Under the pieces are notes generated by a model. That model was not told where the DNA came from and searched no databases. It saw nothing but the letters and a program-made list of their open reading frames with translations. Source: an uncultured Anaerolineae bacterium (GTDB lineage Bacteria; Chloroflexota; Anaerolineae; CG2-30-64-16). From it: a DNA stretch of 64,000 nt. Within the stretch, counting starts at the first letter, position 1; each line of letters starts with the position of its first letter. Below, one piece after another: positions 1 through 64,000 of this stretch. The DNA is taken from contig CAKZKT010000014.1 in the NCBI GenBank assembly GCA_937124585.1, positions 7,393 to 71,392 on the forward strand, given 5' to 3'. Made by a program: the position numbers and the translations under genes.

Positions 1-1070
<1,070 letters not shown>

Positions 1071-1073
1071 CAG

Positions 1074-1134
1074 CAACGTCATGCGTCAAACGTCACGCGC
1101 TGAAGGTGAATGACGTTTGACGCGTGACGCCTCA
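1074..1134. repeat. Heptamer-built inverted repeat between convergent acs and fabL; possible bidirectional terminator
   Basis: GCGTCAAACGTCA (1083-1095) pairs perfectly with TGACGTTTGACGC (1111-1123). Arms are 7-nt units (aacgtca/tgcgtca and tgacgtt/tgacgcg). Confidence 0.7.
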
Positions 1135-1926
1135 CGCCATCAACTCATACCCCCCATCCATCACGATCGTCTGGCCGACGATCATGCGGGCGTCGTCGGT
1201 GCAGAGCCAGGCCACCAGCTTCGCCACCTCCTCGGGGGTGACGAAGCGGCCGGCCGGGGTACGCCGTAGCCCCTCGGCCAGGATCTGCTCTTTGCTGGGG
1301 AAGAAGTTCAGCGCCTCGGTCTCCACCACGCCCGGGCTCACCGCATTGCAGACGACGCCGTGGGGGATCAGCTCGACCGCCAGGTAGCGGATCAACGTCT
1401 CGATCATCGCCTTGCTGACCCCCACCAGGCTGTACTCCGGCAGCACGCGGCGGCTCCCAAAGCTGGAGATGCCGATGATGCGACCCCAGCCGCGCGAGAT
1501 CATGTGGCGCGCGGCCGCCTGCGCGCCGAAGAGGAGCGACCGGGCATTGATGTTGAGCGTCCAGTCCCACCCCTTCAGCTCCTGCTGGATGACCGGCTTG
1601 AGCACGCCCGACGCCGCGTTGGCCACGAAGATATCCACGCCGCCGAACGCCTCGGCGGCCGCATTGACTAGCCGCTGTACCTCCTCGACCTCGCCCACGT
1701 GTGCCTTCACCACGATGGCCCGGCCGCCGGCCGCCTCGACCTCGTAGGCGGTCTGTTCGGCCTGCTGCCGGTGGCGAAAGTAGTTGACAGCCACATTGGC
1801 CCCGTGGCTCGCCAGCTCCAGGGCAATCGCCCGGCCGATGCCGCGGCCGCTGCCGGTGATCACCGCCGTCTTGCCGCGCAACACAGAAAAGGGATCGCGC
1901 ATATGGGGGCCGTCTTCACGGGACAA
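1132..1926 (-). CDS. fabL: FabL-like enoyl-ACP reductase (SDR); start may be the ATG at 1902
   Basis: TGSGRGIG nucleotide-binding motif, [20 protein letters not shown]-x6-K (YSLVGVSK) and TPAGR closely resemble B. subtilis FabL. Confidence 0.8.
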
Positions 1927-2716
1927 CCGACTCGCCGCCGTCCACGAAGATCACCGAGCCGCTGATGAACTTCACATCGGGGTGGCAGAGCGCGACGATC
2001 GTCGCCGCAACGTCTTCGGGCGTGGTCAGGCGGCGCTGCGGATTGCGACGCAGCGTGGTCTCGATCATCAGCTCATGGCCCGGGATCTTGCGCAGCGCCG
2101 GCGTGTCGGTGACGCCTGCGTTGATGCAGTTCACGAGAATGCCGCGCGGCCCCAGCTCCAGGGCCAGCTGCCGCGTGTGCGACTCCAGGGCGGCTTTGGC
2201 CGCGGACACCGCGCCGTAATGAGGCAAGACGCGCTGGCTGCCCTCGCTCGTCATACTGAAGATGCGGCTGCCCGGCCCCAACATGCCACGACGCACCATG
2301 TCCTGCGTCCAGTATACCAGGCTGTGCGCCATCACATTGCAGGTCATCTCCATCTGCGCCTGGCTGATCGCCTCCTCCGGGTTATCGGCGATGAAGGGCA
2401 ACAGGCTGCCGAACGCCAGGGAATGCATCATCACGTGCACGACGCCGGCCGGCCCGAGCTCGGCGGCCAGGCCGTCCAGCACTTTGGCCCGTCGTTCCGG
2501 ATCGGCTGCGTTGGTATTGAAGAAGAGCGCCCGGACGCCCTGCGCCTCGATGTCAGCGATGACCGCTTTGGCGGCCGGCAACGTCGCGCGCAGATCGAGG
2601 TGCACGCCGCAGATGTTCATCCCGGCAGTGGCCAGCGCACGGGCTGTCGCCGCGCCAAAGCCGGACGAAGCGCCCAGGATGAGCGCCCATTTGCCCTGAA
2701 GTGGTTTGTCGGACAT
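1916..2716 (-). CDS. Second enoyl-ACP-reductase-like SDR
   Basis: [15 protein letters not shown]-x6-K (YGAVSAAK), [13 protein letters not shown]. Confidence 0.8.
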
Positions 2717-2806
2717 GAAAGACTCCTGTGAAGGATTAAAAACAGGCTGTTTGTTGGCATAACCCCGACCGGCCGCGTTCGTCGCGCCGGTTGCGCGGCA
2801 TCCGGC

Positions 2807-3742
2807 TCAATCGCCGACCAGCGCGCGCAGGAAGAAGAGCAGGTTGGCTGGCCGCTCGGCCAGGCGACGCATGAAGTAGGGATACCAATGCGTGCCATAC
2901 GGCACATAGATGCGCATTTGATAGCCGCGACGCACCAGCGCGGCCTGCAGCTCGCGGCGAATGCCGTAGAGCATCTGGAACTCGTAGGCGGTCGGCGGGA
3001 TGTCGTGATGGTACGCGTAGGCCGCCGTGAAATTGATCACCTCCTCGTCGTGAGATGCGACCGCCGCGTAAGCGCCGCGTGCCCGGCTCTCCGGCGCCAG
3101 ACACGTGCACACGAGAGCGTTGAGCGCGCGCGTCACCGTCGGTCGGTCACGATAGGCAATGCTCGCCGGCTCGTCGTAGGCGCCTTTGCAAAGCCGGAAA
3201 TGGCCGATCCCCTCGGCGATCAACGCCTCCACGTCGGCCTGGCTGCGATGCAGATAAGCCTGGATGACGATGCCACAATTCGCGAACTGGCGCCGCAGCC
3301 GGCGATAGATGGCGAGCGTGCGCGCCGTGTAGGGTGAGCCTTCCATGTCAATGCGCACGAAATTGCCCAGCTCGGCAGCCCGCCGCACGATCCGACTGAC
3401 GTTGCTGAAGCAGAAATCCTCGCCCAGGTCGAGGCCCATCTGAGTCAGCTTGACCGATACGTTGCAGCGCGCGCCGGCCTGTTGGAGCGCCTCCAGAGCG
3501 AGCAGGTATTCGTCGGCCGCAGCGATGGCCTCGGCATGGCTCGTGACATTCTCACCCAGGTGATCCAGGGTGGCAAGCATCCCCTGCCGGTTCAGGTTGA
3601 GCACAGCCGCCAGGGCCTCCTCCAATGTCTCGCCGGACACAAAACGTCGGGCCATCCGTCGCGAGACGGGGACCCGAACGATCAGATCTTGCAGGCCACG
3701 ACTGCGAGACAACGCGATGAGCGTGGTACGCATGAGGGACAT
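2807..3742 (-). CDS. putB: Monofunctional proline dehydrogenase
   Basis: RFVSGE, LDHLGE, SVKLTQMG, RIDME, RLCKGAY, FQMLYG, YVPYG, YFMRRLAERPAN. SD AAAGGAG precedes the ATG at 3742; the longer ORF start at 4120 is a shadow extension. Confidence 0.92.
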   Translation of the reverse strand: MSLMRTTLIALSRSRGLQDLIVRVPVSRRMARRFVSGETLEEALAAVLNLNRQGMLATLDHLGENVTSHAEAIAAADEYLLALEALQQAGARCNVSVKLTQMGLDLGEDFCFSNVSRIVRRAAELGNFVRIDMEGSPYTARTLAIYRRLRRQFANCGIVIQAYLHRSQADVEALIAEGIGHFRLCKGAYDEPASIAYRDRPTVTRALNALVCTCLAPESRARGAYAAVASHDEEVINFTAAYAYHHDIPPTAYEFQMLYGIRRELQAALVRRGYQMRIYVPYGTHWYPYFMRRLAERPANLLFFLRALVGD

Positions 3743-3785
3743 GACCGTTCTCCTTTGCTGAAATGACCTCTTCGTCACGCCCTCT

Positions 3786-3814
3786 ATTCTGCCGCCGCGC
3801 CGGAGGCTTGTCAA
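3786..3814 (-). promoter_or_regulatory. Candidate sigma70 promoter for putB
   Basis: Minus strand TTGACA-N17-CAGAAT. Confidence 0.5.
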
Positions 3815-4593
3815 GCTGGAGGGATGGACCTGTGCGGCGTCGGTGCGAGGCGCACGGTGGGCAGGGCGGCCAGATCGAAGACCGCCAGATCGTCTGGAGA
3901 CAGGCCGGCCACATGGTCGGCGATGGCCTGGGCAGCTTGCCGCAGCCCGGCCACGTCCACGCCCTGGCAGGTCGCCGACAAGCCCTGCAATCGCGCCAGG
4001 CCGCGGCGCAGCACCTTGAGCGCGCCGGCCCGGTTGCCTCGCCGCAGGTGGAGAAACCCGACGCCGATCTGCAAGATGCCCCGGTACAGGTCGCGCACCG
4101 GCCGCGGCTCCTGCCGCCATAGCGCCTCCAGCGTCTCATGGCAGGTCCAGTATTCGCCGGCATTGAACTCCGCGATGCCCTGGAGGAGCAGAGCCGGCGG
4201 GGGCTCCACGCAGCCTGCAGCCGGCTGCAAGACGCTCGCCAGCAGGCCGGGCAGGCCGGCGGCGAGACGCGATCTGGCCCAGGCATGATCGCAGCCGGCC
4301 TGTCGCGCCGCCTGCAAGGCCGCCGTGTCGACGTGGCTGCCGAAAGCGATGATCGGGGTCTCCCGCAGCGCGGGCATGGCTCTGAGATGGCGGACGACTT
4401 CCAGACAGCCGGCCGCAACGGCCAGATCAATCAGGATCAGCGCCGGTCGTCGCGCCGCGGCATCCATCAGCGCTGCGCAGTCGGCCACGCAGACGACTCG
4501 GCCGCCGGCCGCCCGGCACGCCGCTTCGATGCGCGCGGCCCAAAAGAGATCGGATTCCAGGACCACGACGGTCGGCAAAACATCTTCAGACAT
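3811..4593 (-). CDS. Atypical receiver (REC) domain fused to DUF309
   Basis: N-terminal VVVLESD...LILIDL...IIAFGSH resembles a receiver fold with no canonical KP. C-terminal FNAGEYWTCHETLEALW...GILQIGVG...H is the DUF309 signature. Confidence 0.7.
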   Translation of the reverse strand: MSEDVLPTVVVLESDLFWAARIEAACRAAGGRVVCVADCAALMDAAARRPALILIDLAVAAGCLEVVRHLRAMPALRETPIIAFGSHVDTAALQAARQAGCDHAWARSRLAAGLPGLLASVLQPAAGCVEPPPALLLQGIAEFNAGEYWTCHETLEALWRQEPRPVRDLYRGILQIGVGFLHLRRGNRAGALKVLRRGLARLQGLSATCQGVDVAGLRQAAQAIADHVAGLSPDDLAVFDLAALPTVRLAPTPHRSIPPA

Positions 4594-4614
4594 CGCATTC
4601 TCTCCGCATGTGGG

Positions 4615-4629
4615 GTGCTATCATAGCAC
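4615..4629. promoter_or_regulatory. Palindrome giving overlapping extended -10 boxes on both strands
   Basis: GTGCTA-TCA-TAGCAC reads TGcTATCAT on + and TGcTATGAT on -, between divergent genes. Confidence 0.4.
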
Positions 4630-4702
4630 AAAGGCAGCCTCTGTGCCAATTCGGGCACCGGAGACCCGTGGCCCGGTCGGCTGCCGGCACATTCGCGGCG
4701 CA

Positions 4703-4737
4703 CACGCGGCCGCATGCTGCAAGATGCCCGGCACGTG
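4703..4737. repeat. Degenerate copy of the REP-like palindrome
   Basis: Right half TGCAAGATGCCCGGCACGTG matches the 39548 copy; the left arm is decayed. Confidence 0.55.
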
Positions 4738-4841
4738 TGGCGACGATTTTCAGGGTGGAGCAAGCGCTCGGTAACGTTTTGACGCAGCGTCCATCCCGCG
4801 GTAAACTTTGGGGAGCGGTGGATGATTTCCGGGAGACTGAC

Positions 4842-5531
4842 ATGACCCAGGCCAAAGATGACATCATTATCTTGATGCCGGCTTACAACGAGTCGCGCTA
4901 CATCGGCGAAGTGGTGCGCTGCGCGCTCAAATACGCGCCGGTGATCGTGATTGACGACGGCTCCACCGACGGAACCGGCGGCGTGGCGGCTCTGGCCGGC
5001 GCCAAAGTGATCCAGCACGCGGTGAACCGTGGCAAGGGCAGGGCGCTCAACACGGGGTTCGCGCACGCCGTGCAGCGCAAAGTAGACGCGGTAATCACCA
5101 TTGACGCCGACGGCCAGCATGACCCCGACGAGATACCGAAGTTCATCGAGGCGTTTCGGGCCGGCCTGGGCGATGTCATCATCGGGCAGCGCGATTTCTC
5201 GCAGATGCCGGCCAGGAATCAATTCGGCAATCGCGTGGGGACGTTTCTCCTGAGCCTGGCCATGGGCCAACACATTCCGGATAATCAGAGCGGCTATCGG
5301 TTGCTCAGCCGGCCGGTGCTGGAGGCGGTGCGCACCGACACCACCCGCTTCGAGGCCGAGGTCGAACTGCTGCTGCGCGCCCGACTGGCCGGCTTTCGCA
5401 TCGCCTGGATCCCTATTAAGACAATCTACACCGAGAAGGTCAGCCACTTTCGGCCCCTGCACGACAGCTGGCTGTTCCTCAAGATGACCTGGCGCATCTG
5501 GCGCGCCCGGCTGCGCGGCAGGTTCGAGTGA
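4842..5531 (+). CDS. GT2 glycosyltransferase (DPM1-like)
   Basis: MPAYNE, IDDGSTD, NRGKG, IDADGQHDP, DNQSGYR. SD GGGAG precedes the ATG at 4842. Confidence 0.9.
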   Translation: MTQAKDDIIILMPAYNESRYIGEVVRCALKYAPVIVIDDGSTDGTGGVAALAGAKVIQHAVNRGKGRALNTGFAHAVQRKVDAVITIDADGQHDPDEIPKFIEAFRAGLGDVIIGQRDFSQMPARNQFGNRVGTFLLSLAMGQHIPDNQSGYRLLSRPVLEAVRTDTTRFEAEVELLLRARLAGFRIAWIPIKTIYTEKVSHFRPLHDSWLFLKMTWRIWRARLRGRFE

Positions 5532-5851
5532 TGGTCGTCCTCGGAGTGCTGCTGCTGGTCAGCGGCGTCGTCTTCCCGCTGGCCATGCTGTTCTGGTTGA
5601 GCAGTCGGCTGAGCCGGCCGCCGGCGCTCAGGCCGCGCCAGGTCGGCCTGATGTTGGCGCTCAATCTGATGCTGCCGGCGAGCCTTGTGCTCTGGGCGTT
5701 ACAGCTGATCTCTTCGCGTCTGGCTGCTGCGACGGCGGTTCAGACCGCAGCAATGGCCACATCGGCCGCGACCGTGTTTCTCGTGATCATCATGGCCGCC
5801 GAGGGGCTCCGATCGCGGCGCCGTCGGGCAGGAGGCAGCAATGACGGATGA
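5528..5851 (+). CDS. Small hypothetical membrane protein
   Basis: Three hydrophobic stretches; overlaps both neighbours in operon fashion. Confidence 0.55.
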   Translation: MMVVLGVLLLVSGVVFPLAMLFWLSSRLSRPPALRPRQVGLMLALNLMLPASLVLWALQLISSRLAAATAVQTAAMATSAATVFLVIIMAAEGLRSRRRRAGGSNDG

Positions 5852-6386
5852 AGCGCGTAGTCTGGTATTCGAGGCGCCGACATGGGGCTGGATCGGCCTG
5901 ATCGCTTCGGCGCAGGGCCTGCGGGTGCTGAGCCTGCCGCGGCAAACCGAGCAGGCGGCCTGGCAGGCGCTCGGCCGACGCCACCGTGAGGCCACACTCG
6001 CGCCGAACGATCCGCTCCTCTGCGAGGCCGCGCGCCAGGTGAAGGCTTTCCTGGCCGGTGCATTGCGCGAGTTCTCGCTGGTGCTCGACCTGCGCGGCCA
6101 TACCGCGTTCGAGCTGGCGGTCTGGAACACGATCCGGCGCATCCCCTACAGCCAGACCCGCACGTACAGTTGGGTGGCCGATCAGGTGGGCGGCGGCCGC
6201 GGGGCTGCCCAGGCAGTCGGCGCGGCCGTGGGCGCCAACCCGATCCCCATCGTCATCCCCTGCCATCGCGTCATCGGCGCAGACGGCAGCCTGCATGGCT
6301 TCGCCGGCGGACTCCAGATGAAGGCCAGGCTGCTCGCGCTGGAAAGCGGCCAGGGCCATTTCGATGTGGCGATGGCGCAGGAATAG
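5841..6386 (+). CDS. ogt: Methylated-DNA-protein-cysteine S-methyltransferase
   Basis: IPYSQTRTY, AQAVGAA, NPIPIVIPCHRVIG active site, FAGG. Confidence 0.93.
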   Translation: MTDEARSLVFEAPTWGWIGLIASAQGLRVLSLPRQTEQAAWQALGRRHREATLAPNDPLLCEAARQVKAFLAGALREFSLVLDLRGHTAFELAVWNTIRRIPYSQTRTYSWVADQVGGGRGAAQAVGAAVGANPIPIVIPCHRVIGADGSLHGFAGGLQMKARLLALESGQGHFDVAMAQE

Positions 6387-6388
6387 CG

Positions 6389-7297
6389 ATGCGGTTCGCG
6401 GTGTTCGGAGATATCCACGGCAATCTCTTCGGGCTGGAGGCGGTGCTGAGAGACCTGCGCCGTCACCGGCCAGATGCCATGATCGTGACCGGCGACCTGG
6501 TTTACAAGCTGCCATGGGGCGCCGAGGTGATAGACTTGCTGCGCACGCTGCCGCACCGGGCGGTGCTCGGCAACTCGGAGCTCTATCTGGCCCTCTGGGA
6601 GACGCCCCTCTGGCCGGCCGACCTGTGGAACCTGCCCCTGGCCCACGCGGTGATCGCGTGGGAGCGCCGACGGCTCGGCGCCGACCGGCTGGCATGGCTG
6701 GCGGCGCTGCCCGAACATGTCGCGCTTTCGGCCGGCCGGGTTGAGGACCTGCTCGTGGTGCACGGCGTGCCCGGTAACCCGTTCCTGCCGATCCTCGGTC
6801 GGCCGGGCGAGGACCGCTCGCCGTGGGTACAAACGGATGCCCGCGTCCAGGAGCTGCTGGGCGACGTGGATGCGGATGTGGTGGTCTGCGGCCACACGCA
6901 TACGCCGCTGATCCGTCCCGTCGCGTCGCGCGTGCGGGCCGATATCACGATCGTCAATCCCGGCAGCCTGAGCTATGGCCGCGGCCGGGCCGCGACGGTG
7001 GGCCAGGCCGGCTATGCATTGCTCGATTGGTCAGGCCGCACCGGCTGGCAAGTCAGCCTGCACACGGTGCACTATGACCCTGCGCCGCTCCATGCCGCGC
7101 TGCTGGCGTTGCGCGGTGACTATCCGGTGGCCGCGTACATCGCCAATCGAATGCGGCCGACCACTGCGGCCGCGGTGGAAGAGCCGGAGCTGGATTTCGT
7201 GCGTTTTCGCTGGGGCGATGCGCCCGCCTGGTGGGAGGTGCGCGACGATTTGCCCGCCTGGCGCAGCCTGCGCGGAGATCACGTGACGACAGAATAG
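6389..7297 (+). CDS. Calcineurin-like metallophosphoesterase
   Basis: GDIHGN, GDLV, GNSE, HG, GHTH and NPGS motifs; ATG at 6389 follows the ogt stop. Confidence 0.85.
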   Translation: MRFAVFGDIHGNLFGLEAVLRDLRRHRPDAMIVTGDLVYKLPWGAEVIDLLRTLPHRAVLGNSELYLALWETPLWPADLWNLPLAHAVIAWERRRLGADRLAWLAALPEHVALSAGRVEDLLVVHGVPGNPFLPILGRPGEDRSPWVQTDARVQELLGDVDADVVVCGHTHTPLIRPVASRVRADITIVNPGSLSYGRGRAATVGQAGYALLDWSGRTGWQVSLHTVHYDPAPLHAALLALRGDYPVAAYIANRMRPTTAAAVEEPELDFVRFRWGDAPAWWEVRDDLPAWRSLRGDHVTTE

Positions 7298-7406
7298 GCA
7301 TTGCGACGCCAGCCTGTGCGCCAACCGGCGAGGCCGCGCGAGGGTCAGCCTGGCCGACAGGCGAGCGAAGAACAGCCACAGCCCAGGATCTTTCGTCGAA
7401 CTCACC

Positions 7407-8312
7407 ATGCACACCGATCACTGCTTCATCTGTGGAAAGGACAATCCGGTGGGCCTGCGTGCCCGCTTCGAGGCGCCGACCGCAGGCGCCATCGTCGCCC
7501 ACTTTGTCGGCCAGGAACAACATCAGGGCTATCCGGGCCGGATGCACGGCGGCGTGATCGCCGCGCTTCTGGATGAGGTCGCAGCGCGTGCACTCGCCGC
7601 GCAGGCGACCAAGACGAACGAGACAGCCCGTGAGCTACGGGTGCGTTATCGCCAACCGGTGCCGTTGGGCGTGGCGCTGACGGCCCGCGGCCGACTCGTG
7701 GCGACCGACGAGCGCGGCGCGGTGGCCGAGCTTCTCCTGGCCGATGGCACGATCGCCGTTGAGGCGCATCTCCGCTACGTCGCGGCCGGTTTTGCCGAGG
7801 ACGACGTACGCCGATCGGGCCGATCGTGGCCGGATGGCCGCGCGATCATGCGCAAGCAACCCAACAGCCGCATGTGCTTCGTGTGCGGCACCAGCAATTG
7901 CAGCGGGCTCCATGTGCGTTTCTACGAGCGAGACGACAACAGCGTCCTGGCCCGCTTCGTTGCGGCTGGCCATCACGCCGACCACACCGGCCACATGAGT
8001 CTGGCCGCCGTGGCAGCAACCCTGGACGAAGCGATGGGCCGGGCGATCATGATCCCGTATGGCGAAGCGATCTGGGGCGTGACGGCCGAGCTCAGCTTTC
8101 GCCTGTTGCGGCCGATCCCGGTCGGCGTCGAGCTGAGCTCGACCGGCCGGATCACCGCCGAACGATCGCGGCTGTTCGAGGGAAGTGGCGAGCTCTGGTT
8201 GCCCAACGGCGCGTTGGCCGTCACGGGACATGGCCGCTACGTCAAGCTGGACATGGTCACGCTTGGTGGCTTCGACCCGGAGCAGGAAGAATGGGGCGTG
8301 AGGCCGGACTGA
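7407..8312 (+). CDS. Double-domain PaaI-type hotdog thioesterase
   Basis: Two repeats: CFICGKDNPVGL...HGGVIAALLDE and CFVCGTSNCSGL...LAAVAATLDE. Confidence 0.8.
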   Translation: MHTDHCFICGKDNPVGLRARFEAPTAGAIVAHFVGQEQHQGYPGRMHGGVIAALLDEVAARALAAQATKTNETARELRVRYRQPVPLGVALTARGRLVATDERGAVAELLLADGTIAVEAHLRYVAAGFAEDDVRRSGRSWPDGRAIMRKQPNSRMCFVCGTSNCSGLHVRFYERDDNSVLARFVAAGHHADHTGHMSLAAVAATLDEAMGRAIMIPYGEAIWGVTAELSFRLLRPIPVGVELSSTGRITAERSRLFEGSGELWLPNGALAVTGHGRYVKLDMVTLGGFDPEQEEWGVRPD

Positions 8313-8323
8313 GCGGCTGCCAG

Positions 8324-8357
8324 ACGTGACGGGCACCCGAAAGAGTGTCCGGCACGT
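8324..8357. repeat. Divergent REP-like palindrome copy
   Basis: ACGTGACGGGCAC-ccgaaaga-GTGTCCGGCACGT, imperfect hairpin downstream of the thioesterase. Confidence 0.55.
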
Positions 8358-8376
8358 AGATACGGAGGAGTGAGAC

Positions 8377-8778
8377 ATGGGCATCAAACGCATTGACCAC
8401 ATTGCAATCGTTGTCGAGAACCTGGACAAGGCCCTGGAGGTCTATCGCGATGCGCTGGGAATGACCGTGACCGCGGTCAAGGAAATGCCGGAACAGGATG
8501 TGAAGATGGCGTTTCTGCCGAGCGGCGACTCGGAGATCGAGCTGCTGGAGCCACTCTCGACCGAGTCGGGCATTGCCCGTTACCTGGCCAAGCGCGGGGA
8601 GGGGCTGCATCACATCTGCCTGGAGGTGGACGACATCGCGGCCACTCTGGCCGAGCTGAAAGCCAAAGGCGCCCAGCTGATTGACGAGGAGCCCAAGCCC
8701 GGCGCCCACGGCAAGATCGCGTTCATTCACCCCAAAGGCGCGCACGGCGTGCTGATCGAATTGGTGGAACGGGCATAG
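8377..8778 (+). CDS. mce: Methylmalonyl-CoA epimerase
   Basis: IDHIAIVV, EIELLEP, GEGLHHIC, FIHPK, GVLIELVE; SD GGAGGAG. Confidence 0.9.
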   Translation: MGIKRIDHIAIVVENLDKALEVYRDALGMTVTAVKEMPEQDVKMAFLPSGDSEIELLEPLSTESGIARYLAKRGEGLHHICLEVDDIAATLAELKAKGAQLIDEEPKPGAHGKIAFIHPKGAHGVLIELVERA

Positions 8779-8787
8779 GAGGGACAG

Positions 8788-9159
8788 ATGGCTCGGGTGT
8801 TCTTCCTTCTGGGCAGCCTGTCGGCCGGGCTGGCCGTGGCGCTCGGCGCGTTCGCCAGCCACGGGCTGCGCGGCCGTCTGCCCGCCGACCTGCTGGCGAC
8901 GTTCGAGACCGGGGTGCGCTATGAGATGTATCATGCGTTGGCGCTCCTGGCCGCGGCGTGGGCGGTCGGCCACTGGCCACACAGCTCCTTTGCGGCCTAT
9001 GCCGGCTGGCTCTTCGTCGCCGGCACGATCCTTTTCTCGTTCAGCCTTTACGGACTGGCGCTGACGGGCTGGCGCTGGCTGGGCGCCGTCACGCCGCTGG
9101 GAGGCATCGCGTTTGTGATCGGGTGGATCTGCCTGGCGCTGGCTGCCTGGCGCGGATAG
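8788..9159 (+). CDS. DUF423 (YgdD/TMEM256) membrane protein
   Basis: LGAFASHGL, FETGVRYEMYHALA, LFSFSLY, GAVTPLGG. Confidence 0.88.
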   Translation: MARVFFLLGSLSAGLAVALGAFASHGLRGRLPADLLATFETGVRYEMYHALALLAAAWAVGHWPHSSFAAYAGWLFVAGTILFSFSLYGLALTGWRWLGAVTPLGGIAFVIGWICLALAAWRG

Positions 9160-9204
9160 GCCGGCCGCGGCATTTTTCCATAGGCGAAAAATCGAGTTTC
9201 GCGG

Positions 9205-9233
9205 TTGACTTGCCGGACGATTTGTGGTATAAC
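9205..9233 (+). promoter_or_regulatory. Strong sigma70 promoter for the DksA/TraR-like gene
   Basis: TTGACT-N17-TATAAC with extended TG at 9225-9226. Confidence 0.75.
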
Positions 9234-9310
9234 ATACCGACCTCGAAACGGCTGCAACAACGAGGCTCTGGCAAGAGTGCCGTACAGTGTTTGGATCAGG
9301 AGTTGGAGAA

Positions 9311-9697
9311 ATGCCCACACGGGAACAGATCGTCGCCCGAGAGCGCCGCAAACTGCTCGAAGAACGCGCCCGGCTGACCGGAGAACTGGAGCGTTTGCGC
9401 GAAGCCCTCAAAATTGAAGTGGATGTGGATGCCGAGGAAGGAGATCCCGATCTGATCGAGCGCGAGAAAAACGTCGCCCTGGTCAGCCAACTCGAACGCA
9501 AGATGGATGATGTCGAAGCAGCGCTGCGCCTGATCGAAAAAGGCAAATACGGCATCTGTGAACGTTGTGGCAAGGAAATTCCCACCGAGCGTCTCGAAGT
9601 GCGACCGGATGCGACCCTGTGTGTCCAGTGTCAGGTTGAGGTCGAAAAGCTTATCAAGCGGGGGCTGTTGGCGAAGGCAGCCCAAGAGATCCAATAG
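9311..9697 (+). CDS. TraR/DksA-family C4 zinc-finger protein
   Basis: Coiled coil followed by [31 protein letters not shown]; SD upstream of the ATG at 9311. Confidence 0.88.
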
Positions 9698-9792
9698 ACC
9701 GCGCAATCCGACAGGCAGCGCGCGATTTCATCGGGAAACCCCTGGCAACCCATGTGCAAAACGGACGTCGGCCGTGCGACGGCGCGACCAGC

Positions 9793-9841
9793 AAAGCGGG
9801 CGAAGGCGATCCTGAACAGGACGCCCCGGCCCGCTTTTTTT
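9793..9841 (+). terminator. Long intrinsic terminator hairpin just upstream of upp
   Basis: AAAGCGGGC pairs with GCCCGCTTT, enclosing GGCG-A-TCCTG-AA-CAGGA-CGCC, and ends in a T7 run. Confidence 0.75.
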
Positions 9842-9873
9842 CATCTCTTCAGCCATCAGGAGGGCATCTCACC

Positions 9874-10506
9874 ATGCAGATCGAGAATCTCTTCGTCTCC
9901 GGCCATCCCCTGATCCAACACAAGCTGGCGATCCTGCGCAACAAGAACACCGAACCAAAGAAATTTCGCGAACTGATCCGCGAGATTTCGATCCTGCTGG
10001 CCTACGAGGCCACAGCAGACCTGGGGCTGGCGCCGATTTCCGTCGAGACGCCAATGGGCATCGCAGCCTGCCGACAACTGACCGAAACCATCGGCCTGGT
10101 GCCGGTGCTGCGCGCCGGACTGGGCATGGTCGAGGGGATCTGGGAGATGATGCCCGGTGCTGAGGTCTGGCACATCGGCCTGTTTCGCGATGAACGCACC
10201 CTGCGGCCGGTGCAATACTACAACAAACTGCCGGTCGCGCCGACGGTGCAGGTCTGCCTGATCCTCGATCCGATGCTGGCCACCGGCGGCACGGCAGTCG
10301 CCACCGTGGACATCCTGAAGAAATGGGGCGCGCAGCGGGTGAAGTACGTCGGCATCATCGGCGCGCCCGAGGGCATCTGCCGCCTGCACGAGGCCCACCC
10401 CGATGTGCCCATTCACCTGGCCGCGGTGGACGAACACCTGAACGACATCGGCTACATCGTACCCGGCCTGGGCGATGCCGGCGACCGGCAGTTCGGCACC
10501 GGCTGA
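9874..10506 (+). CDS. upp: Uracil phosphoribosyltransferase
   Basis: [39 protein letters not shown]; SD AGGAGG precedes the ATG at 9874. Confidence 0.95.
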
Positions 10507-10533
10507 TCATCATCCATGCTGGCGAGGCAATAC

Positions 10534-11007
<474 letters not shown>

Positions 11008-11014
11008 ACGAGCC

Positions 11015-11902
11015 ATGGCCGAACCGACCGAATTGGATCGAATCGTTGCCGCGCTCTCCGACCAGAAACCGGCCGCGCTGGCGGCCATCCTGGCCGAAAG
11101 CGGCCGCGCCTTCACCATCCATGCTGCCCGGCGGCAGGCGCAGCGCCTCCACGCCGGGCAGCCCGACGCGCTGTTCGCTCTAGGCCGCGACCTGGCAGCC
11201 CGGCCCGAACCGCCGGCGCGCGGCCTGGCAGCGCTGCTGCTCGCCGAGCAATACGTCGGACACGAGGAAACGGTGACCGAGGCCCTCCTGCGCCTGGCCG
11301 ACGACGCGGACTGGGTCACCCGGGAATACGCGGCCGAGGCCTTGGGCCACGTGCTGGCTGCTCATTTCGATGCGGTCTATCCCCGTTTGGCGGCCTGGAC
11401 ACACCATCCATCGGCGAACGTGCGACGCGCGGTGGCCGTAGCAACGATGACCGCGGCCCGCAGCGGCGACGATGAACGGGCCGGTCGCCTCCTCGACCTG
11501 CTGGAGCCGCTGCTGACTGACCGCGCTCCCTACGTGCGCAAAAACCTGGGCCCGTTTGCCATCGGTTCGGCCTTCCTTGTGCATCATCCCGACGTCACCT
11601 TCGCGGCGCTTGCGCGCTGGCGAGAACGCTATGACGACGCGCAGGTGCGCTGGAACCTGGCGATGGCCTGTTCTGCGGCGGGCGCCGCGCGCTGGCCCGA
11701 GCGCAGCCTCGCCTTTCTCCACACCCTGGCCGACGACTCGCGGCCCTTCGTCTGGCGGGCTGTGGCCAGCGCGCTGATCGCGTTGGGCCGCCGACAGCCG
11801 GCCGTGGCGCTGCCCGAAATCTGCCGCTGGCTGGCCGACCCGACACGCCGCCACGTGGCCGAACGCGCACTGGCAGCCATCCCTGCGCCGATAGCACCCT
11901 GA
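11015..11902 (+). CDS. HEAT-repeat protein, AlkD-like DNA alkylation repair family
   Basis: Repeated helical units WVTRE, NVRRAV, YVRKNLG, FVWRAV. Confidence 0.6.
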   Translation: MAEPTELDRIVAALSDQKPAALAAILAESGRAFTIHAARRQAQRLHAGQPDALFALGRDLAARPEPPARGLAALLLAEQYVGHEETVTEALLRLADDADWVTREYAAEALGHVLAAHFDAVYPRLAAWTHHPSANVRRAVAVATMTAARSGDDERAGRLLDLLEPLLTDRAPYVRKNLGPFAIGSAFLVHHPDVTFAALARWRERYDDAQVRWNLAMACSAAGAARWPERSLAFLHTLADDSRPFVWRAVASALIALGRRQPAVALPEICRWLADPTRRHVAERALAAIPAPIAP

Positions 11903-11915
11903 CAAGGAGTCTGCC

Positions 11916-13265
11916 ATGACTGCTGAATCCGCAATCCTCCGCATGCCGGCGGGCTTTCTGTGGGGAGTAGCCACTGCAGCCCATCAGAACGAAGGCCGCA
12001 ACCGCAACAACCAGTGGGCGGCCTGGGAGCAACAGCCGGGCCGCATCCATGCCGGCCAGCAGAGCGGCCGGGCCACCGATTGGTGGTCGCCGGGAACCAT
12101 CGCCGAGGACTTCGACCGGGCGGCCGCGCTCGGCCTGAACAGCCTGCGCCTGTCCGTCGAGTGGAGCCGCATCGAGCCGGAAGCGGGCGTGTTCGACCAG
12201 AGCGCGCTGCGGAAATATGCCGAGATCATTCGCCTCCTGCGCGACCGCGGGCTAGAGCCGATGGTCACGCTGCATCATTTCACCGACCCCCTGTGGCTGA
12301 CGGAGATGGGCGGGTGGGAAAATCCACGGGTCGAAGAGCTCTTCAACCGCTTCGTCGGCCGCGTGGTGGACGCGCTCGGCGACCAAGTCAGCCTCTGGTG
12401 CACGATCAACGAGCCGATCGTCTATGCCGTGAGCGGTTATCTCGACGGCGATTTCCCGCCGGGGGCCAGGAGCCTGCCGCGCGCCGTTGCCGTGCTGCGG
12501 CGCATGCTGCTGGCCCATGGCCGCGCCTATCGCACCATCCATCGCCTGCAGCGAGGCGCGCGCGTCGGCCTGGCCCATCACATGCGGCTGCATCGGCCGG
12601 CCAACCCGTCCCGGCCGGCCGATCGCTGGGCCGCAGCCACCATGAACCAGATCGCAAACACCTCGACCCTGGCCGCGATCACCGAAGGCCGGCTCACCCC
12701 GCTGGTCGGCCTGGGCCAGCGCGTCACCCATCTGATTGACACGAGCGACTTCATCGGCCTGAACTACTACACCACGATCCTGACCGCGTTTGCGCCGCAC
12801 CGCCCCACATCGTTCCTGGCGCACACCTTTTTTGATCCTCATGCCGAGTTCAGCGATTTCAACCCGAACGGCGAACCGTACGGCATCATTGATCCTGCGG
12901 GGCTCTATCTGGCGCTGAAAACGGTGGCCCGCTATGGCAAACCGATCTATATCACCGAAAACGGCGTGCCCGATGCGGAAGATCGGCTGCGAGGCCGCTT
13001 CATCGCCACGCATCTGGCCGAGACCTGGCGAGCGATCCAGGAGGGTGCCGATGTGCGCGGCTATTATCACTGGACGCTGGTGGACAATTTCGAATGGGCC
13101 GCGGCATGGGCGCTGAAATTCGGCCTGTACGCCCTGGATCTGGAGACGGGCAGCCGCACGGCCCGGCCCAGCGCGACGGTTTATGCGCAAATCGCGCGGA
13201 CCAACGGCGTGCCGCTGGCCCTGCTGGAAACCGTCGCACCCGGTTATGTCGTCCCATCGGCGTGA
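11916..13265 (+). CDS. GH1 beta-glucosidase family glycosidase
   Basis: FLWGVATAAHQNEG, RLSVEWSRIEP, TLHHF, TINEP, YITENG, WTLVDNFEW. Confidence 0.93.
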   Translation: MTAESAILRMPAGFLWGVATAAHQNEGRNRNNQWAAWEQQPGRIHAGQQSGRATDWWSPGTIAEDFDRAAALGLNSLRLSVEWSRIEPEAGVFDQSALRKYAEIIRLLRDRGLEPMVTLHHFTDPLWLTEMGGWENPRVEELFNRFVGRVVDALGDQVSLWCTINEPIVYAVSGYLDGDFPPGARSLPRAVAVLRRMLLAHGRAYRTIHRLQRGARVGLAHHMRLHRPANPSRPADRWAAATMNQIANTSTLAAITEGRLTPLVGLGQRVTHLIDTSDFIGLNYYTTILTAFAPHRPTSFLAHTFFDPHAEFSDFNPNGEPYGIIDPAGLYLALKTVARYGKPIYITENGVPDAEDRLRGRFIATHLAETWRAIQEGADVRGYYHWTLVDNFEWAAAWALKFGLYALDLETGSRTARPSATVYAQIARTNGVPLALLETVAPGYVVPSA

Positions 13266-13298
13266 GCGAGCGGCTGCAACGAGCACGCTGTGCCCAGT

Positions 13299-13327
13299 TT
13301 GGCCTCCGTCGGGCTGTGTGGTATACT
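13299..13327 (+). promoter_or_regulatory. Promoter of tRNA-Lys
   Basis: TTGGCC-N17-TATACT, 10 nt upstream of the tRNA. Confidence 0.55.
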
Positions 13328-13337
13328 ATAAATGTTC

Positions 13338-13410
<73 letters not shown>

Positions 13411-13412
13411 TT

Positions 13413-13446
13413 GCAGGACGGGCCGGCGACCCGTCCTGCGTGTTTA
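13413..13446 (+). terminator. Terminator hairpin after tRNA-Lys
   Basis: GCAGGACGGG-ccggcga-CCCGTCCTGC followed by gtgttt. Confidence 0.7.
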
Positions 13447-13543
13447 TCCGCAGTGACGCCGCAACCGGCAGGGATGTTTTCTCCCCTTTCTTCCCCAGAA
13501 CGCTGCCCATGATCTCCCCACCGATGATGCTGTGCGACACGAC

Positions 13544-13572
13544 TTGGAAGTCACCACAGCTTTACGTATAAT
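13544..13572 (+). promoter_or_regulatory. Promoter of the clostripain-family gene
   Basis: TTGGAA-N17-TATAAT. It abuts the ATG at 13573, which favours the ATG at 13600 with SD GAGAGGA. Confidence 0.55.
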
Positions 13573-13599
13573 ATGGCAGCAACTTCGAGAGAGGACTTC

Positions 13600-16287
13600 A
13601 TGAACACGCATCGCTTCACTGCAGATGGAATCTGGCCGATACGCCGGCCGGCCCTGGCGCTATCCCCTCTCGTCGCCGCGGCCACAGGCGGAGGCCGGGT
13701 CGGCAATCTGCTGCTGACGGCCAACGAAGGCGACACGAACACCGACGATACGCCCACCATCCGGGTCAGACGACGTCGTGAGGCGCAACCGGCGGGGCTG
13801 GGCGGCCGCGAGCGCGCCGATACACCCGAACATCGGCGCGAAGAACCGGCCGAGCCGCCTCCATCACGCCCAGGCGGCAGAAGCAGCCGGCCGCGTCAAC
13901 CCTCCGGTGGCAGCAGCGGCAGTCCCACGCCGCAAATCCCGCCGCTCTGGATCGGCATCGGCCTGCTCCTCCTGCTTTGCTGCCTGGTGGCCTTCCTGGT
14001 ATTCGCCAACCAGCCGGGCGAAGAGCCACCGTCGACCGCAGCCAGCCAACCGCCCGCAATCAGCCAGCCGAGTGCGACGCCGTTGCCGGCCCCGACCGCA
14101 CAGCCCACCGCGACCGCGATCGAAAAACCGACGACCGACGCCGCCAGAACAACCGCCACTGCCACCCGCGCGCGACCCACCCTCACGCCCACCACCGCGA
14201 CGGCCAAGCCCGCCGCGCCGGCAGACACCGGCACCCAAAGCCAGACCTGGACGGTCATGCTCTACCAGGATGCCACCGACAAAGCCCTGGATCAGGACAT
14301 CTTCCTGGACCTGAACGAGGCAGAACGCGCCGGATCGTCCGAACGCGTCCGGATCGTCGCCCAGATCGAGCGCTACCAGGGCCGCGGCCAGGCCGCCGGC
14401 TGGTCGGGTGCCAAACGCTTCCACATCGTACGCGACCCCGACCTGAACACCGTGCGCTCGAAGCTGGTGGCCGACCTGGGCAACGTCAACATGGCCGACC
14501 CGAAGACGCTGAGCGATTTCGTCCTCTGGGCCATGAAGACCTACCCGGCCGAGAAATATGCCCTCATCCTTTCCGATCATGGGCTGGGCTGGCCGGGCGG
14601 CTGGAGCGACCCGAACTCGTCCGGCGCGCACACCACGAACGCGCCCCTTGCTCGCCAGCTGGGCAATATGCTCTACCTGAACGAGCTCGACCAGGCGCTG
14701 GGCCAGATCCGCAGCCAGACCGGGCTGGACAAATTCGAGCTGATCGGTCTCGACGCCTGCCTGATGAGCCAGCTCGAAGTGTATGCCGTGCTGGCCCAAC
14801 ATGCTCGCTACGCGGTGGCTTCGGAGGAGACCGAGCCCGCACTGGGCTGGGCCTACACGAGCTTCCTGCAGGCCCTGCTGGACAATCCGGCCATGACCGG
14901 CGCAGACCTGGCGAAGCAGATCGTGCAGAGCTACATCGTGCAAGATCAGCGCATCGTGGACGACCAGGCACGCGCCGAATTCGCCGGCCGGGGCTCCTAC
15001 CTGGGCGAAATCATTGCGCCTTCTGCTCAGGCGGTCGCGCGCGAGATGCAGCAGGACATCACGCTCACCGCCGTTGATCTGGCCGCGTTCCCCCAGCTCA
15101 TGCAGCGCGTCAACGAATACGCGCTCGCGTTACAACGGGTGGACCCACGCGCCATCGCCAAAGCGCGCAGCTATACTCAGTCGTTCACCAGCATCTTCGG
15201 CAGCAAAACGCCTCCATCGTTCATTGACCTCGGTCATTTCGTCCAGCTGCTCAAACGGATGACCGACGACAGCACCGTGAACGCGGCCAGCGACCAGGTG
15301 TTGGCCGCGTTGCGCAAAACCATCATCGCCGAAAAACATGGCCCGGAAAAGCCCGGCGCCACCGGCATTGCGATCTACTTCCCGGTCTCGCAGCTCTACG
15401 CCAACCCTTATGCCGGGCCGCAATCCTATACCGCCATCGCCAGGCGCTTCGCCGCGGAATCGGCGTGGGATGAATTCCTGGCCTACTTCTACACCGGCCG
15501 GCGCTTCCAGTCCAGCGATGTCGGCGGCGCGGCCGTGCCCCAGCGCTCCGAGGCCGTGCGCTCGCTCGCAGCCGGCCAGATCCAGGTAGGCGCGGTCACT
15601 GCCTCGAGCAAGGTCGCCGCGCCGGGTAAGCCGGTGCTCCTGAAGATCACCATCAGCGGCCTGAATGTCGGTTATGTCAAGCTTCTGGTCGGTTATCTGG
15701 ACAAGAATGGCAGATCCCTCTACATGGCCGACACCGACTACCTCGACAGCCCGCAGACGCGCGAGCTGAACGGCGTCTACTATCCGGTCTGGCCCGAAAC
15801 CGGCCGATTCAACCTGGAATTCGAATGGGAGCCGATCGTCTTCGCCATCACGGACGGCAAGAACCGGGCCGAAGCGCTGTTCATGCCGGAGAACTACGGC
15901 AAAACGCGCGACGAAGCGACCTATGCGGTGGAGGGGATCTACACGTTCAGCGAGAGCGGCGAATCGCGGCCAGCCCGGCTCTATTTCCGCAACGGCGTAC
16001 TACGCCAGGCGTTCGGCTTCACCGGAGAAGAGATGGAGGGCGCGCCGCGCGAAATCCTGCCATTGGCCGGCGACACCTTCACCGTGCTGGAACGCTGGCT
16101 CGACCTCGACGCGCAGGGCAACGTCCAAAAGACCGCATACCAGACCGGGAAGACGCTGACCTTCGGCGGTCAGCCGTTCAAATGGCAAACCCTCGACGCT
16201 GCGGCCGGCAGCTACGTTGTCGGCTTCATCGTCGAAGACCTGGACGGCAATCAGACGGTCAGCTACACACAGTTGACCGTTCAGTGA
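13600..16287 (+). CDS. Membrane-anchored clostripain-family (C11) cysteine peptidase with a C-terminal extension
   Basis: One TM helix (LWIGIGLLLLLCCLVAFLVF), a Pro/Thr linker, then WTVMLY...D, LILSDHG (His), IGLDACLM (Cys), ASEETEP. Confidence 0.85.
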   Translation: MNTHRFTADGIWPIRRPALALSPLVAAATGGGRVGNLLLTANEGDTNTDDTPTIRVRRRREAQPAGLGGRERADTPEHRREEPAEPPPSRPGGRSSRPRQPSGGSSGSPTPQIPPLWIGIGLLLLLCCLVAFLVFANQPGEEPPSTAASQPPAISQPSATPLPAPTAQPTATAIEKPTTDAARTTATATRARPTLTPTTATAKPAAPADTGTQSQTWTVMLYQDATDKALDQDIFLDLNEAERAGSSERVRIVAQIERYQGRGQAAGWSGAKRFHIVRDPDLNTVRSKLVADLGNVNMADPKTLSDFVLWAMKTYPAEKYALILSDHGLGWPGGWSDPNSSGAHTTNAPLARQLGNMLYLNELDQALGQIRSQTGLDKFELIGLDACLMSQLEVYAVLAQHARYAVASEETEPALGWAYTSFLQALLDNPAMTGADLAKQIVQSYIVQDQRIVDDQARAEFAGRGSYLGEIIAPSAQAVAREMQQDITLTAVDLAAFPQLMQRVNEYALALQRVDPRAIAKARSYTQSFTSIFGSKTPPSFIDLGHFVQLLKRMTDDSTVNAASDQVLAALRKTIIAEKHGPEKPGATGIAIYFPVSQLYANPYAGPQSYTAIARRFAAESAWDEFLAYFYTGRRFQSSDVGGAAVPQRSEAVRSLAAGQIQVGAVTASSKVAAPGKPVLLKITISGLNVGYVKLLVGYLDKNGRSLYMADTDYLDSPQTRELNGVYYPVWPETGRFNLEFEWEPIVFAITDGKNRAEALFMPENYGKTRDEATYAVEGIYTFSESGESRPARLYFRNGVLRQAFGFTGEEMEGAPREILPLAGDTFTVLERWLDLDAQGNVQKTAYQTGKTLTFGGQPFKWQTLDAAAGSYVVGFIVEDLDGNQTVSYTQLTVQ

Positions 16288-16316
16288 GCACCGACGCACC
16301 ATTCATGAGGCCTGCC

Positions 16317-17828
16317 ATGCCCACACATTTTTGGCGGCGGGTGATCCTGTGGATCGCCCTCGCCGTGCTGCTCGTCGCGTGTCTACCGCCGGTTTCTCCG
16401 CCCACCGCGCCGGCCGTATCGCCGTCGTCCCCTCGTCGGCTGACCATCCTCTACACCAATGACGAGCACGGCTGGCTGGTGGCGCAGAGGAATCGGGACA
16501 ACAGCCAGGTAGGCGGCGTCGCGGAGATGCTTGGCCTGTGGCAAGCCCGCGAGGGCTACATGGCCGACGGCCCCTTCCTGGCCCTCAGCGGCGGCGACAT
16601 GTGGACCGGGCCGGCCATTTCGACCTGGTTCGACGGCGCTCCGGCCGCGGAGATCATGAACCTGATGGGCTATCGGGCCGCGGCGCTCGGCAACCATGAC
16701 TTCGACTTCGGGCTGGATGTCCTGCGCCGCCATAGCCGCGCCGCGCGCTTTCCCTATCTGGCGGCCAACCTGGTCAAGCGCGGCACGACCGAGCCGCCGG
16801 ACTTCGTGCAACCGTACACCGTGATCGAGATCGCCGGCATGAAGGTCGGCCTGGTCGGCCTGATCACGCGCTCCACGCCGACGACCACACATCCGAAAAA
16901 CGTCACCGGCTTCGAGTTCCTGCCCTACGCCGATGCGCTGGCGCGCTATGTGCCACAGGTCCGGGCCGCCGGCGCGCAGGTGATCGTGGCGCTGGCGCAC
17001 GTCTGCGCGGACGAGATGCGGGCGCTGGCTCCGCGCGCCCGGGAACTCGGCGTGCACGTACTGACCGCCGGTCACTGCCACGAACGGCTGGCCGAGGAGG
17101 TCGCCGGCCTGCCGCTGCTCGGCGCCGGCGCGTACTGGCAGGACTACGCCCGGCTGACCATCGAAGTAGACGCAACGACCGGCCAGGTCAGCACGGGCAA
17201 ACCAGAACTGATTCGCAATACGGCCGCCGCGGCCGGCGGCCCGGCCGATCCGGTGGTGGCCGGCCGCGTGGCTCACTGGCAGGCCGAAACCGAGAAAGCG
17301 TTGGGCGAGGTGATCGGCTACACGCGGACGGGCCTGGCTCACCGCTCTCCGGCGCTGCTCAACCTGGTGATGGATTCCTGGCTGCAGGCCTACCCCACTG
17401 CCGATGTCGCGCTGAGCAACATCGGCGGCTTCCGCCAGGGCATCGCGGCCGGGCCGATCACGCTCGGTGCCATCGTGGATGTGCTGCCGTTCAACAACCA
17501 GATCGTGGACGTGGTGGTGACCGGCGCGCAGCTCAAGGCAAACCTGGATTGTTGCACCAGCGCAGTGGCCGGGATCACCTATCGTGGGGGAAAGCTGCTG
17601 CTGGCCGACGGCACGCCGGTGGATCCGGCGCGCAAATATCACGTGCTGATCAACGACTTCATGGCGGGCGGCGGCGACCGCTACCTGTTCAACCGCCAGG
17701 ATCCGAACCCCTACTATACCGCCATTGACTGGCGGCAGCCGGTCATGGACTACGTCCGCCGGCTGGGCAGCAGCGAACAGATGCCCATCGAGACGTTCCT
17801 GGACGCCACGCCGCGGACCGGCCCGTAA
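16317..17828 (+). CDS. 5'-nucleotidase/UDP-sugar hydrolase lipoprotein
   Basis: Lipobox LVAC, YTNDEHG, SGGD, GNHDFDFG, AGHCH, NIGGFR, LPFNN. Confidence 0.88.
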   Translation: MPTHFWRRVILWIALAVLLVACLPPVSPPTAPAVSPSSPRRLTILYTNDEHGWLVAQRNRDNSQVGGVAEMLGLWQAREGYMADGPFLALSGGDMWTGPAISTWFDGAPAAEIMNLMGYRAAALGNHDFDFGLDVLRRHSRAARFPYLAANLVKRGTTEPPDFVQPYTVIEIAGMKVGLVGLITRSTPTTTHPKNVTGFEFLPYADALARYVPQVRAAGAQVIVALAHVCADEMRALAPRARELGVHVLTAGHCHERLAEEVAGLPLLGAGAYWQDYARLTIEVDATTGQVSTGKPELIRNTAAAAGGPADPVVAGRVAHWQAETEKALGEVIGYTRTGLAHRSPALLNLVMDSWLQAYPTADVALSNIGGFRQGIAAGPITLGAIVDVLPFNNQIVDVVVTGAQLKANLDCCTSAVAGITYRGGKLLLADGTPVDPARKYHVLINDFMAGGGDRYLFNRQDPNPYYTAIDWRQPVMDYVRRLGSSEQMPIETFLDATPRTGP

Positions 17829-17982
17829 AACAGGGGCCGGCCAGGTAAACCTTCACGAAACCAGGGTGCCAATTTGTCCGTCTCCTGGATAAACGTGATA
17901 TAATCTATCTGTTCATCTCTCGCCGGACACAGCGAGATGATGCGACCGGCTCTAGACAGCCGGCCGGTTCAGGAGGCGTATT

Positions 17983-18945
17983 TTGGAACAGCGTCCAAAG
18001 TTACGATGCAGCGTCGGCGTCACGGCCTACAATGAAGAGGCGAACATCGGCCCTCTGCTCGACGCGCTCCTCAATCAACACCTGCACGACGTCGAGATCA
18101 GCGAAATCATCGTCATCGCCAGCGGCTGCACCGACAACACCGTGCCCATCGTCGAGCGCTACGCCGCGGAGAACCCCCTCATCCGCCTGGTCGTCCAGCC
18201 GCGGCGCGAAGGGAAGACGGCCGCCATCAATCTCTTCCTGGCGCACGCGCGCGAAGACATCTGTGTCCTCGAGAGCGGCGACACGCTGCCGGCCGAGGAC
18301 TCGGTCGAGCACCTGGTGCGCATGTTCGCCGATCCGACCGTTGGCATGGTCGGCGCGCACAAGGTGCCGGTCAACACGCCCGATCACCTGGTCGGTCTCT
18401 TCACCCATCTGCGGCTGCGCCTCGAACATCAACTGTGCCTGGAAATTCCCCGCTTGGGCGAGATGATCGCCTTCCGCAAGGTGCTGGAGCGCATTCCACC
18501 GGATGTGGCCATGGACGAGGCGTTCGTCGAGGCGTTCATCATCCAGCGCGGAATGAGTGTGCGCTACGCGCCCGACGCAGTCGTGTATAACACCGGGCCA
18601 GATACCATCCGCGACTTCATCACGCAGCGCCGACGGAATCATGCCGGCCACCTGTATCTCAAATCTAAATACGGCTATGCCGTCTCCAGTATGCAGAACA
18701 CACGGGTCGTCAGGATCGCGCTGCGGGAGATCTGGGGCGCCATTCGACTGGTCTGGGCGCTTTTCCTGCTGGCGATACTGGAGTTGTGGTCACGGGTGCT
18801 GGGGTGGTACGATTTTGCCGTCAAGAAAGACCGCCATGTCGTTTGGGATATGGCCTGGTCACAGAAAGCCGACGTGAACGCTGAGCGCCAACAGCACGCG
18901 GAAGCCGATGACCTGCGTCCAACTGCGCTGGCCCGCAAGACGTAA
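17983..18945 (+). CDS. GT2 glycosyltransferase
   Basis: TTG start after SD AGGAGG; TAYNEE, ASGCTD, REGKTAAIN, QRRR motif. Extended -10 TGaTATAAT at 17896-17904. Confidence 0.85.
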   Translation: MEQRPKLRCSVGVTAYNEEANIGPLLDALLNQHLHDVEISEIIVIASGCTDNTVPIVERYAAENPLIRLVVQPRREGKTAAINLFLAHAREDICVLESGDTLPAEDSVEHLVRMFADPTVGMVGAHKVPVNTPDHLVGLFTHLRLRLEHQLCLEIPRLGEMIAFRKVLERIPPDVAMDEAFVEAFIIQRGMSVRYAPDAVVYNTGPDTIRDFITQRRRNHAGHLYLKSKYGYAVSSMQNTRVVRIALREIWGAIRLVWALFLLAILELWSRVLGWYDFAVKKDRHVVWDMAWSQKADVNAERQQHAEADDLRPTALARKT

Positions 18946-18973
18946 CGCCCATCGCAACGATAAAGGGTCTTCT

Positions 18974-19930
18974 TTGCGCAACAGACTTACTCCGTTCCTC
19001 AAACTTTTCATCAGCCTGGCGCTCATTCTGGTCGTTTTCGCTCGCGTTGACCTGGCTGCGGTAGCCGCCCAATTGGCCACAGCCAATCTCTGGCCGGTGG
19101 CCGCCGCCCTGGGCTTTTATCTCCTCGCCATTGCCGTCAATGCGGCCAAATGGCGGGTGCTGCTGCGCGCCCAGGGCGTGCGCGTGCCTTTCGCCGAGCT
19201 GCTGGCCATGCAGTTCGTCGGTTTCTTCTTCAACAACTTCCTGCCGGCCAACGTCGGCGGCGACGTGATGCGCGGCTACACCCTGGCCCGCTACACCGAC
19301 CGCCTGGCCGACGCCGCGGTCTCGGTGGTGGTGGACCGTATCGTGGGGCTGCTGGCCTACATGAGCACGGCGGTCGTAGCCGCGTTTGTGCTGGTCAGCC
19401 TGGTGGGCCGCCAGGATCTGCAGGCGGTGGAGGGGGTCGCCGTGCTCGCGCTGGCCGTCCTGGCAATCGGCTTCGGCGTCCTGCTCAGCCGCCGGCTGCG
19501 CGGCCTGATCTCGCAACTGTTCGAGTGGCGTTTCCTGGCGCGGCTGGCGCCGGTCTGGCAGGGGGTCTCCGACGCGCTCAACGCCTACCGCTTTCGCTAT
19601 GCCGCGCTGGTCACGGCATTCGGCATCGCGCTGATCGGCATCCTCTGTACCACTATCGTCAACTGGTGCCTGTCCCAATCTGTCGGCGGGCTGATGTCCC
19701 TCTCGGCCATCCTCCTGTTCAACCCGCTGATTGCCTTGGTGCTGATGCTGCCCATCTCCATCGGCGGGCTGGGCCTGAACCAGGCCGCGTATCCCTTTTT
19801 CTACGGCCTGGCCGGCGTGCCCGCCGATCATGCGGTGGCCGTGTCGGTTTTGATGCAGGCCATCATCATCACGGGCAGCCTGCCCGGCGGCCTCTTCTGG
19901 CTGCGCAGCAAGGAGCAATCCCATGTCTGA
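18974..19930 (+). CDS. Lysylphosphatidylglycerol-synthase TM-region / UPF0104 flippase-like protein
   Basis: [40 protein letters not shown]; probable TTG start at 18974. Confidence 0.85.
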
Positions 19931-21860
19931 AACGACAGTAGCGCCCTATGGTTCGTGGAAATCGCCCATCACGGCCGACCTGATCGTCGCCGGCACGGTG
20001 GGGCTGAGCAACATCCTCGCCGACGGCGACGTGATCTACTGGATCGAATCTCGCCCCACCGAAGCCGGCCGCAATGTGATCGTCCGTTGCACGCCAGACG
20101 GCTGCCTGGCCGACATGACGCCGGCCGGCTTCAACGCGCGCACGCGCGTGCACGAATATGGCGGCGGCGACTATCTCGTCCACGGCGGCGCCCTCTTCTT
20201 CGCCAACTTCGCCGACCAGCGGCTCTATCGTCAGGACGACGCCGGCGCGCCGCGGCCGGTCACGCCCGAAGCCCCATTCCGATACGCGGACGCGGTGATA
20301 GACGCTGCACGCCATCGCCTGATCTGCATCCGGGAAGATCATACCCTGGCCGACCAGCAGGCCGTGAATGCCATCGTCGCCGTCGCAGGCGACGGTGACA
20401 CGGCGGGCGGTCAGGTGCTGGTGAGCGGGAACGACTTCTACGCCAGCCCGCGGTTCAGCCCGGACGGCACGCAGCTGGCCTGGCTGACCTGGAATCACCC
20501 GAACATGCCGTGGGATGGCTGCGAGCTGTGGGTTGCCACAGTGCAGGCAGACGGATCGCTGGCGTCGGCTACGCGGATTGCAGGCGGCGCCGACGAATCC
20601 ATCTTCCAGCCCGAATGGTCGCCGGACGGGGTGCTCCACTTCGTCTCCGACCGCAGCGGCTGGTGGAACCTCTACCGCTGGCAGGATGGCCGCGCCGAGC
20701 CGCTCTGCGCGATGGCCGCCGAGTTCGGCCTGCCGCAGTGGGTTTTCCGCCAGTCCACCTATGCGTTCGTGGCGGCCGATCGCATCGCCTGCGCGTACAC
20801 TCAGGCCGGGGCCTGGCGGCTGGCCATGCTGAACACGACGGCCAGGACCCTCACGCCGTTCGATCTGCCGTACACCGAGATCGGCAACGTGCGGGCGGTC
20901 GCCGGCCGCGTGGTGTTCACCGCGGCCTCTCCCGCACACGCGCCGGCGATCGTCAGCCTGGATCCGCTCACGGGCCGGTTTACTGTGCTGCGTCATTCGA
21001 GCGAGACGGCAGTGGATGCGGGCTATCTGTCTATGCCAGAGCCCATCGAGTTCCCGACCACAGGCGGGCTGACCGCGCATGCCTTCTACTACCCGCCCAC
21101 CAATCGGGACTACCGGGCGCCAGAGGGCGAGCGGCCGCCTTTGCTTGTTCTCAGCCACGGCGGCCCCACCGGCGCCACCTCGACGGCGCTGCGGCTGAGC
21201 CTCCAATATTGGACGAGCCGTGGCTTCGCGGTGGTGGATGTCAACTACGGCGGCAGCACCGGCTACGGCCGGGCCTATCGGGAACGGCTGAACGGTGGCT
21301 GGGGCGTCGTAGACGTGGATGATTGCGTCAACGCGGCGCGCTATCTGGCGGCGCGCGGCCTGGCCGATCCGCAGCGGCTGGCGATACGCGGTGGCAGCGC
21401 GGGCGGCTACACCACCCTCGCCGCGCTGACCTTCCGCGACATCTTCAAGGCAGGGGCCAGTCACTACGGCATCAGCGACCTGGAAACGCTGGACACCGAC
21501 ACCCACAAATTCGAATCGCGCTATCTCGACCGGCTCATCGGCCCCTATCCGGAGCGCCGCGACGTGTACATCGCGCGCTCGCCGATCCACTTCACCGACC
21601 GGCTGGCCACGCCGATCATTCTGCTGCAGGGCCTGGAGGACAAAGTGGTGCCGCCCAGCCAGGCCGAGACGATGTTCGCGGCCGTAAAAGCGAAGGGGCT
21701 GCCGGTGGCGTACGTGCCGTTCGCGGGCGAGCAACACGGCTTCCGCAGGGCCGAGAACATCAAGCGCGCGCTGGAAGCCGAGCTGTATTTCTACTCGCGC
21801 GTCTTCGGGTTCGCCCTGGCCGATGCGATCGAGCCGATCGAGATCGCCAACCTGGGCTGA
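19923..21860 (+). CDS. S9 prolyl oligopeptidase / acylaminoacyl peptidase
   Basis: [20 protein letters not shown] nucleophile elbow, [13 protein letters not shown]. Confidence 0.92.
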
Positions 21861-21871
21861 AAAGTCGTTCG

Positions 21872-22510
21872 ATGGAAGGGCCGATCACAGTCGCTGCTGC
21901 TCGCGCCCACTATGCCGGGGGTGACAGCCATAACTTTGACCATGTCCTGCGCGTGACCGCGCTGGCCGAGCGCATCGCGCGCGCCGAGGGCGCCGACCTG
22001 GTTGTGGTGCACACGGCTGCCCTATTGCACGATATCGGGGAAAGCCGAACGCGCGAGCACCACCACCAGATCGGCGCTGCGCTGGCACGCGAGCTGCTGC
22101 GCGATCAGCCGACAGGATTTGTGGCGGCTGTGACCCACGCCATCGAGGCGCACCGCTTCCGGACGCCGCCCGCTCCGCAGACGCTGGAGGCGCAGGTGGT
22201 GTTCGATGCGGACAAGCTGGACGCCCTCGGCGCCATCGGGGTGGCGCGGGCCTGCGCCTATGCCGGCGAGCGCGGCAATGCCCTCTGGAACACGCCCTGG
22301 CGCATCATCGCGACCGAAAACGGCGACGCGGTCAGCCGACCGGTAGCCCTCGGCGACGCGTACACGCCCGGCCATGAATTCGTCTACAAGCTCTCTCACA
22401 TCGCCGACCAGCTCTACACCGCCACAGCGCGCGCCATCGCTCGCGAACGCGCCGCGTTCATGCAAAGCTTCTTCGATCGCCTGGATCAAGAGGCGATGGG
22501 ACTGCTTTAA
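21872..22510 (+). CDS. HD-domain phosphohydrolase
   Basis: HNFDHVLRV, ALLHDIG, IEAHRF, VFDADKLDALGAIG. Confidence 0.88.
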   Translation: MEGPITVAAARAHYAGGDSHNFDHVLRVTALAERIARAEGADLVVVHTAALLHDIGESRTREHHHQIGAALARELLRDQPTGFVAAVTHAIEAHRFRTPPAPQTLEAQVVFDADKLDALGAIGVARACAYAGERGNALWNTPWRIIATENGDAVSRPVALGDAYTPGHEFVYKLSHIADQLYTATARAIARERAAFMQSFFDRLDQEAMGLL

Positions 22511-22525
22511 GGCGAAAGGCATCTG

Positions 22526-22614
22526 GCATGGGGGAGTTCAATCGCTATGACGCAGGTCATAACATACCGGATCCATTTCTCCTAAAGTAGTACCGCGCCT
22601 GTCAGGCCCCATGT
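22526..22614 (+). ncRNA. Probable yybP-ykoY (Mn2+) riboswitch
   Basis: P1 CATGGGG/CCCCATG, 5' GGGGAGTT, internal GTCATAACATAC and 3' GTCAGGCC resemble the conserved core. It lies in the leader of a P2A ATPase. Recognised by eye; no covariance model run. Confidence 0.65.
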
Positions 22615-22657
22615 GGCTCGCGGGCTCCAAGCCCTGGCAGAATGCAGGAGACTGCCC

Positions 22658-25555
22658 GTGAACGAACAAAAATCAAACATCACGCTCGAAACGATCACAT
22701 CCACACCCTGGCATCACCTCTCGATCGGCGACGCGCTTGACCTGCTGGATGTGCGTGAGGACCACGGCCTGAGCACGCAGGAGGCCCAAAAGCGTCTGGC
22801 CATTTTCGGCGCCAACGAGCTCAAGGAGGCTCCCCGGCCGACTTTCCTGCAGCGACTGCTCGATCAGTTCAAGGATTTTCTGATCCTGATCCTGATCGTG
22901 GCCAGCGTGATCTCGGTGCTCCTCGGCGACTACGTCGAGGCCGGCGCAATCATAGCGATCGTTCTCTTAAACGCCATCCTGGGTGTCGTCCAGGAATCGC
23001 GCGCCGAAGAGGCGCTGGCCGCCCTGAAAAAGATGACCGCACCCGAAGCGCAGGTCTTGCGCGACGGGCACCGACAGTCGGTGCCCGCGCGCGAGCTGGT
23101 GCCCGGCGACATCGTCTTCCTGGAGACCGGCAACTACGTTCCGGCCGATGTGCGGCTGATCGAGTCGGTCAACCTGAAGATCGAAGAGGCCAGTCTGACC
23201 GGTGAATCGGTCTCGGTGCAAAAACGCGCCGAACAGATCCTCGACCGAGAAGTGCCGCTGGGCGACCGGAAGAACAGCGCATTCAGCGGCACGACCGTCA
23301 CCTACGGCCGCGGCCGTGGGCTGGTCGTCGCCACCGGCATGCAGACGCAGATCGGCAAGATCGCCGACCTGATCCAAAGCTTCGAAAACGAGCCGACGCC
23401 GCTCCAGCACAAGCTCGACGGGCTCGGCCGCACGCTGGGCATTGCGGCGCTGGCGATCTGTGCGCTGGTGTTCGTCGTGGGCATGGTGCGCTTCACCCTT
23501 AATCCGATTCCCGGCGTCACCCTCGTCGAAGAGGCGCTGGAGTTCTTCATCGTGGCCGTCAGCCTGGCGATTGCAGCCGTGCCCGAAGGCCTGCCGGCAG
23601 TCGTCACCATCTGTCTGGCGCTCGGGATGCAGCGCATGGTCGCCCGACACGCGCTCCTGCGCCGCCTCCCCGCGGTCGAAGCGCTCGGCTCGGCCACCGT
23701 CATCTGCTCCGACAAGACCGGCACGCTGACCCAGAACGCCATGACCGTGGTGCAGGTCTATGCCGATGACACCCTCCTTTTCGTGACCGGCGAAGGCTAC
23801 ACGCCGCAGGGCGAATTCCTGGAGATCGAACGTCAGACCGAAAAGCCGGTTGAGGCGGCTCGCTATCCCGGCGTCAACCTGCTCCTGCGCGTTGGCCTCC
23901 TCTGCAATGACGCCAAGATCGAGCCGGATAGCACAGGCATGGCCCCGGATCCGTCGGGCAACGGCGCAGGCGGCAAGACGCGCTGGCGCATGGTGGGCGA
24001 TCCGACCGAAGGCGCGTTGGTGGTGGTTGCGGGCAAAGCCGGCTATTGGCGCGAAGAGGTCGAACGCGATCTGCCGCGCGCGGCCGAGATCCCGTTCGAC
24101 TCCGAACGCAAGCGCATGACCACGATCCACGACATGCGGAGCTCGCGCTTTTCCACGGAAAAAGCCCGCTGGGATCAGCTGCTGGGCGAGAACCGCTACC
24201 TGGCCCTGGTGAAAGGCGCGCCGGACCTCGTGCTGGGGCTATGCACCCACATCTACCGCGACGGCAAAGTGGTGCCGCTGACCGAAGAAGATCGCAGGGT
24301 GATTCTGGAGAGAAACGCGGCGCTCTCCTCCAACGCGCTGCGCGTCCTGGCGGGGGCCGTGCGGCCGCTGCCCCAAGTGTTGCAGGACGACGACCTGAAC
24401 CCCGCAGCAGTCGAGCGCGATCTGATCTTCGTCGGCCTGTGGGGCATGATTGACCCGGCGCGGCCGGAGGTCAAGCCCGCCATCGCGGTGGCGCGCACCG
24501 CCGGCATCCGCACCGTGATGATAACCGGCGACTATCCCAACACGGCCGAAGCCATCGCCCGCGAGATCAACCTGCTGCGGCCCGGCGGCGCCGTGGTCAC
24601 CGGCCACGAATTGGACGCCATGGACGACAAGACCATGAGCGAGGTAGCCCAAAAGGTAGATGTCTACGCGCGCGTCTCGCCGCAGCACAAGGTGCGCATC
24701 GTAGACGCCCTGAAATCGCACGGGCACATCGTGGCGATGACCGGCGATGGCGTGAACGACGCGCCGGCGCTCAAACGGGCTGACATCGGCGTGGCCATGG
24801 GGATCACCGGCACCGACGTCAGCAAAGAGACCGCGGCCATGGTGCTCACCGACGACAACTACGCCTCCATCGTCTCCGCGGTGGAAGAAGGCCGCATCAT
24901 CTATTCCAACATCCGCAAGTTCGTCTTCTTCCTCCTGTCGGCAAATGTGGGCGAGATCCTGATCATCTTCATCGCCACGCTGCTCGGCTGGCCATTGCCG
25001 TTGACCGCCATTCAGCTGCTGGTCCTCAATCTGATCACCGACGGCGCGCCGGCGCTGGCCCTGGGCCTGGAGAAAGGCGAGCCGGACATCATGAAGCGCG
25101 CACCGCGCCATCCCGATGAGCCGGTGATTGATTCGACCATGCGGTTGCGCATCCTCATCCAGGGCATTGTAGATACGATCGTTGTGCTGACCGCGTTCCG
25201 CATCGGCCTGAACTGGTATCCGGAGAACGTTCATCACGCGCAGACGATCGCGTTTGCCGTCCTGTCCATTTCCGAGCTGTTCCGCGCCTATTCTGCACGC
25301 TCCGAGTATCACTCGATCCTGCGGGTCGGCGTCTTCACGAACAAGTACATGCAGTATGCAGTGCTCAGTTCACTCGTGACCCTGCTGGCAATCATCTATG
25401 TTCCATTCCTGGATCCGATCTTCGACACAGCTTTTCTGAGCCTGAGGGATTGGCTCGTTGTGCTGCCGCTTCTCTTCGTGCCGCTGATTGCGGCCGAAGC
25501 CACCAAAATCATCACCCGCCGCAGGGTGGAAATGGCCCGCCCTGTAGTCGCATAA
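22658..25555 (+). CDS. P-type (P2A, Ca2+/Mn2+-type) cation-transporting ATPase
   Basis: [46 protein letters not shown] start after SD CAGGAG. Confidence 0.95.
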
Positions 25556-25594
25556 CGAAGTCGCCAGGGGCAGCAGACCAGAGGAGGATTCTCG

Positions 25595-26059
25595 ATGAGT
25601 GAACTCACGGTACAACGCGGGCGGTTCTTCGAGGAGTTCACGGTCGGCGATAGCGTGACGACGGCCGGCCGCACGATCACCGAGGCGGATGTGATCAACT
25701 TCGCCGCGCTCAGCGGCGACTGGAACTCAATTCACGTGGACGCCGAATATGCCAAAGGCACGCTGTTCGGCCAGCGCGTGGCGCACGGCCTGCTGGGACT
25801 ATCGGCCGCATCCGGCCTGGCCGTGCGCACCGGTTTCATCGAAGGCACCGTGATCGCCTTCCGAGAGATCGGCGAGTGGAAATTCAGCCGGCCGATCTTC
25901 ATCGGCGACACCATTCACGTGCGCGCCACGGTGACCGAGACGAAGCCGATCCCCCGCCTGGGCGGCGGCAGCGTCTCCTTCAACGTCGAGGTCGTGAACC
26001 AAAACGGCCAGGTCGTCCAGCATGGAACGTGGACGATGCTGGTGAAAAGCAAAGCGTAA
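25595..26059 (+). CDS. MaoC-family dehydratase
   Basis: RTITEADVINFAALSGDWNSIHVD, VAHGLL, PIFIGDT. Confidence 0.9.
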   Translation: MSELTVQRGRFFEEFTVGDSVTTAGRTITEADVINFAALSGDWNSIHVDAEYAKGTLFGQRVAHGLLGLSAASGLAVRTGFIEGTVIAFREIGEWKFSRPIFIGDTIHVRATVTETKPIPRLGGGSVSFNVEVVNQNGQVVQHGTWTMLVKSKA

Positions 26060-26070
26060 AGCCTGACCCG

Positions 26071-26134
26071 AAAATCGCCGTGCCCACAGGCCAGGCACTC
26101 GACAAGATGCCTGGCACGTAGGCACGGCAATTTT
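26071..26134. repeat. REP-like palindrome with an extended outer stem, between convergent genes
   Basis: aaaatcGCCGTGCC...GCCAGGCA-ctcgacaaga-TGCCTGGC...GGCACGGCaatttt. Confidence 0.75.
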
Positions 26135-26200
26135 CACGACATATTGTGCGCCGATTGGCGCATGAACGACCGAAACGGGATGCGTCAGGCGTTTCACGCG

Positions 26201-27568
26201 TCACGCGGCGCTCATCACCTTCCCTCGCTTCACCACCGTGCGCACCAGGTTTGTCCCGAATCGGTACGCCAACATGCGATAATCGTCCGCGTCGAGGAGC
26301 AGCAGATCGGCCAGCTTGCCCACCTCCAGGCTGCCGATCTGCTCGCCCAGGCCGATGGCACAGGCGGCATTGAGGGTGGCAGCCGTCAGCGCCTCGGCAG
26401 GCAGCAGGCGCATGGTGCGACAGGCCAACGCGAGGATGAACTGCATGTTCTCGCACCAACAAGTGCCCGGATTCAGGTCGGTAGCCAGCGCCAGCGCGCC
26501 GCCCTGGTCAATCAGGCTGCGGGCCGGACTGTAATCGCGCTGGCCCAGGCCAAACGGCGTGCCGGGCAGCGCCACTCCGATCGTGTTCGAGCGCGCCAAT
26601 CGTGTGACGTGTTCGGCCGGCGTCGTCACGATGTGATCGGCCGAGATCGCGGCCAGCTCGATCGCCAGCAATGCGCCGCCCAGCGACGCGAATTCATCCA
26701 CGTGGATCTTCAGGCCGAACCCCAGCTGCCGCGCCGCGGTCAGGATGCGCCGGGCTTGCGCCAGATCGAACGCGCCGGCCTCGCAGAACACGTCACAGAA
26801 AATCGCGTTCCACGCGCGGCGGTCGGCCTCCCGAACGTCCTGACCGATCGCCCCGGCCGGCTGCACCTCGCCCGTCGCCCGACTGATCTGCGACCATGGC
26901 CGCAAAGACGATGAGCCGATCCGCTGCCAATGCGCCCAGGCCGCCGGCAACAATTCCTCGACGATCAGATCCACATAAGCTTCTGTGCGGCCCTGATATT
27001 CCGGCGGAACCGCGTGCGCGGCAAGGAAAGTGGGCACGAGATCCACGGGATGGGCCCGCCGCAGTTCGGCAATCGCATCCAGCTGCTTCAGTTCATCCGA
27101 CAGGTTCAGGCCATAACCGGTCTTGGCTTCGGCCGTTGTCGTGCCATGCGCCAGCATCCGGTCGAGCCGGCCGCGCGTCTCGACCACCAGCGTCGCGAGC
27201 GAAGCTGCGCGCGTATCAGCCACGGTGCGCGCGATGCCGCCGCCGGCTGCCATGATCTGCATGTAGGTGGCGCCGCCGATGCGCATCTCGAACTCGGCCG
27301 CGCGGTGGCCGACCCATGGCAGATGGGTGTGCGGATCCACGAAGCCGGGGATCACGGCACAGCCGCCGGCATTCAGCGTTGCAGTAGGCTGAATCGTCGC
27401 AGCCAGCGCATCGCTCTTGCCCACTGCGATGATCCGGTCATCGGCCACAGCCAGCGCCGCATCGGTGATCAGCCCCAGCTCGCGCATGGCGGCCCCGCGC
27501 CGCGGGCCCGGAGGCCCGGCCAGCGTCGCCAGCTGGCCGATATTGTAGATGAGAAGATCGGCGCGCAT
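26201..27568 (-). CDS. hutI: Imidazolonepropionase
   Basis: PGFVDPHTH, GGGIARTV, HGTTTAEAKTGYGL, FCDVFCE, KIHVDE, SADH, ATDLNPG; SD GAGGAG precedes the ATG at 27568. Confidence 0.93.
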   Translation of the reverse strand: MRADLLIYNIGQLATLAGPPGPRRGAAMRELGLITDAALAVADDRIIAVGKSDALAATIQPTATLNAGGCAVIPGFVDPHTHLPWVGHRAAEFEMRIGGATYMQIMAAGGGIARTVADTRAASLATLVVETRGRLDRMLAHGTTTAEAKTGYGLNLSDELKQLDAIAELRRAHPVDLVPTFLAAHAVPPEYQGRTEAYVDLIVEELLPAAWAHWQRIGSSSLRPWSQISRATGEVQPAGAIGQDVREADRRAWNAIFCDVFCEAGAFDLAQARRILTAARQLGFGLKIHVDEFASLGGALLAIELAAISADHIVTTPAEHVTRLARSNTIGVALPGTPFGLGQRDYSPARSLIDQGGALALATDLNPGTCWCENMQFILALACRTMRLLPAEALTAATLNAACAIGLGEQIGSLEVGKLADLLLLDADDYRMLAYRFGTNLVRTVVKRGKVMSAA

Positions 27569-27600
27569 CAGGCACGACTCCTCGCGGTCATCCTCCGCCT

Positions 27601-29871
27601 TCACAACGCATGTTCGGTGCGGGCAATGATCTCTTCCTGCATCTGCGGGCTGAGCTTGACGAAATAGTCCGAATAGCCGGCCACGCGCACCAACAGGTCG
27701 CGATACTGTTCGGGATGCTCGCGCGCGGCCAGCAGCGTCTCGCGGCTGACCACATTCACCTGCATCTCGAAGCCGCCGCGACGCAGATAGGTCTCGATCA
27801 GCTGGCGCAGGATGGCCCGTTCCTGATCGGTCTTGAACAGGCGCCGCGAGAACTTCGCGTTGTGCACCAGGCCGCCGAGCGCCGGCCGGTGCGACCATTT
27901 GGTCGTGGAGAGCACCGAGGCGGTCGGGCCGCGTCGCTCGCGGCCCTGGGCGGCGCCGGCACCGTCGGCCAGCGGCCAGAACGCGCGACGGCCGTCGGGC
28001 GTGGCGCCGGTCTGACTGCCCATCCGCTCATGCATCACCCAGCAGAAAAAGCCCGGCACGTAGCGATGCGGGCCGACGGTCTGGGCCTCGGTCATCTCGA
28101 TCAGATAGCCGGCCCAGCGCCGGGCCACATCGTCCGCCTCATCGTCGTCATTGCCGTATTTGGGCAGCCGGTTCATGATGCGCTGCCGCAACGCCGCGTG
28201 CCCAGCCCAATCGGCCTCCAGGATAGCGGCGAACTCGGCCAGGGTCAGGCTGCGCTCCTCGTACACCAGTCGCCGCACGGCCACCAGGCTGTCGGCCAGA
28301 TTCGCCAGGCCGACAAAGGAGTTTTCGACCCAGTTGTAGCGCGCACCGCCCCGGTCGAAATCCAGGCCGCGCGGCAGGCAGTCGGCCGTGAAGCAGCTGG
28401 CGAGCGGGAACCCACCGTGCACCGCGCGCTGATGCCACACATGATCCAACGACGCGGCGGCTGCCGTCACTTGCGCGGCCAGGCGCGCCCGCACCTGTTC
28501 CTCCAAATCGGCGAACGTCTCCGGCTGGGGCTGCTCGCCGCGGCCGACGGCATTCATCACGTCCAGCAGGCCCTGCACGACGTTGAAATACGGCGCAGTG
28601 ACCCAGATGTTGGACGCGCCGACCGGCTTGATCTCCACACAGGTGGAGTTCATGTAATTCACAGCATCCTCGGGCCGCACACCGTGATCCAGCAACCCGG
28701 CCACGATCAGCTCGTCGTTGAAAAAGGCCGGATCTCCTCGGCCGAAAACCAACATCTGCACCGCAAAATCCATCAGCTCGGCTGGCGTCGCGCGGTGCCA
28801 GCAGAGGCCGACGGTGGGGTAGCCCAGCCCGGTGACCACGCGTGCGGCCAGGCACAGGTAGGTCAGATCATTGGTCACATCGTTGCCTGCCGCATCACGG
28901 CCACCGACCAGCACTGCCAGGGCCAGGCCGGTAGGCATGATCCGGTTAACCAGGATGAAAAGCGACACGATCAACTCGAAGGCAGCCTGTGGGGTGAGGC
29001 GCCCCGCGGCCAGATCGGCCTCGTAGAAGGGCCGCAAGGTGCGATCGAGCCGGCCCGGCGAGGTCAGGTAATGGCCCTCGCCCTGCCAGAGCGCCACCAG
29101 CGTCAGAAAAAGCAGCTGAATCGCCTCGTGAAAAGTGCGCGGCGGTTCGCTCGCCACGTGGCGGCACATCGCCGCCAGCTCCTGCCACCGCCTCTGTTCG
29201 CCGTCGCTATGGCCGGTCTCCGACCGGGCTACAGCAGCTGCAGTCAGAGGCCGGGCTGAGCTGTCCACAGGGGATGCCTCCGCCATGGCCGCGCAGGCGT
29301 CGGCCACGCGGCCGATGTACGCGGCCAGCCCAGCGAGGACGATCTGACAGGCGTCGTAGAAGGCCGTGCGATCGGCATCGCGGATCATGACGCGGCGGTA
29401 CGCAGCGATCTCTTCGCGAAGGCCACGCACGCCCAGCCGAAATAGCTTGTCGTAATCAGGGTGCAGGTGGCCGGCGTCGCCGCCGGGAAAAGGCGGAACG
29501 GTGGCCAGGACCTGCTGCGCGGCAGCCAGCGCCGCCTGTTCGTCGGCAGTGGGCCGGCGAAAACGCGGCCGGCCGACGATTCGCTCGCCGGGCGCCAGCT
29601 CGATGGGCATCGCCCGCAGCCGCGCCGCGCACAGCTGCGCCCGCCAGATCAGCCAGTCCTCGTTCTCCGTGCGTGCGGTCCATGCGGCCGCGTCGCTGAG
29701 CACAAGCTCGGGGATGGGCGGCATCTCTGTGCCGATGCGCTGATGGAAGTCGCGCGCAGCGGCGGCCAGCGCGTTCAGATCCGCCGGCAGCCGCATGGAG
29801 AGAGGCGCTGCCAATCCGGGAACAGTCAGATACTCGGGCAAATCGGGCGGAAAATTCGGTGCAGATGGCAT
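27601..29871 (-). CDS. Glycyl radical enzyme (PFL2-like, single-Cys, substrate unknown)
   Basis: C-terminal LLVRVAGYSDYF glycyl loop, Cys loop NSTCVE, PKYGNDDDEAD, GATPDGR, QVNVV. Confidence 0.9.
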   Translation of the reverse strand: MPSAPNFPPDLPEYLTVPGLAAPLSMRLPADLNALAAAARDFHQRIGTEMPPIPELVLSDAAAWTARTENEDWLIWRAQLCAARLRAMPIELAPGERIVGRPRFRRPTADEQAALAAAQQVLATVPPFPGGDAGHLHPDYDKLFRLGVRGLREEIAAYRRVMIRDADRTAFYDACQIVLAGLAAYIGRVADACAAMAEASPVDSSARPLTAAAVARSETGHSDGEQRRWQELAAMCRHVASEPPRTFHEAIQLLFLTLVALWQGEGHYLTSPGRLDRTLRPFYEADLAAGRLTPQAAFELIVSLFILVNRIMPTGLALAVLVGGRDAAGNDVTNDLTYLCLAARVVTGLGYPTVGLCWHRATPAELMDFAVQMLVFGRGDPAFFNDELIVAGLLDHGVRPEDAVNYMNSTCVEIKPVGASNIWVTAPYFNVVQGLLDVMNAVGRGEQPQPETFADLEEQVRARLAAQVTAAAASLDHVWHQRAVHGGFPLASCFTADCLPRGLDFDRGGARYNWVENSFVGLANLADSLVAVRRLVYEERSLTLAEFAAILEADWAGHAALRQRIMNRLPKYGNDDDEADDVARRWAGYLIEMTEAQTVGPHRYVPGFFCWVMHERMGSQTGATPDGRRAFWPLADGAGAAQGRERRGPTASVLSTTKWSHRPALGGLVHNAKFSRRLFKTDQERAILRQLIETYLRRGGFEMQVNVVSRETLLAAREHPEQYRDLLVRVAGYSDYFVKLSPQMQEEIIARTEHAL

Positions 29872-29925
29872 TGGCTTTCTCCGGGCGAAACGGACACAAC
29901 CGGAGCGAAACGTGATGACATGGCG

Positions 29926-30918
29926 CTATACGCCGATACCGCGGCTGTAGAGGAAAAACATCCCGATCAGATAGCCCGCCATGATGATCAGCGCGTCTAC
30001 TTCGACGAAGCCGAGCCGACGTTCGACGCGCGCCAGATTGCCCAGCAGCCCCAGGCCGGTGAGGATCAGCCCGAGCAGGCCAACCAAGGCGAATTCCGGT
30101 GTGATCACGCCGAAGAAGCGGCCTTCCAGATAAAAGGCATCGGTCAGGCCGAGCGCGAGCATGTTGAACGCATTGCTGCCGAAGAGATTGCCGACCGCCA
30201 TGTCGTAGGCGCCGATGCGCACCGCCGCGATCGAAGTCGCCACCTCTGGCAACGAAGTGACGACCCCCACCAGAGCTGTGCCGATAAAACCGGTGCTCAG
30301 GCCGGTGATCTGGGCGATCTCCTTGCTGCTGCGCACCAGCCATGGAGAAACGACGATCAACAGCGCTGTCGCGGCTGCGAAACCGGTCAACGCCCAGACC
30401 AGGCTCAGCTCCTCCGTTATTGCTCCCACATCAGAGTGCGTCTCGGCTCTGGCCTGGTTGTTGGCATGGATCAAACGCAGCCCTGCGATGTACACCGCAC
30501 CGATGCACAGGCTGTCCAGCCCAAACCAGCCAATGCAGAGCTTCACGTCGGCCAATATGAAAAAGACGGCCAGGCCGCTGAGCAGGATGGCCAGGCCTGC
30601 GGTCAAGGCATGGCGCATTGCCACGCGGCGCAGGATACGTGCCTGGCGTCCCACCAGGTCGAGCACGCCGAGCAGGAACATGTTGAACATGTTGCTGCCC
30701 ATGAAATTGCCGACCGCCAGATCGGGCACCCCCAGGCTCAGCGCATTGATCGAGGTGAGCAGCTCTGGCAGCGACGTTGCGGCGGCAAGCAGCAACGTGC
30801 CGACGAAGAGCCGGCCCAGTCCGGTGCGCGCGGCGATGATGTCGCCGAACTGGGCGAGCTTCATCGCTGCGAACACCAGGAGGACCGAAGAACCGATAAA
30901 GATCAGCCAGACCATCAT
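29926..30918 (-). CDS. Na+/Ca2+ (CaCA family) antiporter
   Basis: Two alpha repeats: AATSLPEL...GNFMGSN and VTSLPEV...GNLFGSN. Confidence 0.9.
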   Translation of the reverse strand: MMVWLIFIGSSVLLVFAAMKLAQFGDIIAARTGLGRLFVGTLLLAAATSLPELLTSINALSLGVPDLAVGNFMGSNMFNMFLLGVLDLVGRQARILRRVAMRHALTAGLAILLSGLAVFFILADVKLCIGWFGLDSLCIGAVYIAGLRLIHANNQARAETHSDVGAITEELSLVWALTGFAAATALLIVVSPWLVRSSKEIAQITGLSTGFIGTALVGVVTSLPEVATSIAAVRIGAYDMAVGNLFGSNAFNMLALGLTDAFYLEGRFFGVITPEFALVGLLGLILTGLGLLGNLARVERRLGFVEVDALIIMAGYLIGMFFLYSRGIGV

Positions 30919-31274
30919 CGCCCCCTGGCCGCACGCAGATCAGCCGGCACACCCTTGACCAGAGCCAACGGCCAGGCAGCCAAAACCCCCGTATTTGGGC
31001 CATCGAGATCGCCCAGGATGCCCTCCACAGCAGCCAGGCACTGGCGGGCTGTCGCCTCATCGGGCACGATGGCAAACAGGGTGAAATTGCCGAACTCGTT
31101 GGTCGCGCCGCCGACAAAAGCATAGCGCGCATGGACCTGACGGCGAGCAAGCCGCTGGCGGAAGATCCCTGTGCTCTCGACGATGGTCGCGCCGCTGATG
31201 CCGATCGCCGTCCACGCGTCTATCACCGCAGCCAACCGGGCGGGATCATCCAGGACAAACATCACCATATACAT
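30915..31274 (-). CDS. PII-like (GlnB-fold) protein
   Basis: GISGATIVESTG...TLFAIV...GDLDGPNTGVLAAWP pattern; ATGA overlap with the antiporter. Confidence 0.65.
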   Translation of the reverse strand: MYMVMFVLDDPARLAAVIDAWTAIGISGATIVESTGIFRQRLARRQVHARYAFVGGATNEFGNFTLFAIVPDEATARQCLAAVEGILGDLDGPNTGVLAAWPLALVKGVPADLRAARGR

Positions 31275-31323
31275 CGCCATCCCTCCTGGCAGCGTCGACC
31301 TATTCCTCCGGTCGGCACTGCTT

Positions 31324-32034
31324 CTACAAGTACTCGGTGCGCGCGGCTTCCAGAACGAAAACGGTCGCGCTGTACATCGGCATCCCCTCAGTCGCGGGCC
31401 GCGCCTCGGAGCGCAGCCGACAGTTCGCCTGCATTATCTGGAGCACATCGTCCACCTTCTCCGGCTCAACGCCGATCAGCAAAGTAACGTTACCGCGACG
31501 CAAGAAACCGCCGGCCGTGCTCAGGCGGGTCAACCGATAGCCTGCCGCCAACAGTGCGCTCGACACCGGATCGGCATCCTCGCTGGTCACAATCGCTATA
31601 ATCAAGTTCATGGCCCCTCCCCTGTTTTGTGAGATGGTTGCCATCGGCGCAGGATGAAATGGATAATGTTGATCTGCCTGCGGTGGCGCGGAACCGCCCT
31701 GGAGGCGCAGGAAGCGCGTGACCGGCAGGCCGAACACGATTGCGCCGCCAATCTGCACTTCGAGAGGCATGATGACCGGCAGTGCGGCGGCGACAGCCTC
31801 CACCGGCGGCACCGCGTTGATGAAGGTGGTGCGGGTGTGACAGACCGAGCGCATAATCGCCAGGACGGACTCGATCCGCCTCTCCTCCACGCCGATCAGA
31901 ACGGTGGCATTGCCGCGCATCAGGAAGCTGCCCACCGAGTTGATGCGCGTCACACGATAATCCTGGGCGATAAGTCGTTCGATCAGGAGATCTGCATCTT
32001 CTGCCTGGACAATGGCGAGAAGCAGGTACATCAT
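31324..32034 (-). CDS. darA: Tandem two-domain DarA/PstA (DUF970) c-di-AMP receptor
   Basis: Domain 1: LAIVQAED...GSFLMRGNATVLIGV...VQIGGAIVF. Domain 2: IAIVTSED...GGFLRRGNVTLLIGV...ATVFVL. Internal SD and ATG at 31611. Confidence 0.85.
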   Translation of the reverse strand: MMYLLLAIVQAEDADLLIERLIAQDYRVTRINSVGSFLMRGNATVLIGVEERRIESVLAIMRSVCHTRTTFINAVPPVEAVAAALPVIMPLEVQIGGAIVFGLPVTRFLRLQGGSAPPQADQHYPFHPAPMATISQNRGGAMNLIIAIVTSEDADPVSSALLAAGYRLTRLSTAGGFLRRGNVTLLIGVEPEKVDDVLQIMQANCRLRSEARPATEGMPMYSATVFVLEAARTEYL

Positions 32035-32116
32035 CAAACTAACCTCCCCGGGGTGGCTGGCTGCATGGGAAGGCGCCGCCTCATCCTGGGCCGCACCATG
32101 AAGCGTCATCGCGCGC

Positions 32117-32146
32117 ATTGTAACATGTCCGATGAGGCGGCTCCAA
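32117..32146 (-). promoter_or_regulatory. Promoter of the darA-PII-CaCA unit
   Basis: Minus strand TTGGAG-N18-TACAAT with extended TG. Confidence 0.5.
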
Positions 32147-32225
32147 ATATGGTATTTTCGTGGCGTAGCGCCCCTGTGGCCTGCACGCGGCGGTAGAGAC
32201 GTTGCATGCAACGTCTCTACAAGCC

Positions 32226-33482
32226 CTATCGGTTGCTCTCATCCACCGCCCGCATCAGCGCCTCACCGTGCTGCAACAACAATTTCGCGCGTTCCTCAGG
32301 CACGCCCTTCGTCTCCAGGTATTTCGCCAGCAGCTCAACCGGCGCGAGCGCCTCCACCGAGACCGCGCCGAGGCGGATGCGGTCGGGACGCTCCATTTCC
32401 TTCTGCAGCGCGGCCACGAAGTACGCGGCCTCCAGCGCCCGGAAGATCTCGCGTTCGACCAGAAGCGATTCCTGCTCCTGGCGCAGGGTCACGATCACAC
32501 GCACGACCGCTTCTGCGAGCTCTGGCTTCGACCGGATGGCCTTCACCACCTCCGCAGTGGGTTCTGTCGCATCGCGCACGTCGGCCTTCACGGTCACAAA
32601 CGGCCGCGCCTGGCGCCGGTAGCCGCGCTCGAACCGCCAGGTCGTCAGCTCGTCCGAGATCTCGGCCACGACGAAGCCCTTGGGGTCGTCTTCCTCGCTG
32701 AAATCAATCCGCTCGATGCTGCCGCTGTAGACGATGGGTGGCTGCAAGTCGCCGTTGAGGCTCTGGTGCTTGTGGATATGGCCCAACGCGACGTAGCGCC
32801 AGGCCGGGTCGGCCAGCACCGCGCGCGGGATCGCCGCGTCGCGGCCGATCATGATGTTCTTCTCCGACCCGTGGGCAGCCTCGTTGACGCTGAAGTGGCC
32901 GACGAGAATGGCCGGCACCTCCGGCCGTTGCCTGGCCTGCGTCGCCAACGCCCGGATGTTCTCGATCATGGCGTTCTGCAACAGCGCGTCCAGCTCGGCC
33001 AGGCTCTTGCCCTGCGTCTGTTCCCGACTCACCAGCGCGCTGCGCAGCGGATAGGGAACCGTCGCCACCTGCAGCGACTGCCCGCGGCGGCAGACGATCT
33101 GGTGGATCTCCTCGCGATTGCCCACGATGACGTTGGGCACGTCCAGCGTGCCGAAGATGTCAATGCTGGTGGCCCGCCTGGCAACCGCGGGCAGATCGTG
33201 GTTGCCGACGAGCAGGATCACCGGGATACCGGCGTCCGCGATGCGCTTGATGCGCCGGGCGAACTCGCGCTGGTAGGTGGAGTTGGGGTCGCGCGTCTTG
33301 TACGCGTCGCCGGCGAAGACGAACACATCCACGCCCTGCTCGATGGCGTAATCGCCGACGTCGCTCAGGCGACGCAGGAAGTCCATGACGCGACCGTTGA
33401 TCCCGGTGGCCGGGTCAATCCGGCCGTAGTTTTCCATGCCGATGTGGATGTCGGCAGTGTGCAGGAGCTTAATCGGTGGCAT
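32226..33482 (-). CDS. sbcD: SbcD/Mre11 nuclease
   Basis: LLHTADIHIG, FAGDAY, LVGNHD, VGHF, YVALGHIH, YSGS...DFSEE. Confidence 0.92.
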   Translation of the reverse strand: MPPIKLLHTADIHIGMENYGRIDPATGINGRVMDFLRRLSDVGDYAIEQGVDVFVFAGDAYKTRDPNSTYQREFARRIKRIADAGIPVILLVGNHDLPAVARRATSIDIFGTLDVPNVIVGNREEIHQIVCRRGQSLQVATVPYPLRSALVSREQTQGKSLAELDALLQNAMIENIRALATQARQRPEVPAILVGHFSVNEAAHGSEKNIMIGRDAAIPRAVLADPAWRYVALGHIHKHQSLNGDLQPPIVYSGSIERIDFSEEDDPKGFVVAEISDELTTWRFERGYRRQARPFVTVKADVRDATEPTAEVVKAIRSKPELAEAVVRVIVTLRQEQESLLVEREIFRALEAAYFVAALQKEMERPDRIRLGAVSVEALAPVELLAKYLETKGVPEERAKLLLQHGEALMRAVDESNR

Positions 33483-33497
33483 AGATATCTGTTCCCC

Positions 33498-33763
33498 CTA
33501 CACCAACCACTCGATGGCGATCAAATGCCGGACCTGGCGAAATTCGGGATCGCCGGTAAGAAGGGTCGCGTCCATTCCCTGAGCCAACGCGACCGCAAAG
33601 GCATCCGCGCAGGAGAGCGCATACTAGGCCTTCACATGCGCGGCGGCGAAGGTCAGCTGCCGGTCGGCGTCAATCACGACGATCGGCAGCTAGTCCACGG
33701 CAGCGATGACGCGACGGGCTGCTGGTCCACGGCAGCAATGACGCGACGGGCTGCAGTCCCCAT
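33498..33763 (-). pseudogene. vapC: Decayed VapC (PIN) toxin, C-terminal half only
   Basis: Manual translation: AARRVIAAVD*LPIVVIDADRQLTFAAAHVKA*YALSCADAFAVALAQGMDATLLTGDPEFRQVRHLIAIEWLV*. Two internal TAG codons and a frameshifting 32-bp duplication. Confidence 0.85.
33690..33753. repeat. 32-bp direct tandem duplication
   Basis: 33690-33721 and 33722-33753 match at 30 of 32 positions. Confidence 0.9.
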
Positions 33764-33800
33764 CTCCTTGTCTCCTTGTTTCCTTGCTTCCTCACTTCCC
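33763..33800. repeat. Degenerate 8-mer tandem repeat
   Basis: tctccttg tctccttg tttccttg cttcctca cttccc. Confidence 0.7.
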
Positions 33801-33802
33801 CC

Positions 33803-35581
33803 TCAATCAAACCCCTCAAACTCCTTCGGCGGGCGCATGGCGGCGACGTTGTCGTTCAGCCGACGGTTGAGCTCAGCTGCGTCGGCGAAGCCCATGGCTT
33901 TGTAGAAGGCGGTGTCGTAGCGCCGCGTCTGCACCACGACCGGCATGGGGACCGCGTGGCCCAGGATAAGGGCCTGCTCGCGGGTGTCGAGGCGGGCCAG
34001 CACCTCGCGCAGCCCCTCGCCGCCGCTGACGCCGGAGAGCACGGCCTTGATGTCATCCGGGTTGTCCAGCAGCATGGTGACGCGCGTGCCGATCTGCGAC
34101 ATGACCTCGCCGTCAATGCCGGAGGGCCGCTGATCCACGATGAACAACGTGACGTTGTACTTGCGCAGCTCGCGCGCGATGGTGCCGAAGATGGTGTTGG
34201 CGGCGATGGCCGGGTCCAGGAACTTGTGCGCCTCCTCGATGGTGATCACCAGCGGGGTCGGCTCCTGGCCGGCCGCGCCGAAAGACGCCTCTTTGCGCTC
34301 GACGTACAAACGATGGATGCGTCGGGTCAGGAAGTTGGCCACCAGGATGTACGCGCCCAGGTCCGAGCCGTAGCGGCCGAACTCCAGCACGACGCTGGTG
34401 CCCGCCTCCAGATACCGCATGATCCGGCCCACCGAGTCGTCCAGCGCCTTGGGCCGGAGAAAGCCGTAGTTGCGCATGCGCTCGAAACGGCGACGCAGCG
34501 CGGCCAGGGTGTTCTGGCCCTGGCCGGTGTCGTCGGCCAGCGCCTTGAGGCCGGAAACCTCCTTGCCCGTGTCCGGGTCGAAGCCGCCGTACGCGTCCAC
34601 CCACTCGTCGTTCAGGAAGTTGGCCAGCCACGCCTTGCCGAACTTGCGAAAAAGCGCGTACACCGCGCCGATCTGCGGCTCCGACAGGTTCAGGATGCCC
34701 GCCAGCATCTCCAGGTCCTCGGGCTCGATCTGATCGTAGCCGATGGTCACGGTGTAATCGGGGTCCGAGCCGCGGCGGCGGGAAGAGTCGGGGTCCAGGG
34801 TGAAGATGCTGACCTGGCCGGGGAAGATCTGCTTCAAGCCCTTGACCTGGCCGCCCAGGTCCTCGCTGGAGCCGGCCCAGCCGTACTCGTTGTGCATGTC
34901 GAAGATCAGGTTGACCGCAACCCGATGCTTGATGACGCCCGCCAGGAGCAGCCGCGAGAGGAACGTCTTGCCTGTGCCCGACTTGCCGAAGACGCCGCTG
35001 GAGCGCTCCACCAGCCGCTCCAGGCTCAGGGTGATCTTCACGTTCTCCATGTCCAGTGGCTGTCCGATGTGGAAAAAATGGGCCGTCTTGCCGCCGATCC
35101 TCCGCTCCCCCTCCGGCCCGAAAACCTGATCCACCTCGGCCTGGCTGGCGGTGTAGACCGGCGTGAAATGGGCCGGCACGGTCTTCACCGGCTTCACCTC
35201 GCCAGCTTCCTCCATGATCAGGAGCGGGCTGAGGTGCACCGTGCCGAAGGTAGCCGTGCCCTGGTACACCGCGGCCAGGAACGGATCGGACATGTCGGGC
35301 GGCTGCTTGGCGATGAGGGGGTTGGTGCTGTCCAGCGCCACGTCGGTGATCATGCAGAAGAACCTGGCCTGGCGTCCCCGTGCCACAACATAACGCCCCA
35401 CTGCGAGCGCTTCCAGGGACACATCGCGGTCCAACTTGACCGCCAGCCCCTCGCTCAACGAGCCGCCGATGACCACGCCCAGGCGGTCGGCGTGCTCGCG
35501 GGCCGCGGCCAGGGCGGCGCGCTCCTCGGTGGCGGAGATGAGCGCGTCCCAAGCAGCATCGCCTGAATCTAAACCGGTCAT
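33803..35581 (-). CDS. herA: HerA-family ATPase/helicase
   Basis: N-terminal HAS barrel (VVIGGSLSEGL), Walker A GKSGTGKT, IFDMHNEY, Walker B IEEAH, RELRKY, VDQRPS, R-finger ARL. The ATG at 35581 overlaps the abiEii stop (ATGA). Confidence 0.9.
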   Translation of the reverse strand: MTGLDSGDAAWDALISATEERAALAAAREHADRLGVVIGGSLSEGLAVKLDRDVSLEALAVGRYVVARGRQARFFCMITDVALDSTNPLIAKQPPDMSDPFLAAVYQGTATFGTVHLSPLLIMEEAGEVKPVKTVPAHFTPVYTASQAEVDQVFGPEGERRIGGKTAHFFHIGQPLDMENVKITLSLERLVERSSGVFGKSGTGKTFLSRLLLAGVIKHRVAVNLIFDMHNEYGWAGSSEDLGGQVKGLKQIFPGQVSIFTLDPDSSRRRGSDPDYTVTIGYDQIEPEDLEMLAGILNLSEPQIGAVYALFRKFGKAWLANFLNDEWVDAYGGFDPDTGKEVSGLKALADDTGQGQNTLAALRRRFERMRNYGFLRPKALDDSVGRIMRYLEAGTSVVLEFGRYGSDLGAYILVANFLTRRIHRLYVERKEASFGAAGQEPTPLVITIEEAHKFLDPAIAANTIFGTIARELRKYNVTLFIVDQRPSGIDGEVMSQIGTRVTMLLDNPDDIKAVLSGVSGGEGLREVLARLDTREQALILGHAVPMPVVVQTRRYDTAFYKAMGFADAAELNRRLNDNVAAMRPPKEFEGFD

Positions 35582-36405
35582 AACTGTTCGCCCCCTTGTT
35601 TGCCTGCCAACAATCGCAGCAAATTCTCTTGCGTCAAGAGATCGAGAGAAACATTCGGCTCTAGAAATGGACGTACATCGGCGACAATTCGCGCCCAATC
35701 CAAACCCGTCAATCGGCCAGCAACGACTGATCGCCACGTTTCGGCCGTCAACGTTGGGCCGGGCCAACCGGTTTGCCGAAGCGCGTTGTTCAATAGCATC
35801 AAATTCGGCGCAGGCCAGCTCGGATCGCCAAGATACCACAGCAAATCGTAGATGTCTCGGCCTTTGGTGTAAGATCGCTGGAGGACCGCATGCAGTTTGC
35901 CTGCGAGCAGTGAGGCGCGGTCGTGGTGCTGGAGCTGAAGCGTCACATAACGACGTACCACGGTGGTTTCCAGCCCTGCACCTGCAGGGGGATTTGTATC
36001 TACTTCGATCTTGACCGCCAGGACCTCTTCACGAAATGGCGATAACGCGAACTCGTGAAGCAGGCCAGGAAAGCGGACAAAGGCGTTATGGATGGTCTTC
36101 CGATCATTCACTTTTAGTTCAACAGTGTAGCCTTCAACAGACAAACTGCCGCGAATAACTTTAAGATATGTGCGCAGATCATACGACGCTTTGTCCCTTT
36201 CCAGGGCAAAATCCAGGTCTTCAGAGTAGCGTTGACTACCATACAGAAACCGCAATGCAGTGCCGCCATGGAAGGCCAACGGGATCATTGCGCCTGCACG
36301 TTGAAGCGCCGCCAGTACTCTGGCTTGCAGGTATTCGCGCAGTATATTGCGGCCCTGGGCGGGCGTCGCTGCCGATCGCACCAACATCGCAAGATACTCT
36401 TTCAT
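35578..36405 (-). CDS. abiEii: AbiEii-family nucleotidyltransferase toxin (type IV TA)
   Basis: FHGGTALR, RYSEDLDF, KIEVD, GKLHA, KGRDIYDL. Confidence 0.9.
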   Translation of the reverse strand: MKEYLAMLVRSAATPAQGRNILREYLQARVLAALQRAGAMIPLAFHGGTALRFLYGSQRYSEDLDFALERDKASYDLRTYLKVIRGSLSVEGYTVELKVNDRKTIHNAFVRFPGLLHEFALSPFREEVLAVKIEVDTNPPAGAGLETTVVRRYVTLQLQHHDRASLLAGKLHAVLQRSYTKGRDIYDLLWYLGDPSWPAPNLMLLNNALRQTGWPGPTLTAETWRSVVAGRLTGLDWARIVADVRPFLEPNVSLDLLTQENLLRLLAGKQGGEQL

Positions 36406-37043
36406 AGTATCTCGTACTCCGCTGCTTCGCCCTGAGCCAGATCGCGAATATGCGCGACTGCACGCTTCAGCTTGGGGCGACCACTTCGCGCCGCGAACTG
36501 TTCTAGTTCAGTCAAGTTGAGCCGATCGAGATTCTGCAATCGCAGTTCTCGCAGGTACGCCGGATTGTCACCTGCCGGGCTCAAATAGATCAGGTCAAGC
36601 AAAGCCTTTTCCGGCGCGGCAACAAACGCGCGCTGATCTGCGCCGACTTCCACCAGGCGATAACCATATAACAGGTTAATCTGAATGTGCCGATACATGA
36701 AACTGCCCAGGGGCGTATCCCATTGTCCTGGCCGACCGGCAGTGACGCTGGTTGTGAGCGGCGTGTATTCGGGGATGAGGCCGTAATGTGCCAGCACCGA
36801 TTGACAACTGACGTAGGACCCGCGCACGAGACGATTGGCGATGACAAACGGATGCGGTTTGCTGCGTTGAAATGGCGGAGCCAACGCATAAACTCCACGG
36901 CGCAACTGATAGAGCCGGCCCGCGGCGCACCAGCGGGACAATTGCTTCTGCACTCCCGAGGGGTTTACATGGCCGGCCAGCAACAAACCGGTTTCGAATA
37001 CCGGCTCATCTTGAACAATTCGCAGCAACTCCGCAAATTCCAT
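36402..37043 (-). CDS. abiEi: AbiEi-like antitoxin / transcriptional regulator
   Basis: QLSRW...LRRGVY (wHTH), SYVSCQSVL, TSVT, PEKALLDLIYL; ATGA overlap with the toxin. Confidence 0.82.
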   Translation of the reverse strand: MEFAELLRIVQDEPVFETGLLLAGHVNPSGVQKQLSRWCAAGRLYQLRRGVYALAPPFQRSKPHPFVIANRLVRGSYVSCQSVLAHYGLIPEYTPLTTSVTAGRPGQWDTPLGSFMYRHIQINLLYGYRLVEVGADQRAFVAAPEKALLDLIYLSPAGDNPAYLRELRLQNLDRLNLTELEQFAARSGRPKLKRAVAHIRDLAQGEAAEYEIL

Positions 37044-37049
37044 ACCGAT

Positions 37050-37078
37050 ATTTTACCAAAAACGGGAAGTTATTGCAA
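37050..37078 (-). promoter_or_regulatory. abiE promoter, probably producing a leaderless mRNA
   Basis: TTGCAA-N17-TAAAAT with extended TG; only 6 nt separate the -10 box from the ATG at 37043. Confidence 0.7.
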
Positions 37079-37930
37079 CGAAATCACAATGTCAGCACAC
37101 GCGGCCACGAAGATCAGCACGCTGATGTAGCCGTTGACGTTGAAGAAGGCCAGGTTGACCCGGCTCAGGTCGTCGGGCTTGACCAGGCTGTTCTCCCACC
37201 ACAACAGGACGGCCACCAGCAGCACGCCGGCCCAGAAGGGCCACCCCAGCCCGAGCGACAGGCCGGCCGCGGCCAGCAGGAGCACGGTCAGGACGTGATT
37301 GGCTTTCGCCAGGCGCAGCGCGATCGCGTTGCCGAACCGGGCCGGCACCGAGTGCAGCCCCTCCCGGCGATCGAACTCGGTGTCCTGGCAAGCATAGATG
37401 ATGTCGAAGCCGGCCATCCAAAAGGTCACCGTCAGCCACAGGAGGCACGGCGCCGGATGCGCCAGCGAGCCGGTCACTGCGGCCCATGCCCCGGCCACGG
37501 CCATGCCGTCGGTGAAGCCCAGGATCCAGTGGCTGGCCCACGTGAACCGTTTAGTATAACTGTAGCCCACCAGAAAGATCACCGCGGCCGGCAGGAGCGC
37601 GAGCACGAAGCGGTTGAGTTGCCACGCGGCTAGCGTCAACACCCCCAGCGCGACCGCGGCAATGGCCCGCACTACGGCCGGGCTGATCTCGCCCCGCGGC
37701 AAGGGACGGCCCTGGGTGCGGGGATTGCGCGCATCGTAGAAGCGGTCGGCCAGGCGGTTGACCGAGAAGGCCAGGGTGCGGGCCGCGGCCATCGCTACGG
37801 TGATCCAGAGGAAGATGCGCCATCCCGGCCACCCGCGCGCCGCCAACACCATCCCCAAATAGGCAAAGGGGAGGGCAAAGATGGTGTGCTCGAACTTCAC
37901 AATCTCCAGAAACACGCGCAGCTGCCTCAT
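37070..37930 (-). CDS. ubiA: UbiA-family prenyltransferase (MqnP-like)
   Basis: KFEHTIFALP, AARTLAFSVNRLADR.YDARNPRT, YSYTKRF, GFDIIYACQD; ATGA overlap with ubiD. Confidence 0.9.
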   Translation of the reverse strand: MRQLRVFLEIVKFEHTIFALPFAYLGMVLAARGWPGWRIFLWITVAMAAARTLAFSVNRLADRFYDARNPRTQGRPLPRGEISPAVVRAIAAVALGVLTLAAWQLNRFVLALLPAAVIFLVGYSYTKRFTWASHWILGFTDGMAVAGAWAAVTGSLAHPAPCLLWLTVTFWMAGFDIIYACQDTEFDRREGLHSVPARFGNAIALRLAKANHVLTVLLLAAAGLSLGLGWPFWAGVLLVAVLLWWENSLVKPDDLSRVNLAFFNVNGYISVLIFVAACADIVISLQ

Positions 37931-39396
37931 GGGATGCCGTACTCCGACCATCGCTCCTCCACCAACTTCTTGATCGCCTCGGGCATGGCGACCATCTCCG
38001 GCCAGGGCCGCGTGTGGCCGTCGGCCGGGCCCTTGGCAGTGGCATCAATGCCGATCTTGCCGCCGTAGGCGAAGCGATGCGACGCGTGATCCAGCGCGTC
38101 GGTGGGGCCCTCCTGGATCACCACATCGCGCGCCCAGTCCACATTGCCGAACAGGTGCCAGTACGCCTCCGCCGTGTTCTGCACGTCCACATCCTCGTCG
38201 AACACCACGATGGCTTTGGCCAGCATCATCAGCCCCAGCCCCCACAGCCCGTTGATGACTTTGCGCGCATGGCCCGGATAGCGTTTCCGGATGCTCACCA
38301 GCACCAGGTTGTGGAACACCCCCTCGGCCGGCATGTTGATGTCCACCACCTCGCTGAGGAAGAGCCGGATGAGGGGCAGGAAGAGCCGCTCGGTAGCCTT
38401 GCCCATCCAGTAGTCCTCCATGGGTGGCCGGCCGACCACCGTGGCCGGGTAGATGGCCGCCCGACGATGGGTGATCGCGGTGATGTGCATGACCGGGTAG
38501 TTGTCAACCGGCGTGTAGTAGCCGGTGTGGTCGCCGAACGGCCCTTCGGGCCGGGACTCAACCGGATCCACGTAGCCCTCGATCACGATCTCGGCATCGG
38601 CCGGGACTTCCAGCGGCTGGGTGATGCAGCGCGCCAGCGATACCGGCCCGCCGCGCAACCAGCCCGCCAGCAGGAACTCATCAATATCGGGCGGCAGCGG
38701 CGCCGACGCACACCACATGACGGCCGGGTCGCCGCCCAGGCTCACAGCCACCGGGATCCGCACATCGCCCAGGCGGCGGGCCGTCCGCTCATGCTCGGCG
38801 CCGCCCTTGTGGAGCTGCCAGTGCATGCCGAGGGTATGGCTGTCGTGCACCTGGAGGCGATACATGCCCACGTTGCGGGTGCCGCGGGCCGGGTCACGGG
38901 TGATCACGGCCGGCAGGGTGATGTAACGGCCGCCGTCCTGCGGCCAGCACCGGAGGGCCGGCAGCCGCTCTACCGTGGCCTCCGCGCCGGTCAGCACCAC
39001 CTCCTGGACAGGCGCGCGGCTCACCAGTCGCGGCCGCAGGCCGATGCTGCGCAGCGCGGCCAGCAACTCGCCGGCGCGCTCCAGCGTCGGCCCCCAGCCG
39101 CGCGGCAGCTCGGGCCGCAGCAGCGCCGCCAGCCGCTCGGTCAGGTCGTCCAGCCGCTCCACGCCAAGCGCCCAGGCCATGCGCCGCGCCGAGCCGAACA
39201 GGTTGATGGCGACCGGCATGTCGTAGCCGCGCACGTTCTCGAACAACAGGGCCTTGTTGGCGTCGGCCCTGCCCTTGCTGATCCGATCCACGATCGCGCT
39301 GATCTCCAGGTCAGCGCTGACCGGCGCTTTGACCCGTATCAGCTCGCCGGCCCCCTCCAGCCGGCCGATGAATGCCCGTAAATCGCGATAGGCCAT
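37927..39396 (-). CDS. ubiD: UbiD-family decarboxylase (MqnL-like menaquinone decarboxylase)
   Basis: AYRDLRAFI, INLFGS, WPQDGGRYIT, NVGMYR, MHWQLHK, EGPFGDHTGYY, DALDHA. Confidence 0.92.
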   Translation of the reverse strand: MAYRDLRAFIGRLEGAGELIRVKAPVSADLEISAIVDRISKGRADANKALLFENVRGYDMPVAINLFGSARRMAWALGVERLDDLTERLAALLRPELPRGWGPTLERAGELLAALRSIGLRPRLVSRAPVQEVVLTGAEATVERLPALRCWPQDGGRYITLPAVITRDPARGTRNVGMYRLQVHDSHTLGMHWQLHKGGAEHERTARRLGDVRIPVAVSLGGDPAVMWCASAPLPPDIDEFLLAGWLRGGPVSLARCITQPLEVPADAEIVIEGYVDPVESRPEGPFGDHTGYYTPVDNYPVMHITAITHRRAAIYPATVVGRPPMEDYWMGKATERLFLPLIRLFLSEVVDINMPAEGVFHNLVLVSIRKRYPGHARKVINGLWGLGLMMLAKAIVVFDEDVDVQNTAEAYWHLFGNVDWARDVVIQEGPTDALDHASHRFAYGGKIGIDATAKGPADGHTRPWPEMVAMPEAIKKLVEERWSEYGIP

Positions 39397-39547
39397 AGTC
39401 TTTTGGATTGCGGCGCCCCGGCGCCGCTTTTGCTCCCCGATGTGGAAGTGCGTCTACTCAATCCAAAGCGGAGACACGTCTCCGCAAGCCAAAGCGGGAC
39501 TCCCGGCGGTCAGGGGTACCGCCCCAAGCACCGGTATAGCAGAACGC

Positions 39548-39583
39548 CACGTGCCAGGCACTCTGCAAGATGCCTGGCACGTG
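39548..39583. repeat. REP-like palindrome (best copy)
   Basis: CACGTGCCAGGCA-CTCTGCAAGA-TGCCTGGCACGTG. Confidence 0.85.
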
Positions 39584-39596
39584 AGTACGGTTGTTC

Positions 39597-41105
39597 TCAA
39601 GCCAGATTATACAGCGCCCCGTACTTCTCGCGCAGGTACGCGATGTACGGCGCGATGCTCAGCGGCCCGCCCGTCACCCGCTCGATCAGCTCGGAGGCGG
39701 TGAACTTGCTGCCGTGCTGGTAGATGTTCTCCCGCAGCCAGCCATGCAGCACGGCGAACCGGCCCTGGCGGATCTCCTCCGGGATCTCCGGATGTGCGGC
39801 GCATGCCGTCGCGAAGAATTGCGCGGCCAGGATGTTGCCCAGCGTGTAGCCCTGGAACGCGCCGCCGATGACGCCGGCGTACCAGTGCACGTCTTGCATA
39901 CAGCCATCTTTGTCGTCCGGCGGCGCGATCCCCAGGTCGGCCTGGTAGCGCGCCCGCCACGCCTCCGGCAGGTCGGCGACCGCCAACTTGCCCTCGAGCA
40001 GCGCCAGCTCCAGGTCGAAGCGGATCATCACGTGCAGGTTGTAGGTCACCTCGTCGGCCGCCGTACGGATGAGCGAACGTTCGACCTTGTTGATGGCGCG
40101 GTAGAATGTATCCTGCGGCACGGCGCCGAGCTGGTCGGGGAAAACCGCTTGCAGTTGAGGATAGAAGTACTCCCAGAAGCCCGGACTACGGCCCACGATG
40201 TTCTCCCACAACCGCGACTGGCTTTCGTGCACCCCCGCCGAGGTGCCGTTGGCCAGCGGCGTGCCCTCGTAGTCCATGCGGATCCCCTGCTCGTACATGG
40301 CGTGGCCCGCCTCGTGCATCACGCTGAAGAGGTTTTCGCCCAGATTGTGCTCGTCCACGCGCGTGGTGATCCGGCAGTCGCCCAGCGAGAACTTGGTCAT
40401 GAACGGATGGTGTGTCTTGTCCAATCGGCCGCGGTCGAAATCGTAGCCGAAGCGCCGGATGACATCCACGGCGAAGTCCCATTGCGCTTTTTCGGGGAAA
40501 TACTGGCGCAGGCACGCATCATCGGCCGGCGGCTGGTCGGTGATGGCCTTGACGATGGGCACAAGCTGGTGCCGCAGTTCGCCGAACAGCGGCCGGATCA
40601 CCGACACCTTCATGCCGTAGTCGGCCCAGTCAATCAGCGGATCGGCGATGTGCTCGTAGGGTTGGAAATAGTCGGCCAGCTGGCGGCTCAGGTCGAGCGT
40701 TTTCTCCAGGCCATCGCGCACGCGGCCGAAATCGTTGGCCGGCCGCGCCTCCGCCCAGCGCTGATACATGTGCGCCGTGTGGCCGGAGAGCTGTGCGACG
40801 AACGCGGACGGCACTTTGATCGCACGCTCGAACTCGCGCCGCGCCACGCGGATGAGCGCGGCATCGTCCGCATCGTAAGGCAGGCTCTCCTCATAGGGCC
40901 GCAGGTCGTCCAAAAGCCGGCCTAGCGCCGGGTCGGTCAGCCGTTCGTGCGCCAGACGGCTCAACAGGGCCGACTGACGGGCGCGCGCCGCGCCGCCTCC
41001 CGGCGGCATGTAGGTGCTCTGGTCCCATCCTAACAACGCCTCGACAGAGTGGAGGTCGTTGATTTCCAGCAACCTTGCCTTCAGTTCTTGCAATTTATCT
41101 TCCAT
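39597..41105 (-). CDS. M32 carboxypeptidase (Taq-type)
   Basis: LLGWDQSTYMP, HPFM, HEAGHAMYEQG, GVHESQSRLWEN, IRTAADE, QDVHW, YTLGN. Confidence 0.93.
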   Translation of the reverse strand: MEDKLQELKARLLEINDLHSVEALLGWDQSTYMPPGGGAARARQSALLSRLAHERLTDPALGRLLDDLRPYEESLPYDADDAALIRVARREFERAIKVPSAFVAQLSGHTAHMYQRWAEARPANDFGRVRDGLEKTLDLSRQLADYFQPYEHIADPLIDWADYGMKVSVIRPLFGELRHQLVPIVKAITDQPPADDACLRQYFPEKAQWDFAVDVIRRFGYDFDRGRLDKTHHPFMTKFSLGDCRITTRVDEHNLGENLFSVMHEAGHAMYEQGIRMDYEGTPLANGTSAGVHESQSRLWENIVGRSPGFWEYFYPQLQAVFPDQLGAVPQDTFYRAINKVERSLIRTAADEVTYNLHVMIRFDLELALLEGKLAVADLPEAWRARYQADLGIAPPDDKDGCMQDVHWYAGVIGGAFQGYTLGNILAAQFFATACAAHPEIPEEIRQGRFAVLHGWLRENIYQHGSKFTASELIERVTGGPLSIAPYIAYLREKYGALYNLA

Positions 41106-41164
41106 GCGTTAACCTCTTTGCCGCGATGATGTTGATTTTGGGCTGCACTTTTAGATATCGCGCC

Positions 41165-41794
41165 TCACGGTCGCAGTTGCTGCAGAATCCCATCCAGCCG
41201 CGCCAGGTCGAGCGCCAGAAGTCTGGCCAGCTCACGGCCGGCCGAGATGAGATAGGCCGCGCGCTCCTGGTCGGTCGACCGCGTCGCCGCAGCCGCACGC
41301 AGCGCGGCGACAACCAGCTGATCGGCAGGCGCCTCGGTCGCGGCGAGCACGGTGCGCAGCCAGTCGTGGCGTTCGGTGAAGCGACGGATCTCAGCGGCAT
41401 TGCAGATGTAAATCGGGTCGAGCGTGCCGGGCGGCTGCAGCGCCAGCCGGTAGAACACATCCATGACGGCACTGCCCATTGCGCGCGGCCGACCATGTCC
41501 TACCACCAACACGTCCACATCCACGGGGGTCTGACGGATCTGACGTTGATCGGCGATGATCTCCTCGTTCTCCACGCCCGCGGCGACCAGCTGCCGCACA
41601 AATGGGTCATCCTCGATCCGCACATCGTAGACCAGACCGTAGGTTACGCTCTCGTCGCGGTGAAGCGCCTTGACCAGCGCGCCGAATGCAGGCGTCATGC
41701 GGCTCTGCTCGGCGATCGTCGGCCGACAGCCGATGGTGAAGCCGGTGGTGCTGGCCCTCAGCACGCGACCGGCGATGATGGTGAGTTCGTCCAT
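41165..41794 (-). CDS. Stand-alone HAS-barrel domain protein of nurA/herA loci
   Basis: GRVLRASTTGF, PAFGALV, YGLVYDVRIEDDPFVRQL, QPPGTLDPI, ELARLL. ATG at 41794 has an upstream SD; the longer TTG start looks non-coding. Confidence 0.72.
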   Translation of the reverse strand: MDELTIIAGRVLRASTTGFTIGCRPTIAEQSRMTPAFGALVKALHRDESVTYGLVYDVRIEDDPFVRQLVAAGVENEEIIADQRQIRQTPVDVDVLVVGHGRPRAMGSAVMDVFYRLALQPPGTLDPIYICNAAEIRRFTERHDWLRTVLAATEAPADQLVVAALRAAAATRSTDQERAAYLISAGRELARLLALDLARLDGILQQLRP

Positions 41795-41973
41795 GCCTGT
41801 CTCAACTCCGCCCTCTGCGATCTGACTTGCCAAAAACCGAAATGTGGCACAGAATCGCATCTGCCGCCACATCAACACAAGCCGACATGCGGTGTTACCC
41901 AATCGTCCGCCGATGCGATATCGACCGCCCTGAAAAACACATGCGCCCTGCCCCTGCACGCGATCAGAGCGCC

Positions 41974-43188
41974 TCAACGGCCCCGGCGACCACCGATCAG
42001 CGCCTTCAGGCCAGCCTTCTCCGAGACGGCCGGCAGCATGCCGTGGCGCAGGAGGGCCTGCTCCAGCATCGCCTCGAACCCGGCGCGCTCTGCGTCGCCC
42101 ACGACGGCCAGCTCGTGGGCACGCGTCAGCACATAGGGATAGGGTCGAGGCACACAGTTCTCGTAAACGACAGCCTGCACGACATCGAGCAGGCCGGGCT
42201 CATCGGCCACCCATCGCGGCATCTCGATGCGGGCGATGACGCTGTGCCGGGGATCGGCCTGCCGTGCCACGTTGACATACGCAAAGATGATGCGATCGCC
42301 GCCCGAAGCGCGCTCGTAGCGGTCGTTGGTCTCGGAATTGGCCGTGAAGAGCGCACAGCGCTCGTTGGGCGCCAGATCATCGAACAACAGGCGGTCGGTC
42401 AACAGACGAAAGCTGCCGCGGCGCAGCGACTCCCGAGAGATCTGCTCGATGGGCTGCTCGATGAGTTCCAGGATGCGCAGCACGTAGGCGCTGTCGGGCC
42501 GATCCACATAGCCCACCGGCACGGCGCGCGCTCGACGCAGGCGGTGCATTTGGGCGACGAAAAAGTCCATCTCCTCGTGGACCGGTGCATCCTCCTCGGC
42601 ATCCAGCTTCTGCCACGGCAGCAGCGGGCCGTCCGTCAGGCAGATGATCGGCCTGGACAGATCGCCGGCCAGGGCAGTACGCTCCGCCTCGGCCAGGTCG
42701 GCGAGGGCCCTGATCTCGCGACGGGCGCGCTGCGCGTTGACGTGTTCGGGCGGATGAAGCTGACCGTCCGCGTCGTACAGGTCCTGCTCCTCGTAAAAGA
42801 TCTCCGGCATGCTCATGACCGAGGGAGCCTGGCCGCTGCCTGCGCGCAAGACGATCGCGCCGGTGTTCACCAGGTAGTAGGGCACGATCGCATGGCGGTC
42901 GGGATAGATCTGGCTGCCGTCGGCGGCGATGAGGATGGCCGCCGAGGGTGTCAGGGTGGCTCGATGGCGTTCGCTGAGCTGCTCGCCCAGAGGAAGCGCA
43001 CCGCGACGCCATTGGTCAATCTCACGTGCCCGGCTGATCTTCGCGCGCAGTTCGGCCGTGACATGCGGCGTGGAGGCCAGGATCTCTTTGGCGCGTGCCA
43101 GGCGATCTCGTTGAGCATCGCGGCGCTGCGCCAATGCCTGGCCCATTACATCCACTTGTTTGGTCAGTTTGTTCAGCTCGAGCGCCAC
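41974..43188 (-). CDS. nurA: NurA 5'-3' nuclease
   Basis: AADGSQIYPDRH, TDGPL, VGYVDRP, ARIEMP, YPYVLTRAHELAVV; GTG start after SD AAGGA. Confidence 0.88.
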   Translation of the reverse strand: MALELNKLTKQVDVMGQALAQRRDAQRDRLARAKEILASTPHVTAELRAKISRAREIDQWRRGALPLGEQLSERHRATLTPSAAILIAADGSQIYPDRHAIVPYYLVNTGAIVLRAGSGQAPSVMSMPEIFYEEQDLYDADGQLHPPEHVNAQRARREIRALADLAEAERTALAGDLSRPIICLTDGPLLPWQKLDAEEDAPVHEEMDFFVAQMHRLRRARAVPVGYVDRPDSAYVLRILELIEQPIEQISRESLRRGSFRLLTDRLLFDDLAPNERCALFTANSETNDRYERASGGDRIIFAYVNVARQADPRHSVIARIEMPRWVADEPGLLDVVQAVVYENCVPRPYPYVLTRAHELAVVGDAERAGFEAMLEQALLRHGMLPAVSEKAGLKALIGGRRGR

Positions 43189-43220
43189 ACCAACGTCCTT
43201 TCGAACAGATTTTCGCAAAC

Positions 43221-43282
43221 ATTATAGCCGAAGAGAGCAGGAGAAGCAAACGGTTGACAAATCGCGCGCGCTGACTTACAAT
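43221..43282. promoter_or_regulatory. Back-to-back divergent sigma70 promoters
   Basis: Minus: TTGCTT(43249-43244)-N17-TATAAT(43226-43221). Plus: TTGACA(43254-43259)-N17-TACAAT(43277-43282). Confidence 0.75.
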
Positions 43283-43335
43283 CTACGAAGCAGGAACCGA
43301 GCGTCCTTCGCCGTTGAGATCAAGGAGCGTTCCGC

Positions 43336-45453
43336 ATGGGCAATCCATTTACCACGACCGTGGTGCAATTCAGTTGCATTGGCGGCCGCGTTCAGCCGCG
43401 CGCCGCCAATGTGCGCGCAGTTGAACCGGCAGCCGGCCTGCCGGGATCTGAACGCGGAAATCTGTATCTCCTGATCGAAGTGACCGGCAGCGGCGGGGGT
43501 CATGCGGCGCTTTATCGGCAGATGCTGAACGCAGCGCAAACCGCGTTTTATGAGGCGAGCGGCGGTCTGTCGGCTGCGCTGGTCCGAGCCGTACGCGCGG
43601 CGAATGTTGTGCTGATGCGGGCCAACGAGGCCCTGCCCGAAGCCAACTGGCGCGCCGGCATCAGCTGCGCAGCGGTGCAAGGCTCAGACCTCATGATCGC
43701 CCAGGCCGGGCCGTCTCTCATCATGGTCAGCCATCCCCAAACGATTGACCAGTATCCGGCGCAGGCTGGCGGAGCCGGCACCGCGCTCGGCGGGCCAGAA
43801 CGGCCGGAAGTCGAGCTGTATCGCACAACGATCGAGCCGGGCAGCATGTTGTTGCTGGCGCAGAGCGATTGGCTGAACATCGTGCCGCCGGAATCGCTGG
43901 CTGCGGTCACCGCGGCCGAGAATCCACGGCTGGCCGGCGACTACCTGGCCCAACTGGCCGGCGAAGCCGAGCTCAGCGCGCTCATCGTCTCTTTCGGCGC
44001 CAAAATCCCCGAAGTCCAGGACGAGCTCGCCGATAAGGAGACACTCCGATTCCCATCTCCGACGGCCGCGGCTGCGCCTCAACCGCAGGCCGCACCTGCG
44101 ACCGCACCTGAGGCCATGCCCACCCCGGCCGCCGAGCCGATACGGCAACGCCTGTTCGGCGGTCGGCCGTCGCCCCACGCAGAGCCACAGCCTGAGCCGC
44201 GTGTCGAACAGGAAAGCGTGGCTGCCGCAACCGACCACCAGCCGACCGCAGCCAGAGGGCCGCGGAGCCCCTGGGCGCTCCTGCTTGCTCTCATCATCAT
44301 TCCGCTCATCGTGGTGGCCCTGGTGGTGGCGATGCTGTGGTTCCGCACGCGCGCAGCCGACGCGGAATTTCAGCAGATCCTGACCGGCGCGGAAACCGCC
44401 ATCTTAGAAGCGCGCAGCTTGCCCGATGAAACCGCGGCCCGCTTGCGCCTGAGCAGCGCCAGGGATTTCCTGGACAAAGCACGCGCGCTGCAGCCCGACG
44501 ATCCCCAGCTGGAAAAGCTGCAGTCGGACTATGCAGAAGTATTGGGCCGGGTTAATCGCATCACGCCGCTCTACGGCCTGATCCCGCTGTGGCAATTCAA
44601 AGAAACGGGACGCAAATTCAACCGCATCCTGCTGGGCGGCGACTCCCTGTTCGTGCTCGATGCCGGCCGCAGCGAGATCGGCCGCTTCGTGCTCTCGCGG
44701 CTCGGCGACAGTATCACACCGGCCACGCCCGATGTCATCCTGCGCAAAGGCCAGCCGGTCGGCAATGTGGCCGTCAGCGACCTGGTAGATGCCGACTGGG
44801 CTGCGGCGGTCGGCAATCAGCGCAGCCGCTTGCTGGTGCTCGACACGGCGGGCGGACTGCTGAGCTACGATGTGACGTGGGGCGCCACGCGCGTGCCGCT
44901 GGCCGGCCGGGAGAAGCTCGTCCTGCCGCAGCTGGTCAAAAGCTACGGCGGTAATCTCTACATAGTGGACACGAAAGCCAATCAGATCTGGCGGTTCCGC
45001 CCCAGCGAAAAGGGCTACGAGAATCAGCCCGAGCCTTATTTCGCCGCGACCACGAGGGTTGACCTGGCAGGCATCCAGGCCGTCGAGATTGACGGCTTTG
45101 TCTGGCTGCTGTTCGCCGATGGTCGCCTGCTCAAATTCTTCGGGGGCGAGCAACGGCCATTTGAGCTGAAAGGCCTGCCCGATCCGCTCAGCACACCGAG
45201 CGCGGTCGTCTCACAGCTCGACGGCGACCTGATCTACATCGCCGATGCGGGCAACGGCCGCATCCTGGAATTCACCAAAGAGGGACAGTTCCGCCGGCAA
45301 TTTCGGCCTGCGCAGGGCAACCCCCTGCAAGGCCTCCGCGATCTCTTCCTGGATGAGGCCGGCGACAAATTCTATATTTTGACCGCAGATCAGCTGTTCA
45401 AAGCAGACGTGCCGAGGATGCCGGCCGGCGTGCAGGCCGCGCCGGGCCAGTAA
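43336..45453 (+). CDS. Hypothetical bitopic membrane protein: PP2C-like N-domain, Pro-rich linker, TM helix, helical segment, beta-propeller
   Basis: N-terminal alpha/beta region (LYLLIEV, GISCAAV, MLLLAQSD), TM WALLLALIIIPLIVVALVVAMLW, and NHL-like repeats (LFVLDAG, LYIVDTKANQIW, IYIADAGNGRI). Confidence 0.7.
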   Translation: MGNPFTTTVVQFSCIGGRVQPRAANVRAVEPAAGLPGSERGNLYLLIEVTGSGGGHAALYRQMLNAAQTAFYEASGGLSAALVRAVRAANVVLMRANEALPEANWRAGISCAAVQGSDLMIAQAGPSLIMVSHPQTIDQYPAQAGGAGTALGGPERPEVELYRTTIEPGSMLLLAQSDWLNIVPPESLAAVTAAENPRLAGDYLAQLAGEAELSALIVSFGAKIPEVQDELADKETLRFPSPTAAAAPQPQAAPATAPEAMPTPAAEPIRQRLFGGRPSPHAEPQPEPRVEQESVAAATDHQPTAARGPRSPWALLLALIIIPLIVVALVVAMLWFRTRAADAEFQQILTGAETAILEARSLPDETAARLRLSSARDFLDKARALQPDDPQLEKLQSDYAEVLGRVNRITPLYGLIPLWQFKETGRKFNRILLGGDSLFVLDAGRSEIGRFVLSRLGDSITPATPDVILRKGQPVGNVAVSDLVDADWAAAVGNQRSRLLVLDTAGGLLSYDVTWGATRVPLAGREKLVLPQLVKSYGGNLYIVDTKANQIWRFRPSEKGYENQPEPYFAATTRVDLAGIQAVEIDGFVWLLFADGRLLKFFGGEQRPFELKGLPDPLSTPSAVVSQLDGDLIYIADAGNGRILEFTKEGQFRRQFRPAQGNPLQGLRDLFLDEAGDKFYILTADQLFKADVPRMPAGVQAAPGQ

Positions 45454-45573
45454 AGCGAAGCCGCGGCATCTCGCCGCACGGCAAACGCAAGACGACCTGC
45501 GATCAACGGGGAACTCTTCTCTGGCGTGCGCCGTCTCCGATGACGAGACGGCGCACGTGCGTAGCGTCTCTGT

Positions 45574-45602
45574 TTGGCTTCTCATTCCGGGAGACGTATA
45601 AT
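45574..45602 (+). promoter_or_regulatory. Promoter of the LCP gene, possibly leaderless
   Basis: TTGGCT-N17-TATAAT, 8 nt before the ATG at 45611; no obvious SD. Confidence 0.5.
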
Positions 45603-45610
45603 CAACGGTT

Positions 45611-47068
45611 ATGAATGCAGAGAGACAGATCAACCTTCGACCGACCGGCCCACGCTCGCCGCTGTTGCCGGGCCTTTTGCTCGGCCTGCTTTTGACGTTG
45701 TTCATCGTGCTTTTCGTCTATGTGGCGGCCTTGTTCGTCTCGTTGGGACAGCAGGCAATCGCCGAGAGCCCGACCCAGCCGCCGTTGGCACTGCCACGGC
45801 TGGTGCGGCTGGCGCCGGTTTTCGAGCAAAATGAAGGCGCCGTTGCCGGCGTGGCGATCACACAACCCACGGGCCGGCGGTCACAGGAAGCGACGCCGGT
45901 GCTCACCGGCCGCCTAACCGTGCTGGTGATGGGTGTGGACAATCGCCCCGACGAGCCGGTGGCGCGCACCGATTCGATCATCGTGCTGACCCTGAACCCG
46001 AAGACCGGCGCCGCGGGCATGCTCTCGATCCCACGCGATGTCCTGGTCTACGTGCCGGCGCTGAACGATACCATCAAGATCAACAGCGTGCATGTCTACG
46101 GCGAAATCAACAAATTCCCTGGTGGCGGCCCGGAATTGCTCCGCCAGACCGTCGCCGAGCTGATCGGCTATCCGATTGACTATTACGTGCGCATCAATTT
46201 CGATGGCTTCCGACAGATCATTGACCTGGTCGGCGGCATCGAGATCGAGGTGGCCAAAGATATCAAGGATGACCTCTATCCTGACGAGAATTACGGCTAC
46301 GACCCCCTCTTCATCCCAGCCGGTCGGCATCACATGGACGGCGCGCTGGCGCTGAAATATGCGCGCACCCGCCACGTGGATTCCGACTACGGCCGCGCGG
46401 CCCGTCAGCAACAGGTCATCATGGCATTGAAGAATAAGCTGACGCAGCCGGGCCAGCTGGCCGGATTGCTGCCCAGGCTTCCCGGCCTGGCGTTCGCCCT
46501 GGCCAACTCGATCCAGACCGATATGCCGATCGAAAAGGCGATTGCGCTGGCGCGCACCGTGGATCAGGTGGACTTAAAAAATCCGACCCGCATCGTCATA
46601 GACAACACCATGGGCACAGACGGCATGGACTCGCGGTGGGGCTATGTGCTGCGGCCCGACATGAACAAACTGCGGGCAGCGACAGCGGCCGTCTTCGCCG
46701 ATCTCTCCGCTGATGTTTCTCCTGCCGAAGCAATGCGGCAAACGATTCAGGACGAAAATCCGCGTGTGATGGTGCTCAACGGGACGCCGGAAGCGGGCCT
46801 GGGCGCCAGTGTGGCCGACGCGCTGGCCGCAGCCGGTTACACGATCGTAAACATCGGCAATGCCGACCGGGGCGATTACACCCAAACCGTGCTGATCACT
46901 CATGGCGATGGCAAAACGGTGAGCCGCGAAGAGCTGGTGCGTCGGTTCAGCCTGATGCCGGCGCAAATCCGCTCCGAACCCCCTTCAGACGCCGTAGACC
47001 TCACCCTGATCCTGGGTGCCGATCAAATCAAGGCCAGCGCGTCCGGAGGCGCCGACCAGAGGCCTTGA
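45611..47068 (+). CDS. LCP (LytR-CpsA-Psr) protein with LytR_C domain
   Basis: VMGVD, RTDSII, LSIPRD, KINS, ALKYARTR, DYGRAARQQ; C-terminal VMVLNGT...GNAD. Confidence 0.92.
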   Translation: MNAERQINLRPTGPRSPLLPGLLLGLLLTLFIVLFVYVAALFVSLGQQAIAESPTQPPLALPRLVRLAPVFEQNEGAVAGVAITQPTGRRSQEATPVLTGRLTVLVMGVDNRPDEPVARTDSIIVLTLNPKTGAAGMLSIPRDVLVYVPALNDTIKINSVHVYGEINKFPGGGPELLRQTVAELIGYPIDYYVRINFDGFRQIIDLVGGIEIEVAKDIKDDLYPDENYGYDPLFIPAGRHHMDGALALKYARTRHVDSDYGRAARQQQVIMALKNKLTQPGQLAGLLPRLPGLAFALANSIQTDMPIEKAIALARTVDQVDLKNPTRIVIDNTMGTDGMDSRWGYVLRPDMNKLRAATAAVFADLSADVSPAEAMRQTIQDENPRVMVLNGTPEAGLGASVADALAAAGYTIVNIGNADRGDYTQTVLITHGDGKTVSREELVRRFSLMPAQIRSEPPSDAVDLTLILGADQIKASASGGADQRP

Positions 47069-47167
47069 AGTTGCAGACGCGACGCCGCTGCGTCGGCCAC
47101 CACTGATCCCCCTCTGCCTGCCGTCTGCGCCCGCGCCGGTGCCGGCTAACCCGAAAATCACTGTCCA

Positions 47168-47201
47168 ACGTGCCAGGCATCTTGCAGAGTGCCTGGCACG
47201 T
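47168..47201. repeat. REP-like palindrome, reverse orientation of the 39548 copy
   Basis: ACGTGCCAGGCA-TCTTGCAGAG-TGCCTGGCACGT. Confidence 0.85.
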
Positions 47202-47377
47202 GGGCACAGCTCGTTTTCATGGCTTGTTGTGCCCCGGCAAGGACATGGACGCTGCTCCGCCAACGCCTCCCGTTGATATGACCCATGTCATTTGTCCCGG
47301 CCGGGATTCGTGATAAATTTAGCTTGGTTGCAACAAAACAGCGCAGTCTGACAAGACCCGAACGGGAGCCCTGGAAG

Positions 47378-47755
47378 ATGGCCAAAATCCTCATCGTGGA
47401 TGATGATCCCGATTTCATTGAAATGACCTCTGTGGTTTTGGAGCGCGCCGGCCATCAGGTGGTGGAGGCAGCCAACGGCGAAGAGGGATTTGCACGCGCC
47501 AAACAGGAGAAACCGGACCTTGTGATCCTGGATGTGATCATGGATACCGTGCTGGAGGGGGTTACGATCAGCCAGCGCATGCACGAAGATCCTGAGCTGC
47601 GGAATCTGCCTGTCATCATGGTCACGTCCATTGCCAACACGGATTATGCCGAGCTTTTCCCGACCGACGAGTACATCCACATTGATGCGTTCATGAGCAA
47701 ACCCATCACCCCCGCTGCACTCCTGCGCCAGGTGGATCGGCTACTGGCCGGTTAG
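47378..47755 (+). CDS. Single-domain response regulator
   Basis: KILIVDDD, LVILDVIM, MVTS, FMSKP; no output domain. Confidence 0.9.
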   Translation: MAKILIVDDDPDFIEMTSVVLERAGHQVVEAANGEEGFARAKQEKPDLVILDVIMDTVLEGVTISQRMHEDPELRNLPVIMVTSIANTDYAELFPTDEYIHIDAFMSKPITPAALLRQVDRLLAG

Positions 47756-47781
47756 GGCGAACGAACTGCGATATTATCACC

Positions 47782-49785
47782 ATGTGGGACGCAGCCAGGA
47801 GAGCCGTGCGAAGATTCTTTGGCGCACCGTTTCAACTGGTGCTGGTGATCGCGTTCTCGCTGGTTGCAGCGACCACGATCCTCGTCGGCACCGGTGTGAT
47901 CTCGCGCACCATTCGCGACTACCTGTCCGTTACCATGGCCGAGCGGGTCGCACGCGACATGCACCTGGCGCAGGCACTTTACCAAAGCTGGCTCACCGAC
48001 ATCGCCGAAATGACCCATCACGTGACGTTGAGCCCCGCCGTCATCCAGCACTGCGCCGCGGCCGGCAGGGGTGAAAGCCAGGCCCTGGACATCATCGAGC
48101 AAGAGGTCGCCAGGGTGATCCGCGCCGAGAGATTCCCGGGCAACCACCTGGTCGCCATCCTCGATGCCGAGGGCAGCTTCGTCACCGGCCATTGGGTGCC
48201 GACGGGCGGCGCGCCGACGCTGCTACGCAACGCAGGCGACTGGACGGGATTGCCGTCAATAAAGACGGTTTGGGACGGCAACGCCGGGGTTGCAACCACA
48301 GAGGTGATCCCCTACGAAGTCCTCTCCTCTGTGGGCCTTGCGGAACAGGCCTATATCCCGTTGCTCGAAACCCCCAGGGCAGCCGATGTTCCTTTCGATC
48401 CGCGCGAAGGCCGCGCCGGACTGGCCCTGGTCAGCGTGATGCCCATCCGCCAGGACGACGGCACTCGCGTGGGCCTGGCCCTGGCTTTTCATCTCTTCAA
48501 CAACGATTTCACCCTGGTGGATCAGATCAAAGAGGTGGCGGCTGTTGATACGGCCACGATCTTCCTGGGCGACCTGCGCGTCTCGACCAACGTGCGCGGC
48601 CTGGACGGCGAACGGGCGATCGGCACTCGCCTCTCCAAAGAGGTGAGCCAGGTCGTGCTGGAACAGGGAAACCCCTACATAGGCCCGGCTTTCGTGGTTC
48701 AGGAAAACTACATCACCCGTTACGAGCCGTTGCGCAACCATGCGGGGCAGGTGATCGGGATTTTGTACGTCGGCGCGCGCGAAGCCAGGTTCGCCCGTCT
48801 GGTCAACAGCTTCAACGAAAGGGTGGCCCTGGTGGCGCTGGGCTCCATCCTGGCGACCTTCTTGCTGGCAGTGCCCGTCTCACGCGTTGTGACCCGTCCC
48901 CTGCAGGAGCTGCGGGAGCTGGCCAAGGCCAATCGGCGCGTGGCGCGCGGGGACTTGACGGTGCGCGTGCCCGTCCGGGCCGGCGGCGATGTGGGGGAGC
49001 TGGCCAGTTCGTTCAACGCCATGTTGGATCAGTTGCAGAGCACCCAGGATCAGCTGGTGCACTCGGAGAAGCTGGCCTCTTTGGGCCAGCTGGCGGCCGG
49101 CGTTGCTCATGAGCTGAACAACCCGTTGGCCACCGTCCTGCTGTTTTCGGATATCTTGCTGCGGGAATGCGGGCCGGACGATCCGCAGCGCTCCGACCTG
49201 GAGATGATCGCCAGCGAAACCCGCCGCTGCAAAGGGATCGTCGCGGCGTTACTGGACTTCGCGCGCCAGAACCAGGTCATGGCCCAGGCCACAAACCTGA
49301 ACGCGATTGTGCAACAGGTGCTCCAAATCGAAACCAAGCGCTTGGGAGATGTCCCCATCACCTTCATCGCCGAGCTGGATCCGCAACTGCCCACTATCGA
49401 AGCGGACCCGGCCCAGCTGCAGGAGGTGGTCGCCAATCTGGTCACCAACGCGATCGAGGCCATGCCCTCGGGAGGCAAGCTCACGGTGCGCACCCGGCCG
49501 GGCCCTGAAGGCATGGTGACTATGACCGTGACCGACACCGGCGTGGGCATCACGCCGGAGGATCAAGCCAAGTTGTTCGTCCCGTTCTTTACGACCAAAC
49601 CGGTGGGAAAGGGCACCGGCCTGGGCCTGGCGATCGTTTATGGCATCGTCAAGATGCACCGCGGCCAGATCACCGTGCAAAGTCAGCAGGGCAAAGGCAC
49701 AACCTTTACCGTCACGTTGCCGGTGCGCCTGCTGCCCGGTGACAATTCCAGCATTAACTCGAGAAAAGACAGCGCATTTATATGA
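47782..49785 (+). CDS. Membrane sensor histidine kinase (Cache-HAMP-HisKA-HATPase, NtrB-like)
   Basis: ATIFLGDLRVSTNV Cache segment, HAMP, EKLASLGQLAAGVAHELNNP, NAIEAM, DTGVG, FFTTK, GTGLGL. Confidence 0.92.
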   Translation: MWDAARRAVRRFFGAPFQLVLVIAFSLVAATTILVGTGVISRTIRDYLSVTMAERVARDMHLAQALYQSWLTDIAEMTHHVTLSPAVIQHCAAAGRGESQALDIIEQEVARVIRAERFPGNHLVAILDAEGSFVTGHWVPTGGAPTLLRNAGDWTGLPSIKTVWDGNAGVATTEVIPYEVLSSVGLAEQAYIPLLETPRAADVPFDPREGRAGLALVSVMPIRQDDGTRVGLALAFHLFNNDFTLVDQIKEVAAVDTATIFLGDLRVSTNVRGLDGERAIGTRLSKEVSQVVLEQGNPYIGPAFVVQENYITRYEPLRNHAGQVIGILYVGAREARFARLVNSFNERVALVALGSILATFLLAVPVSRVVTRPLQELRELAKANRRVARGDLTVRVPVRAGGDVGELASSFNAMLDQLQSTQDQLVHSEKLASLGQLAAGVAHELNNPLATVLLFSDILLRECGPDDPQRSDLEMIASETRRCKGIVAALLDFARQNQVMAQATNLNAIVQQVLQIETKRLGDVPITFIAELDPQLPTIEADPAQLQEVVANLVTNAIEAMPSGGKLTVRTRPGPEGMVTMTVTDTGVGITPEDQAKLFVPFFTTKPVGKGTGLGLAIVYGIVKMHRGQITVQSQQGKGTTFTVTLPVRLLPGDNSSINSRKDSAFI

Positions 49786-51743
49786 AGCTACAGACCAAAT
49801 TCGCACTGGCCGTAATTATCCTTTTCGCGCTATTAGCCGCCGCCATGGCCGTGTTGAGCGCCACCCTGGTCAACCGCTACACCATTCGCGAGGCCGAGAA
49901 CCGCGTCCGCATCTACATGCGCGCGGCGTGGGAGATCCACGACAGCAAAATCGGCCGAACCCGGGCGGCGCTGGAAGTGCTGGCGCGTGATCCCGTGGTA
50001 GTGAACTTCTTGGCCGCCGGCGCCCCGGAGGCGATGACAGTCCAACTGCGGGACACGCTGGAGGCGATCCGCCGCGACCAGAAGATGGACATCCTGAACG
50101 TCCTGTCCCCCGAAGGCCGCGTCCTGATGCGCACGCGCGCGCCCTACAACAAAGGCGACAGCCTGATACAAGACCCGTTGATCAAGCAGGCTGCCGCCCT
50201 GCGGGAAAGCGTCACGGGGAACATCATCATGGAACAGGACCGGCTGGACATCGAGGGCAGCGAACTGATCGAACGGTGTCTGGCGGTAGGCAATGAGCCC
50301 CGTGGGCTGTTCGGCGGCGCGGCCGTGCCCGTCCTGGATGCGAACGACCGCCTGGTCGGCTTCATCGAGATGGGCTCGCTCCTGAACGGCGCTACCGAAA
50401 AGGTGGACGCCATCCGCAATGCGGTCTTCGCCAACGAGATCTACAACGGGAAGCCGGTGGGCACGGCCACCATCTTCATGGGGGACCTGCGGGTCTCGAC
50501 CAATGTGCTGGACAACCAGGGCCGCCGCGCCGTCGGCACGCGTGTCTCCAAAGAGGTGGCCGACCGCGTGCTGGGGGAAGGCCTCTCGTGGACCGGACGC
50601 GCGTTCGTGGTGGACACCTGGTATCTCGCCCAATACGATCCGATCCGGAATCCCGATGGCAAAGTCGTCGGCATGCTGTATGTCGGCGAACTGGAACAAA
50701 AATACCTGGACCTGCGCGCGCGGACTGTGGCGCTGAACCTGACGGTGATCCTGGCCGGCATGCTGCTCTCCTTCGTGGGTGCCCTGGGGCTGGTGAGAAA
50801 CATCGTCAAGCCGATCCGGGCCCTGGCAGGCGCCACCCAACGCCTGGCCGCCGGTGACTTCAGCTACCGCGTCGATATCAGACGCTCCGATGAGCTGGGC
50901 GACCTGGCCTCCTGCTTCAACAAGATGGCCGACCGGTTGGAGCAGCAACGCCAGGAACTGGAGACCCGCCAAAGAGAGCTGGAGGCGGTAAGCCAGCAGT
51001 TGCAAACCACCAACCGGAACTACATCGAGATGCTGGGCTTCGTCACCCACGAGCTGAAGAACCCGCTCACGTCGGCCATCATGGGGCTCTACACCGTCAA
51101 AGACGGCTACCTGGGCGAACTGAACCCGGCCCAAAAGAAGAGTCTGGAGACGGTCGCCCGGAGCCTGGACTATTTCCAGGACATGGTGCGCAACTACCTG
51201 GACCTGTCTCGGCTGGAGCAAGGTGAACTGAAGGTGACGAAACGCCGCCTGGAGCTGCGGAAAGCGGTGGTGGAACCTGCGCTGGAGAGCCTGGAGCGCC
51301 AGCTGCAGGAACGCCGGATGGCCTTAGACAACCGCATCTCGCCGGCGCTGATCGTCAACGCCGACCCGACGCTCATCCGCATCGTGTACGACGACCTGCT
51401 CTCCAACGCGGTGAAATATGGCCGGGAAGGAGGCACCATCCTGCTGGAGGCAGAGGAAAGCGACGACGGCGTGACCCTGAGCGTGCGCAACGACGGCGAG
51501 GGCATACCGGCCGAGAAGAAATCGCAGCTCTTCCAGCGCTTCAGCCGGCTCGACACGCCCAGCGCCACAGGCAAAAAGGGCACGGGCCTGGGATTGTACA
51601 TCTGCAAAGAGATTGTCGAGAAACACGGCGGCAAGATCTGGGCCGATTCCAAATCGGGGGAATGGGTGAAGTTCAGCTTCACCCTCCCAAACGGCATTCA
51701 CAACACCCAACCCAAAGGGGGGACACGAGACACGCATGTTTAG
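49782..51743 (+). CDS. Second membrane sensor histidine kinase (Cache-HAMP-HisKA-HATPase)
   Basis: ATIFMGDLRVSTNV, HAMP, VTHELKNP, SNAVKY, NDGEGI, GTGLGL; ATGA overlap with the first kinase. Confidence 0.92.
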   Translation: MKLQTKFALAVIILFALLAAAMAVLSATLVNRYTIREAENRVRIYMRAAWEIHDSKIGRTRAALEVLARDPVVVNFLAAGAPEAMTVQLRDTLEAIRRDQKMDILNVLSPEGRVLMRTRAPYNKGDSLIQDPLIKQAAALRESVTGNIIMEQDRLDIEGSELIERCLAVGNEPRGLFGGAAVPVLDANDRLVGFIEMGSLLNGATEKVDAIRNAVFANEIYNGKPVGTATIFMGDLRVSTNVLDNQGRRAVGTRVSKEVADRVLGEGLSWTGRAFVVDTWYLAQYDPIRNPDGKVVGMLYVGELEQKYLDLRARTVALNLTVILAGMLLSFVGALGLVRNIVKPIRALAGATQRLAAGDFSYRVDIRRSDELGDLASCFNKMADRLEQQRQELETRQRELEAVSQQLQTTNRNYIEMLGFVTHELKNPLTSAIMGLYTVKDGYLGELNPAQKKSLETVARSLDYFQDMVRNYLDLSRLEQGELKVTKRRLELRKAVVEPALESLERQLQERRMALDNRISPALIVNADPTLIRIVYDDLLSNAVKYGREGGTILLEAEESDDGVTLSVRNDGEGIPAEKKSQLFQRFSRLDTPSATGKKGTGLGLYICKEIVEKHGGKIWADSKSGEWVKFSFTLPNGIHNTQPKGGTRDTHV

Positions 51744-51768
51744 CGTTATGGCTAAGGGAGGCCAGACG

Positions 51769-52185
51769 ATGACCCGCAAACAACGCATCCTCGTCGTGGA
51801 CGATGACGTCCAGGTGGTGGACGCCATGGAAACCTTGTTGCAAGGTGTAGGATACGAGACCTTGCATGCTTACCGGGCCGAAGATGGAATCGAGCTGGCC
51901 CGGCAGGCCAAACCGGATTTGATGCTGCTCGATGTCATGTTCGCGGGGCCGCCCGGCCCGGACGGGTTCGAGACGGCCCGCACCATGCGCGGGGACCCGG
52001 AACTTCGAGACATCCCCATCATCATCCTGTCCGGGATCAAGACCGTGCTGGGGATCAGCTACGACGTGGCTCCAGACGAGACGTGGATGCCCGTCAAAGC
52101 GTTCCTGGAGAAGCCGGTGCGGCCTGACAGGCTGTTGAAAGAGATCGAGAAGATCCTCGGACCGCGTGAAAAGGCAGTCGCATAA
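51769..52185 (+). CDS. Single-domain response regulator
   Basis: ILVVDDD, LMLLDVM, ILSG, FLEKP; SD AAGGGAGG. Confidence 0.88.
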   Translation: MTRKQRILVVDDDVQVVDAMETLLQGVGYETLHAYRAEDGIELARQAKPDLMLLDVMFAGPPGPDGFETARTMRGDPELRDIPIIILSGIKTVLGISYDVAPDETWMPVKAFLEKPVRPDRLLKEIEKILGPREKAVA

Positions 52186-52188
52186 CCC

Positions 52189-54429
52189 ATGACAACGCGC
52201 GGCAAGGTCCTGGTCATTGATGATGAACTGGGCATTCGCGAGGGCTGCAAGCGGGCCCTGACCTCCCAGGGCTTCACGGTTGATGTGGCGCAGGACGGCC
52301 TTGACGGGCTGGCAAAGATCAAGGCCAACGGCTACGACGTGATTCTGCTGGACATCATGATGCCGGGGATCGGGGGCATCGAACTGCTGAGCCTGATCCG
52401 CGAGCACGACCCGGAGGCGGTCTGCATCATCATCACCGGTTACGGCACCGTGCAGGTGGCGGTGAACGCCATCAAACGCGGGGCCTATGACTTCCTTACC
52501 AAGCCGTTCACCGTGGACGACCTGCTGTTGGCGGTCAGCCATGGGCTGGAGCACCGGCGCCTGTTGTTGGAAGAGCAGCGGCTGAAGGCGCTAGAGGCCG
52601 AAACGCAGCAACTGGCTTACGAGAAACGCAAACTGGAGGAGGTGGAAAAAGCCAAGGCAACCTTCATCCGTCTGGTCACCCACGAGCTGCAAGCACCCAT
52701 CGCAGCCATCCAGGGCTATCTGCAGTTGATCCTGGACGGCTACGTTGAGCCCGAGAAACAACGGGAGGTGCTGGAAAAGGCGTCGGCGCGCGCCCAGGAG
52801 CAGATGGCGTTGATCGCCGACCTGCTGACCCTCAGCAAATTGCGCGATGCCCGCCAGCGCGAACAGGCTACCGAAGTGCGGCTGGACGAGCTGCTGCGCC
52901 AGGTGCTCGAGCCGTTTCAAGCGCAAGCCGTCGAAAAGGGCGTGTTGTTGCGCGCGAACATCGAGGGAGAAATCCCGGCCGTGCGTGGCATTGCCGGTGA
53001 GTTCAAGAGCCTCTTTGCGAACTTGATCAGCAACGCCATCAAATACACGCCGGCGGGCGGTTCCGTGGCAGTCAGCCTGCGCACGGATGACGGCAAGGTC
53101 ATCGGCTGCGTCAGCGACACCGGCATCGGCATCCCTCCCGAGGCGCGCGATCGCCTCTTCTCCGAATTCTTTCGAGCCGACAACGCCAAGGCCATGGCGT
53201 TGCGCGGCACGGGGCTGGGCCTGGTGATCGTCAAGCAGGCGGTGGAAAACGCCGGTGGACAGATTTGGGTCGAGTCAGAGCTTAACCGCGGGACAACTTT
53301 CACTTTTACCATACCGACAATGGCCGTCGCTGAAGAGCGACCAGAGCCCGTGAGTATTGAACCAAAGAAAGGAGGTCGGATGAGCCTAAGAATCATCGAA
53401 AAAAGCGCGCTGCCCGCGTTCGTTGCCGGCATCATGCGCGAGTACGAGGTGGTGGGGCCCCAGACCAAAGAGATATTGCCCAACGGCAAGAGCCAGTTCG
53501 TGTTCGGCCCCCTCACCAATCCCCATCAATTGCGGTTGGATTACGACACCACCGTTCTGCCGCCCAAGAAGTACCTTTTGCCCCAAGAAGAGGTGCTGTT
53601 CACCTTCGACACAGGAAGCCTCGCCGCCACGCCCCGCTTCGACACGCAGCCGCGTGTGCTGTTCGGCGTTCACACCTGCGATATCCACGCCTTGGCCCTG
53701 CTGGACGCCGTCTTTGCCACCGGCCAGCGCGATGAGCACTACCTCAAGCGGCGAGCCTCGACCCTGATCGTCGGCATCGAGTGCCTGGCGCCGTGCGATG
53801 AACACAGCTTCTGCAAGAGCATGGGCACCCTGACGGCGGATAAAGGATTCGACCTGCACCTCATTGACCTGGGGCAACGCTACGCCGTAGAGGTGGGCAC
53901 CGCGGCCGGCGAGGCGCTGCTGGCCAGACACGCGGCCGCGCGCATGGCCGATGAAAGTGACATCGAACTGCTGAACCGGGTGCTTTCGGAGAAATGGCCG
54001 CGCTTCCCCTATCGGCTCGATTTCGACGGCAGCGAATTGCCCAACCTGATGGCGCTGAGCTACAAAGACCCGCTCTGGGAGGAACTAGGTCAACGTTGTC
54101 TGTCATGCGCGGCGTGCAACCTGGTGTGCCCCACCTGCTATTGCTTCAACGTCGTTGACCAGGTGACGCTGGACCGGAAAAACGGCGAGCGGATACGGAA
54201 ATGGGATAGCTGTCAATTGGATGAATTCGCCCGCGTCGCCACCGGTGAAAACTTCCGACACAAGCGCTCACAACGCCAGCGTCACCGCTTCTTCCGCAAA
54301 GGCAAGTACATCCCGGAGATGCACGGCGAGCTGGGCTGTGTGGGCTGTGGCCGCTGTGCGCGCGCTTGCCTGGTAGACATCACCCCGGTCGGCGTCTGGA
54401 ACAAGTTGTACCAGGCGCACGCGAGCTAG
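52189..54429 (+). CDS. In-frame fusion: hybrid REC-HisKA-HATPase kinase plus sulfhydrogenase beta (HydB/AsrA-like) Fe-S subunit
   Basis: aa 1-~385 carry VLVIDDE, LLDIMMP, FLTKP, VTHELQAP, SNAIKY, DTGIG and GTGLGL. From aa 398 come PPKKYL, GVHTCD, CLSCAACNLVCPTCYC and CVGCGRCARAC. No stop codon lies between them. Confidence 0.88.
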   Translation: MTTRGKVLVIDDELGIREGCKRALTSQGFTVDVAQDGLDGLAKIKANGYDVILLDIMMPGIGGIELLSLIREHDPEAVCIIITGYGTVQVAVNAIKRGAYDFLTKPFTVDDLLLAVSHGLEHRRLLLEEQRLKALEAETQQLAYEKRKLEEVEKAKATFIRLVTHELQAPIAAIQGYLQLILDGYVEPEKQREVLEKASARAQEQMALIADLLTLSKLRDARQREQATEVRLDELLRQVLEPFQAQAVEKGVLLRANIEGEIPAVRGIAGEFKSLFANLISNAIKYTPAGGSVAVSLRTDDGKVIGCVSDTGIGIPPEARDRLFSEFFRADNAKAMALRGTGLGLVIVKQAVENAGGQIWVESELNRGTTFTFTIPTMAVAEERPEPVSIEPKKGGRMSLRIIEKSALPAFVAGIMREYEVVGPQTKEILPNGKSQFVFGPLTNPHQLRLDYDTTVLPPKKYLLPQEEVLFTFDTGSLAATPRFDTQPRVLFGVHTCDIHALALLDAVFATGQRDEHYLKRRASTLIVGIECLAPCDEHSFCKSMGTLTADKGFDLHLIDLGQRYAVEVGTAAGEALLARHAAARMADESDIELLNRVLSEKWPRFPYRLDFDGSELPNLMALSYKDPLWEELGQRCLSCAACNLVCPTCYCFNVVDQVTLDRKNGERIRKWDSCQLDEFARVATGENFRHKRSQRQRHRFFRKGKYIPEMHGELGCVGCGRCARACLVDITPVGVWNKLYQAHAS
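53380..54429 (+). CDS. hydB: Group 3b hydrogenase beta subunit translated from an internal start
   Basis: SD AAAGGAGG directly precedes the in-frame ATG at 53380 (MSLRIIEK). Confidence 0.65.
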   Translation: MSLRIIEKSALPAFVAGIMREYEVVGPQTKEILPNGKSQFVFGPLTNPHQLRLDYDTTVLPPKKYLLPQEEVLFTFDTGSLAATPRFDTQPRVLFGVHTCDIHALALLDAVFATGQRDEHYLKRRASTLIVGIECLAPCDEHSFCKSMGTLTADKGFDLHLIDLGQRYAVEVGTAAGEALLARHAAARMADESDIELLNRVLSEKWPRFPYRLDFDGSELPNLMALSYKDPLWEELGQRCLSCAACNLVCPTCYCFNVVDQVTLDRKNGERIRKWDSCQLDEFARVATGENFRHKRSQRQRHRFFRKGKYIPEMHGELGCVGCGRCARACLVDITPVGVWNKLYQAHAS

Positions 54430-54438
54430 GAGGCTGTT

Positions 54439-55275
54439 ATGGCAATACCGACAGTCGGTTCAATCTACGTTCCCAGCCCGGCGCGCATTGCCAAAGTGCA
54501 GCAGCTGACCGCGCTGGAGAAGCTGTTTACCATTGAGCTGCCCTGGGGCCAAAGCCTGGGACATGAGCCGGGCCAATTCGTCGAGGTGAGCATCTTCGGC
54601 GTCGGTGAGGCGCCCATCTCCATCAGTTCGTCCCCCAGCCGAAGCAACGGCACCTTCGAGCTTTGCGTGCGCAAGGTGGGCGACGTCACCGCGGCCATGC
54701 ACAAGCTGGAGGTCGGCGCCAGCATCGGCGTGCGCGGCCCGTTCGGCCACGGCTTCCAAATCGAGAAGATGCGCGGCAAAGATATCCTGTTCGCACCCGG
54801 CGGCCTGGGGCTGGCGCCTGCGCGCAGTTTGATCAACCAGGTCTTGGACGAGCGCGGCTCCTTCGGCCGCGTCATCATCCTGTACGGCGCCAAGAACCCC
54901 TCTGAACTGCTGTTCAAGGACGAATTGGAGGCATGGAGCAAGCGGCCGGATGTGGAGTTCCATGTGACCGTGGATCGGCCCGACTCGACCTGGAACGGCA
55001 ACGTCGGGGTGATCACTACCCTGTTCAAGAAGATCCATGTAAACCCGCGCAACACCGTGGCGGTAACCGTTGGCCCGCCCATCATGTACCGCTTCGTGTT
55101 GATGGAACTGCTGGGCAAGGGCATCCCGGAGACCCAGATCTGGATGTCCCTGGAACGGCGGATGAAATGCGGTGTCGGGAAATGCGGTCACTGTCAGATC
55201 AACAACCTGTACTGCTGCCAGCAAGGCCCGGCCTTCACTTACGCCCAGATCAAAGGCGTCGAGGAGGCGATTTGA
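54439..55275 (+). CDS. hydG: Group 3b hydrogenase gamma subunit (FAD/NAD(P), 2Fe-2S)
   Basis: PGQFVEV, GEAPISISS, RGPFG, GGLGLAP, LERRMKCGVGKCGHC, CCQQGP. Confidence 0.9.
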   Translation: MAIPTVGSIYVPSPARIAKVQQLTALEKLFTIELPWGQSLGHEPGQFVEVSIFGVGEAPISISSSPSRSNGTFELCVRKVGDVTAAMHKLEVGASIGVRGPFGHGFQIEKMRGKDILFAPGGLGLAPARSLINQVLDERGSFGRVIILYGAKNPSELLFKDELEAWSKRPDVEFHVTVDRPDSTWNGNVGVITTLFKKIHVNPRNTVAVTVGPPIMYRFVLMELLGKGIPETQIWMSLERRMKCGVGKCGHCQINNLYCCQQGPAFTYAQIKGVEEAI

Positions 55276-56021
55276 TGAAACCCAAAGTGGCTTTCTTCGA
55301 CTTCACCAGTTGCGAAGGCTGCCAGCTCACGGTGGTGGACAGCCTGCAAACGCATACCGAGCTCCTCGATGCGGTCGAGATCGTACAATTTCGTGAGGCG
55401 ATGACCGAAAAGGGCGAGGACTACGCGGTGGCCTTTGTGGAGGGCTCCATCAGCCGGCCCAGTGACGAGCCGCGGCTGAAGCGCATTCGCGAGCAAGCCG
55501 CGGTGCTGGTCGCCCTGGGTGCCTGCGCGCACCTGGGCGGCATCAACGCGATCCGCAACGCCATGCCGCTGGACGACGTGCGCCGCTACGTGTACGGCGA
55601 CAAGGCCGACTGGTACGAAACCTACCCGGCCCGGCCGATCAGCGCCGTCGTGCCGGTAGACGCCGTGATCCCTGGCTGCCCCATTGACCGCAACGAATTC
55701 CTGGAGGTGGTCAAGGCGCTGTTGTTGGGCAAAAAGCCGCCGCTGCCCGATTATCCCCTGTGTGTGGAATGCAAGCTCAAGGAACACACCTGTCTGTTTC
55801 ATAAGGGCGGCTATTGCCTGGGGCCGGTAACGCGCGCGGGCTGCGGCGCCATTTGTCCCACCTATGGCGACGGTTGCGAAGGCTGCCGAGGCCTGATCCC
55901 TGACCCGAACCGCAACGCCATGAGCGAGGTCTTGTTGGAACACGGCCTGACCGTAGATGCGATGCTGGCGCGCTGGACGATGTTTGGGACGTATCAGCAG
56001 ATGGAAACGGGGAAAAAATAG
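55275..56021 (+). CDS. hydD: Group 3b [NiFe]-hydrogenase small (delta) subunit
   Basis: FTSCEGCQ, VEGS, ALGACA, IPGCP, LCVEC, CLGPVTRAGC...CP...CEGCRG. Confidence 0.92.
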   Translation: MKPKVAFFDFTSCEGCQLTVVDSLQTHTELLDAVEIVQFREAMTEKGEDYAVAFVEGSISRPSDEPRLKRIREQAAVLVALGACAHLGGINAIRNAMPLDDVRRYVYGDKADWYETYPARPISAVVPVDAVIPGCPIDRNEFLEVVKALLLGKKPPLPDYPLCVECKLKEHTCLFHKGGYCLGPVTRAGCGAICPTYGDGCEGCRGLIPDPNRNAMSEVLLEHGLTVDAMLARWTMFGTYQQMETGKK

Positions 56022-56122
56022 AAGCTGGAAGTGAGCAGGCAGAAAGCCCAAGATGATGGTTTCTGGTTGGCCGTCAGTCGTCGGGCACCGGTCGCCCGCT
56101 TCCGGCCACCGGCTTCCGGTTA
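56022..56122. repeat. Degenerate heptamer-periodic intergenic stretch
   Basis: aagctgg aagtgag caggcag aaagccc ... ccggtcg cccgctt ccggcca ccggctt ccggtta. Confidence 0.45.
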
Positions 56123-56137
56123 AGGAGAGGATGATTT

Positions 56138-57427
56138 ATGGCAAATGTCAACATAGAAGTTCATCACGTCACCCGTGTCGAGGGGCATGGGAACATCGTG
56201 GTCAATGCCAAAAACGGCGTGCTGGAGGAATGCCGGCTGGAGATCGTGGAGACCCCGCGCTTCTTCGAAGCGATGTTGCGCGGCCGGCCATACACGCAGT
56301 CCAGCCATATCACCAGCCGGATCTGCGGCATCTGCGCCGTGGGCCATGCCACGGCCAGCCTGCGCGCCACCGAGAACGCGCTGGGCATCGAGCCGTCGGA
56401 GCAGACGGTGTTGCTCCGCAAGCTGAACTTCCACGGCGAGATCATTGACAGCCATGTGCTGCACGTGTACATGCTGGTCGCGCCCGACATGTTCGGCGTT
56501 GGCTCAGTGATCCCCCTGGTGAAGACGGCGCCCGATGTGGTATTGCGCGCGCTGCGCATCAAGAAGCTTTCCGGCGACCTGTGCGCAACCATCGGCGGCC
56601 GCCACACCCATCCGATCGCCATGGCCGTGGGCGGCTTTACCCATTACCCCACCGTGGCCGAGCTGAAGGCGCTGCGCCAGCGGCTGGTGGACGCCCGGGC
56701 CGACATGGACGAGACGGTCAAGCTGGCGAAAACGCTGCCCTGGCCGCAGTTCAACCGCGAGACCGAATACGTGGCGCTGCGCAAAGAGGACGAGTACGCT
56801 TTCATTGACGGCACCATCACCACGACCGACGGCGGAAAGTATCCAGTGAAGGACTACCGCAAAGTCACCAACGAACGCATGGTGCCGCACTCCACCGCCA
56901 AGTACACCGCGCACAAGCGTGAATCGTACATGGTGGGCGCGCTGGCGCGCTTCAACGTCAATTACGACAAGCTGCACCCGCGCGCTCAGGCCGCGGCCGA
57001 GGAACTGGGCCTGAAGCCGATCTGCACCAACCCATACCTGAACACGGCGGCCCAGGTGGTGGAGATGGTGCACAGCGTCGAAGATTCCATCCGCATCATT
57101 GACGAGCTGTTGGTGCGGGGCATCCATCCGGAACCGCTGCCGCCGTTCCCCGGCCGGGGCGGCGAGGGGGTCGGCTCCTGCGAGGTGCCGCGCGGGATCC
57201 TCTTCCACAACTATCAGATCGGCGAGAACGGCTTGGTAAAGAACGCCAACTGCATCATCCCCACAGGGCAAAACCTGGCGAACATCGAAGCGGACATGCG
57301 CAAACTGGTGCCGGAGATCCTCGATCGGCCCCAGGACGAAATCCGACTGATGCTGGAGATGCTGGTGCGCGCGTACGACCCGTGCATCTCGTGCTCGGTG
57401 CACTTTCTGGAGGTGAAGTTTGTTTGA
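56138..57427 (+). CDS. hydA: Group 3b [NiFe]-hydrogenase large (alpha) subunit
   Basis: TRVEGHG, L1 SRICGICAVGH, EVPRG, L2 YDPCISCSVH, followed by a 7-aa cleavable tail. Confidence 0.95.
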   Translation: MANVNIEVHHVTRVEGHGNIVVNAKNGVLEECRLEIVETPRFFEAMLRGRPYTQSSHITSRICGICAVGHATASLRATENALGIEPSEQTVLLRKLNFHGEIIDSHVLHVYMLVAPDMFGVGSVIPLVKTAPDVVLRALRIKKLSGDLCATIGGRHTHPIAMAVGGFTHYPTVAELKALRQRLVDARADMDETVKLAKTLPWPQFNRETEYVALRKEDEYAFIDGTITTTDGGKYPVKDYRKVTNERMVPHSTAKYTAHKRESYMVGALARFNVNYDKLHPRAQAAAEELGLKPICTNPYLNTAAQVVEMVHSVEDSIRIIDELLVRGIHPEPLPPFPGRGGEGVGSCEVPRGILFHNYQIGENGLVKNANCIIPTGQNLANIEADMRKLVPEILDRPQDEIRLMLEMLVRAYDPCISCSVHFLEVKFV

Positions 57428-58397
57428 CGACGGACGAAAGACGAAGGACGAAGGACGAAAGACGGACGAAACCGTTGATCATTCGTCATTCGTCATTCGT
57501 CCGGTCTTGGTCCTGGGCCTCGGCAACCCGCTGCAAGGGGATGATGGCGTCGGTTGCCGGGCCATCGAGGCGTTGCAGCAGTACACGCTGCCGGAGACGG
57601 TCGAAACCCTGGACGGCGGCACCCCCGGCATCGGGTTGTTGCACCTGCTGGAGGGGCGGCGGCGTGCCATTCTGGTGGACGCGGCCGAGATGGGCCAGCC
57701 GGCCGGCACCATCGTCCGGTTTCGAGCCGCAGACGTAACCCTGGCCGGCGCCGCAGAACGCCTCTCGCTCCACCGGACAGCGGTAGCCGATGCGCTGGCG
57801 CTGGCAGAGGCGCTGACGCTGTCGCTGCCGGACATCGTGTTTTTCGGGGTGCAGCCGGAACGTGTCGGCTGGGGCCAGGACCTGAGCCCCAAAGTCGCGG
57901 CCGCCGTACCACAGGTGGTACAGGCGATCTTGCATGAGATCTCTCACGATCCAAAGGAAGGGATACACATGCCCACGAAAAAAGAGGCTCCTGAAACCAA
58001 AGGCCTGATCTTGATCGTTGACGACGATCCAGACATGGTAGAAGCTTTGCGCATGCCGCTCGAGGCCCACCGCTACTCCGTAGCCCATGCTGCCAGCGGT
58101 CGTCTGGCCCTGAAGATGATCCCGGAGCTGCGACCCGACCTCATCATCCTGGACGTGATGATGGAAACGACCACCGAAGGTTTCCAGGTGTCCCTCGCGC
58201 TGCGCAGCCCCGACCCGCGCTCCGAATACGCGGCCTACAAAGACATCCCCATCCTAATGCTGACCTCGATCCACTCGACCACGCCGTTGCGCTTCGGGCC
58301 GGATCAGGACTACCTGCCGGTGGACGAGTTCATAGACAAGCCGGTGGACCCAGACAAGTTGGTTGCCAAAATCAACGCATTACTGGCCCGCAAGTAG
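57420..58397 (+). CDS. In-frame fusion: hydrogenase maturation protease plus receiver domain
   Basis: GLGNPLQGDDGVG, LDGGT, ILVDA, SLH, then from the ATG at 57969 (SD AAGGAAGG) LILIVDDD, IILDVMME, MLTS, FIDKP. No stop codon lies between them. Confidence 0.85.
   Translation: MFDDGRKTKDEGRKTDETVDHSSFVIRPVLVLGLGNPLQGDDGVGCRAIEALQQYTLPETVETLDGGTPGIGLLHLLEGRRRAILVDAAEMGQPAGTIVRFRAADVTLAGAAERLSLHRTAVADALALAEALTLSLPDIVFFGVQPERVGWGQDLSPKVAAAVPQVVQAILHEISHDPKEGIHMPTKKEAPETKGLILIVDDDPDMVEALRMPLEAHRYSVAHAASGRLALKMIPELRPDLIILDVMMETTTEGFQVSLALRSPDPRSEYAAYKDIPILMLTSIHSTTPLRFGPDQDYLPVDEFIDKPVDPDKLVAKINALLARK
57424..57501. repeat. Heptamer tandem/inverted repeat inside the protease 5' end
   Basis: GACGAA(A/G) repeated about five times, then TTCGTC(A) three times; the arms are complementary. 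Confidence 0.85.
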
Positions 58398-58412
58398 CGC
58401 CGCTCGGATACA

Positions 58413-58447
58413 CAGATGCCAGGCGCAGCCTGAACGCCTGGCATCTG
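58413..58447 (+). terminator. Hairpin closing the hydrogenase unit, related to the REP family
   Basis: CAGATGCCAGGCG-cagcctgaa-CGCCTGGCATCTG. Confidence 0.65.
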
Positions 58448-58568
58448 ATTAACCGGGACTATGACAGGCATCATTGCCGGGCCGACCGCTTTATGCTTTA
58501 AGAACGCTGAGCTTTCTATTCGACTCGCCAGCTATCTGGCTTTGCCAGCCATATTGAGGCGTTGAAGC

Positions 58569-59039
58569 ATGCTTGATATGACAACAAACTTCGACCTGGC
58601 GCCGTTGCATGCGATCCTGGAAGAGTATGGCAGTCAAAAAGGCACCGTCATCCCCATCCTGCAGCGGGTGCAGGACGCGTACGGTTACCTGCCGAAGGAA
58701 ATCCTGGCCGAAATATCGAAGCGGACCAACATCCCCCTCACCCAGCTCATGGGAGTAGCGACCTTCTACACCCAGTTCCGCTTGAGCCCGCGGGGTAAGC
58801 ATCTTATTCGGGTATGCGACGGAACGGCTTGTCATGTAAGTGGAGCGCCCCACATTGTAAGGGCTATCGAAAAGGAATACGATATGCCGGCCGGATCTTC
58901 CTCGCCTGATCTTAAGTATACGCTCGAGGTTGTATATTGCGTGGGCGCATGTGGACTGGCTCCGGTCGTCATCGTGGATGACAAGGTGTATGGGAGGCTC
59001 TCTCCCGATGCTGTCCTGGAAAAAGTGCGTGATGTCTGA
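58569..59039 (+). CDS. NuoE/HydC-like 2Fe-2S subunit
   Basis: IPILQRVQDAYGYLP, ATFYTQF, VCDGTACH, CVGACGLAP. Confidence 0.92.
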   Translation: MLDMTTNFDLAPLHAILEEYGSQKGTVIPILQRVQDAYGYLPKEILAEISKRTNIPLTQLMGVATFYTQFRLSPRGKHLIRVCDGTACHVSGAPHIVRAIEKEYDMPAGSSSPDLKYTLEVVYCVGACGLAPVVIVDDKVYGRLSPDAVLEKVRDV

Positions 59040-59065
59040 TAAGGCAACCCGGCAGGAGGCGCGAG

Positions 59066-60979
59066 ATGTCCTTATTGAAATCCACTGATGATCTGCTGAG
59101 CCTGCGCGAGAGGGCAATATACGCTTTAGGGGTCCGTGTGCCGGGCGCGTCCCAACCTCAGTTTCGCAACGACGTAGTCGTTTGTGGCAGCACAGGCTGT
59201 CGGTCGGCCAATTCCCAGCAGGTTCTGAAAGCGCTACAGGCTCAGATCATCCAGAGGGAGTTGGACAAGGCTGTACGCGTGATTTCTACTGGTTGCCGCG
59301 GTTTATGTGCCGTGGGACCGGTGATGCAGATTTTCCCCTCCGGTGTGTTCTACAACCGCGTCCAGATTACGGACGTGCCAGAAATTGTCGAACAGACGCT
59401 GGTCGGGGGCAAGATCATCGAAAGGCTTTGTTTCCGTGATGTGGCGCAGAACAAAAGGCTCGCGCATTATCTGGACATTCCGTTTTATAACCGACAACTG
59501 CCCATTGTCCTACGCAACTGCGGCTTGATTGATCCGCAAAACATAGAGGAATACATCGCCACTGATGGCTACTTGGGATTGACTAAAGCATTAGAGCTAT
59601 CACCCGAGGAGGTCATCGAGATCATCAAAAATTCAGGCTTGCGTGGGCGTGGCGGAGCCGGCTTTTCCACAGGCATTAAATGGGAGCTTTGTCGGCGGGT
59701 CGCAAAACAACCGAAGTACGTGATTTGCAACGCGGATGAAGGTGATCCTGGCGCGTTCATGGACCGTTCCATCCTGGAAGCTGACCCGCACAGCGTGATC
59801 GAAGGGATGGTAATTGCAGCCTATGCGATTGGAGCGCCGCTAGGATACATCTATGTACGTGCTGAATACCCGTTGGCTGTGATTCACCTCCGAAGAGCTA
59901 TCGCCCAAGCGCGGGCGTACGGCCTACTGGGCGAAAATATCCTGGGCAGCGGCTTCTCCTTTGACCTGCACCTGAAGGAGGGGGCGGGCGCGTTCGTGTG
60001 CGGCGAGGAGATGGCACTCATCGCCTCCGTCGAAGGCCGCCGCGGAGAGCCGCGGCCCAAACCACCCTTCCCGGCCGTCTCCGGCCTCTGGAACCGGCCA
60101 ACGGTCGTCAACAACGTCAAAACCTACGCCCTGACGCCCCGGATCATCCTGAGGGGGCCAGAGTGGTTCTCGAGCATCGGCACGTCCAAATCGCCGGGCA
60201 CCGCCGTGTTCGCCTTGACCGGAAAGATCAGAAACACCGGCCTGATCGAAGTGCCCATGGGCATCACCCTGCGCGAGATCATCTACGACATTGGCGGCGG
60301 CATCCCCAAGAAGCGCCAGTTCAAGGCCGTCCAAACCGGCGGCCCGTTGGGCGGATGCCTGCCCGCCTCGGCGCTAGACACGCCGGTGGATTTCGATTCC
60401 CTCACCGAAGCCGGCGCCACCATGGGCTCGGGGGGCATGATCGTGGTTGACGAGCGCACCTGTATGGTTGAATTCGCCAAATACTTCCTGACCTTCGCTA
60501 CTGCCGAATCGTGTGGCAAGTGCGTGCCGTGCCGCATCGGCGGCCAGCGACTGCTGGAAGTGCTCACCCGCATCACCTCAGGCGCAGGCACCCCGCGCGA
60601 TTTGGACGAGATTGAACGCATCTCCCGCAACATGCGCGAGGCGTCGCTCTGTGCGCTGGGCCAGCTGACACCCGGCCCGGTCATGTCGGCGCTGCGCTTC
60701 TTCCGTGAGGAGTACGAGGCGCATGTCTACGACAAATTCTGTCTGGCCGGCGTCTGCAAAGGGCTCTATGAGCTGCACGTGGACGCCGACAGATGCGCGG
60801 GATGCGGCTTGTGCAAGAAGGCCTGTTCACAAGACGCGATCAGCGGCAACCGCAAGGAACCGCATGTCATTGACCAGCTCAAATGCATCCAGTGCGGCGC
60901 TTGTGTCGAGGCGTGCAACCTGGATGCCATCGTAGCTCAGCCGCGAGGAAAAGGCGTACATGCCATTGCGGTGGCTTAG
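59066..60979 (+). CDS. NuoF/HydB(BfuB)-like FMN/NADH subunit with extra Fe-S domains
   Basis: N-terminal CGSTGC...GCRGLC, GLRGRGGAGF, NADEGDPGAFMDR, FVCGEE, GGPLGG, ESCGKCVPCR, SLCALG, H-x5-C-x4-C, and a C-terminal 2x[4Fe-4S]. Confidence 0.93.
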   Translation: MSLLKSTDDLLSLRERAIYALGVRVPGASQPQFRNDVVVCGSTGCRSANSQQVLKALQAQIIQRELDKAVRVISTGCRGLCAVGPVMQIFPSGVFYNRVQITDVPEIVEQTLVGGKIIERLCFRDVAQNKRLAHYLDIPFYNRQLPIVLRNCGLIDPQNIEEYIATDGYLGLTKALELSPEEVIEIIKNSGLRGRGGAGFSTGIKWELCRRVAKQPKYVICNADEGDPGAFMDRSILEADPHSVIEGMVIAAYAIGAPLGYIYVRAEYPLAVIHLRRAIAQARAYGLLGENILGSGFSFDLHLKEGAGAFVCGEEMALIASVEGRRGEPRPKPPFPAVSGLWNRPTVVNNVKTYALTPRIILRGPEWFSSIGTSKSPGTAVFALTGKIRNTGLIEVPMGITLREIIYDIGGGIPKKRQFKAVQTGGPLGGCLPASALDTPVDFDSLTEAGATMGSGGMIVVDERTCMVEFAKYFLTFATAESCGKCVPCRIGGQRLLEVLTRITSGAGTPRDLDEIERISRNMREASLCALGQLTPGPVMSALRFFREEYEAHVYDKFCLAGVCKGLYELHVDADRCAGCGLCKKACSQDAISGNRKEPHVIDQLKCIQCGACVEACNLDAIVAQPRGKGVHAIAVA

Positions 60980-60993
60980 GAGAGCCGATAGAT

Positions 60994-63837
60994 ATGCCCC
61001 AAGTAAACATCACGATTGACGGCAAGAAGATCAAGGCCGAAGCCTTCAAGACCGTGTACGAGGTGGCGACGGCCAACGGCATCTACATCCCGGCCCTCTG
61101 TCATCACCCGGCCCTGCCGCCGGAAGGCGCCTGCCGCGTCTGCCTGGTGGAGATCGAACGCCAACGCGCGCTTCAACCGGCATGTACCTTCCCGGTGACC
61201 GAAGGGCTGGTCATTCACACCAACTCGCCCAAGGTGCGCGAAGCACGCAAATTCGCGCTGGAGCTGATCATCTCTGACCACCCCCTGGATTGCATGACCT
61301 GTGAGGCCACCGGCGATTGTCGGCTGCAAGACCTGGCCTACGAGTACGGCGTGAAGGGCAACGAATACACGGGCGGCGTGCAGCACACCTACCCGATTGA
61401 CGACCCCAACCCCTTCATCCAGGTGGACCGCAATAAATGCATCCTCTGTCGGCGCTGCGTGCGAGCGTGCAACTACATCAACGGCGTCGAGGCCATCGGC
61501 ATCGTCTATCGCGGCTTCAAAGCGCGCATCGCCTTCGGCATGGACTCCACCATGCAAGACAGCCCGTGCGAATTCTGCGGCAGCTGCGTCGAGGTCTGCC
61601 CCACGGCCGCGCTGTGGCCCAAGATGAGCCTGGGCAAGGGCCGCGCCTGGCAGCTCAAAAAGATCGAAACGATCTGCTCCTACTGCGGCGTCGGCTGTCG
61701 GCTGAACCTCCACGTGCGCGATAACGAGATCGTCAAAGTGACCGGCGCCGATGGCCCCGCCAACCACGGCTTCACCTGCGTCAAAGGCCGTTTCGGCTAC
61801 GACTATGTCAACCATCCGGAGCGACTGACCAGGCCGCTGGTGCGACGCTATCTGCTGGAGGGGGGGAGCAAAGCGGCGACGGATCACCGTGGCGGCGGTG
61901 ATGGAAAAAATGGAGACGGACTGCTGGCGACGGGCAATGCCGCCGCCGATTTCGTCGAGACCGATTGGGATACGGCGCTCAACCTGGTCGCCCACAAGTT
62001 CGCCGAGATCAAGCGGAACTATGGCGGCGACGCGTTTGCCGCGCTGTGCTCGGCGCGCTGCACCAACGAAGAAAACTTCCTGATGGCCAAGCTGACGCGG
62101 CAGCTGATGGCAACGCACAACATAGACCACTGCGCGCGTCTCTGACACAGCGCCACCGTCACCGGTCTGGTGACATCGTTCGGCTCCGGCGCCATGACCA
62201 ACCCGTTCGATGACATTGCCAAAAACGCGCAATGTCTCTTCATCATCGGCTCGAACACCACCGAGCAGCATCCGGTGTTCGGAATGCAGCTTCGCCAGGC
62301 GGTCAAGCAGCGCGGGGTGCCGCTCATCCTGGCCGATCCGCGGCGCATTCCGATCGCGGACTATGCGACGATCCACCTGCGCCACAAGCCCGGCACCGAC
62401 ACGGCCCTGCTCAACGGCCTGATGTACGTGCTGATCACCGAAGACCTGTACGACCACGAGTTCGTGGCCAATCGCACCGAAGGCTTCGAAGAACTGAAGG
62501 CGAAGATCCTCGCATATCCGCCGGAGCGCGTAGCCGAGATCTGCGACGTAAATGCCGAGGATATCCGTCGGGCCGCACGGCTCATGGCCGCGCACAGACC
62601 CGGCGCGCTGATGTATGCGATGGGCATCACCCAGCACACCAGCGGCCACGGCAACGTCATCTCCTGCGCCAACTTGCAGATGCTTCTGGGCAACGTCGGC
62701 GTGGCCGGCGGCGGCGTCAATCCGTTGCGCGGCCAGTCGAACGTGCAGGGTTCGTGCGATATGGGCGGCCTGCCGAACTACTACAGCGGCTATCAGAACG
62801 TCGCCCTGGAAGCCAGCCACAAAAAATTCGAGGCGGCCTGGGGCGCGGTGCCGCCGGTGGACAAACCCGGCCTGACCCTGGTCGAGATGATGCGCGCGGC
62901 CGAGCACGGCCAGATCAAGGCCATGTACATCCTCGGCGAGAACCCCGCCCTGTCCGACCCCGACAGCAATCACGTGCGCCGCTGCCTGGCCGCGCTCGAC
63001 TTCCTCGTGGTCCAGGACCTCTTCCTGACCGAAACCGCCCAACTGGCCGATGTCGTGCTGCCGGGCGCGTCGTTCGCGGAGAAAGATGGCACGTTCACCA
63101 ACAGCGAGCGCCGCGTGCAACGCGTGCAGCGCGCGCTCAACCCGATCGGCGAGTGTCGGCCCGACTGGGAGATCATCTCCGACCTGGGACAGCGCCTGCT
63201 GACAGCCATTTGGCCAGAGCTGCCGGACGCGATCGCCGAGGCACCGCATGGCCATTGGGATTACATGAACCCGGTTGAAATCCTGGACGAGATCGCCGAC
63301 CTGACGCCGTCGTACGCCGGCATTCGGGCGCATCGGCTGGAGAAGCTGGGCAGCTTGCAATGGCCCTGTCCCGATGAGAAACACCCCGGCACGCCGATCC
63401 TGCACGTCGGCAAGTTCACGCGCGGCCTGGGCAAGTTCCAGCCGATGGGCTATCTGCCGCCGGCCGAACTGCCAGATGAATCCTATCCGCTGCTGCTGAC
63501 GACCGGCCGCGTGCTGTATCACTACCATACCGGCTCGCTGACCCGCCGGGCACGGGGACTGGCTGCCATCTATCCGGAAGGACTGATCGAGCTGCATCCC
63601 GAAGACGCGGCGCGACTCGGCGTGGCGAACGGGGAAACGGTCGAGGTCGCCAGTCGGCGCGGCCGCGTTCACGCCAAGGCCGATGTCACCGAGCGCGTGC
63701 AGCCCGGCGTCGTCTTCATGACGTTCCACTTCCCCGACAGCGCAGCCAATTTCCTGACCAATCCGGCGCTCGACCCGGTGGCTAAGATACCCGAGTTCAA
63801 AGCGTGCGCGGTGCGAGTGAGCAAATGCGCAGTATGA
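60994..63837 (+). CDS. fdhF: Selenocysteine-containing Mo/W formate dehydrogenase alpha with an N-terminal NuoG/HydA-like Fe-S module; one CDS of about 947 aa
   Basis: IPALCH, CRVCLVE, HPLDCMTC, CILCRRC, CEFCGSC, CSYCGVGC, CVKG. In-frame TGA at 62143 sits in DHCARL-U-H. Downstream are GSNTTEQHP, LRGQSNVQG and TTGR; the two ORF-track pieces are in the same frame. Confidence 0.92.
62143..62177 (+). promoter_or_regulatory. Sec UGA codon and bacterial SECIS
   Basis: TGA, 12 nt spacer, then stem GTCACC/GGTGAC with loop GGTCT; same position and loop as the E. coli fdhF SECIS. Confidence 0.85.
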
Positions 63838-63922
63838 CGTGCATCATTTCACAATATCTGCGCGGGCGTACAATGGTACAGGAATCTTGACGGCAACGCG
63901 CTTTTATCAGGAGGGATATCTC

Positions 63923-64000
63923 ATGCGCTTAGGCAGAGTACTGGAAATCATCGAAGGCAAGCTCATCTCCGAAGACGCCGACCTGGACACGGAAGTGCAG
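63923..64000 (+). CDS. DRTGG-domain-type protein, 3'-truncated by the window edge
   Basis: SD AGGAGG; MRLGRVLEIIEGKLISEDADLDTEV resembles DRTGG protein N-termini. Only 26 aa are visible. Confidence 0.5.
   Translation, partial: MRLGRVLEIIEGKLISEDADLDTEVQ

Follow-up and report, generated by a model that had tools for sequence, protein, structure and literature searches.

Removal of a C-terminal tail such as that of HydA is the committing step of [NiFe] site assembly, and the control of hydrogenases is known to act at transcription, through H2-sensing two-component systems, and at cofactor supply. The group 2b H2-sensors HoxBC/HupUV operate with a kinase, HoxJ/HupT, and a regulator, HoxA/HupR, which has an NtrC-type DNA-binding output; the C-terminal tail is missing from the large subunit of these sensors and a protease is unnecessary. 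Stand-alone CheY-like regulators paired with a histidine kinase are also known, among them Rcp1 with Cph1, DivK and CpdR, and the response regulators CpdR and RssB are phosphorylation-dependent adaptors for ClpXP proteolysis. To our knowledge, hydrogenase control exerted at the maturation protease, or via receivers without DNA-binding output, is not known. In the searchable full-text literature, largely outside subscription journals, no description was found of a protease-receiver fusion, of group 3b operons that carry a two-component module, or of phosphorylation control of HycI/HybD-type proteases. Here we analyse a gene that joins such a protease to a receiver (REC) domain, encoded in 64,000 nucleotides from an uncultured Anaerolineae bacterium of the Chloroflexota (assembly GCA_937124585.1, contig CAKZKT010000014.1, positions 7,393 to 71,392), hereafter called the window. 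The initial annotation of this gene had proposed that hydrogenase maturation is gated by phosphorylation.

The fused gene follows a set of hydrogenase and signalling genes (Table 1). The order of the subunits, beta (AsrA-like Fe-S), gamma (FAD/NAD), delta (small) and alpha (large), is that of a group 3b, sulfhydrogenase-type enzyme according to Pfam and NCBIfam, and since the ShyA, ShyB, HydA and HydB equivalog scores lie far under their cut-offs (e.g. 290 vs 700), the hydrogenase is a distant member of this group. The best NCBIfam matches of HydA itself are sulfhydrogenase ShyA/HydA alpha, under the equivalog cut-offs. HydA carries the motif RICGICAVGH, and the cleavable tail attributed to it in the initial annotation was recognised, the C-terminal DPCISCSVH being followed by the seven residues FLEVKFV (57404-57424). 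Encoded directly upstream of the protease, and a cognate large subunit with an extension after DPCxxCxxH/R, HydA is the presumed substrate of the protease half. The kinase fused to HydB, an arrangement also found in L004, L005, L006 and L044, is encoded in the operon of the fused ORF and is a candidate phosphodonor. Pfam scans of the locus detected no DNA-binding domain (HTH, sigma-54) on its four receivers, nor in the upstream signalling genes from 47285 to 52185.

Table 1. Features of the hydrogenase and signalling locus in the window (positions are those of the window)
Feature	Position	Strand	Basis or remark
REC	47285-47755	+	Pfam
Cache-HAMP-HisKA-HATPase kinase	47782-49785	+	Pfam
Cache-HAMP-HisKA-HATPase kinase	49782-51743	+	Pfam
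REC	51736-52185	+	Pfam
REC-HisKA-HATPase kinase fused in frame to HydB Fe-S subunit	52189-54429	+	Pfam, NCBIfam
hydG, FAD/NAD(P)-binding gamma subunit	54439-55275	+	Pfam
hydD, small subunit	about 55299-56021	+	Pfam
hydA, large subunit of group 3b-type [NiFe] hydrogenase	56138-57427	+	Pfam NiFeSe_Hases; motifs
Whole protease::receiver ORF, stop codon included	57420-58397	+	325 aa if TTG 57420 is the start
Long hairpin, imperfect, formed by GACGAA/TTCGTC repeats between hydA stop and protease core	57432-57513	+	MFE -39.7 kcal/mol, z -2.67
HycI/HybD-type maturation endopeptidase domain	57507-57944	+	Pfam, TIGR00072, phmmer, Foldseek
Variable disordered linker, ~20-25 residues	57945-58004	+	pLDDT <50 at residues 151-161
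Junction peptide of the fused protein			HEISHDPKEGIHMPTKK
Receiver (REC) domain	58005-58394	+	Pfam Response_reg; invariant residues; Foldseek

An intact HycI/HybD-type protease had been described as continuing in frame into a canonical receiver, and the domain models, the metal ligands and the active-site residues all agree with this description. The protease half matches Pfam HycI (PF01750) over residues 46-172 of the fused ORF with 77.3 bits against a cut-off of 23, and TIGR00072, the hydrogenase maturation protease family, with 136.5 bits against 47.45. The equivalog and subfamily models hupD, HybD, HycI and FrhD all score below their own cut-offs, and the protease is therefore a member of the family rather than a named equivalog. 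The metal ligands, numbered as are all key sites of the fused protein from TTG 57507, are D13 (57543), D58 (57678) and H89 (57771), which align to E16, D62 and H93 of HybD (phmmer against HybD 1cfz, E 1.7e-15); alignments of 34 to 73 homologues show D or E at position 13 and no variation at D58 or H89. Residues 1-146 are modelled by AlphaFold mostly with pLDDT above 90, and Foldseek places this half on 1cfz_A with an E-value of 1.9e-11, a TM score (target) of 0.79 and an rmsd of 2.1. The protease half thus has all the features required of a working HybD-type endopeptidase, an activity that is predicted from its sequence.

The receiver half matches Response_reg (PF00072) over residues 197-319 of the fused ORF, with 63.5 bits against a cut-off of 30.2, and superimposes on receiver structures with Foldseek TM scores of 0.8-0.88. 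Its active site is complete, with the acidic pair D172/D173 (58020-58025), the phospho-acceptor D216 (58152), T253 (58263) and K278 (58338)-P279, and these positions are invariant or at least 90% conserved in the 34 fused homologues and in a 73-row alignment. Each residue required for phosphorylation is thus in place, and phosphotransfer itself is predicted; candidate kinases are encoded in the same operon, as they are next to the REC orthologues. The alpha4 region is replaced by a conserved Pro-rich segment, IHSTTPLRFGPDQDYLPVD, in which T259, F263, P265 and L270-P271-V272 are invariant among the 34 fused proteins. The predicted fold comprises five strands and four helices, none of the helices lying between beta4 (249-253) and beta5 (274-277), where pLDDT is 54-70. 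The order found is not the classical one of response regulators, an N-terminal receiver and a C-terminal output, as REC is C-terminal here and a separate protein in most relatives.

The two domains share one frame, with no stop codon between them from 57420 to 58397. The true start of the ORF is uncertain, the candidates being TTG 57420, ATT 57498 and TTG 57507. The first overlaps the stop codon of hydA and is preceded at 6 nt by GGAGG, and close homologues begin at a position matching one of the other two. Counted from TTG 57420, codons 1-29 are the translated GACGAA-repeat hairpin, which also spans ATT 57498 and TTG 57507; a similar hairpin is found in L005 and L006, and one of different sequence at the equivalent place in L004 and L046. 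That a sequencing or assembly error deleted a stop codon or shifted the frame of two genes that are truly separate is extremely improbable. The genome is indeed a draft of 164 contigs, but the identical 325-aa product is recorded from three contigs and four member sequences, and relatives at 70-83% identity have the same fused junction in independent assemblies, with linkers that differ by whole codons. The same architecture occurs in ~38 protein clusters from independent assemblies (NCBI, JGI, ENA, Logan), and assembly error was rejected as the cause of the fusion on the basis of these fused relatives.

The widespread layout among relatives is hydB-hydG-hydD-hydA-protease-REC-(GAF/REC-)histidine kinase, in which protease and REC are separate genes. 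It was found in nearly all of 78 species-level loci, drawn from 552 confirmed relatives and covering at least eight phyla; lineages with the REC-kinase pair on a group 3b operon include Chloroflexota, Acidobacteriota, Planctomycetota, Verrucomicrobiota, Marinimicrobia-like bacteria and others. The REC orthologues are stand-alone proteins of 130-165 aa beside a sensor kinase (TM-GAF-HisKA-HATPase), and about 35 of about 40 in the class sample are immediately beside the protease. A single protease and REC ORF was found in four of the 78 loci, plus the window, in a census biased by the recovery of fused sequences mostly through a protein search favouring two-domain matches and of split loci through tblastn ranking. 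In an even sample of the class the fused state was present in two of 401 genomes (G000 and G212), and a relative of the same genus (G042, the same as L044) has the two genes split. No fused protein was present in the best 150 of the 50%-identity representatives, longer matches that were checked by Pfam being other architectures. The survey of the architecture suggested earlier gave a divided answer: the link between protease and REC is recurrent, the two being neighbours in hundreds of operons, while their covalent fusion is exceptional.

A tree of 106 tips, rooted in the split state, shows at least 14 changes between the fused and split states and has split genes nested within the fused clade of the window. 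This comparison of homologous loci shows the fusion to be an occasional, reversible joining of two normally adjacent genes. Fusion persists in two clades, across about 70% amino-acid identity, which exceeds the expectation for a purely transient accident and could be explained by a benefit of tethering; a direct partnership of REC and protease would equally yield recurrent fusion. At split loci, many REC genes lie in the protease frame with one stop between, which suggested stop-codon read-through or recoding. This was dismissed because the ranking of related loci by tblastn score favours in-frame pairs; at lower-ranked split loci REC lies in other frames or overlaps the protease by 8-35 nt.

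Several loci separate the signalling genes from the protease. In L089 the order is hydA-REC-kinase, the protease gene is missing in between and the HydA tail is retained; in L088 and L091 the REC-kinase pair is located apart from the protease, and in G107 the two are on separate contigs. G125, a further candidate for a REC without protease, was rejected, since a contig end explains the absence. A further possibility is that REC is unrelated to hydrogenase biogenesis and serves several kinases as a phosphate sink or shuttle, in a relay with its output elsewhere, such as a DNA-binding regulator from a different locus, the fusion being a neutral by-product of tight packing. Several paralogous stand-alone receivers and three kinases at the locus would fit a relay of this kind, as would family members of REC that lie apart from hydrogenase genes (L088, L090) and an AsnC-HTH+REC gene upstream in one fused lineage (L083). 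The low frequency of the fused state is likewise consistent with a mutation balance, because a stop is more easily gained in the linker than lost. REC-kinase pairs on group 3b operons across at least eight phyla are, however, hard to explain without a hydrogenase-related role, and in the lineage of the window a kinase is fused to HydB itself. On balance, this explanation is considered rather unlikely.

The junction retains the marks of a separate gene. The internal SD and ATG reported there were confirmed, AAGGAAGGG (57954-57962) preceding ATG 57969-57971, both inside the linker. The junction methionine (Met155) is invariant in all 34 aligned fused proteins, and an SD lies 4-16 nt upstream of the junction ATG in eight of the nine fused genes with available DNA and in five of six independent lineages, against a background of 12.6% of control positions (binomial P 5e-7); a strong SD precedes every split REC gene. 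The SD and ATG inside the fused ORF are the retained signals of the ancestral REC gene, and since both are kept in the fused genes, free REC is probably still produced from the internal start.

With 34 fused sequences AlphaFold gave two well-folded domains, a disordered linker and a pTM of 0.50; with a 73-row paired alignment, for which split loci were translated across their in-frame stops solely to make them alignable, pTM was 0.54 and interdomain packing was again not confident. Overall pLDDT of the fused protein was 85-88, and no fixed or docked interface between protease and REC was found in either prediction. Sequence and fold searches of the PDB returned single-domain matches only, none of the solved chains covering both domains.

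These observations weigh on the proposal that maturation is gated by phosphorylation. It holds that REC, whether tethered or not, attaches to the endopeptidase or to the complex of protease and pre-HydA, and that phosphorylation permits or blocks tail removal; nickel-loaded HydA precursor could in this way be kept back until the cassette kinases signal its release. The immediate neighbourhood of the protease and REC genes in most cassettes speaks for it, as do the many independent fusions with their persistence in two clades, the retention of all catalytic and phospho-acceptor residues in the fused proteins, and the cassette's lack of a DNA-binding output. The highly conserved Pro-rich segment lies at alpha4, the usual output face, which suggests a conserved protein partner, and CpdR and RssB offer a precedent for phosphorylation-dependent control of proteolysis. 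Adjacency is more simply explained, however, by the hydrogenase module ending with the protease and the two-component module beginning with REC; REC is a promiscuous fusion partner, the fusion is rare and reversible, the paired alignment of 73 rows brought no confident packing of the domains, and the layouts of L089 and G107 also speak against the proposal. We regard it as unlikely, and the narrower claim that HydA tail removal is gated by REC phosphorylation with a signal from the hydrogenase-attached kinases (REC-HK::HydB) as doubtful. The rarity of the fusion, the kept SD and ATG, the models without a fixed interface and the layouts of L089, L088 and L091 all weaken the phospho-gated reading, and on the same grounds it is the hydrogenase operon, and not specifically the cleavage step, to which the evidence links the two-component module.

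The explanation we favour, at about even confidence, is that a hydrogenase operon and a two-component module meet in this fused gene, and that their joining is tolerated but unstable in evolution. The first module would be a group 3b [NiFe]-hydrogenase operon whose last gene encodes the maturation endopeptidase of the same hydrogenase, and the second a putative hydrogenase-dedicated two-component system of a stand-alone receiver and one or more histidine kinases, without DNA-binding output. The locus may give two products, a protease-REC protein of roughly 32 kDa that begins at the upstream start and a free REC of 142 aa and 15.6 kDa that begins at ATG 57969 (Met155/Pro156), whose use as a start is suggested by the signals that precede it. 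HydA would be cleaved by the fused protease much as by its unfused orthologues, while REC, mostly free, would be phosphorylated by the Cache kinases and/or the HydB-fused kinase, and REC may act on the hydrogenase system, its assembly or activity, through protein-protein interaction. With two such products and a mostly free REC, the covalent link would therefore not be an essential feature; it may rather show that the signalling module and the hydrogenase are close to each other, physically and in function.

The main value of the locus lies in the receiver and sensor kinase on group 3b operons of many phyla, more than in the single fused gene. These operons, the repeated fusion of REC to the protease and the joining of a kinase to HydB make it a concrete and testable idea that a NAD(P)-linked hydrogenase receives or sends signals post-translationally, and natural fused and split versions are available for experimental comparison. 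Gating, if true, would place a post-translational checkpoint, or a feedback loop, in the maturation of a metallo-enzyme, and a hydBGDA-protease-REC-kinase cassette would conserve it in many phyla. If the fusion is neutral, the locus would be a clean case of packed neighbour genes drifting in and out of fusion with the internal start kept, and a caution for Rosetta-stone inference, in which gene fusions serve as function predictors.

Compared with the described systems, the N-terminal 146 residues resemble the HybD/HyaD/HycI endopeptidases (1cfz, 2e85, 5ija) in the three metal ligands, the predicted fold and the preceding large subunit with DPCxxCxxH and tail; the known members, however, are single-domain proteins of about 150-165 aa, whereas the window protein has a C-terminal receiver on a flexible linker. 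The HoxBC-HoxJ system is likewise a two-component system coupled physically and genetically to a [NiFe] hydrogenase, and the HydB-fused kinase is reminiscent of it; unlike HoxBC-HoxJ-HoxA, HydA has a tail, the enzyme is group 3b-like and the receivers of the cassette are without a DNA-binding domain. With Rcp1, DivK and CpdR the REC orthologues share a stand-alone position beside a kinase, a full phospho-acceptor pocket and the absence of an output domain, whereas the window REC has a Pro-rich segment in place of a predicted alpha4 helix, belongs to a hydrogenase operon and is joined to a maturation protease. Finally, CpdR and RssB are a precedent for a receiver that steers a protease through protein contact and not transcription, to which the gating model would be analogous; their AAA+ proteases degrade substrates, whereas the window protease is a single-cut maturation endopeptidase.

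The maturation protease and the receiver occupy one open reading frame at the position given by the initial annotation, with no stop codon between the two domains. Pfam places HycI, the protease domain, at aa 46-172 (77.3 bits against a cut-off of 23) and Response_reg, the receiver (REC), in the same frame at aa 197-319 (63.5 bits against 30.2); the NCBIfam model TIGR00072 agrees with Pfam (136.5 bits against 47.45). The description of an intact protease joined to a canonical receiver also holds at residue level: counted from TTG 57507, D13, D58 and H89 correspond in alignment to Glu16, Asp62 and His93, which bind the metal in E. coli HybD, and the receiver pocket comprises D172/D173, the phospho-acceptor D216, T253 and K278-P279. 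The N-terminal half shows every testable feature of the HybD/HycI endopeptidase family, and the C-terminal half those of a receiver domain except a complete alpha4. HydA, encoded directly upstream, carries the motif RICGICAVGH, and since it ends in DPCISCSVH-FLEVKFV, the cleavable tail attributed to it (FLEVKFV) is available for cutting. Two further HycI-type proteases are encoded elsewhere in the genome, neither of them bearing a receiver.

Features of the hydrogenase operon and its signalling genes in the window
Feature	Coordinates	Strand	Remarks
REC	47285-47755		first in operon order
Two Cache-HAMP histidine kinases	47782-49785 and 49782-51743		HisKA-HATPase
REC	51736-52185		after the Cache-HAMP kinases
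REC-HisKA-HATPase::HydB	52189-54429		in-frame fusion; HydB is an AsrA-like Fe-S subunit
HydG, HydD, HydA, then protease::REC			follow kinase::HydB
Long, imperfect GACGAA/TTCGTC repeat hairpin	57432-57513		after the hydA stop and ahead of the protease core; includes the probable start codon
Protease::REC ORF	57420..58397	+	Pfam and NCBIfam profile matches

AlphaFold2 predicted two confident domains (mean pLDDT 85-88; pTM 0.50 with 34 sequences and 0.54 with a 73-row paired alignment) joined by a disordered linker at about residues 151-161. In Foldseek searches the N-terminal domain resembled HybD (1cfz, TM 0.79) and the C-terminal domain ordinary receivers (TM 0.8-0.88), and no solved chain spanning both was found. 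No alpha4 helix is predicted in the receiver, and this region is occupied by a conserved Pro-rich segment, IHxTTPLRFGPDxDYLPVD, in which several residues are invariant and which is a candidate partner-binding surface.

Although the ORF does begin at 57420, the true start is probably ATT 57498 or TTG 57507, because the first 29 codons from TTG 57420 are a translation of the repeat hairpin, and because in the related locus L004 a hairpin of other sequence lies in the same place ahead of an ATG start. TTG 57420, overlapping the hydA stop and with GGAGG 6 nt upstream, is a possible but less likely start. The window hairpin has a folding energy of -39.7 kcal/mol (z -2.67), and hairpins with different repeat sequences are found at the equivalent position in L004 and L046, which suggests a conserved intercistronic structure between hydA and the protease; such a structure could restrict translation of the protease or make the hydBGDA transcript more stable.

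A search over 5.8 billion proteins recovered HycI and Response_reg in one chain in about 38 clusters from NCBI, JGI, ENA and Logan assemblies, 42-83% identical to the window protein, and in an alignment of 34 of these fused proteins the protease ligands and receiver pocket are kept while the linker varies except for one invariant Met. That the fusion is an artefact is therefore very unlikely, these clusters coming from independent assemblies, and protease::REC is a real architecture. One relative (P0015, a 381-aa annotated Anaerolineae protease) combines HycI, FAD_binding_6 and Response_reg by Pfam, and could represent either a more extensive fusion or an assembly error.

The survey across genomes thus found more than a single case, but the fusion is uncommon and the split layout widespread. 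A scan with one genome per species gave 552 confirmed relatives, the best 78 of which belong mostly to Anaerolineae and other Chloroflexota and also span Acidobacteriota, one deltaproteobacterium, Verrucomicrobiota, Auribacterota, Scalindua, Phycisphaerales, Planctomycetota and Neomarinimicrobiota. By six-frame domain mapping, nearly all of these 78 loci share the cassette HydB-HydG-HydD-HydA-protease-REC-histidine kinase (in L008, for example, a 156-aa protease, a 134-aa receiver and a 630-aa membrane GAF kinase), and a single protease-receiver ORF occurs only in four of them and the window; in about 70, protease and receiver are separate genes, adjacent or overlapping, every receiver having its own strong Shine-Dalgarno sequence (SD) and ATG. 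Among 401 genomes sampled evenly from the class, a stop-free fusion occurs only in the window's genome and in G212; the best 150 matches among 50%-identity representatives include no fused protein, and a genome of the window's own genus (L044) has the two genes split in different frames. The fusion is an occasional variant of the split arrangement. A maximum-likelihood tree of protease plus receiver, built from 38 fused and 68 split sequences, has a split root and requires at least 14 changes of state. Fused sequences predominate in the window's clade to a depth of about 70% identity, although the split L044 and L046 are nested inside; another fused clade (P0019-P0035) is of similar depth, and outside both, fused sequences adjoin split ones at 76-81% identity. 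Four additional fused lineages, inspected at the DNA level, all lie within the same cassette. Loss of a stop codon would create the fusion, and a stop gained in the linker would readily undo it.

The internal SD and ATG reported at the junction are present (AAGGAAGGG, then ATG 57969). The junction Met follows purine-rich codons in every fused protein aligned, and a GGAG, GAGG or AGGA core lies 4-16 nt upstream of its ATG in 8 of 9 fused genes (5 of 6 independent lineages), against 12.6% of control positions in the same genes (binomial P 5e-7). A ribosome-binding site and a start codon have persisted in a linker that evolves fast, an indication that the free receiver is probably still translated from this ATG. 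The rarity of the fusion, its multiple origins and reversals, and the persistence of the internal start are all consistent with a near-neutral join that is tolerated.

In the window, protease::REC is the final gene of a group 3b-type hydrogenase operon whose four receivers all lack a DNA-binding domain in the domain scan. The Cache-HAMP kinases are tandem paralogues with overlapping stop and start codons, flanked by stand-alone receivers, and could bring extracellular-signal input to a hydrogenase-linked relay. The kinase::HydB fusion recurs in L004, L005, L006 and L044, and is more stable than protease::REC, being present even in L044, where protease and receiver are split. Just past the window end, about 6 kb downstream and after NuoE/NuoF/formate-dehydrogenase genes (58569-63837), lies a free receiver paralogue (G000:C14:71729-72109) with 68% identity to the receiver part of the fused protein; in relatives a further REC and a kinase come after it (L004 18396-20411; L006 18119-20201; L044 17204-19136), so that the lineage holds a second REC-REC-kinase block, with the formate-dehydrogenase cluster between the two. 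Two fused-gene cassettes are flanked by molybdopterin (formate-dehydrogenase-like) and heterodisulfide-reductase-like genes (CCG, FlpD, Fer4; L082 1-2365 and 10509-16575; L084 8790-15978), which, with the window, suggests a recurrent link of this hydrogenase with formate or electron-bifurcation modules.

The fusion sits at a module boundary, since the hydrogenase module ends with the protease gene and the receiver gene opens an appended receiver-kinase module; the other boundary is fused too in the window's lineage (kinase::HydB). The two-component module accompanies the hydrogenase operon rather than strictly the protease. At L089 (minus strand of G106:C51, about 1947-5854), the receiver and a TM-GAF kinase come directly after HydA in a group 3b operon, no protease gene intervening, and HydA keeps its tail (STH-LLNVRFA); with this genome only 69% complete, the protease could be encoded at another place. 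G107 has its protease-containing operon (L091) on one contig and the receiver-kinase pair (L088) on another. The phosphorylation-gated HydA tail cleavage proposed in the initial annotation is compatible with everything seen but singled out by no result, and we regard it as unlikely; comparably doubtful is a receiver acting as relay or sink in a role unrelated to the hydrogenase. That the fusion is tolerated in many lineages, and that a kinase is joined to HydB as well, is nonetheless an argument for signalling proteins that act near the hydrogenase. The reading we favour, though it may equally well prove wrong, is that the locus would yield two products and that its receiver would be the output through which a two-component system dedicated to the hydrogenase acts, by protein contact, on hydrogenase assembly or activity, with the covalent tether dispensable. 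In one fused lineage (L083, 2804-4135), an AsnC-type HTH protein with a receiver, and another stand-alone receiver, are encoded just upstream of hydB; the former is a possible DNA-binding output in some organisms.

No earlier description of the protease-receiver fusion or of the cassette was found in the full-text literature searched, and the main value of the locus is that it directs attention to a signalling module that is conserved and linked to the hydrogenase. Unlike in a classical response regulator, the receiver here is C-terminal and usually a separate protein. H2-sensor hydrogenase systems (HoxBC-HoxJ-HoxA) share with the present one only the coupling of kinase and hydrogenase; their defining features, a large subunit without a tail and a regulator that binds DNA, are absent here. 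CpdR and RssB are receivers that control proteolysis, and provide a functional precedent for protease::REC, by analogy only.

Follow-up and report, generated by a model that had tools for sequence, protein, structure and literature searches.

A predicted electron-bifurcating selenocysteine formate dehydrogenase encoded beside a group 3b hydrogenase in an uncultured Anaerolineae bacterium

Introduction

What reaction is carried out by a formate dehydrogenase whose partner subunits resemble those of electron-bifurcating hydrogenases, and does it work with the hydrogenase encoded next to it? These questions are raised by three adjacent genes, bfuC, bfuB, and fdhA, which lie on the + strand within positions 58569-63837 of a 64,000-nucleotide stretch of DNA (the window) from the genome of an uncultured Anaerolineae bacterium. 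An earlier note on this DNA had proposed that the trio forms an enzyme linking formate/CO2 to both NADH and ferredoxin, and that together with the neighboring hydrogenase it interconverts formate and H2 in a manner typical of syntrophs.

In our reading, which is based on sequence comparison and to which we give a probability of about 0.7, the trio forms a soluble formate dehydrogenase of three different subunits, a “Type 1 Fdh-Bfu” of the Bfu (HydABC-type) family that is predicted to bifurcate electrons, and its likeliest job is the CO2/formate step of the Wood-Ljungdahl pathway. The Type 1 class was defined, as a prediction, by Schut et al. in 2022, with Carboxydothermus hydrogenoformans as an example (PMC9304861). 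Since this kind of enzyme was predicted and given its name before, the locus is an ordinary, if clean, example of it.

Gene Layout of the Locus

The first gene of the trio, bfuC (58569..59039, +), encodes a NuoE/HydC-like protein of 156 aa (PF01257, 161 bits). It is followed by bfuB (59066..60979, +), which encodes a HydB/NuoF-like protein of 637 aa, recognized by profile matches, a motif inventory, and PDB matches, and by fdhA (60994..63837, +), which encodes 947 aa including Sec384 and was recognized by domain matches, motifs, and PDB matches. The list of open reading frames had placed the start of fdhA at 60883; we corrected it to 60994 because the 37 extra residues would overlap the end of bfuB and because alignments with homologues start at residue 1-6 of the protein that begins at 60994.

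Upstream of the trio and on the same strand are the genes of a group 3b [NiFe] hydrogenase (52189..58397, +), which encode a beta subunit fused to a REC-histidine kinase, the gamma, delta, and alpha subunits, and a protease-REC protein. The large subunit has its top matches in the 3b enzymes of T. kodakarensis and P. furiosus (240-247 bits), which bears out the group that the earlier note had given to this neighbor. The 171-nt gap between the protease-REC gene and bfuC contains a hairpin with a 13-bp stem and without a U-tract (58413..58447, +), with a folding energy of -35.2 kcal/mol (z = -6.3 versus shuffled sequences), and this hairpin may act in partial termination or in stabilising the RNA. 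A consensus scan found neither a sigma-70-like promoter nor a U-tract terminator. A DRTGG-domain gene (PF07085) starts downstream of fdhA (63923..64000, +) and continues past the end of the window; two receiver-only genes follow it on the contig, and in relatives the DRTGG gene is located 3' of, or fused to, a formate/nitrite transporter. The surroundings of the Fdh-Bfu genes, beside the 3b hydrogenase, are rich in signalling genes.

The BfuB and BfuC Subunits

BfuB matches PF01512 (154 bits) and PF10589 (104 bits) and contains both the FMN/NAD(H) site and the B1 [4Fe-4S] motif, C483-x2-C486-x2-C489...C529. Residues 191-200 read GLRGRGGAGF, residues 223-234 read ADEGDPGAFMDR (the “AFM” motif of the earlier note), and residues 333-336 read PPFP. 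The N-terminal B5 motif, C40-x4-C45...C77-x3-C81, belongs to a thioredoxin-like [2Fe-2S] domain (59183..59308, +) with a partial PF01257 match at residues 30-110, and its Cys residues align with their equivalents in 7t2r_B and 7q4v_B. The stretch from Cys466 to Cys564 (60458..60757, +), delimited by motifs and HydB alignments, holds the B2 site with the B1 motif inside it. B2 consists of Cys466, within TCMV (residues 465-468), and H553-x5-C559-x4-C564, and the aligned residues are the same in 7t2r_B, 7q4v_B, and 8a6t_B; in solved structures, B2 is a Zn site (PMC11829005). The B3/B4 tail (60794..60916, +), found with Fer4 families and a tail search, comprises two C-x2-C-x2-C-x3-C motifs, at residues 577-587 and 607-617. 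In solved Bfu enzymes, this ferredoxin-like tail is the site of ferredoxin reduction, and T. kivui HydABC without B3/B4 no longer bifurcates (PMC11829005). BfuC, for its part, has the C1 [2Fe-2S] ligands C83, C88, C124, and C128. The sequence contains each cofactor feature of the Bfu family that was looked for, that is, FMN/NAD(H) with B1, B2, B3/B4, B5, and a BfuC with C1, and all the BfuB motifs that had been claimed earlier (N-terminal 2Fe-2S, TCMV plus H-x5-C-x4-C, 2x[4Fe-4S], AFM, and PPFP) were found again at the same positions.

How closely do these subunits resemble their bifurcating and non-bifurcating homologues? In a PDB search, BfuB residues 33-622 matched NiFe-HydB of A. mobile with 807 bits and HydB of A. 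woodii, T. kivui, and T. maritima with 791, 727, and 660 bits, respectively, whereas FdsB of C. necator and of R. capsulatus scored 431 and 379 bits in alignments (54/128-550) that exclude the tail. The bifurcating HydB/NfnB chains (660-807) are clearly separated from FdsB (379-431). A PDB search with just the C-terminal 101 residues of BfuB hit the homologous region only in Bfu-type B subunits (70-109 bits); chains of FdsB and NuoF gave no match, in agreement with the earlier statement that such features are absent from simple FdsGBA enzymes. Over 85 residues, the tail is near-colinear with HydB tails, and it is conserved in the clade to which the window's enzyme belongs. BfuC likewise has its top PDB matches in HydC/NfnC of bifurcating complexes (124-158 bits, versus 83-99 bits for FdsG). 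In a FastTree phylogeny, BfuB falls within a Chloroflexota clade of 45 rows, apart from the NuoF, HoxF, and NuoEF-like paralogues of the same genome; the tree comprises uncharacterised loci and these paralogues, and the likeness to bifurcating enzymes is read from the PDB bit scores.

FdhA and Its Selenocysteine

The earlier note had placed a HydA/NuoG-like Fe-S module in the same chain as the formate dehydrogenase, and the 947-aa FdhA does contain six domains in a single chain: Fer2_4, NADH-G_4Fe-4S_3, Fer4_Nqo3, Molybdop_Fe4S4, Molybdopterin, and Molydop_binding. Thus, a BfuA/NuoG-like module (A1 [2Fe-2S], the His-ligated A2, A3/A4, and A5) is fused to a Mo/W-bis-PGD catalytic domain, and the motif inventory lists five Fe-S motifs. 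The top PDB matches of FdhA are FdsA-type alpha subunits (about 750 bits), and its residues 1-285 align with residues 1-287 of HydA (BfuA) in NiFe-HydABCSL 7T2R.

An in-frame TGA at 62143-62145, in the context DHCARL-U-HS, corresponds to Sec384, and the codon is followed by a SECIS hairpin with a GGUCU loop, codon and hairpin together being covered by 62140..62198 (+). The Rfam model SECIS_3 matches with 36.4 bits (E 3.8e-5), under its gathering score of 63, and the hairpin forms in the predicted fold, but shuffled sequence folds just as well (z 0.33). What supports the SECIS call is therefore the Rfam model and the comparative evidence: at the Sec position, related fdhA genes have TGA in 28 of 33 cases and TGT (Cys) in the other five. 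The genome also encodes tRNA-Sec, SelA, SelB, and two SelD genes. With the UGA codon, the SECIS element, and the Sec machinery all present, FdhA is, as judged from sequence, a selenocysteine formate dehydrogenase.

Comparison with Known Enzymes

The window's enzyme shares with Type 1 Fdh-Bfu the three subunits, the BfuB/BfuC core with FMN, B1-B5, and C1, and a pterin catalytic domain in one chain with the BfuA clusters A1, A2, and A3/A4, next to A5; to the C. hydrogenoformans enzyme it is likened by way of the published description. The defining paper assigned its clade-49 Fdh enzymes to Firmicutes (PMC9304861), whereas the window's enzyme belongs to a large Chloroflexota clade and to a signalling-rich locus with a 3b hydrogenase.

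The top PDB matches of BfuB and BfuC, NiFe-HydABCSL of A. mobile (PDB 7T2R/7T30) and FeFe-HydABC of A. woodii, T. kivui, and T. maritima, have the same cluster motifs, but the third substrate of HydABC is H2 at a NiFe or FeFe site and that of the window's enzyme would be formate at a Sec-Mo/W-pterin site. FdsGBA(D) of R. capsulatus and C. necator (PDB 6TG9, 6VW7) has the same alpha architecture, a NuoG-like module plus a pterin domain, and NuoE/NuoF-type partners. FdsB, however, is without the B2 site and the B3/B4 tail, both of which are present in BfuB. Fds enzymes have a Cys ligand and an FdsD subunit, whereas the ligand in FdhA is Sec. Assignment to the FdsGBA-type non-bifurcating enzymes, in which the beta subunit carries only FMN and one [4Fe-4S], was rejected, since BfuB holds all the extra sites B2-B5.

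HylABC-FdhF2 of Gottschalkia (Clostridium) acidurici, which was reportedly characterised by Wang et al. in 2013, similarly couples a Sec-containing formate dehydrogenase to a HydB/HydC-type core. It is a characterised bifurcating formate dehydrogenase, classed as Type 3 Fdh-Bfu, in which formate oxidation depends on NAD+ and ferredoxin (PMC9304861, PMC5736913). HylA and FdhF2 are separate proteins, whereas the window has a single ORF (60994-63837), and membership of Type 3 was rejected because the Fe-S module and the catalytic domain are in that one ORF. Fdh3 of T. onnurineus, considered as a non-bifurcating counter-example, was set aside, as its NAD(P) subunit is NfnB-like and not BfuB-like (PMC8965080). 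The earlier proposal of a formate/CO2 to NADH plus ferredoxin enzyme therefore stands as regards class, given that all the cofactor motifs are present and that they match Type 1 Fdh-Bfu; bifurcation by the window's enzyme is predicted, by extrapolation from the hydrogenase and Nfn members of the family and from the multi-subunit enzymes of G. acidurici and C. autoethanogenum.

Proposed Mechanism and Physiological Role

If the solved homologues are a guide, electrons from formate would travel through the successive clusters of FdhA to the B1-FMN-C1 “flavobicluster”, where the pairs would be split: the high-potential share would go to NAD+ at FMN, and the low-potential share through C1 and B3/B4 to ferredoxin. 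The overall reaction, which would be reversible, is 2 formate + NAD+ + 2 Fd(ox) -> 2 CO2 + NADH + 2 Fd(red).

The genome, in which the Wood-Ljungdahl pathway was checked by marker genes, encodes formyl-THF synthetase (FTHFS), acetyl-CoA synthase (ACS), several homologues of pyruvate:ferredoxin oxidoreductase (six POR_N matches), and FdhD. No other Cys/Sec-His formate dehydrogenase motif was found in it, leaving Fdh-Bfu as the only recognisable formate dehydrogenase. Two other candidates were rejected: a protein with 30% identity to FdhA on contig C111, which looks NuoG-like and is without the Cys/Sec-His active-site motif, and a Tat-signal molybdoenzyme on contig C116, also without the active-site motif. 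Neither Rnf nor a formate/nitrite transporter was found in the 99.8%-complete assembly. Elsewhere in the genome, on contig C71, a predicted NiFe-Bfu hydrogenase has B1, B2, and B3/B4 and would use both cofactors. Because FTHFS and ACS genes are present and no other formate dehydrogenase is recognisable, a role in the CO2/formate step of the Wood-Ljungdahl pathway is more likely than a partnership with the 3b hydrogenase. In that step, the enzyme would use or fill the NADH and ferredoxin pools jointly; H2 exchange would most plausibly take place via the NiFe-Bfu hydrogenase, as the adjacent 3b enzyme could handle only NAD(P)H.

Alternative Readings

The formate dehydrogenase might be linked to NAD(P)H alone, its extra BfuB clusters being structural or serving as an electron reservoir, with no coupling to ferredoxin. 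In the literature searched, we found no biochemical characterisation of any Type 1 (single-chain) Fdh-Bfu that would speak against this; Zn occupies B5 in Csac NfnB (PMC11829005); and among the 26 BfuB relatives of standard length that are associated with Fdh and were scored, 13 showed no B5 Cys motif, the close relatives L005, L009, and L037 among them, so that not all the extra sites of BfuB are essential. We nevertheless consider it unlikely, since all characterised enzymes with B2-B4 bifurcate and the characterised non-bifurcating homologues are without B2-B4 (PMC9304861, PMC11829005), and since the near-colinear tail shared with HydB is conserved in the clade. It is also conceivable that the enzyme bifurcates but is specific for NADP, like Hyt/Fdh of C. 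autoethanogenum, and interconverts formate with NADPH and ferredoxin, which would suit the 3b hydrogenase, itself a user of NAD(P)H. An NADP-specific Bfu-type complex is known (PMC9304861), and at the same locus close relatives have an NADPH-type GltD module in place of the ferredoxin tail, so this lineage does use coupling to NADP(H). The two nucleotide-site motifs of BfuB, GAGAFVCGEE and that at residues 223-234, differ little or not at all, however, from their counterparts in the NAD-dependent HydB of A. mobile, A. woodii, and T. kivui, and we consider this reading very unlikely.

The remaining question is whether Fdh-Bfu works chiefly with the adjacent 3b hydrogenase, as the soluble formate/H2 unit of a syntroph, perhaps regulated as a single module. 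The genes of both enzymes lie next to each other in the same orientation, and the order kinase-hydrogenase-bfuCB-fdhA-DRTGG is kept entire in five loci (L004, L005, L009, L034, and L037), with 3b-like genes upstream of Fdh-Bfu in L016 and L040. The trio itself occurs in the same order in at least 33 species-level genomes, mostly of Chloroflexota, and a NiFe hydrogenase of some kind is encoded within 10 kb in 14 of the 33 loci, half of them (7/33) with a 3b-like enzyme and half (7/33) with another. Against this, 13 loci, all with full flanks, have no hydrogenase within 10 kb, and the hairpin and the 171-nt gap divide the two gene sets in the window. Moreover, the 3b enzyme would re-oxidise only NAD(P)H and would leave reduced ferredoxin unbalanced, while a cofactor-matched NiFe-Bfu is encoded elsewhere and the Wood-Ljungdahl markers accompany a sole formate dehydrogenase. 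The earlier note was thus right about the neighbor, but the syntroph-like formate-H2 interconversion that it drew from it looks quite improbable. A further, speculative form of this partnership, for which we hold out little hope, has a phosphorelay-wired 3b hydrogenase as the partner: the Cache sensor kinase, the kinase-fused beta subunit, and the receiver-only and DRTGG proteins would form a post-translational formate-versus-H2 valve, and the bfuCB cassette (ferredoxin-type here, NADPH-type in sister genomes) would pick the cofactor pools that are drained.

Significance

We therefore return to the Type 1 Fdh-Bfu with a probable Wood-Ljungdahl role. The locus raises no new question, and the main gap in the field is that the literature searched contains no single-chain Fdh-Bfu that has been purified and assayed. 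It does add to the evidence that Type 1 Fdh-Bfu is common in Chloroflexota (at least 33 species-level loci), the defining paper having listed mainly Firmicutes (PMC9304861). If the prediction is true, this Anaerolineae bacterium would be able to make formate from CO2, or to oxidise it, and to keep NADH and ferredoxin in balance within one step. The energy so saved would benefit Wood-Ljungdahl metabolism, fermentation, and the transfer of formate between species where oxygen is absent.

Gene Organization and Cofactor Sites

Three closely spaced genes on the plus strand of the window encode the putative complex, with intergenic gaps of 26 and 14 nt: bfuC (58569-59039; NuoE-like, 156 aa), bfuB (59066-60979; NuoF-like, 637 aa), and fdhA (60994-63837; formate dehydrogenase alpha subunit, 947 aa). 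The ORF list cuts fdhA in two at an in-frame TGA and places its start at 60883. We rejected this start in favor of 60994, because its 37 leading codons run over the end of bfuB and because homologue alignments begin at residue 1-6 of the protein starting at 60994.

In Pfam, BfuC is a 2Fe-2S_thioredx protein; BfuB has a partial 2Fe-2S_thioredx domain at residues 30-110, Complex1_51K, SLBB, NADH_4Fe-4S, and a C-terminal dicluster ferredoxin domain; and FdhA has Fer2_4, NADH-G_4Fe-4S_3, Fer4_Nqo3, Molybdop_Fe4S4, Molybdopterin, and Molydop_binding. A motif scan located full ligand sets in all three subunits. BfuC has the set C83/C88/C124/C128. In BfuB, B5 is formed by C40/C45/C77/C81, B1 by C483/C486/C489/C529, B2 by H553/C559/C564 together with C466 inside TCMV, and B3/B4 by CAGCGLCKKAC and CIQCGACVEAC; the FMN/NAD motifs GLRGRGGAGF and ADEGDPGAFMDR and a PPFP motif are also present. 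FdhA contains the [2Fe-2S] cluster A1, the His-ligated A2 (HPLDCMTCEATGDC), two CxxCxxCxxxC motifs, the pterin-proximal cluster, DHCARL-U-HS, and RGQSNVQG. Because these domain and motif searches place all the ligand sets, every feature that the earlier note had read from the sequence proved correct. The catalytic domain aligns with PDB chains in two separate segments, split by a Gly/Asp/Ala-rich insertion, LLEGGSKAATDHRGGGDGKNGDGLLATGNAAADF, at window 61840-61960 (FdhA residues about 285-322).

Assignment to the Type 1 Fdh-Bfu Class

The defining feature of the Bfu family is an invariant BfuBC core that holds FMN and six clusters, and B2-B5 are absent from its characterized non-bifurcating homologues (Schut et al. 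2022, PMC9304861). In Type 1 Fdh-Bfu, exemplified by Carboxydothermus hydrogenoformans, the pterin site lies in BfuA beside cluster A5; 82 Fdh-type members were counted, and Nfn-Bfu was the only non-hydrogenase Type 1 enzyme characterized at the time (PMC9304861). Li et al. (2025, PMC11829005) assign Zn to B2 and describe B1-FMN-C1 as the smallest site capable of bifurcation; in their account, low-potential electrons reach ferredoxin via B3/B4, and T. kivui HydABC loses bifurcation when B3/B4 are deleted. “FdhA-HydBC” complexes have already been annotated as putatively bifurcating in the metagenomic literature (bioRxiv 10.1101/2021.07.06.451242; PMC5736913), and our literature search turned up no purification of a Type 1 Fdh-Bfu.

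Searched against all PDB sequences, BfuB matched the HydB proteins of A. mobile (NiFe-HydB, 7t2r_B; 807 bits), A. woodii (7q4v_B; 791 bits), T. kivui (8a6t_B; 727 bits), and T. maritima (7p5h_B; 660 bits), the Nfn/Stn B subunits (8oh5_B, 9bov_B, and 9n5u_B; 680-692 bits), the non-bifurcating FdsB of C. necator (6vw7_B; 431 bits) and R. capsulatus (6tg9_B; 379 bits), and several complex I NuoF chains (about 384 bits). The matches of at least 660 bits span BfuB residues from roughly 33-41 to about 622, so that it is alignable with bifurcating HydB/NfnB through the tail, whereas the alignments with the two FdsB proteins stop before the tail, at residue 550 (about 550-566 for NuoF). When the last 101 residues alone were searched, homologous-position matches (70-109 bits) were found in the PDB only in Bfu-type B-subunit tails, and the other matches were generic ferredoxin domains of unrelated proteins. 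The closest PDB chains to BfuC are HydC/NfnC; those closest to FdhA are FdsA-type alpha subunits (about 750 bits), and subunit A of NiFe-HydABCSL aligns with the N-terminal 285 residues of FdhA. The window enzyme thus has all the sequence hallmarks of Type 1 Fdh-Bfu, a class that earlier work had already named, and the cofactor motifs and PDB scores support, as far as sequence goes, the earlier proposal of a bifurcating formate dehydrogenase; bifurcation is predicted.

Selenocysteine

The Sec codon of fdhA is the TGA at 62143-62145, with a hairpin carrying a GGUCU loop downstream. Rfam SECIS_3 matches 62140-62198 with 36.4 bits (E 3.8e-5), under the curated gathering score of 63, and the folding energy of the region is not distinctive by itself. 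The comparative data are the stronger argument for the Sec assignment: among 33 related fdhA genes, 28 have TGA at this position and five have TGT (Cys), and the surrounding DHCARL-x-HS is otherwise invariant. The genome encodes FdhD, tRNA-Sec, SelA, SelB, and two SelD genes (contigs C137:32079-33008 and C89:3094-4026). Each selD contains one in-frame TGA, and therefore selenophosphate synthetase itself is probably a selenoprotein here, present in two copies.

Distribution and Putative Cassette Exchange

Scanning one genome per species, we identified 301 relatives of BfuB, the best 80 of which were taken as loci with 10-kb flanks; 33 of these 80 have the order BfuC-BfuB followed by a catalytic-domain FdhA, nearly all of them in Chloroflexota MAGs. 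In a FastTree tree of 106 BfuB-like proteins, all uncharacterized, the window BfuB clusters with those of loci L004, L005, L009, and L037 (support 100) within a 45-row clade (99) that is almost wholly Chloroflexota and has 26 Fdh-linked rows; the genome's NuoF, NuoE-F fusion, and HoxF fall outside it. Directly 3' of fdhA in L010, L016, L018, L024, L035, and other Chloroflexota loci lies a second NuoE/NuoF-like pair (about 47% identity), which scored negative for the B2, B3/B4, and B5 motifs, branches near NuoF, and is followed by Cache kinase and REC-kinase homologues.

Many relatives have a longer BfuB of about 1095 aa, with a GltD-like Fer4_20 plus Pyr_redox_2 (NADPH-type) module in place of the B3/B4 tail (L034:9956-13243; also L013, L020, L023, L029-L033, L036, L047-L049, and L053); PMC9304861 makes no mention of this form in its main text. 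Between bfuC and the long bfuB of L034 lie a rubrerythrin gene and an ORF of 121 aa. Standard and long BfuB form separate clades in the BfuB tree, whereas in the FdhA tree five of the 10 rows in the window's clade (100) belong with a standard BfuB and the other five with a long one; there, L034 (long) is the sister of L004 (standard) (99). In L034, the hydrogenase and fdhA genes on either side match the window as closely as those of L004. Because the two FastTree trees disagree in this way while the flanks are equally similar, we suggest that the bfuCB cassette may have been swapped at a conserved locus among close relatives. From bfuC to the 5' part of bfuB (window 58440-59945), the GC content is 0.51-0.57, against 0.61-0.65, which marks this stretch as the low-GC patch of the window; nucleotide similarity to L005, L009, and L037, three of the five closest loci, drops out there, and insertions in relatives, such as the rubrerythrin gene, fall in the same stretch.

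Hydrogenase Neighbors and Physiological Role

The hydrogenase upstream of bfuC is a group 3b [NiFe] enzyme (large subunit 240-247 bits to those of T. kodakarensis and P. furiosus; AsrA-like beta and FAD/NAD gamma subunits), and its beta subunit and protease are each fused to signalling domains. The 171 nt that separate bfuC from the stop codon of the protease-REC gene (58397) contain a hairpin with a 13-bp stem (-35.2 kcal/mol, z = -6.3) and no U-tract.

It had been proposed that the two enzymes form a syntroph-type formate/H2 unit. The neighbor is indeed of group 3b, and the order Cache kinase, hydrogenase, bfuCB-fdhA, DRTGG is conserved in L004, L005, L009, L034, and L037, but a 3b-like hydrogenase occurs within 10 kb in only 7/33 Fdh-Bfu loci. 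Another seven have a different NiFe hydrogenase, 13 have none within full 10-kb flanks, and in six the upstream sequence is too short to judge. Homologues of both the Cache kinase and the REC-kinase accompany 14 of the 33, and therefore the kinases follow the formate dehydrogenase no worse than the hydrogenase does. Coupling to the 3b enzyme is thus weakly supported.

At the other end of the locus, the gene 3' of fdhA in L004 (L004:14872-15990) specifies a fusion of a formate/nitrite transporter with a DRTGG domain, and at the corresponding place L005, L009, and L034 have either an ORF for a transporter or enough space for one. After the end of fdhA in the window (63839 onwards; L003:1232-1708), the DRTGG part alone directly follows. 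A paralogue of the DRTGG protein (71% identical) lies on contig C146 (L087:2546-3453), right after another hydrogenase maturation protease gene.

No [FeFe] hydrogenase, Rnf, or FNT formate/nitrite channel gene was found in the 99.8%-complete assembly. Six POR_N matches are present. Contig C71 (L085:2237-9866, minus strand) encodes a predicted bifurcating NiFe-HydABCSL. Besides BfuC, a 597-aa BfuA, and the two NiFe subunits (small and large), it includes a thioredoxin-like protein of 125 aa as a separate chain and a 628-aa BfuB in which B1, B2, and B3/B4 are present and B5 is degenerate. A HoxEFUYH-type NAD-linked NiFe hydrogenase is encoded together with its protease on contig C155 (L086:1725-7187, minus strand); its HoxF keeps the N-terminal [2Fe-2S] and Cys/His-x5-C-x4-C sites and lacks the ferredoxin tail. 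Cofactor-balanced interconversion of formate and H2 would go via the C71 enzyme; the 3b hydrogenase would be able to accept the NAD(P)H share only.

Other FdhA-like matches in the genome were rejected as formate dehydrogenases because they lack the Cys/Sec-His motif, which leaves the window enzyme as the sole recognizable one. Since Wood-Ljungdahl markers (formyl-THF synthetase and acetyl-CoA synthase) are also present, gene content, with the pathway represented by these markers, fits a Wood-Ljungdahl role better than a 3b-coupled formate/H2 unit; in that role, Fdh-Bfu would act at the CO2/formate step, in either direction.
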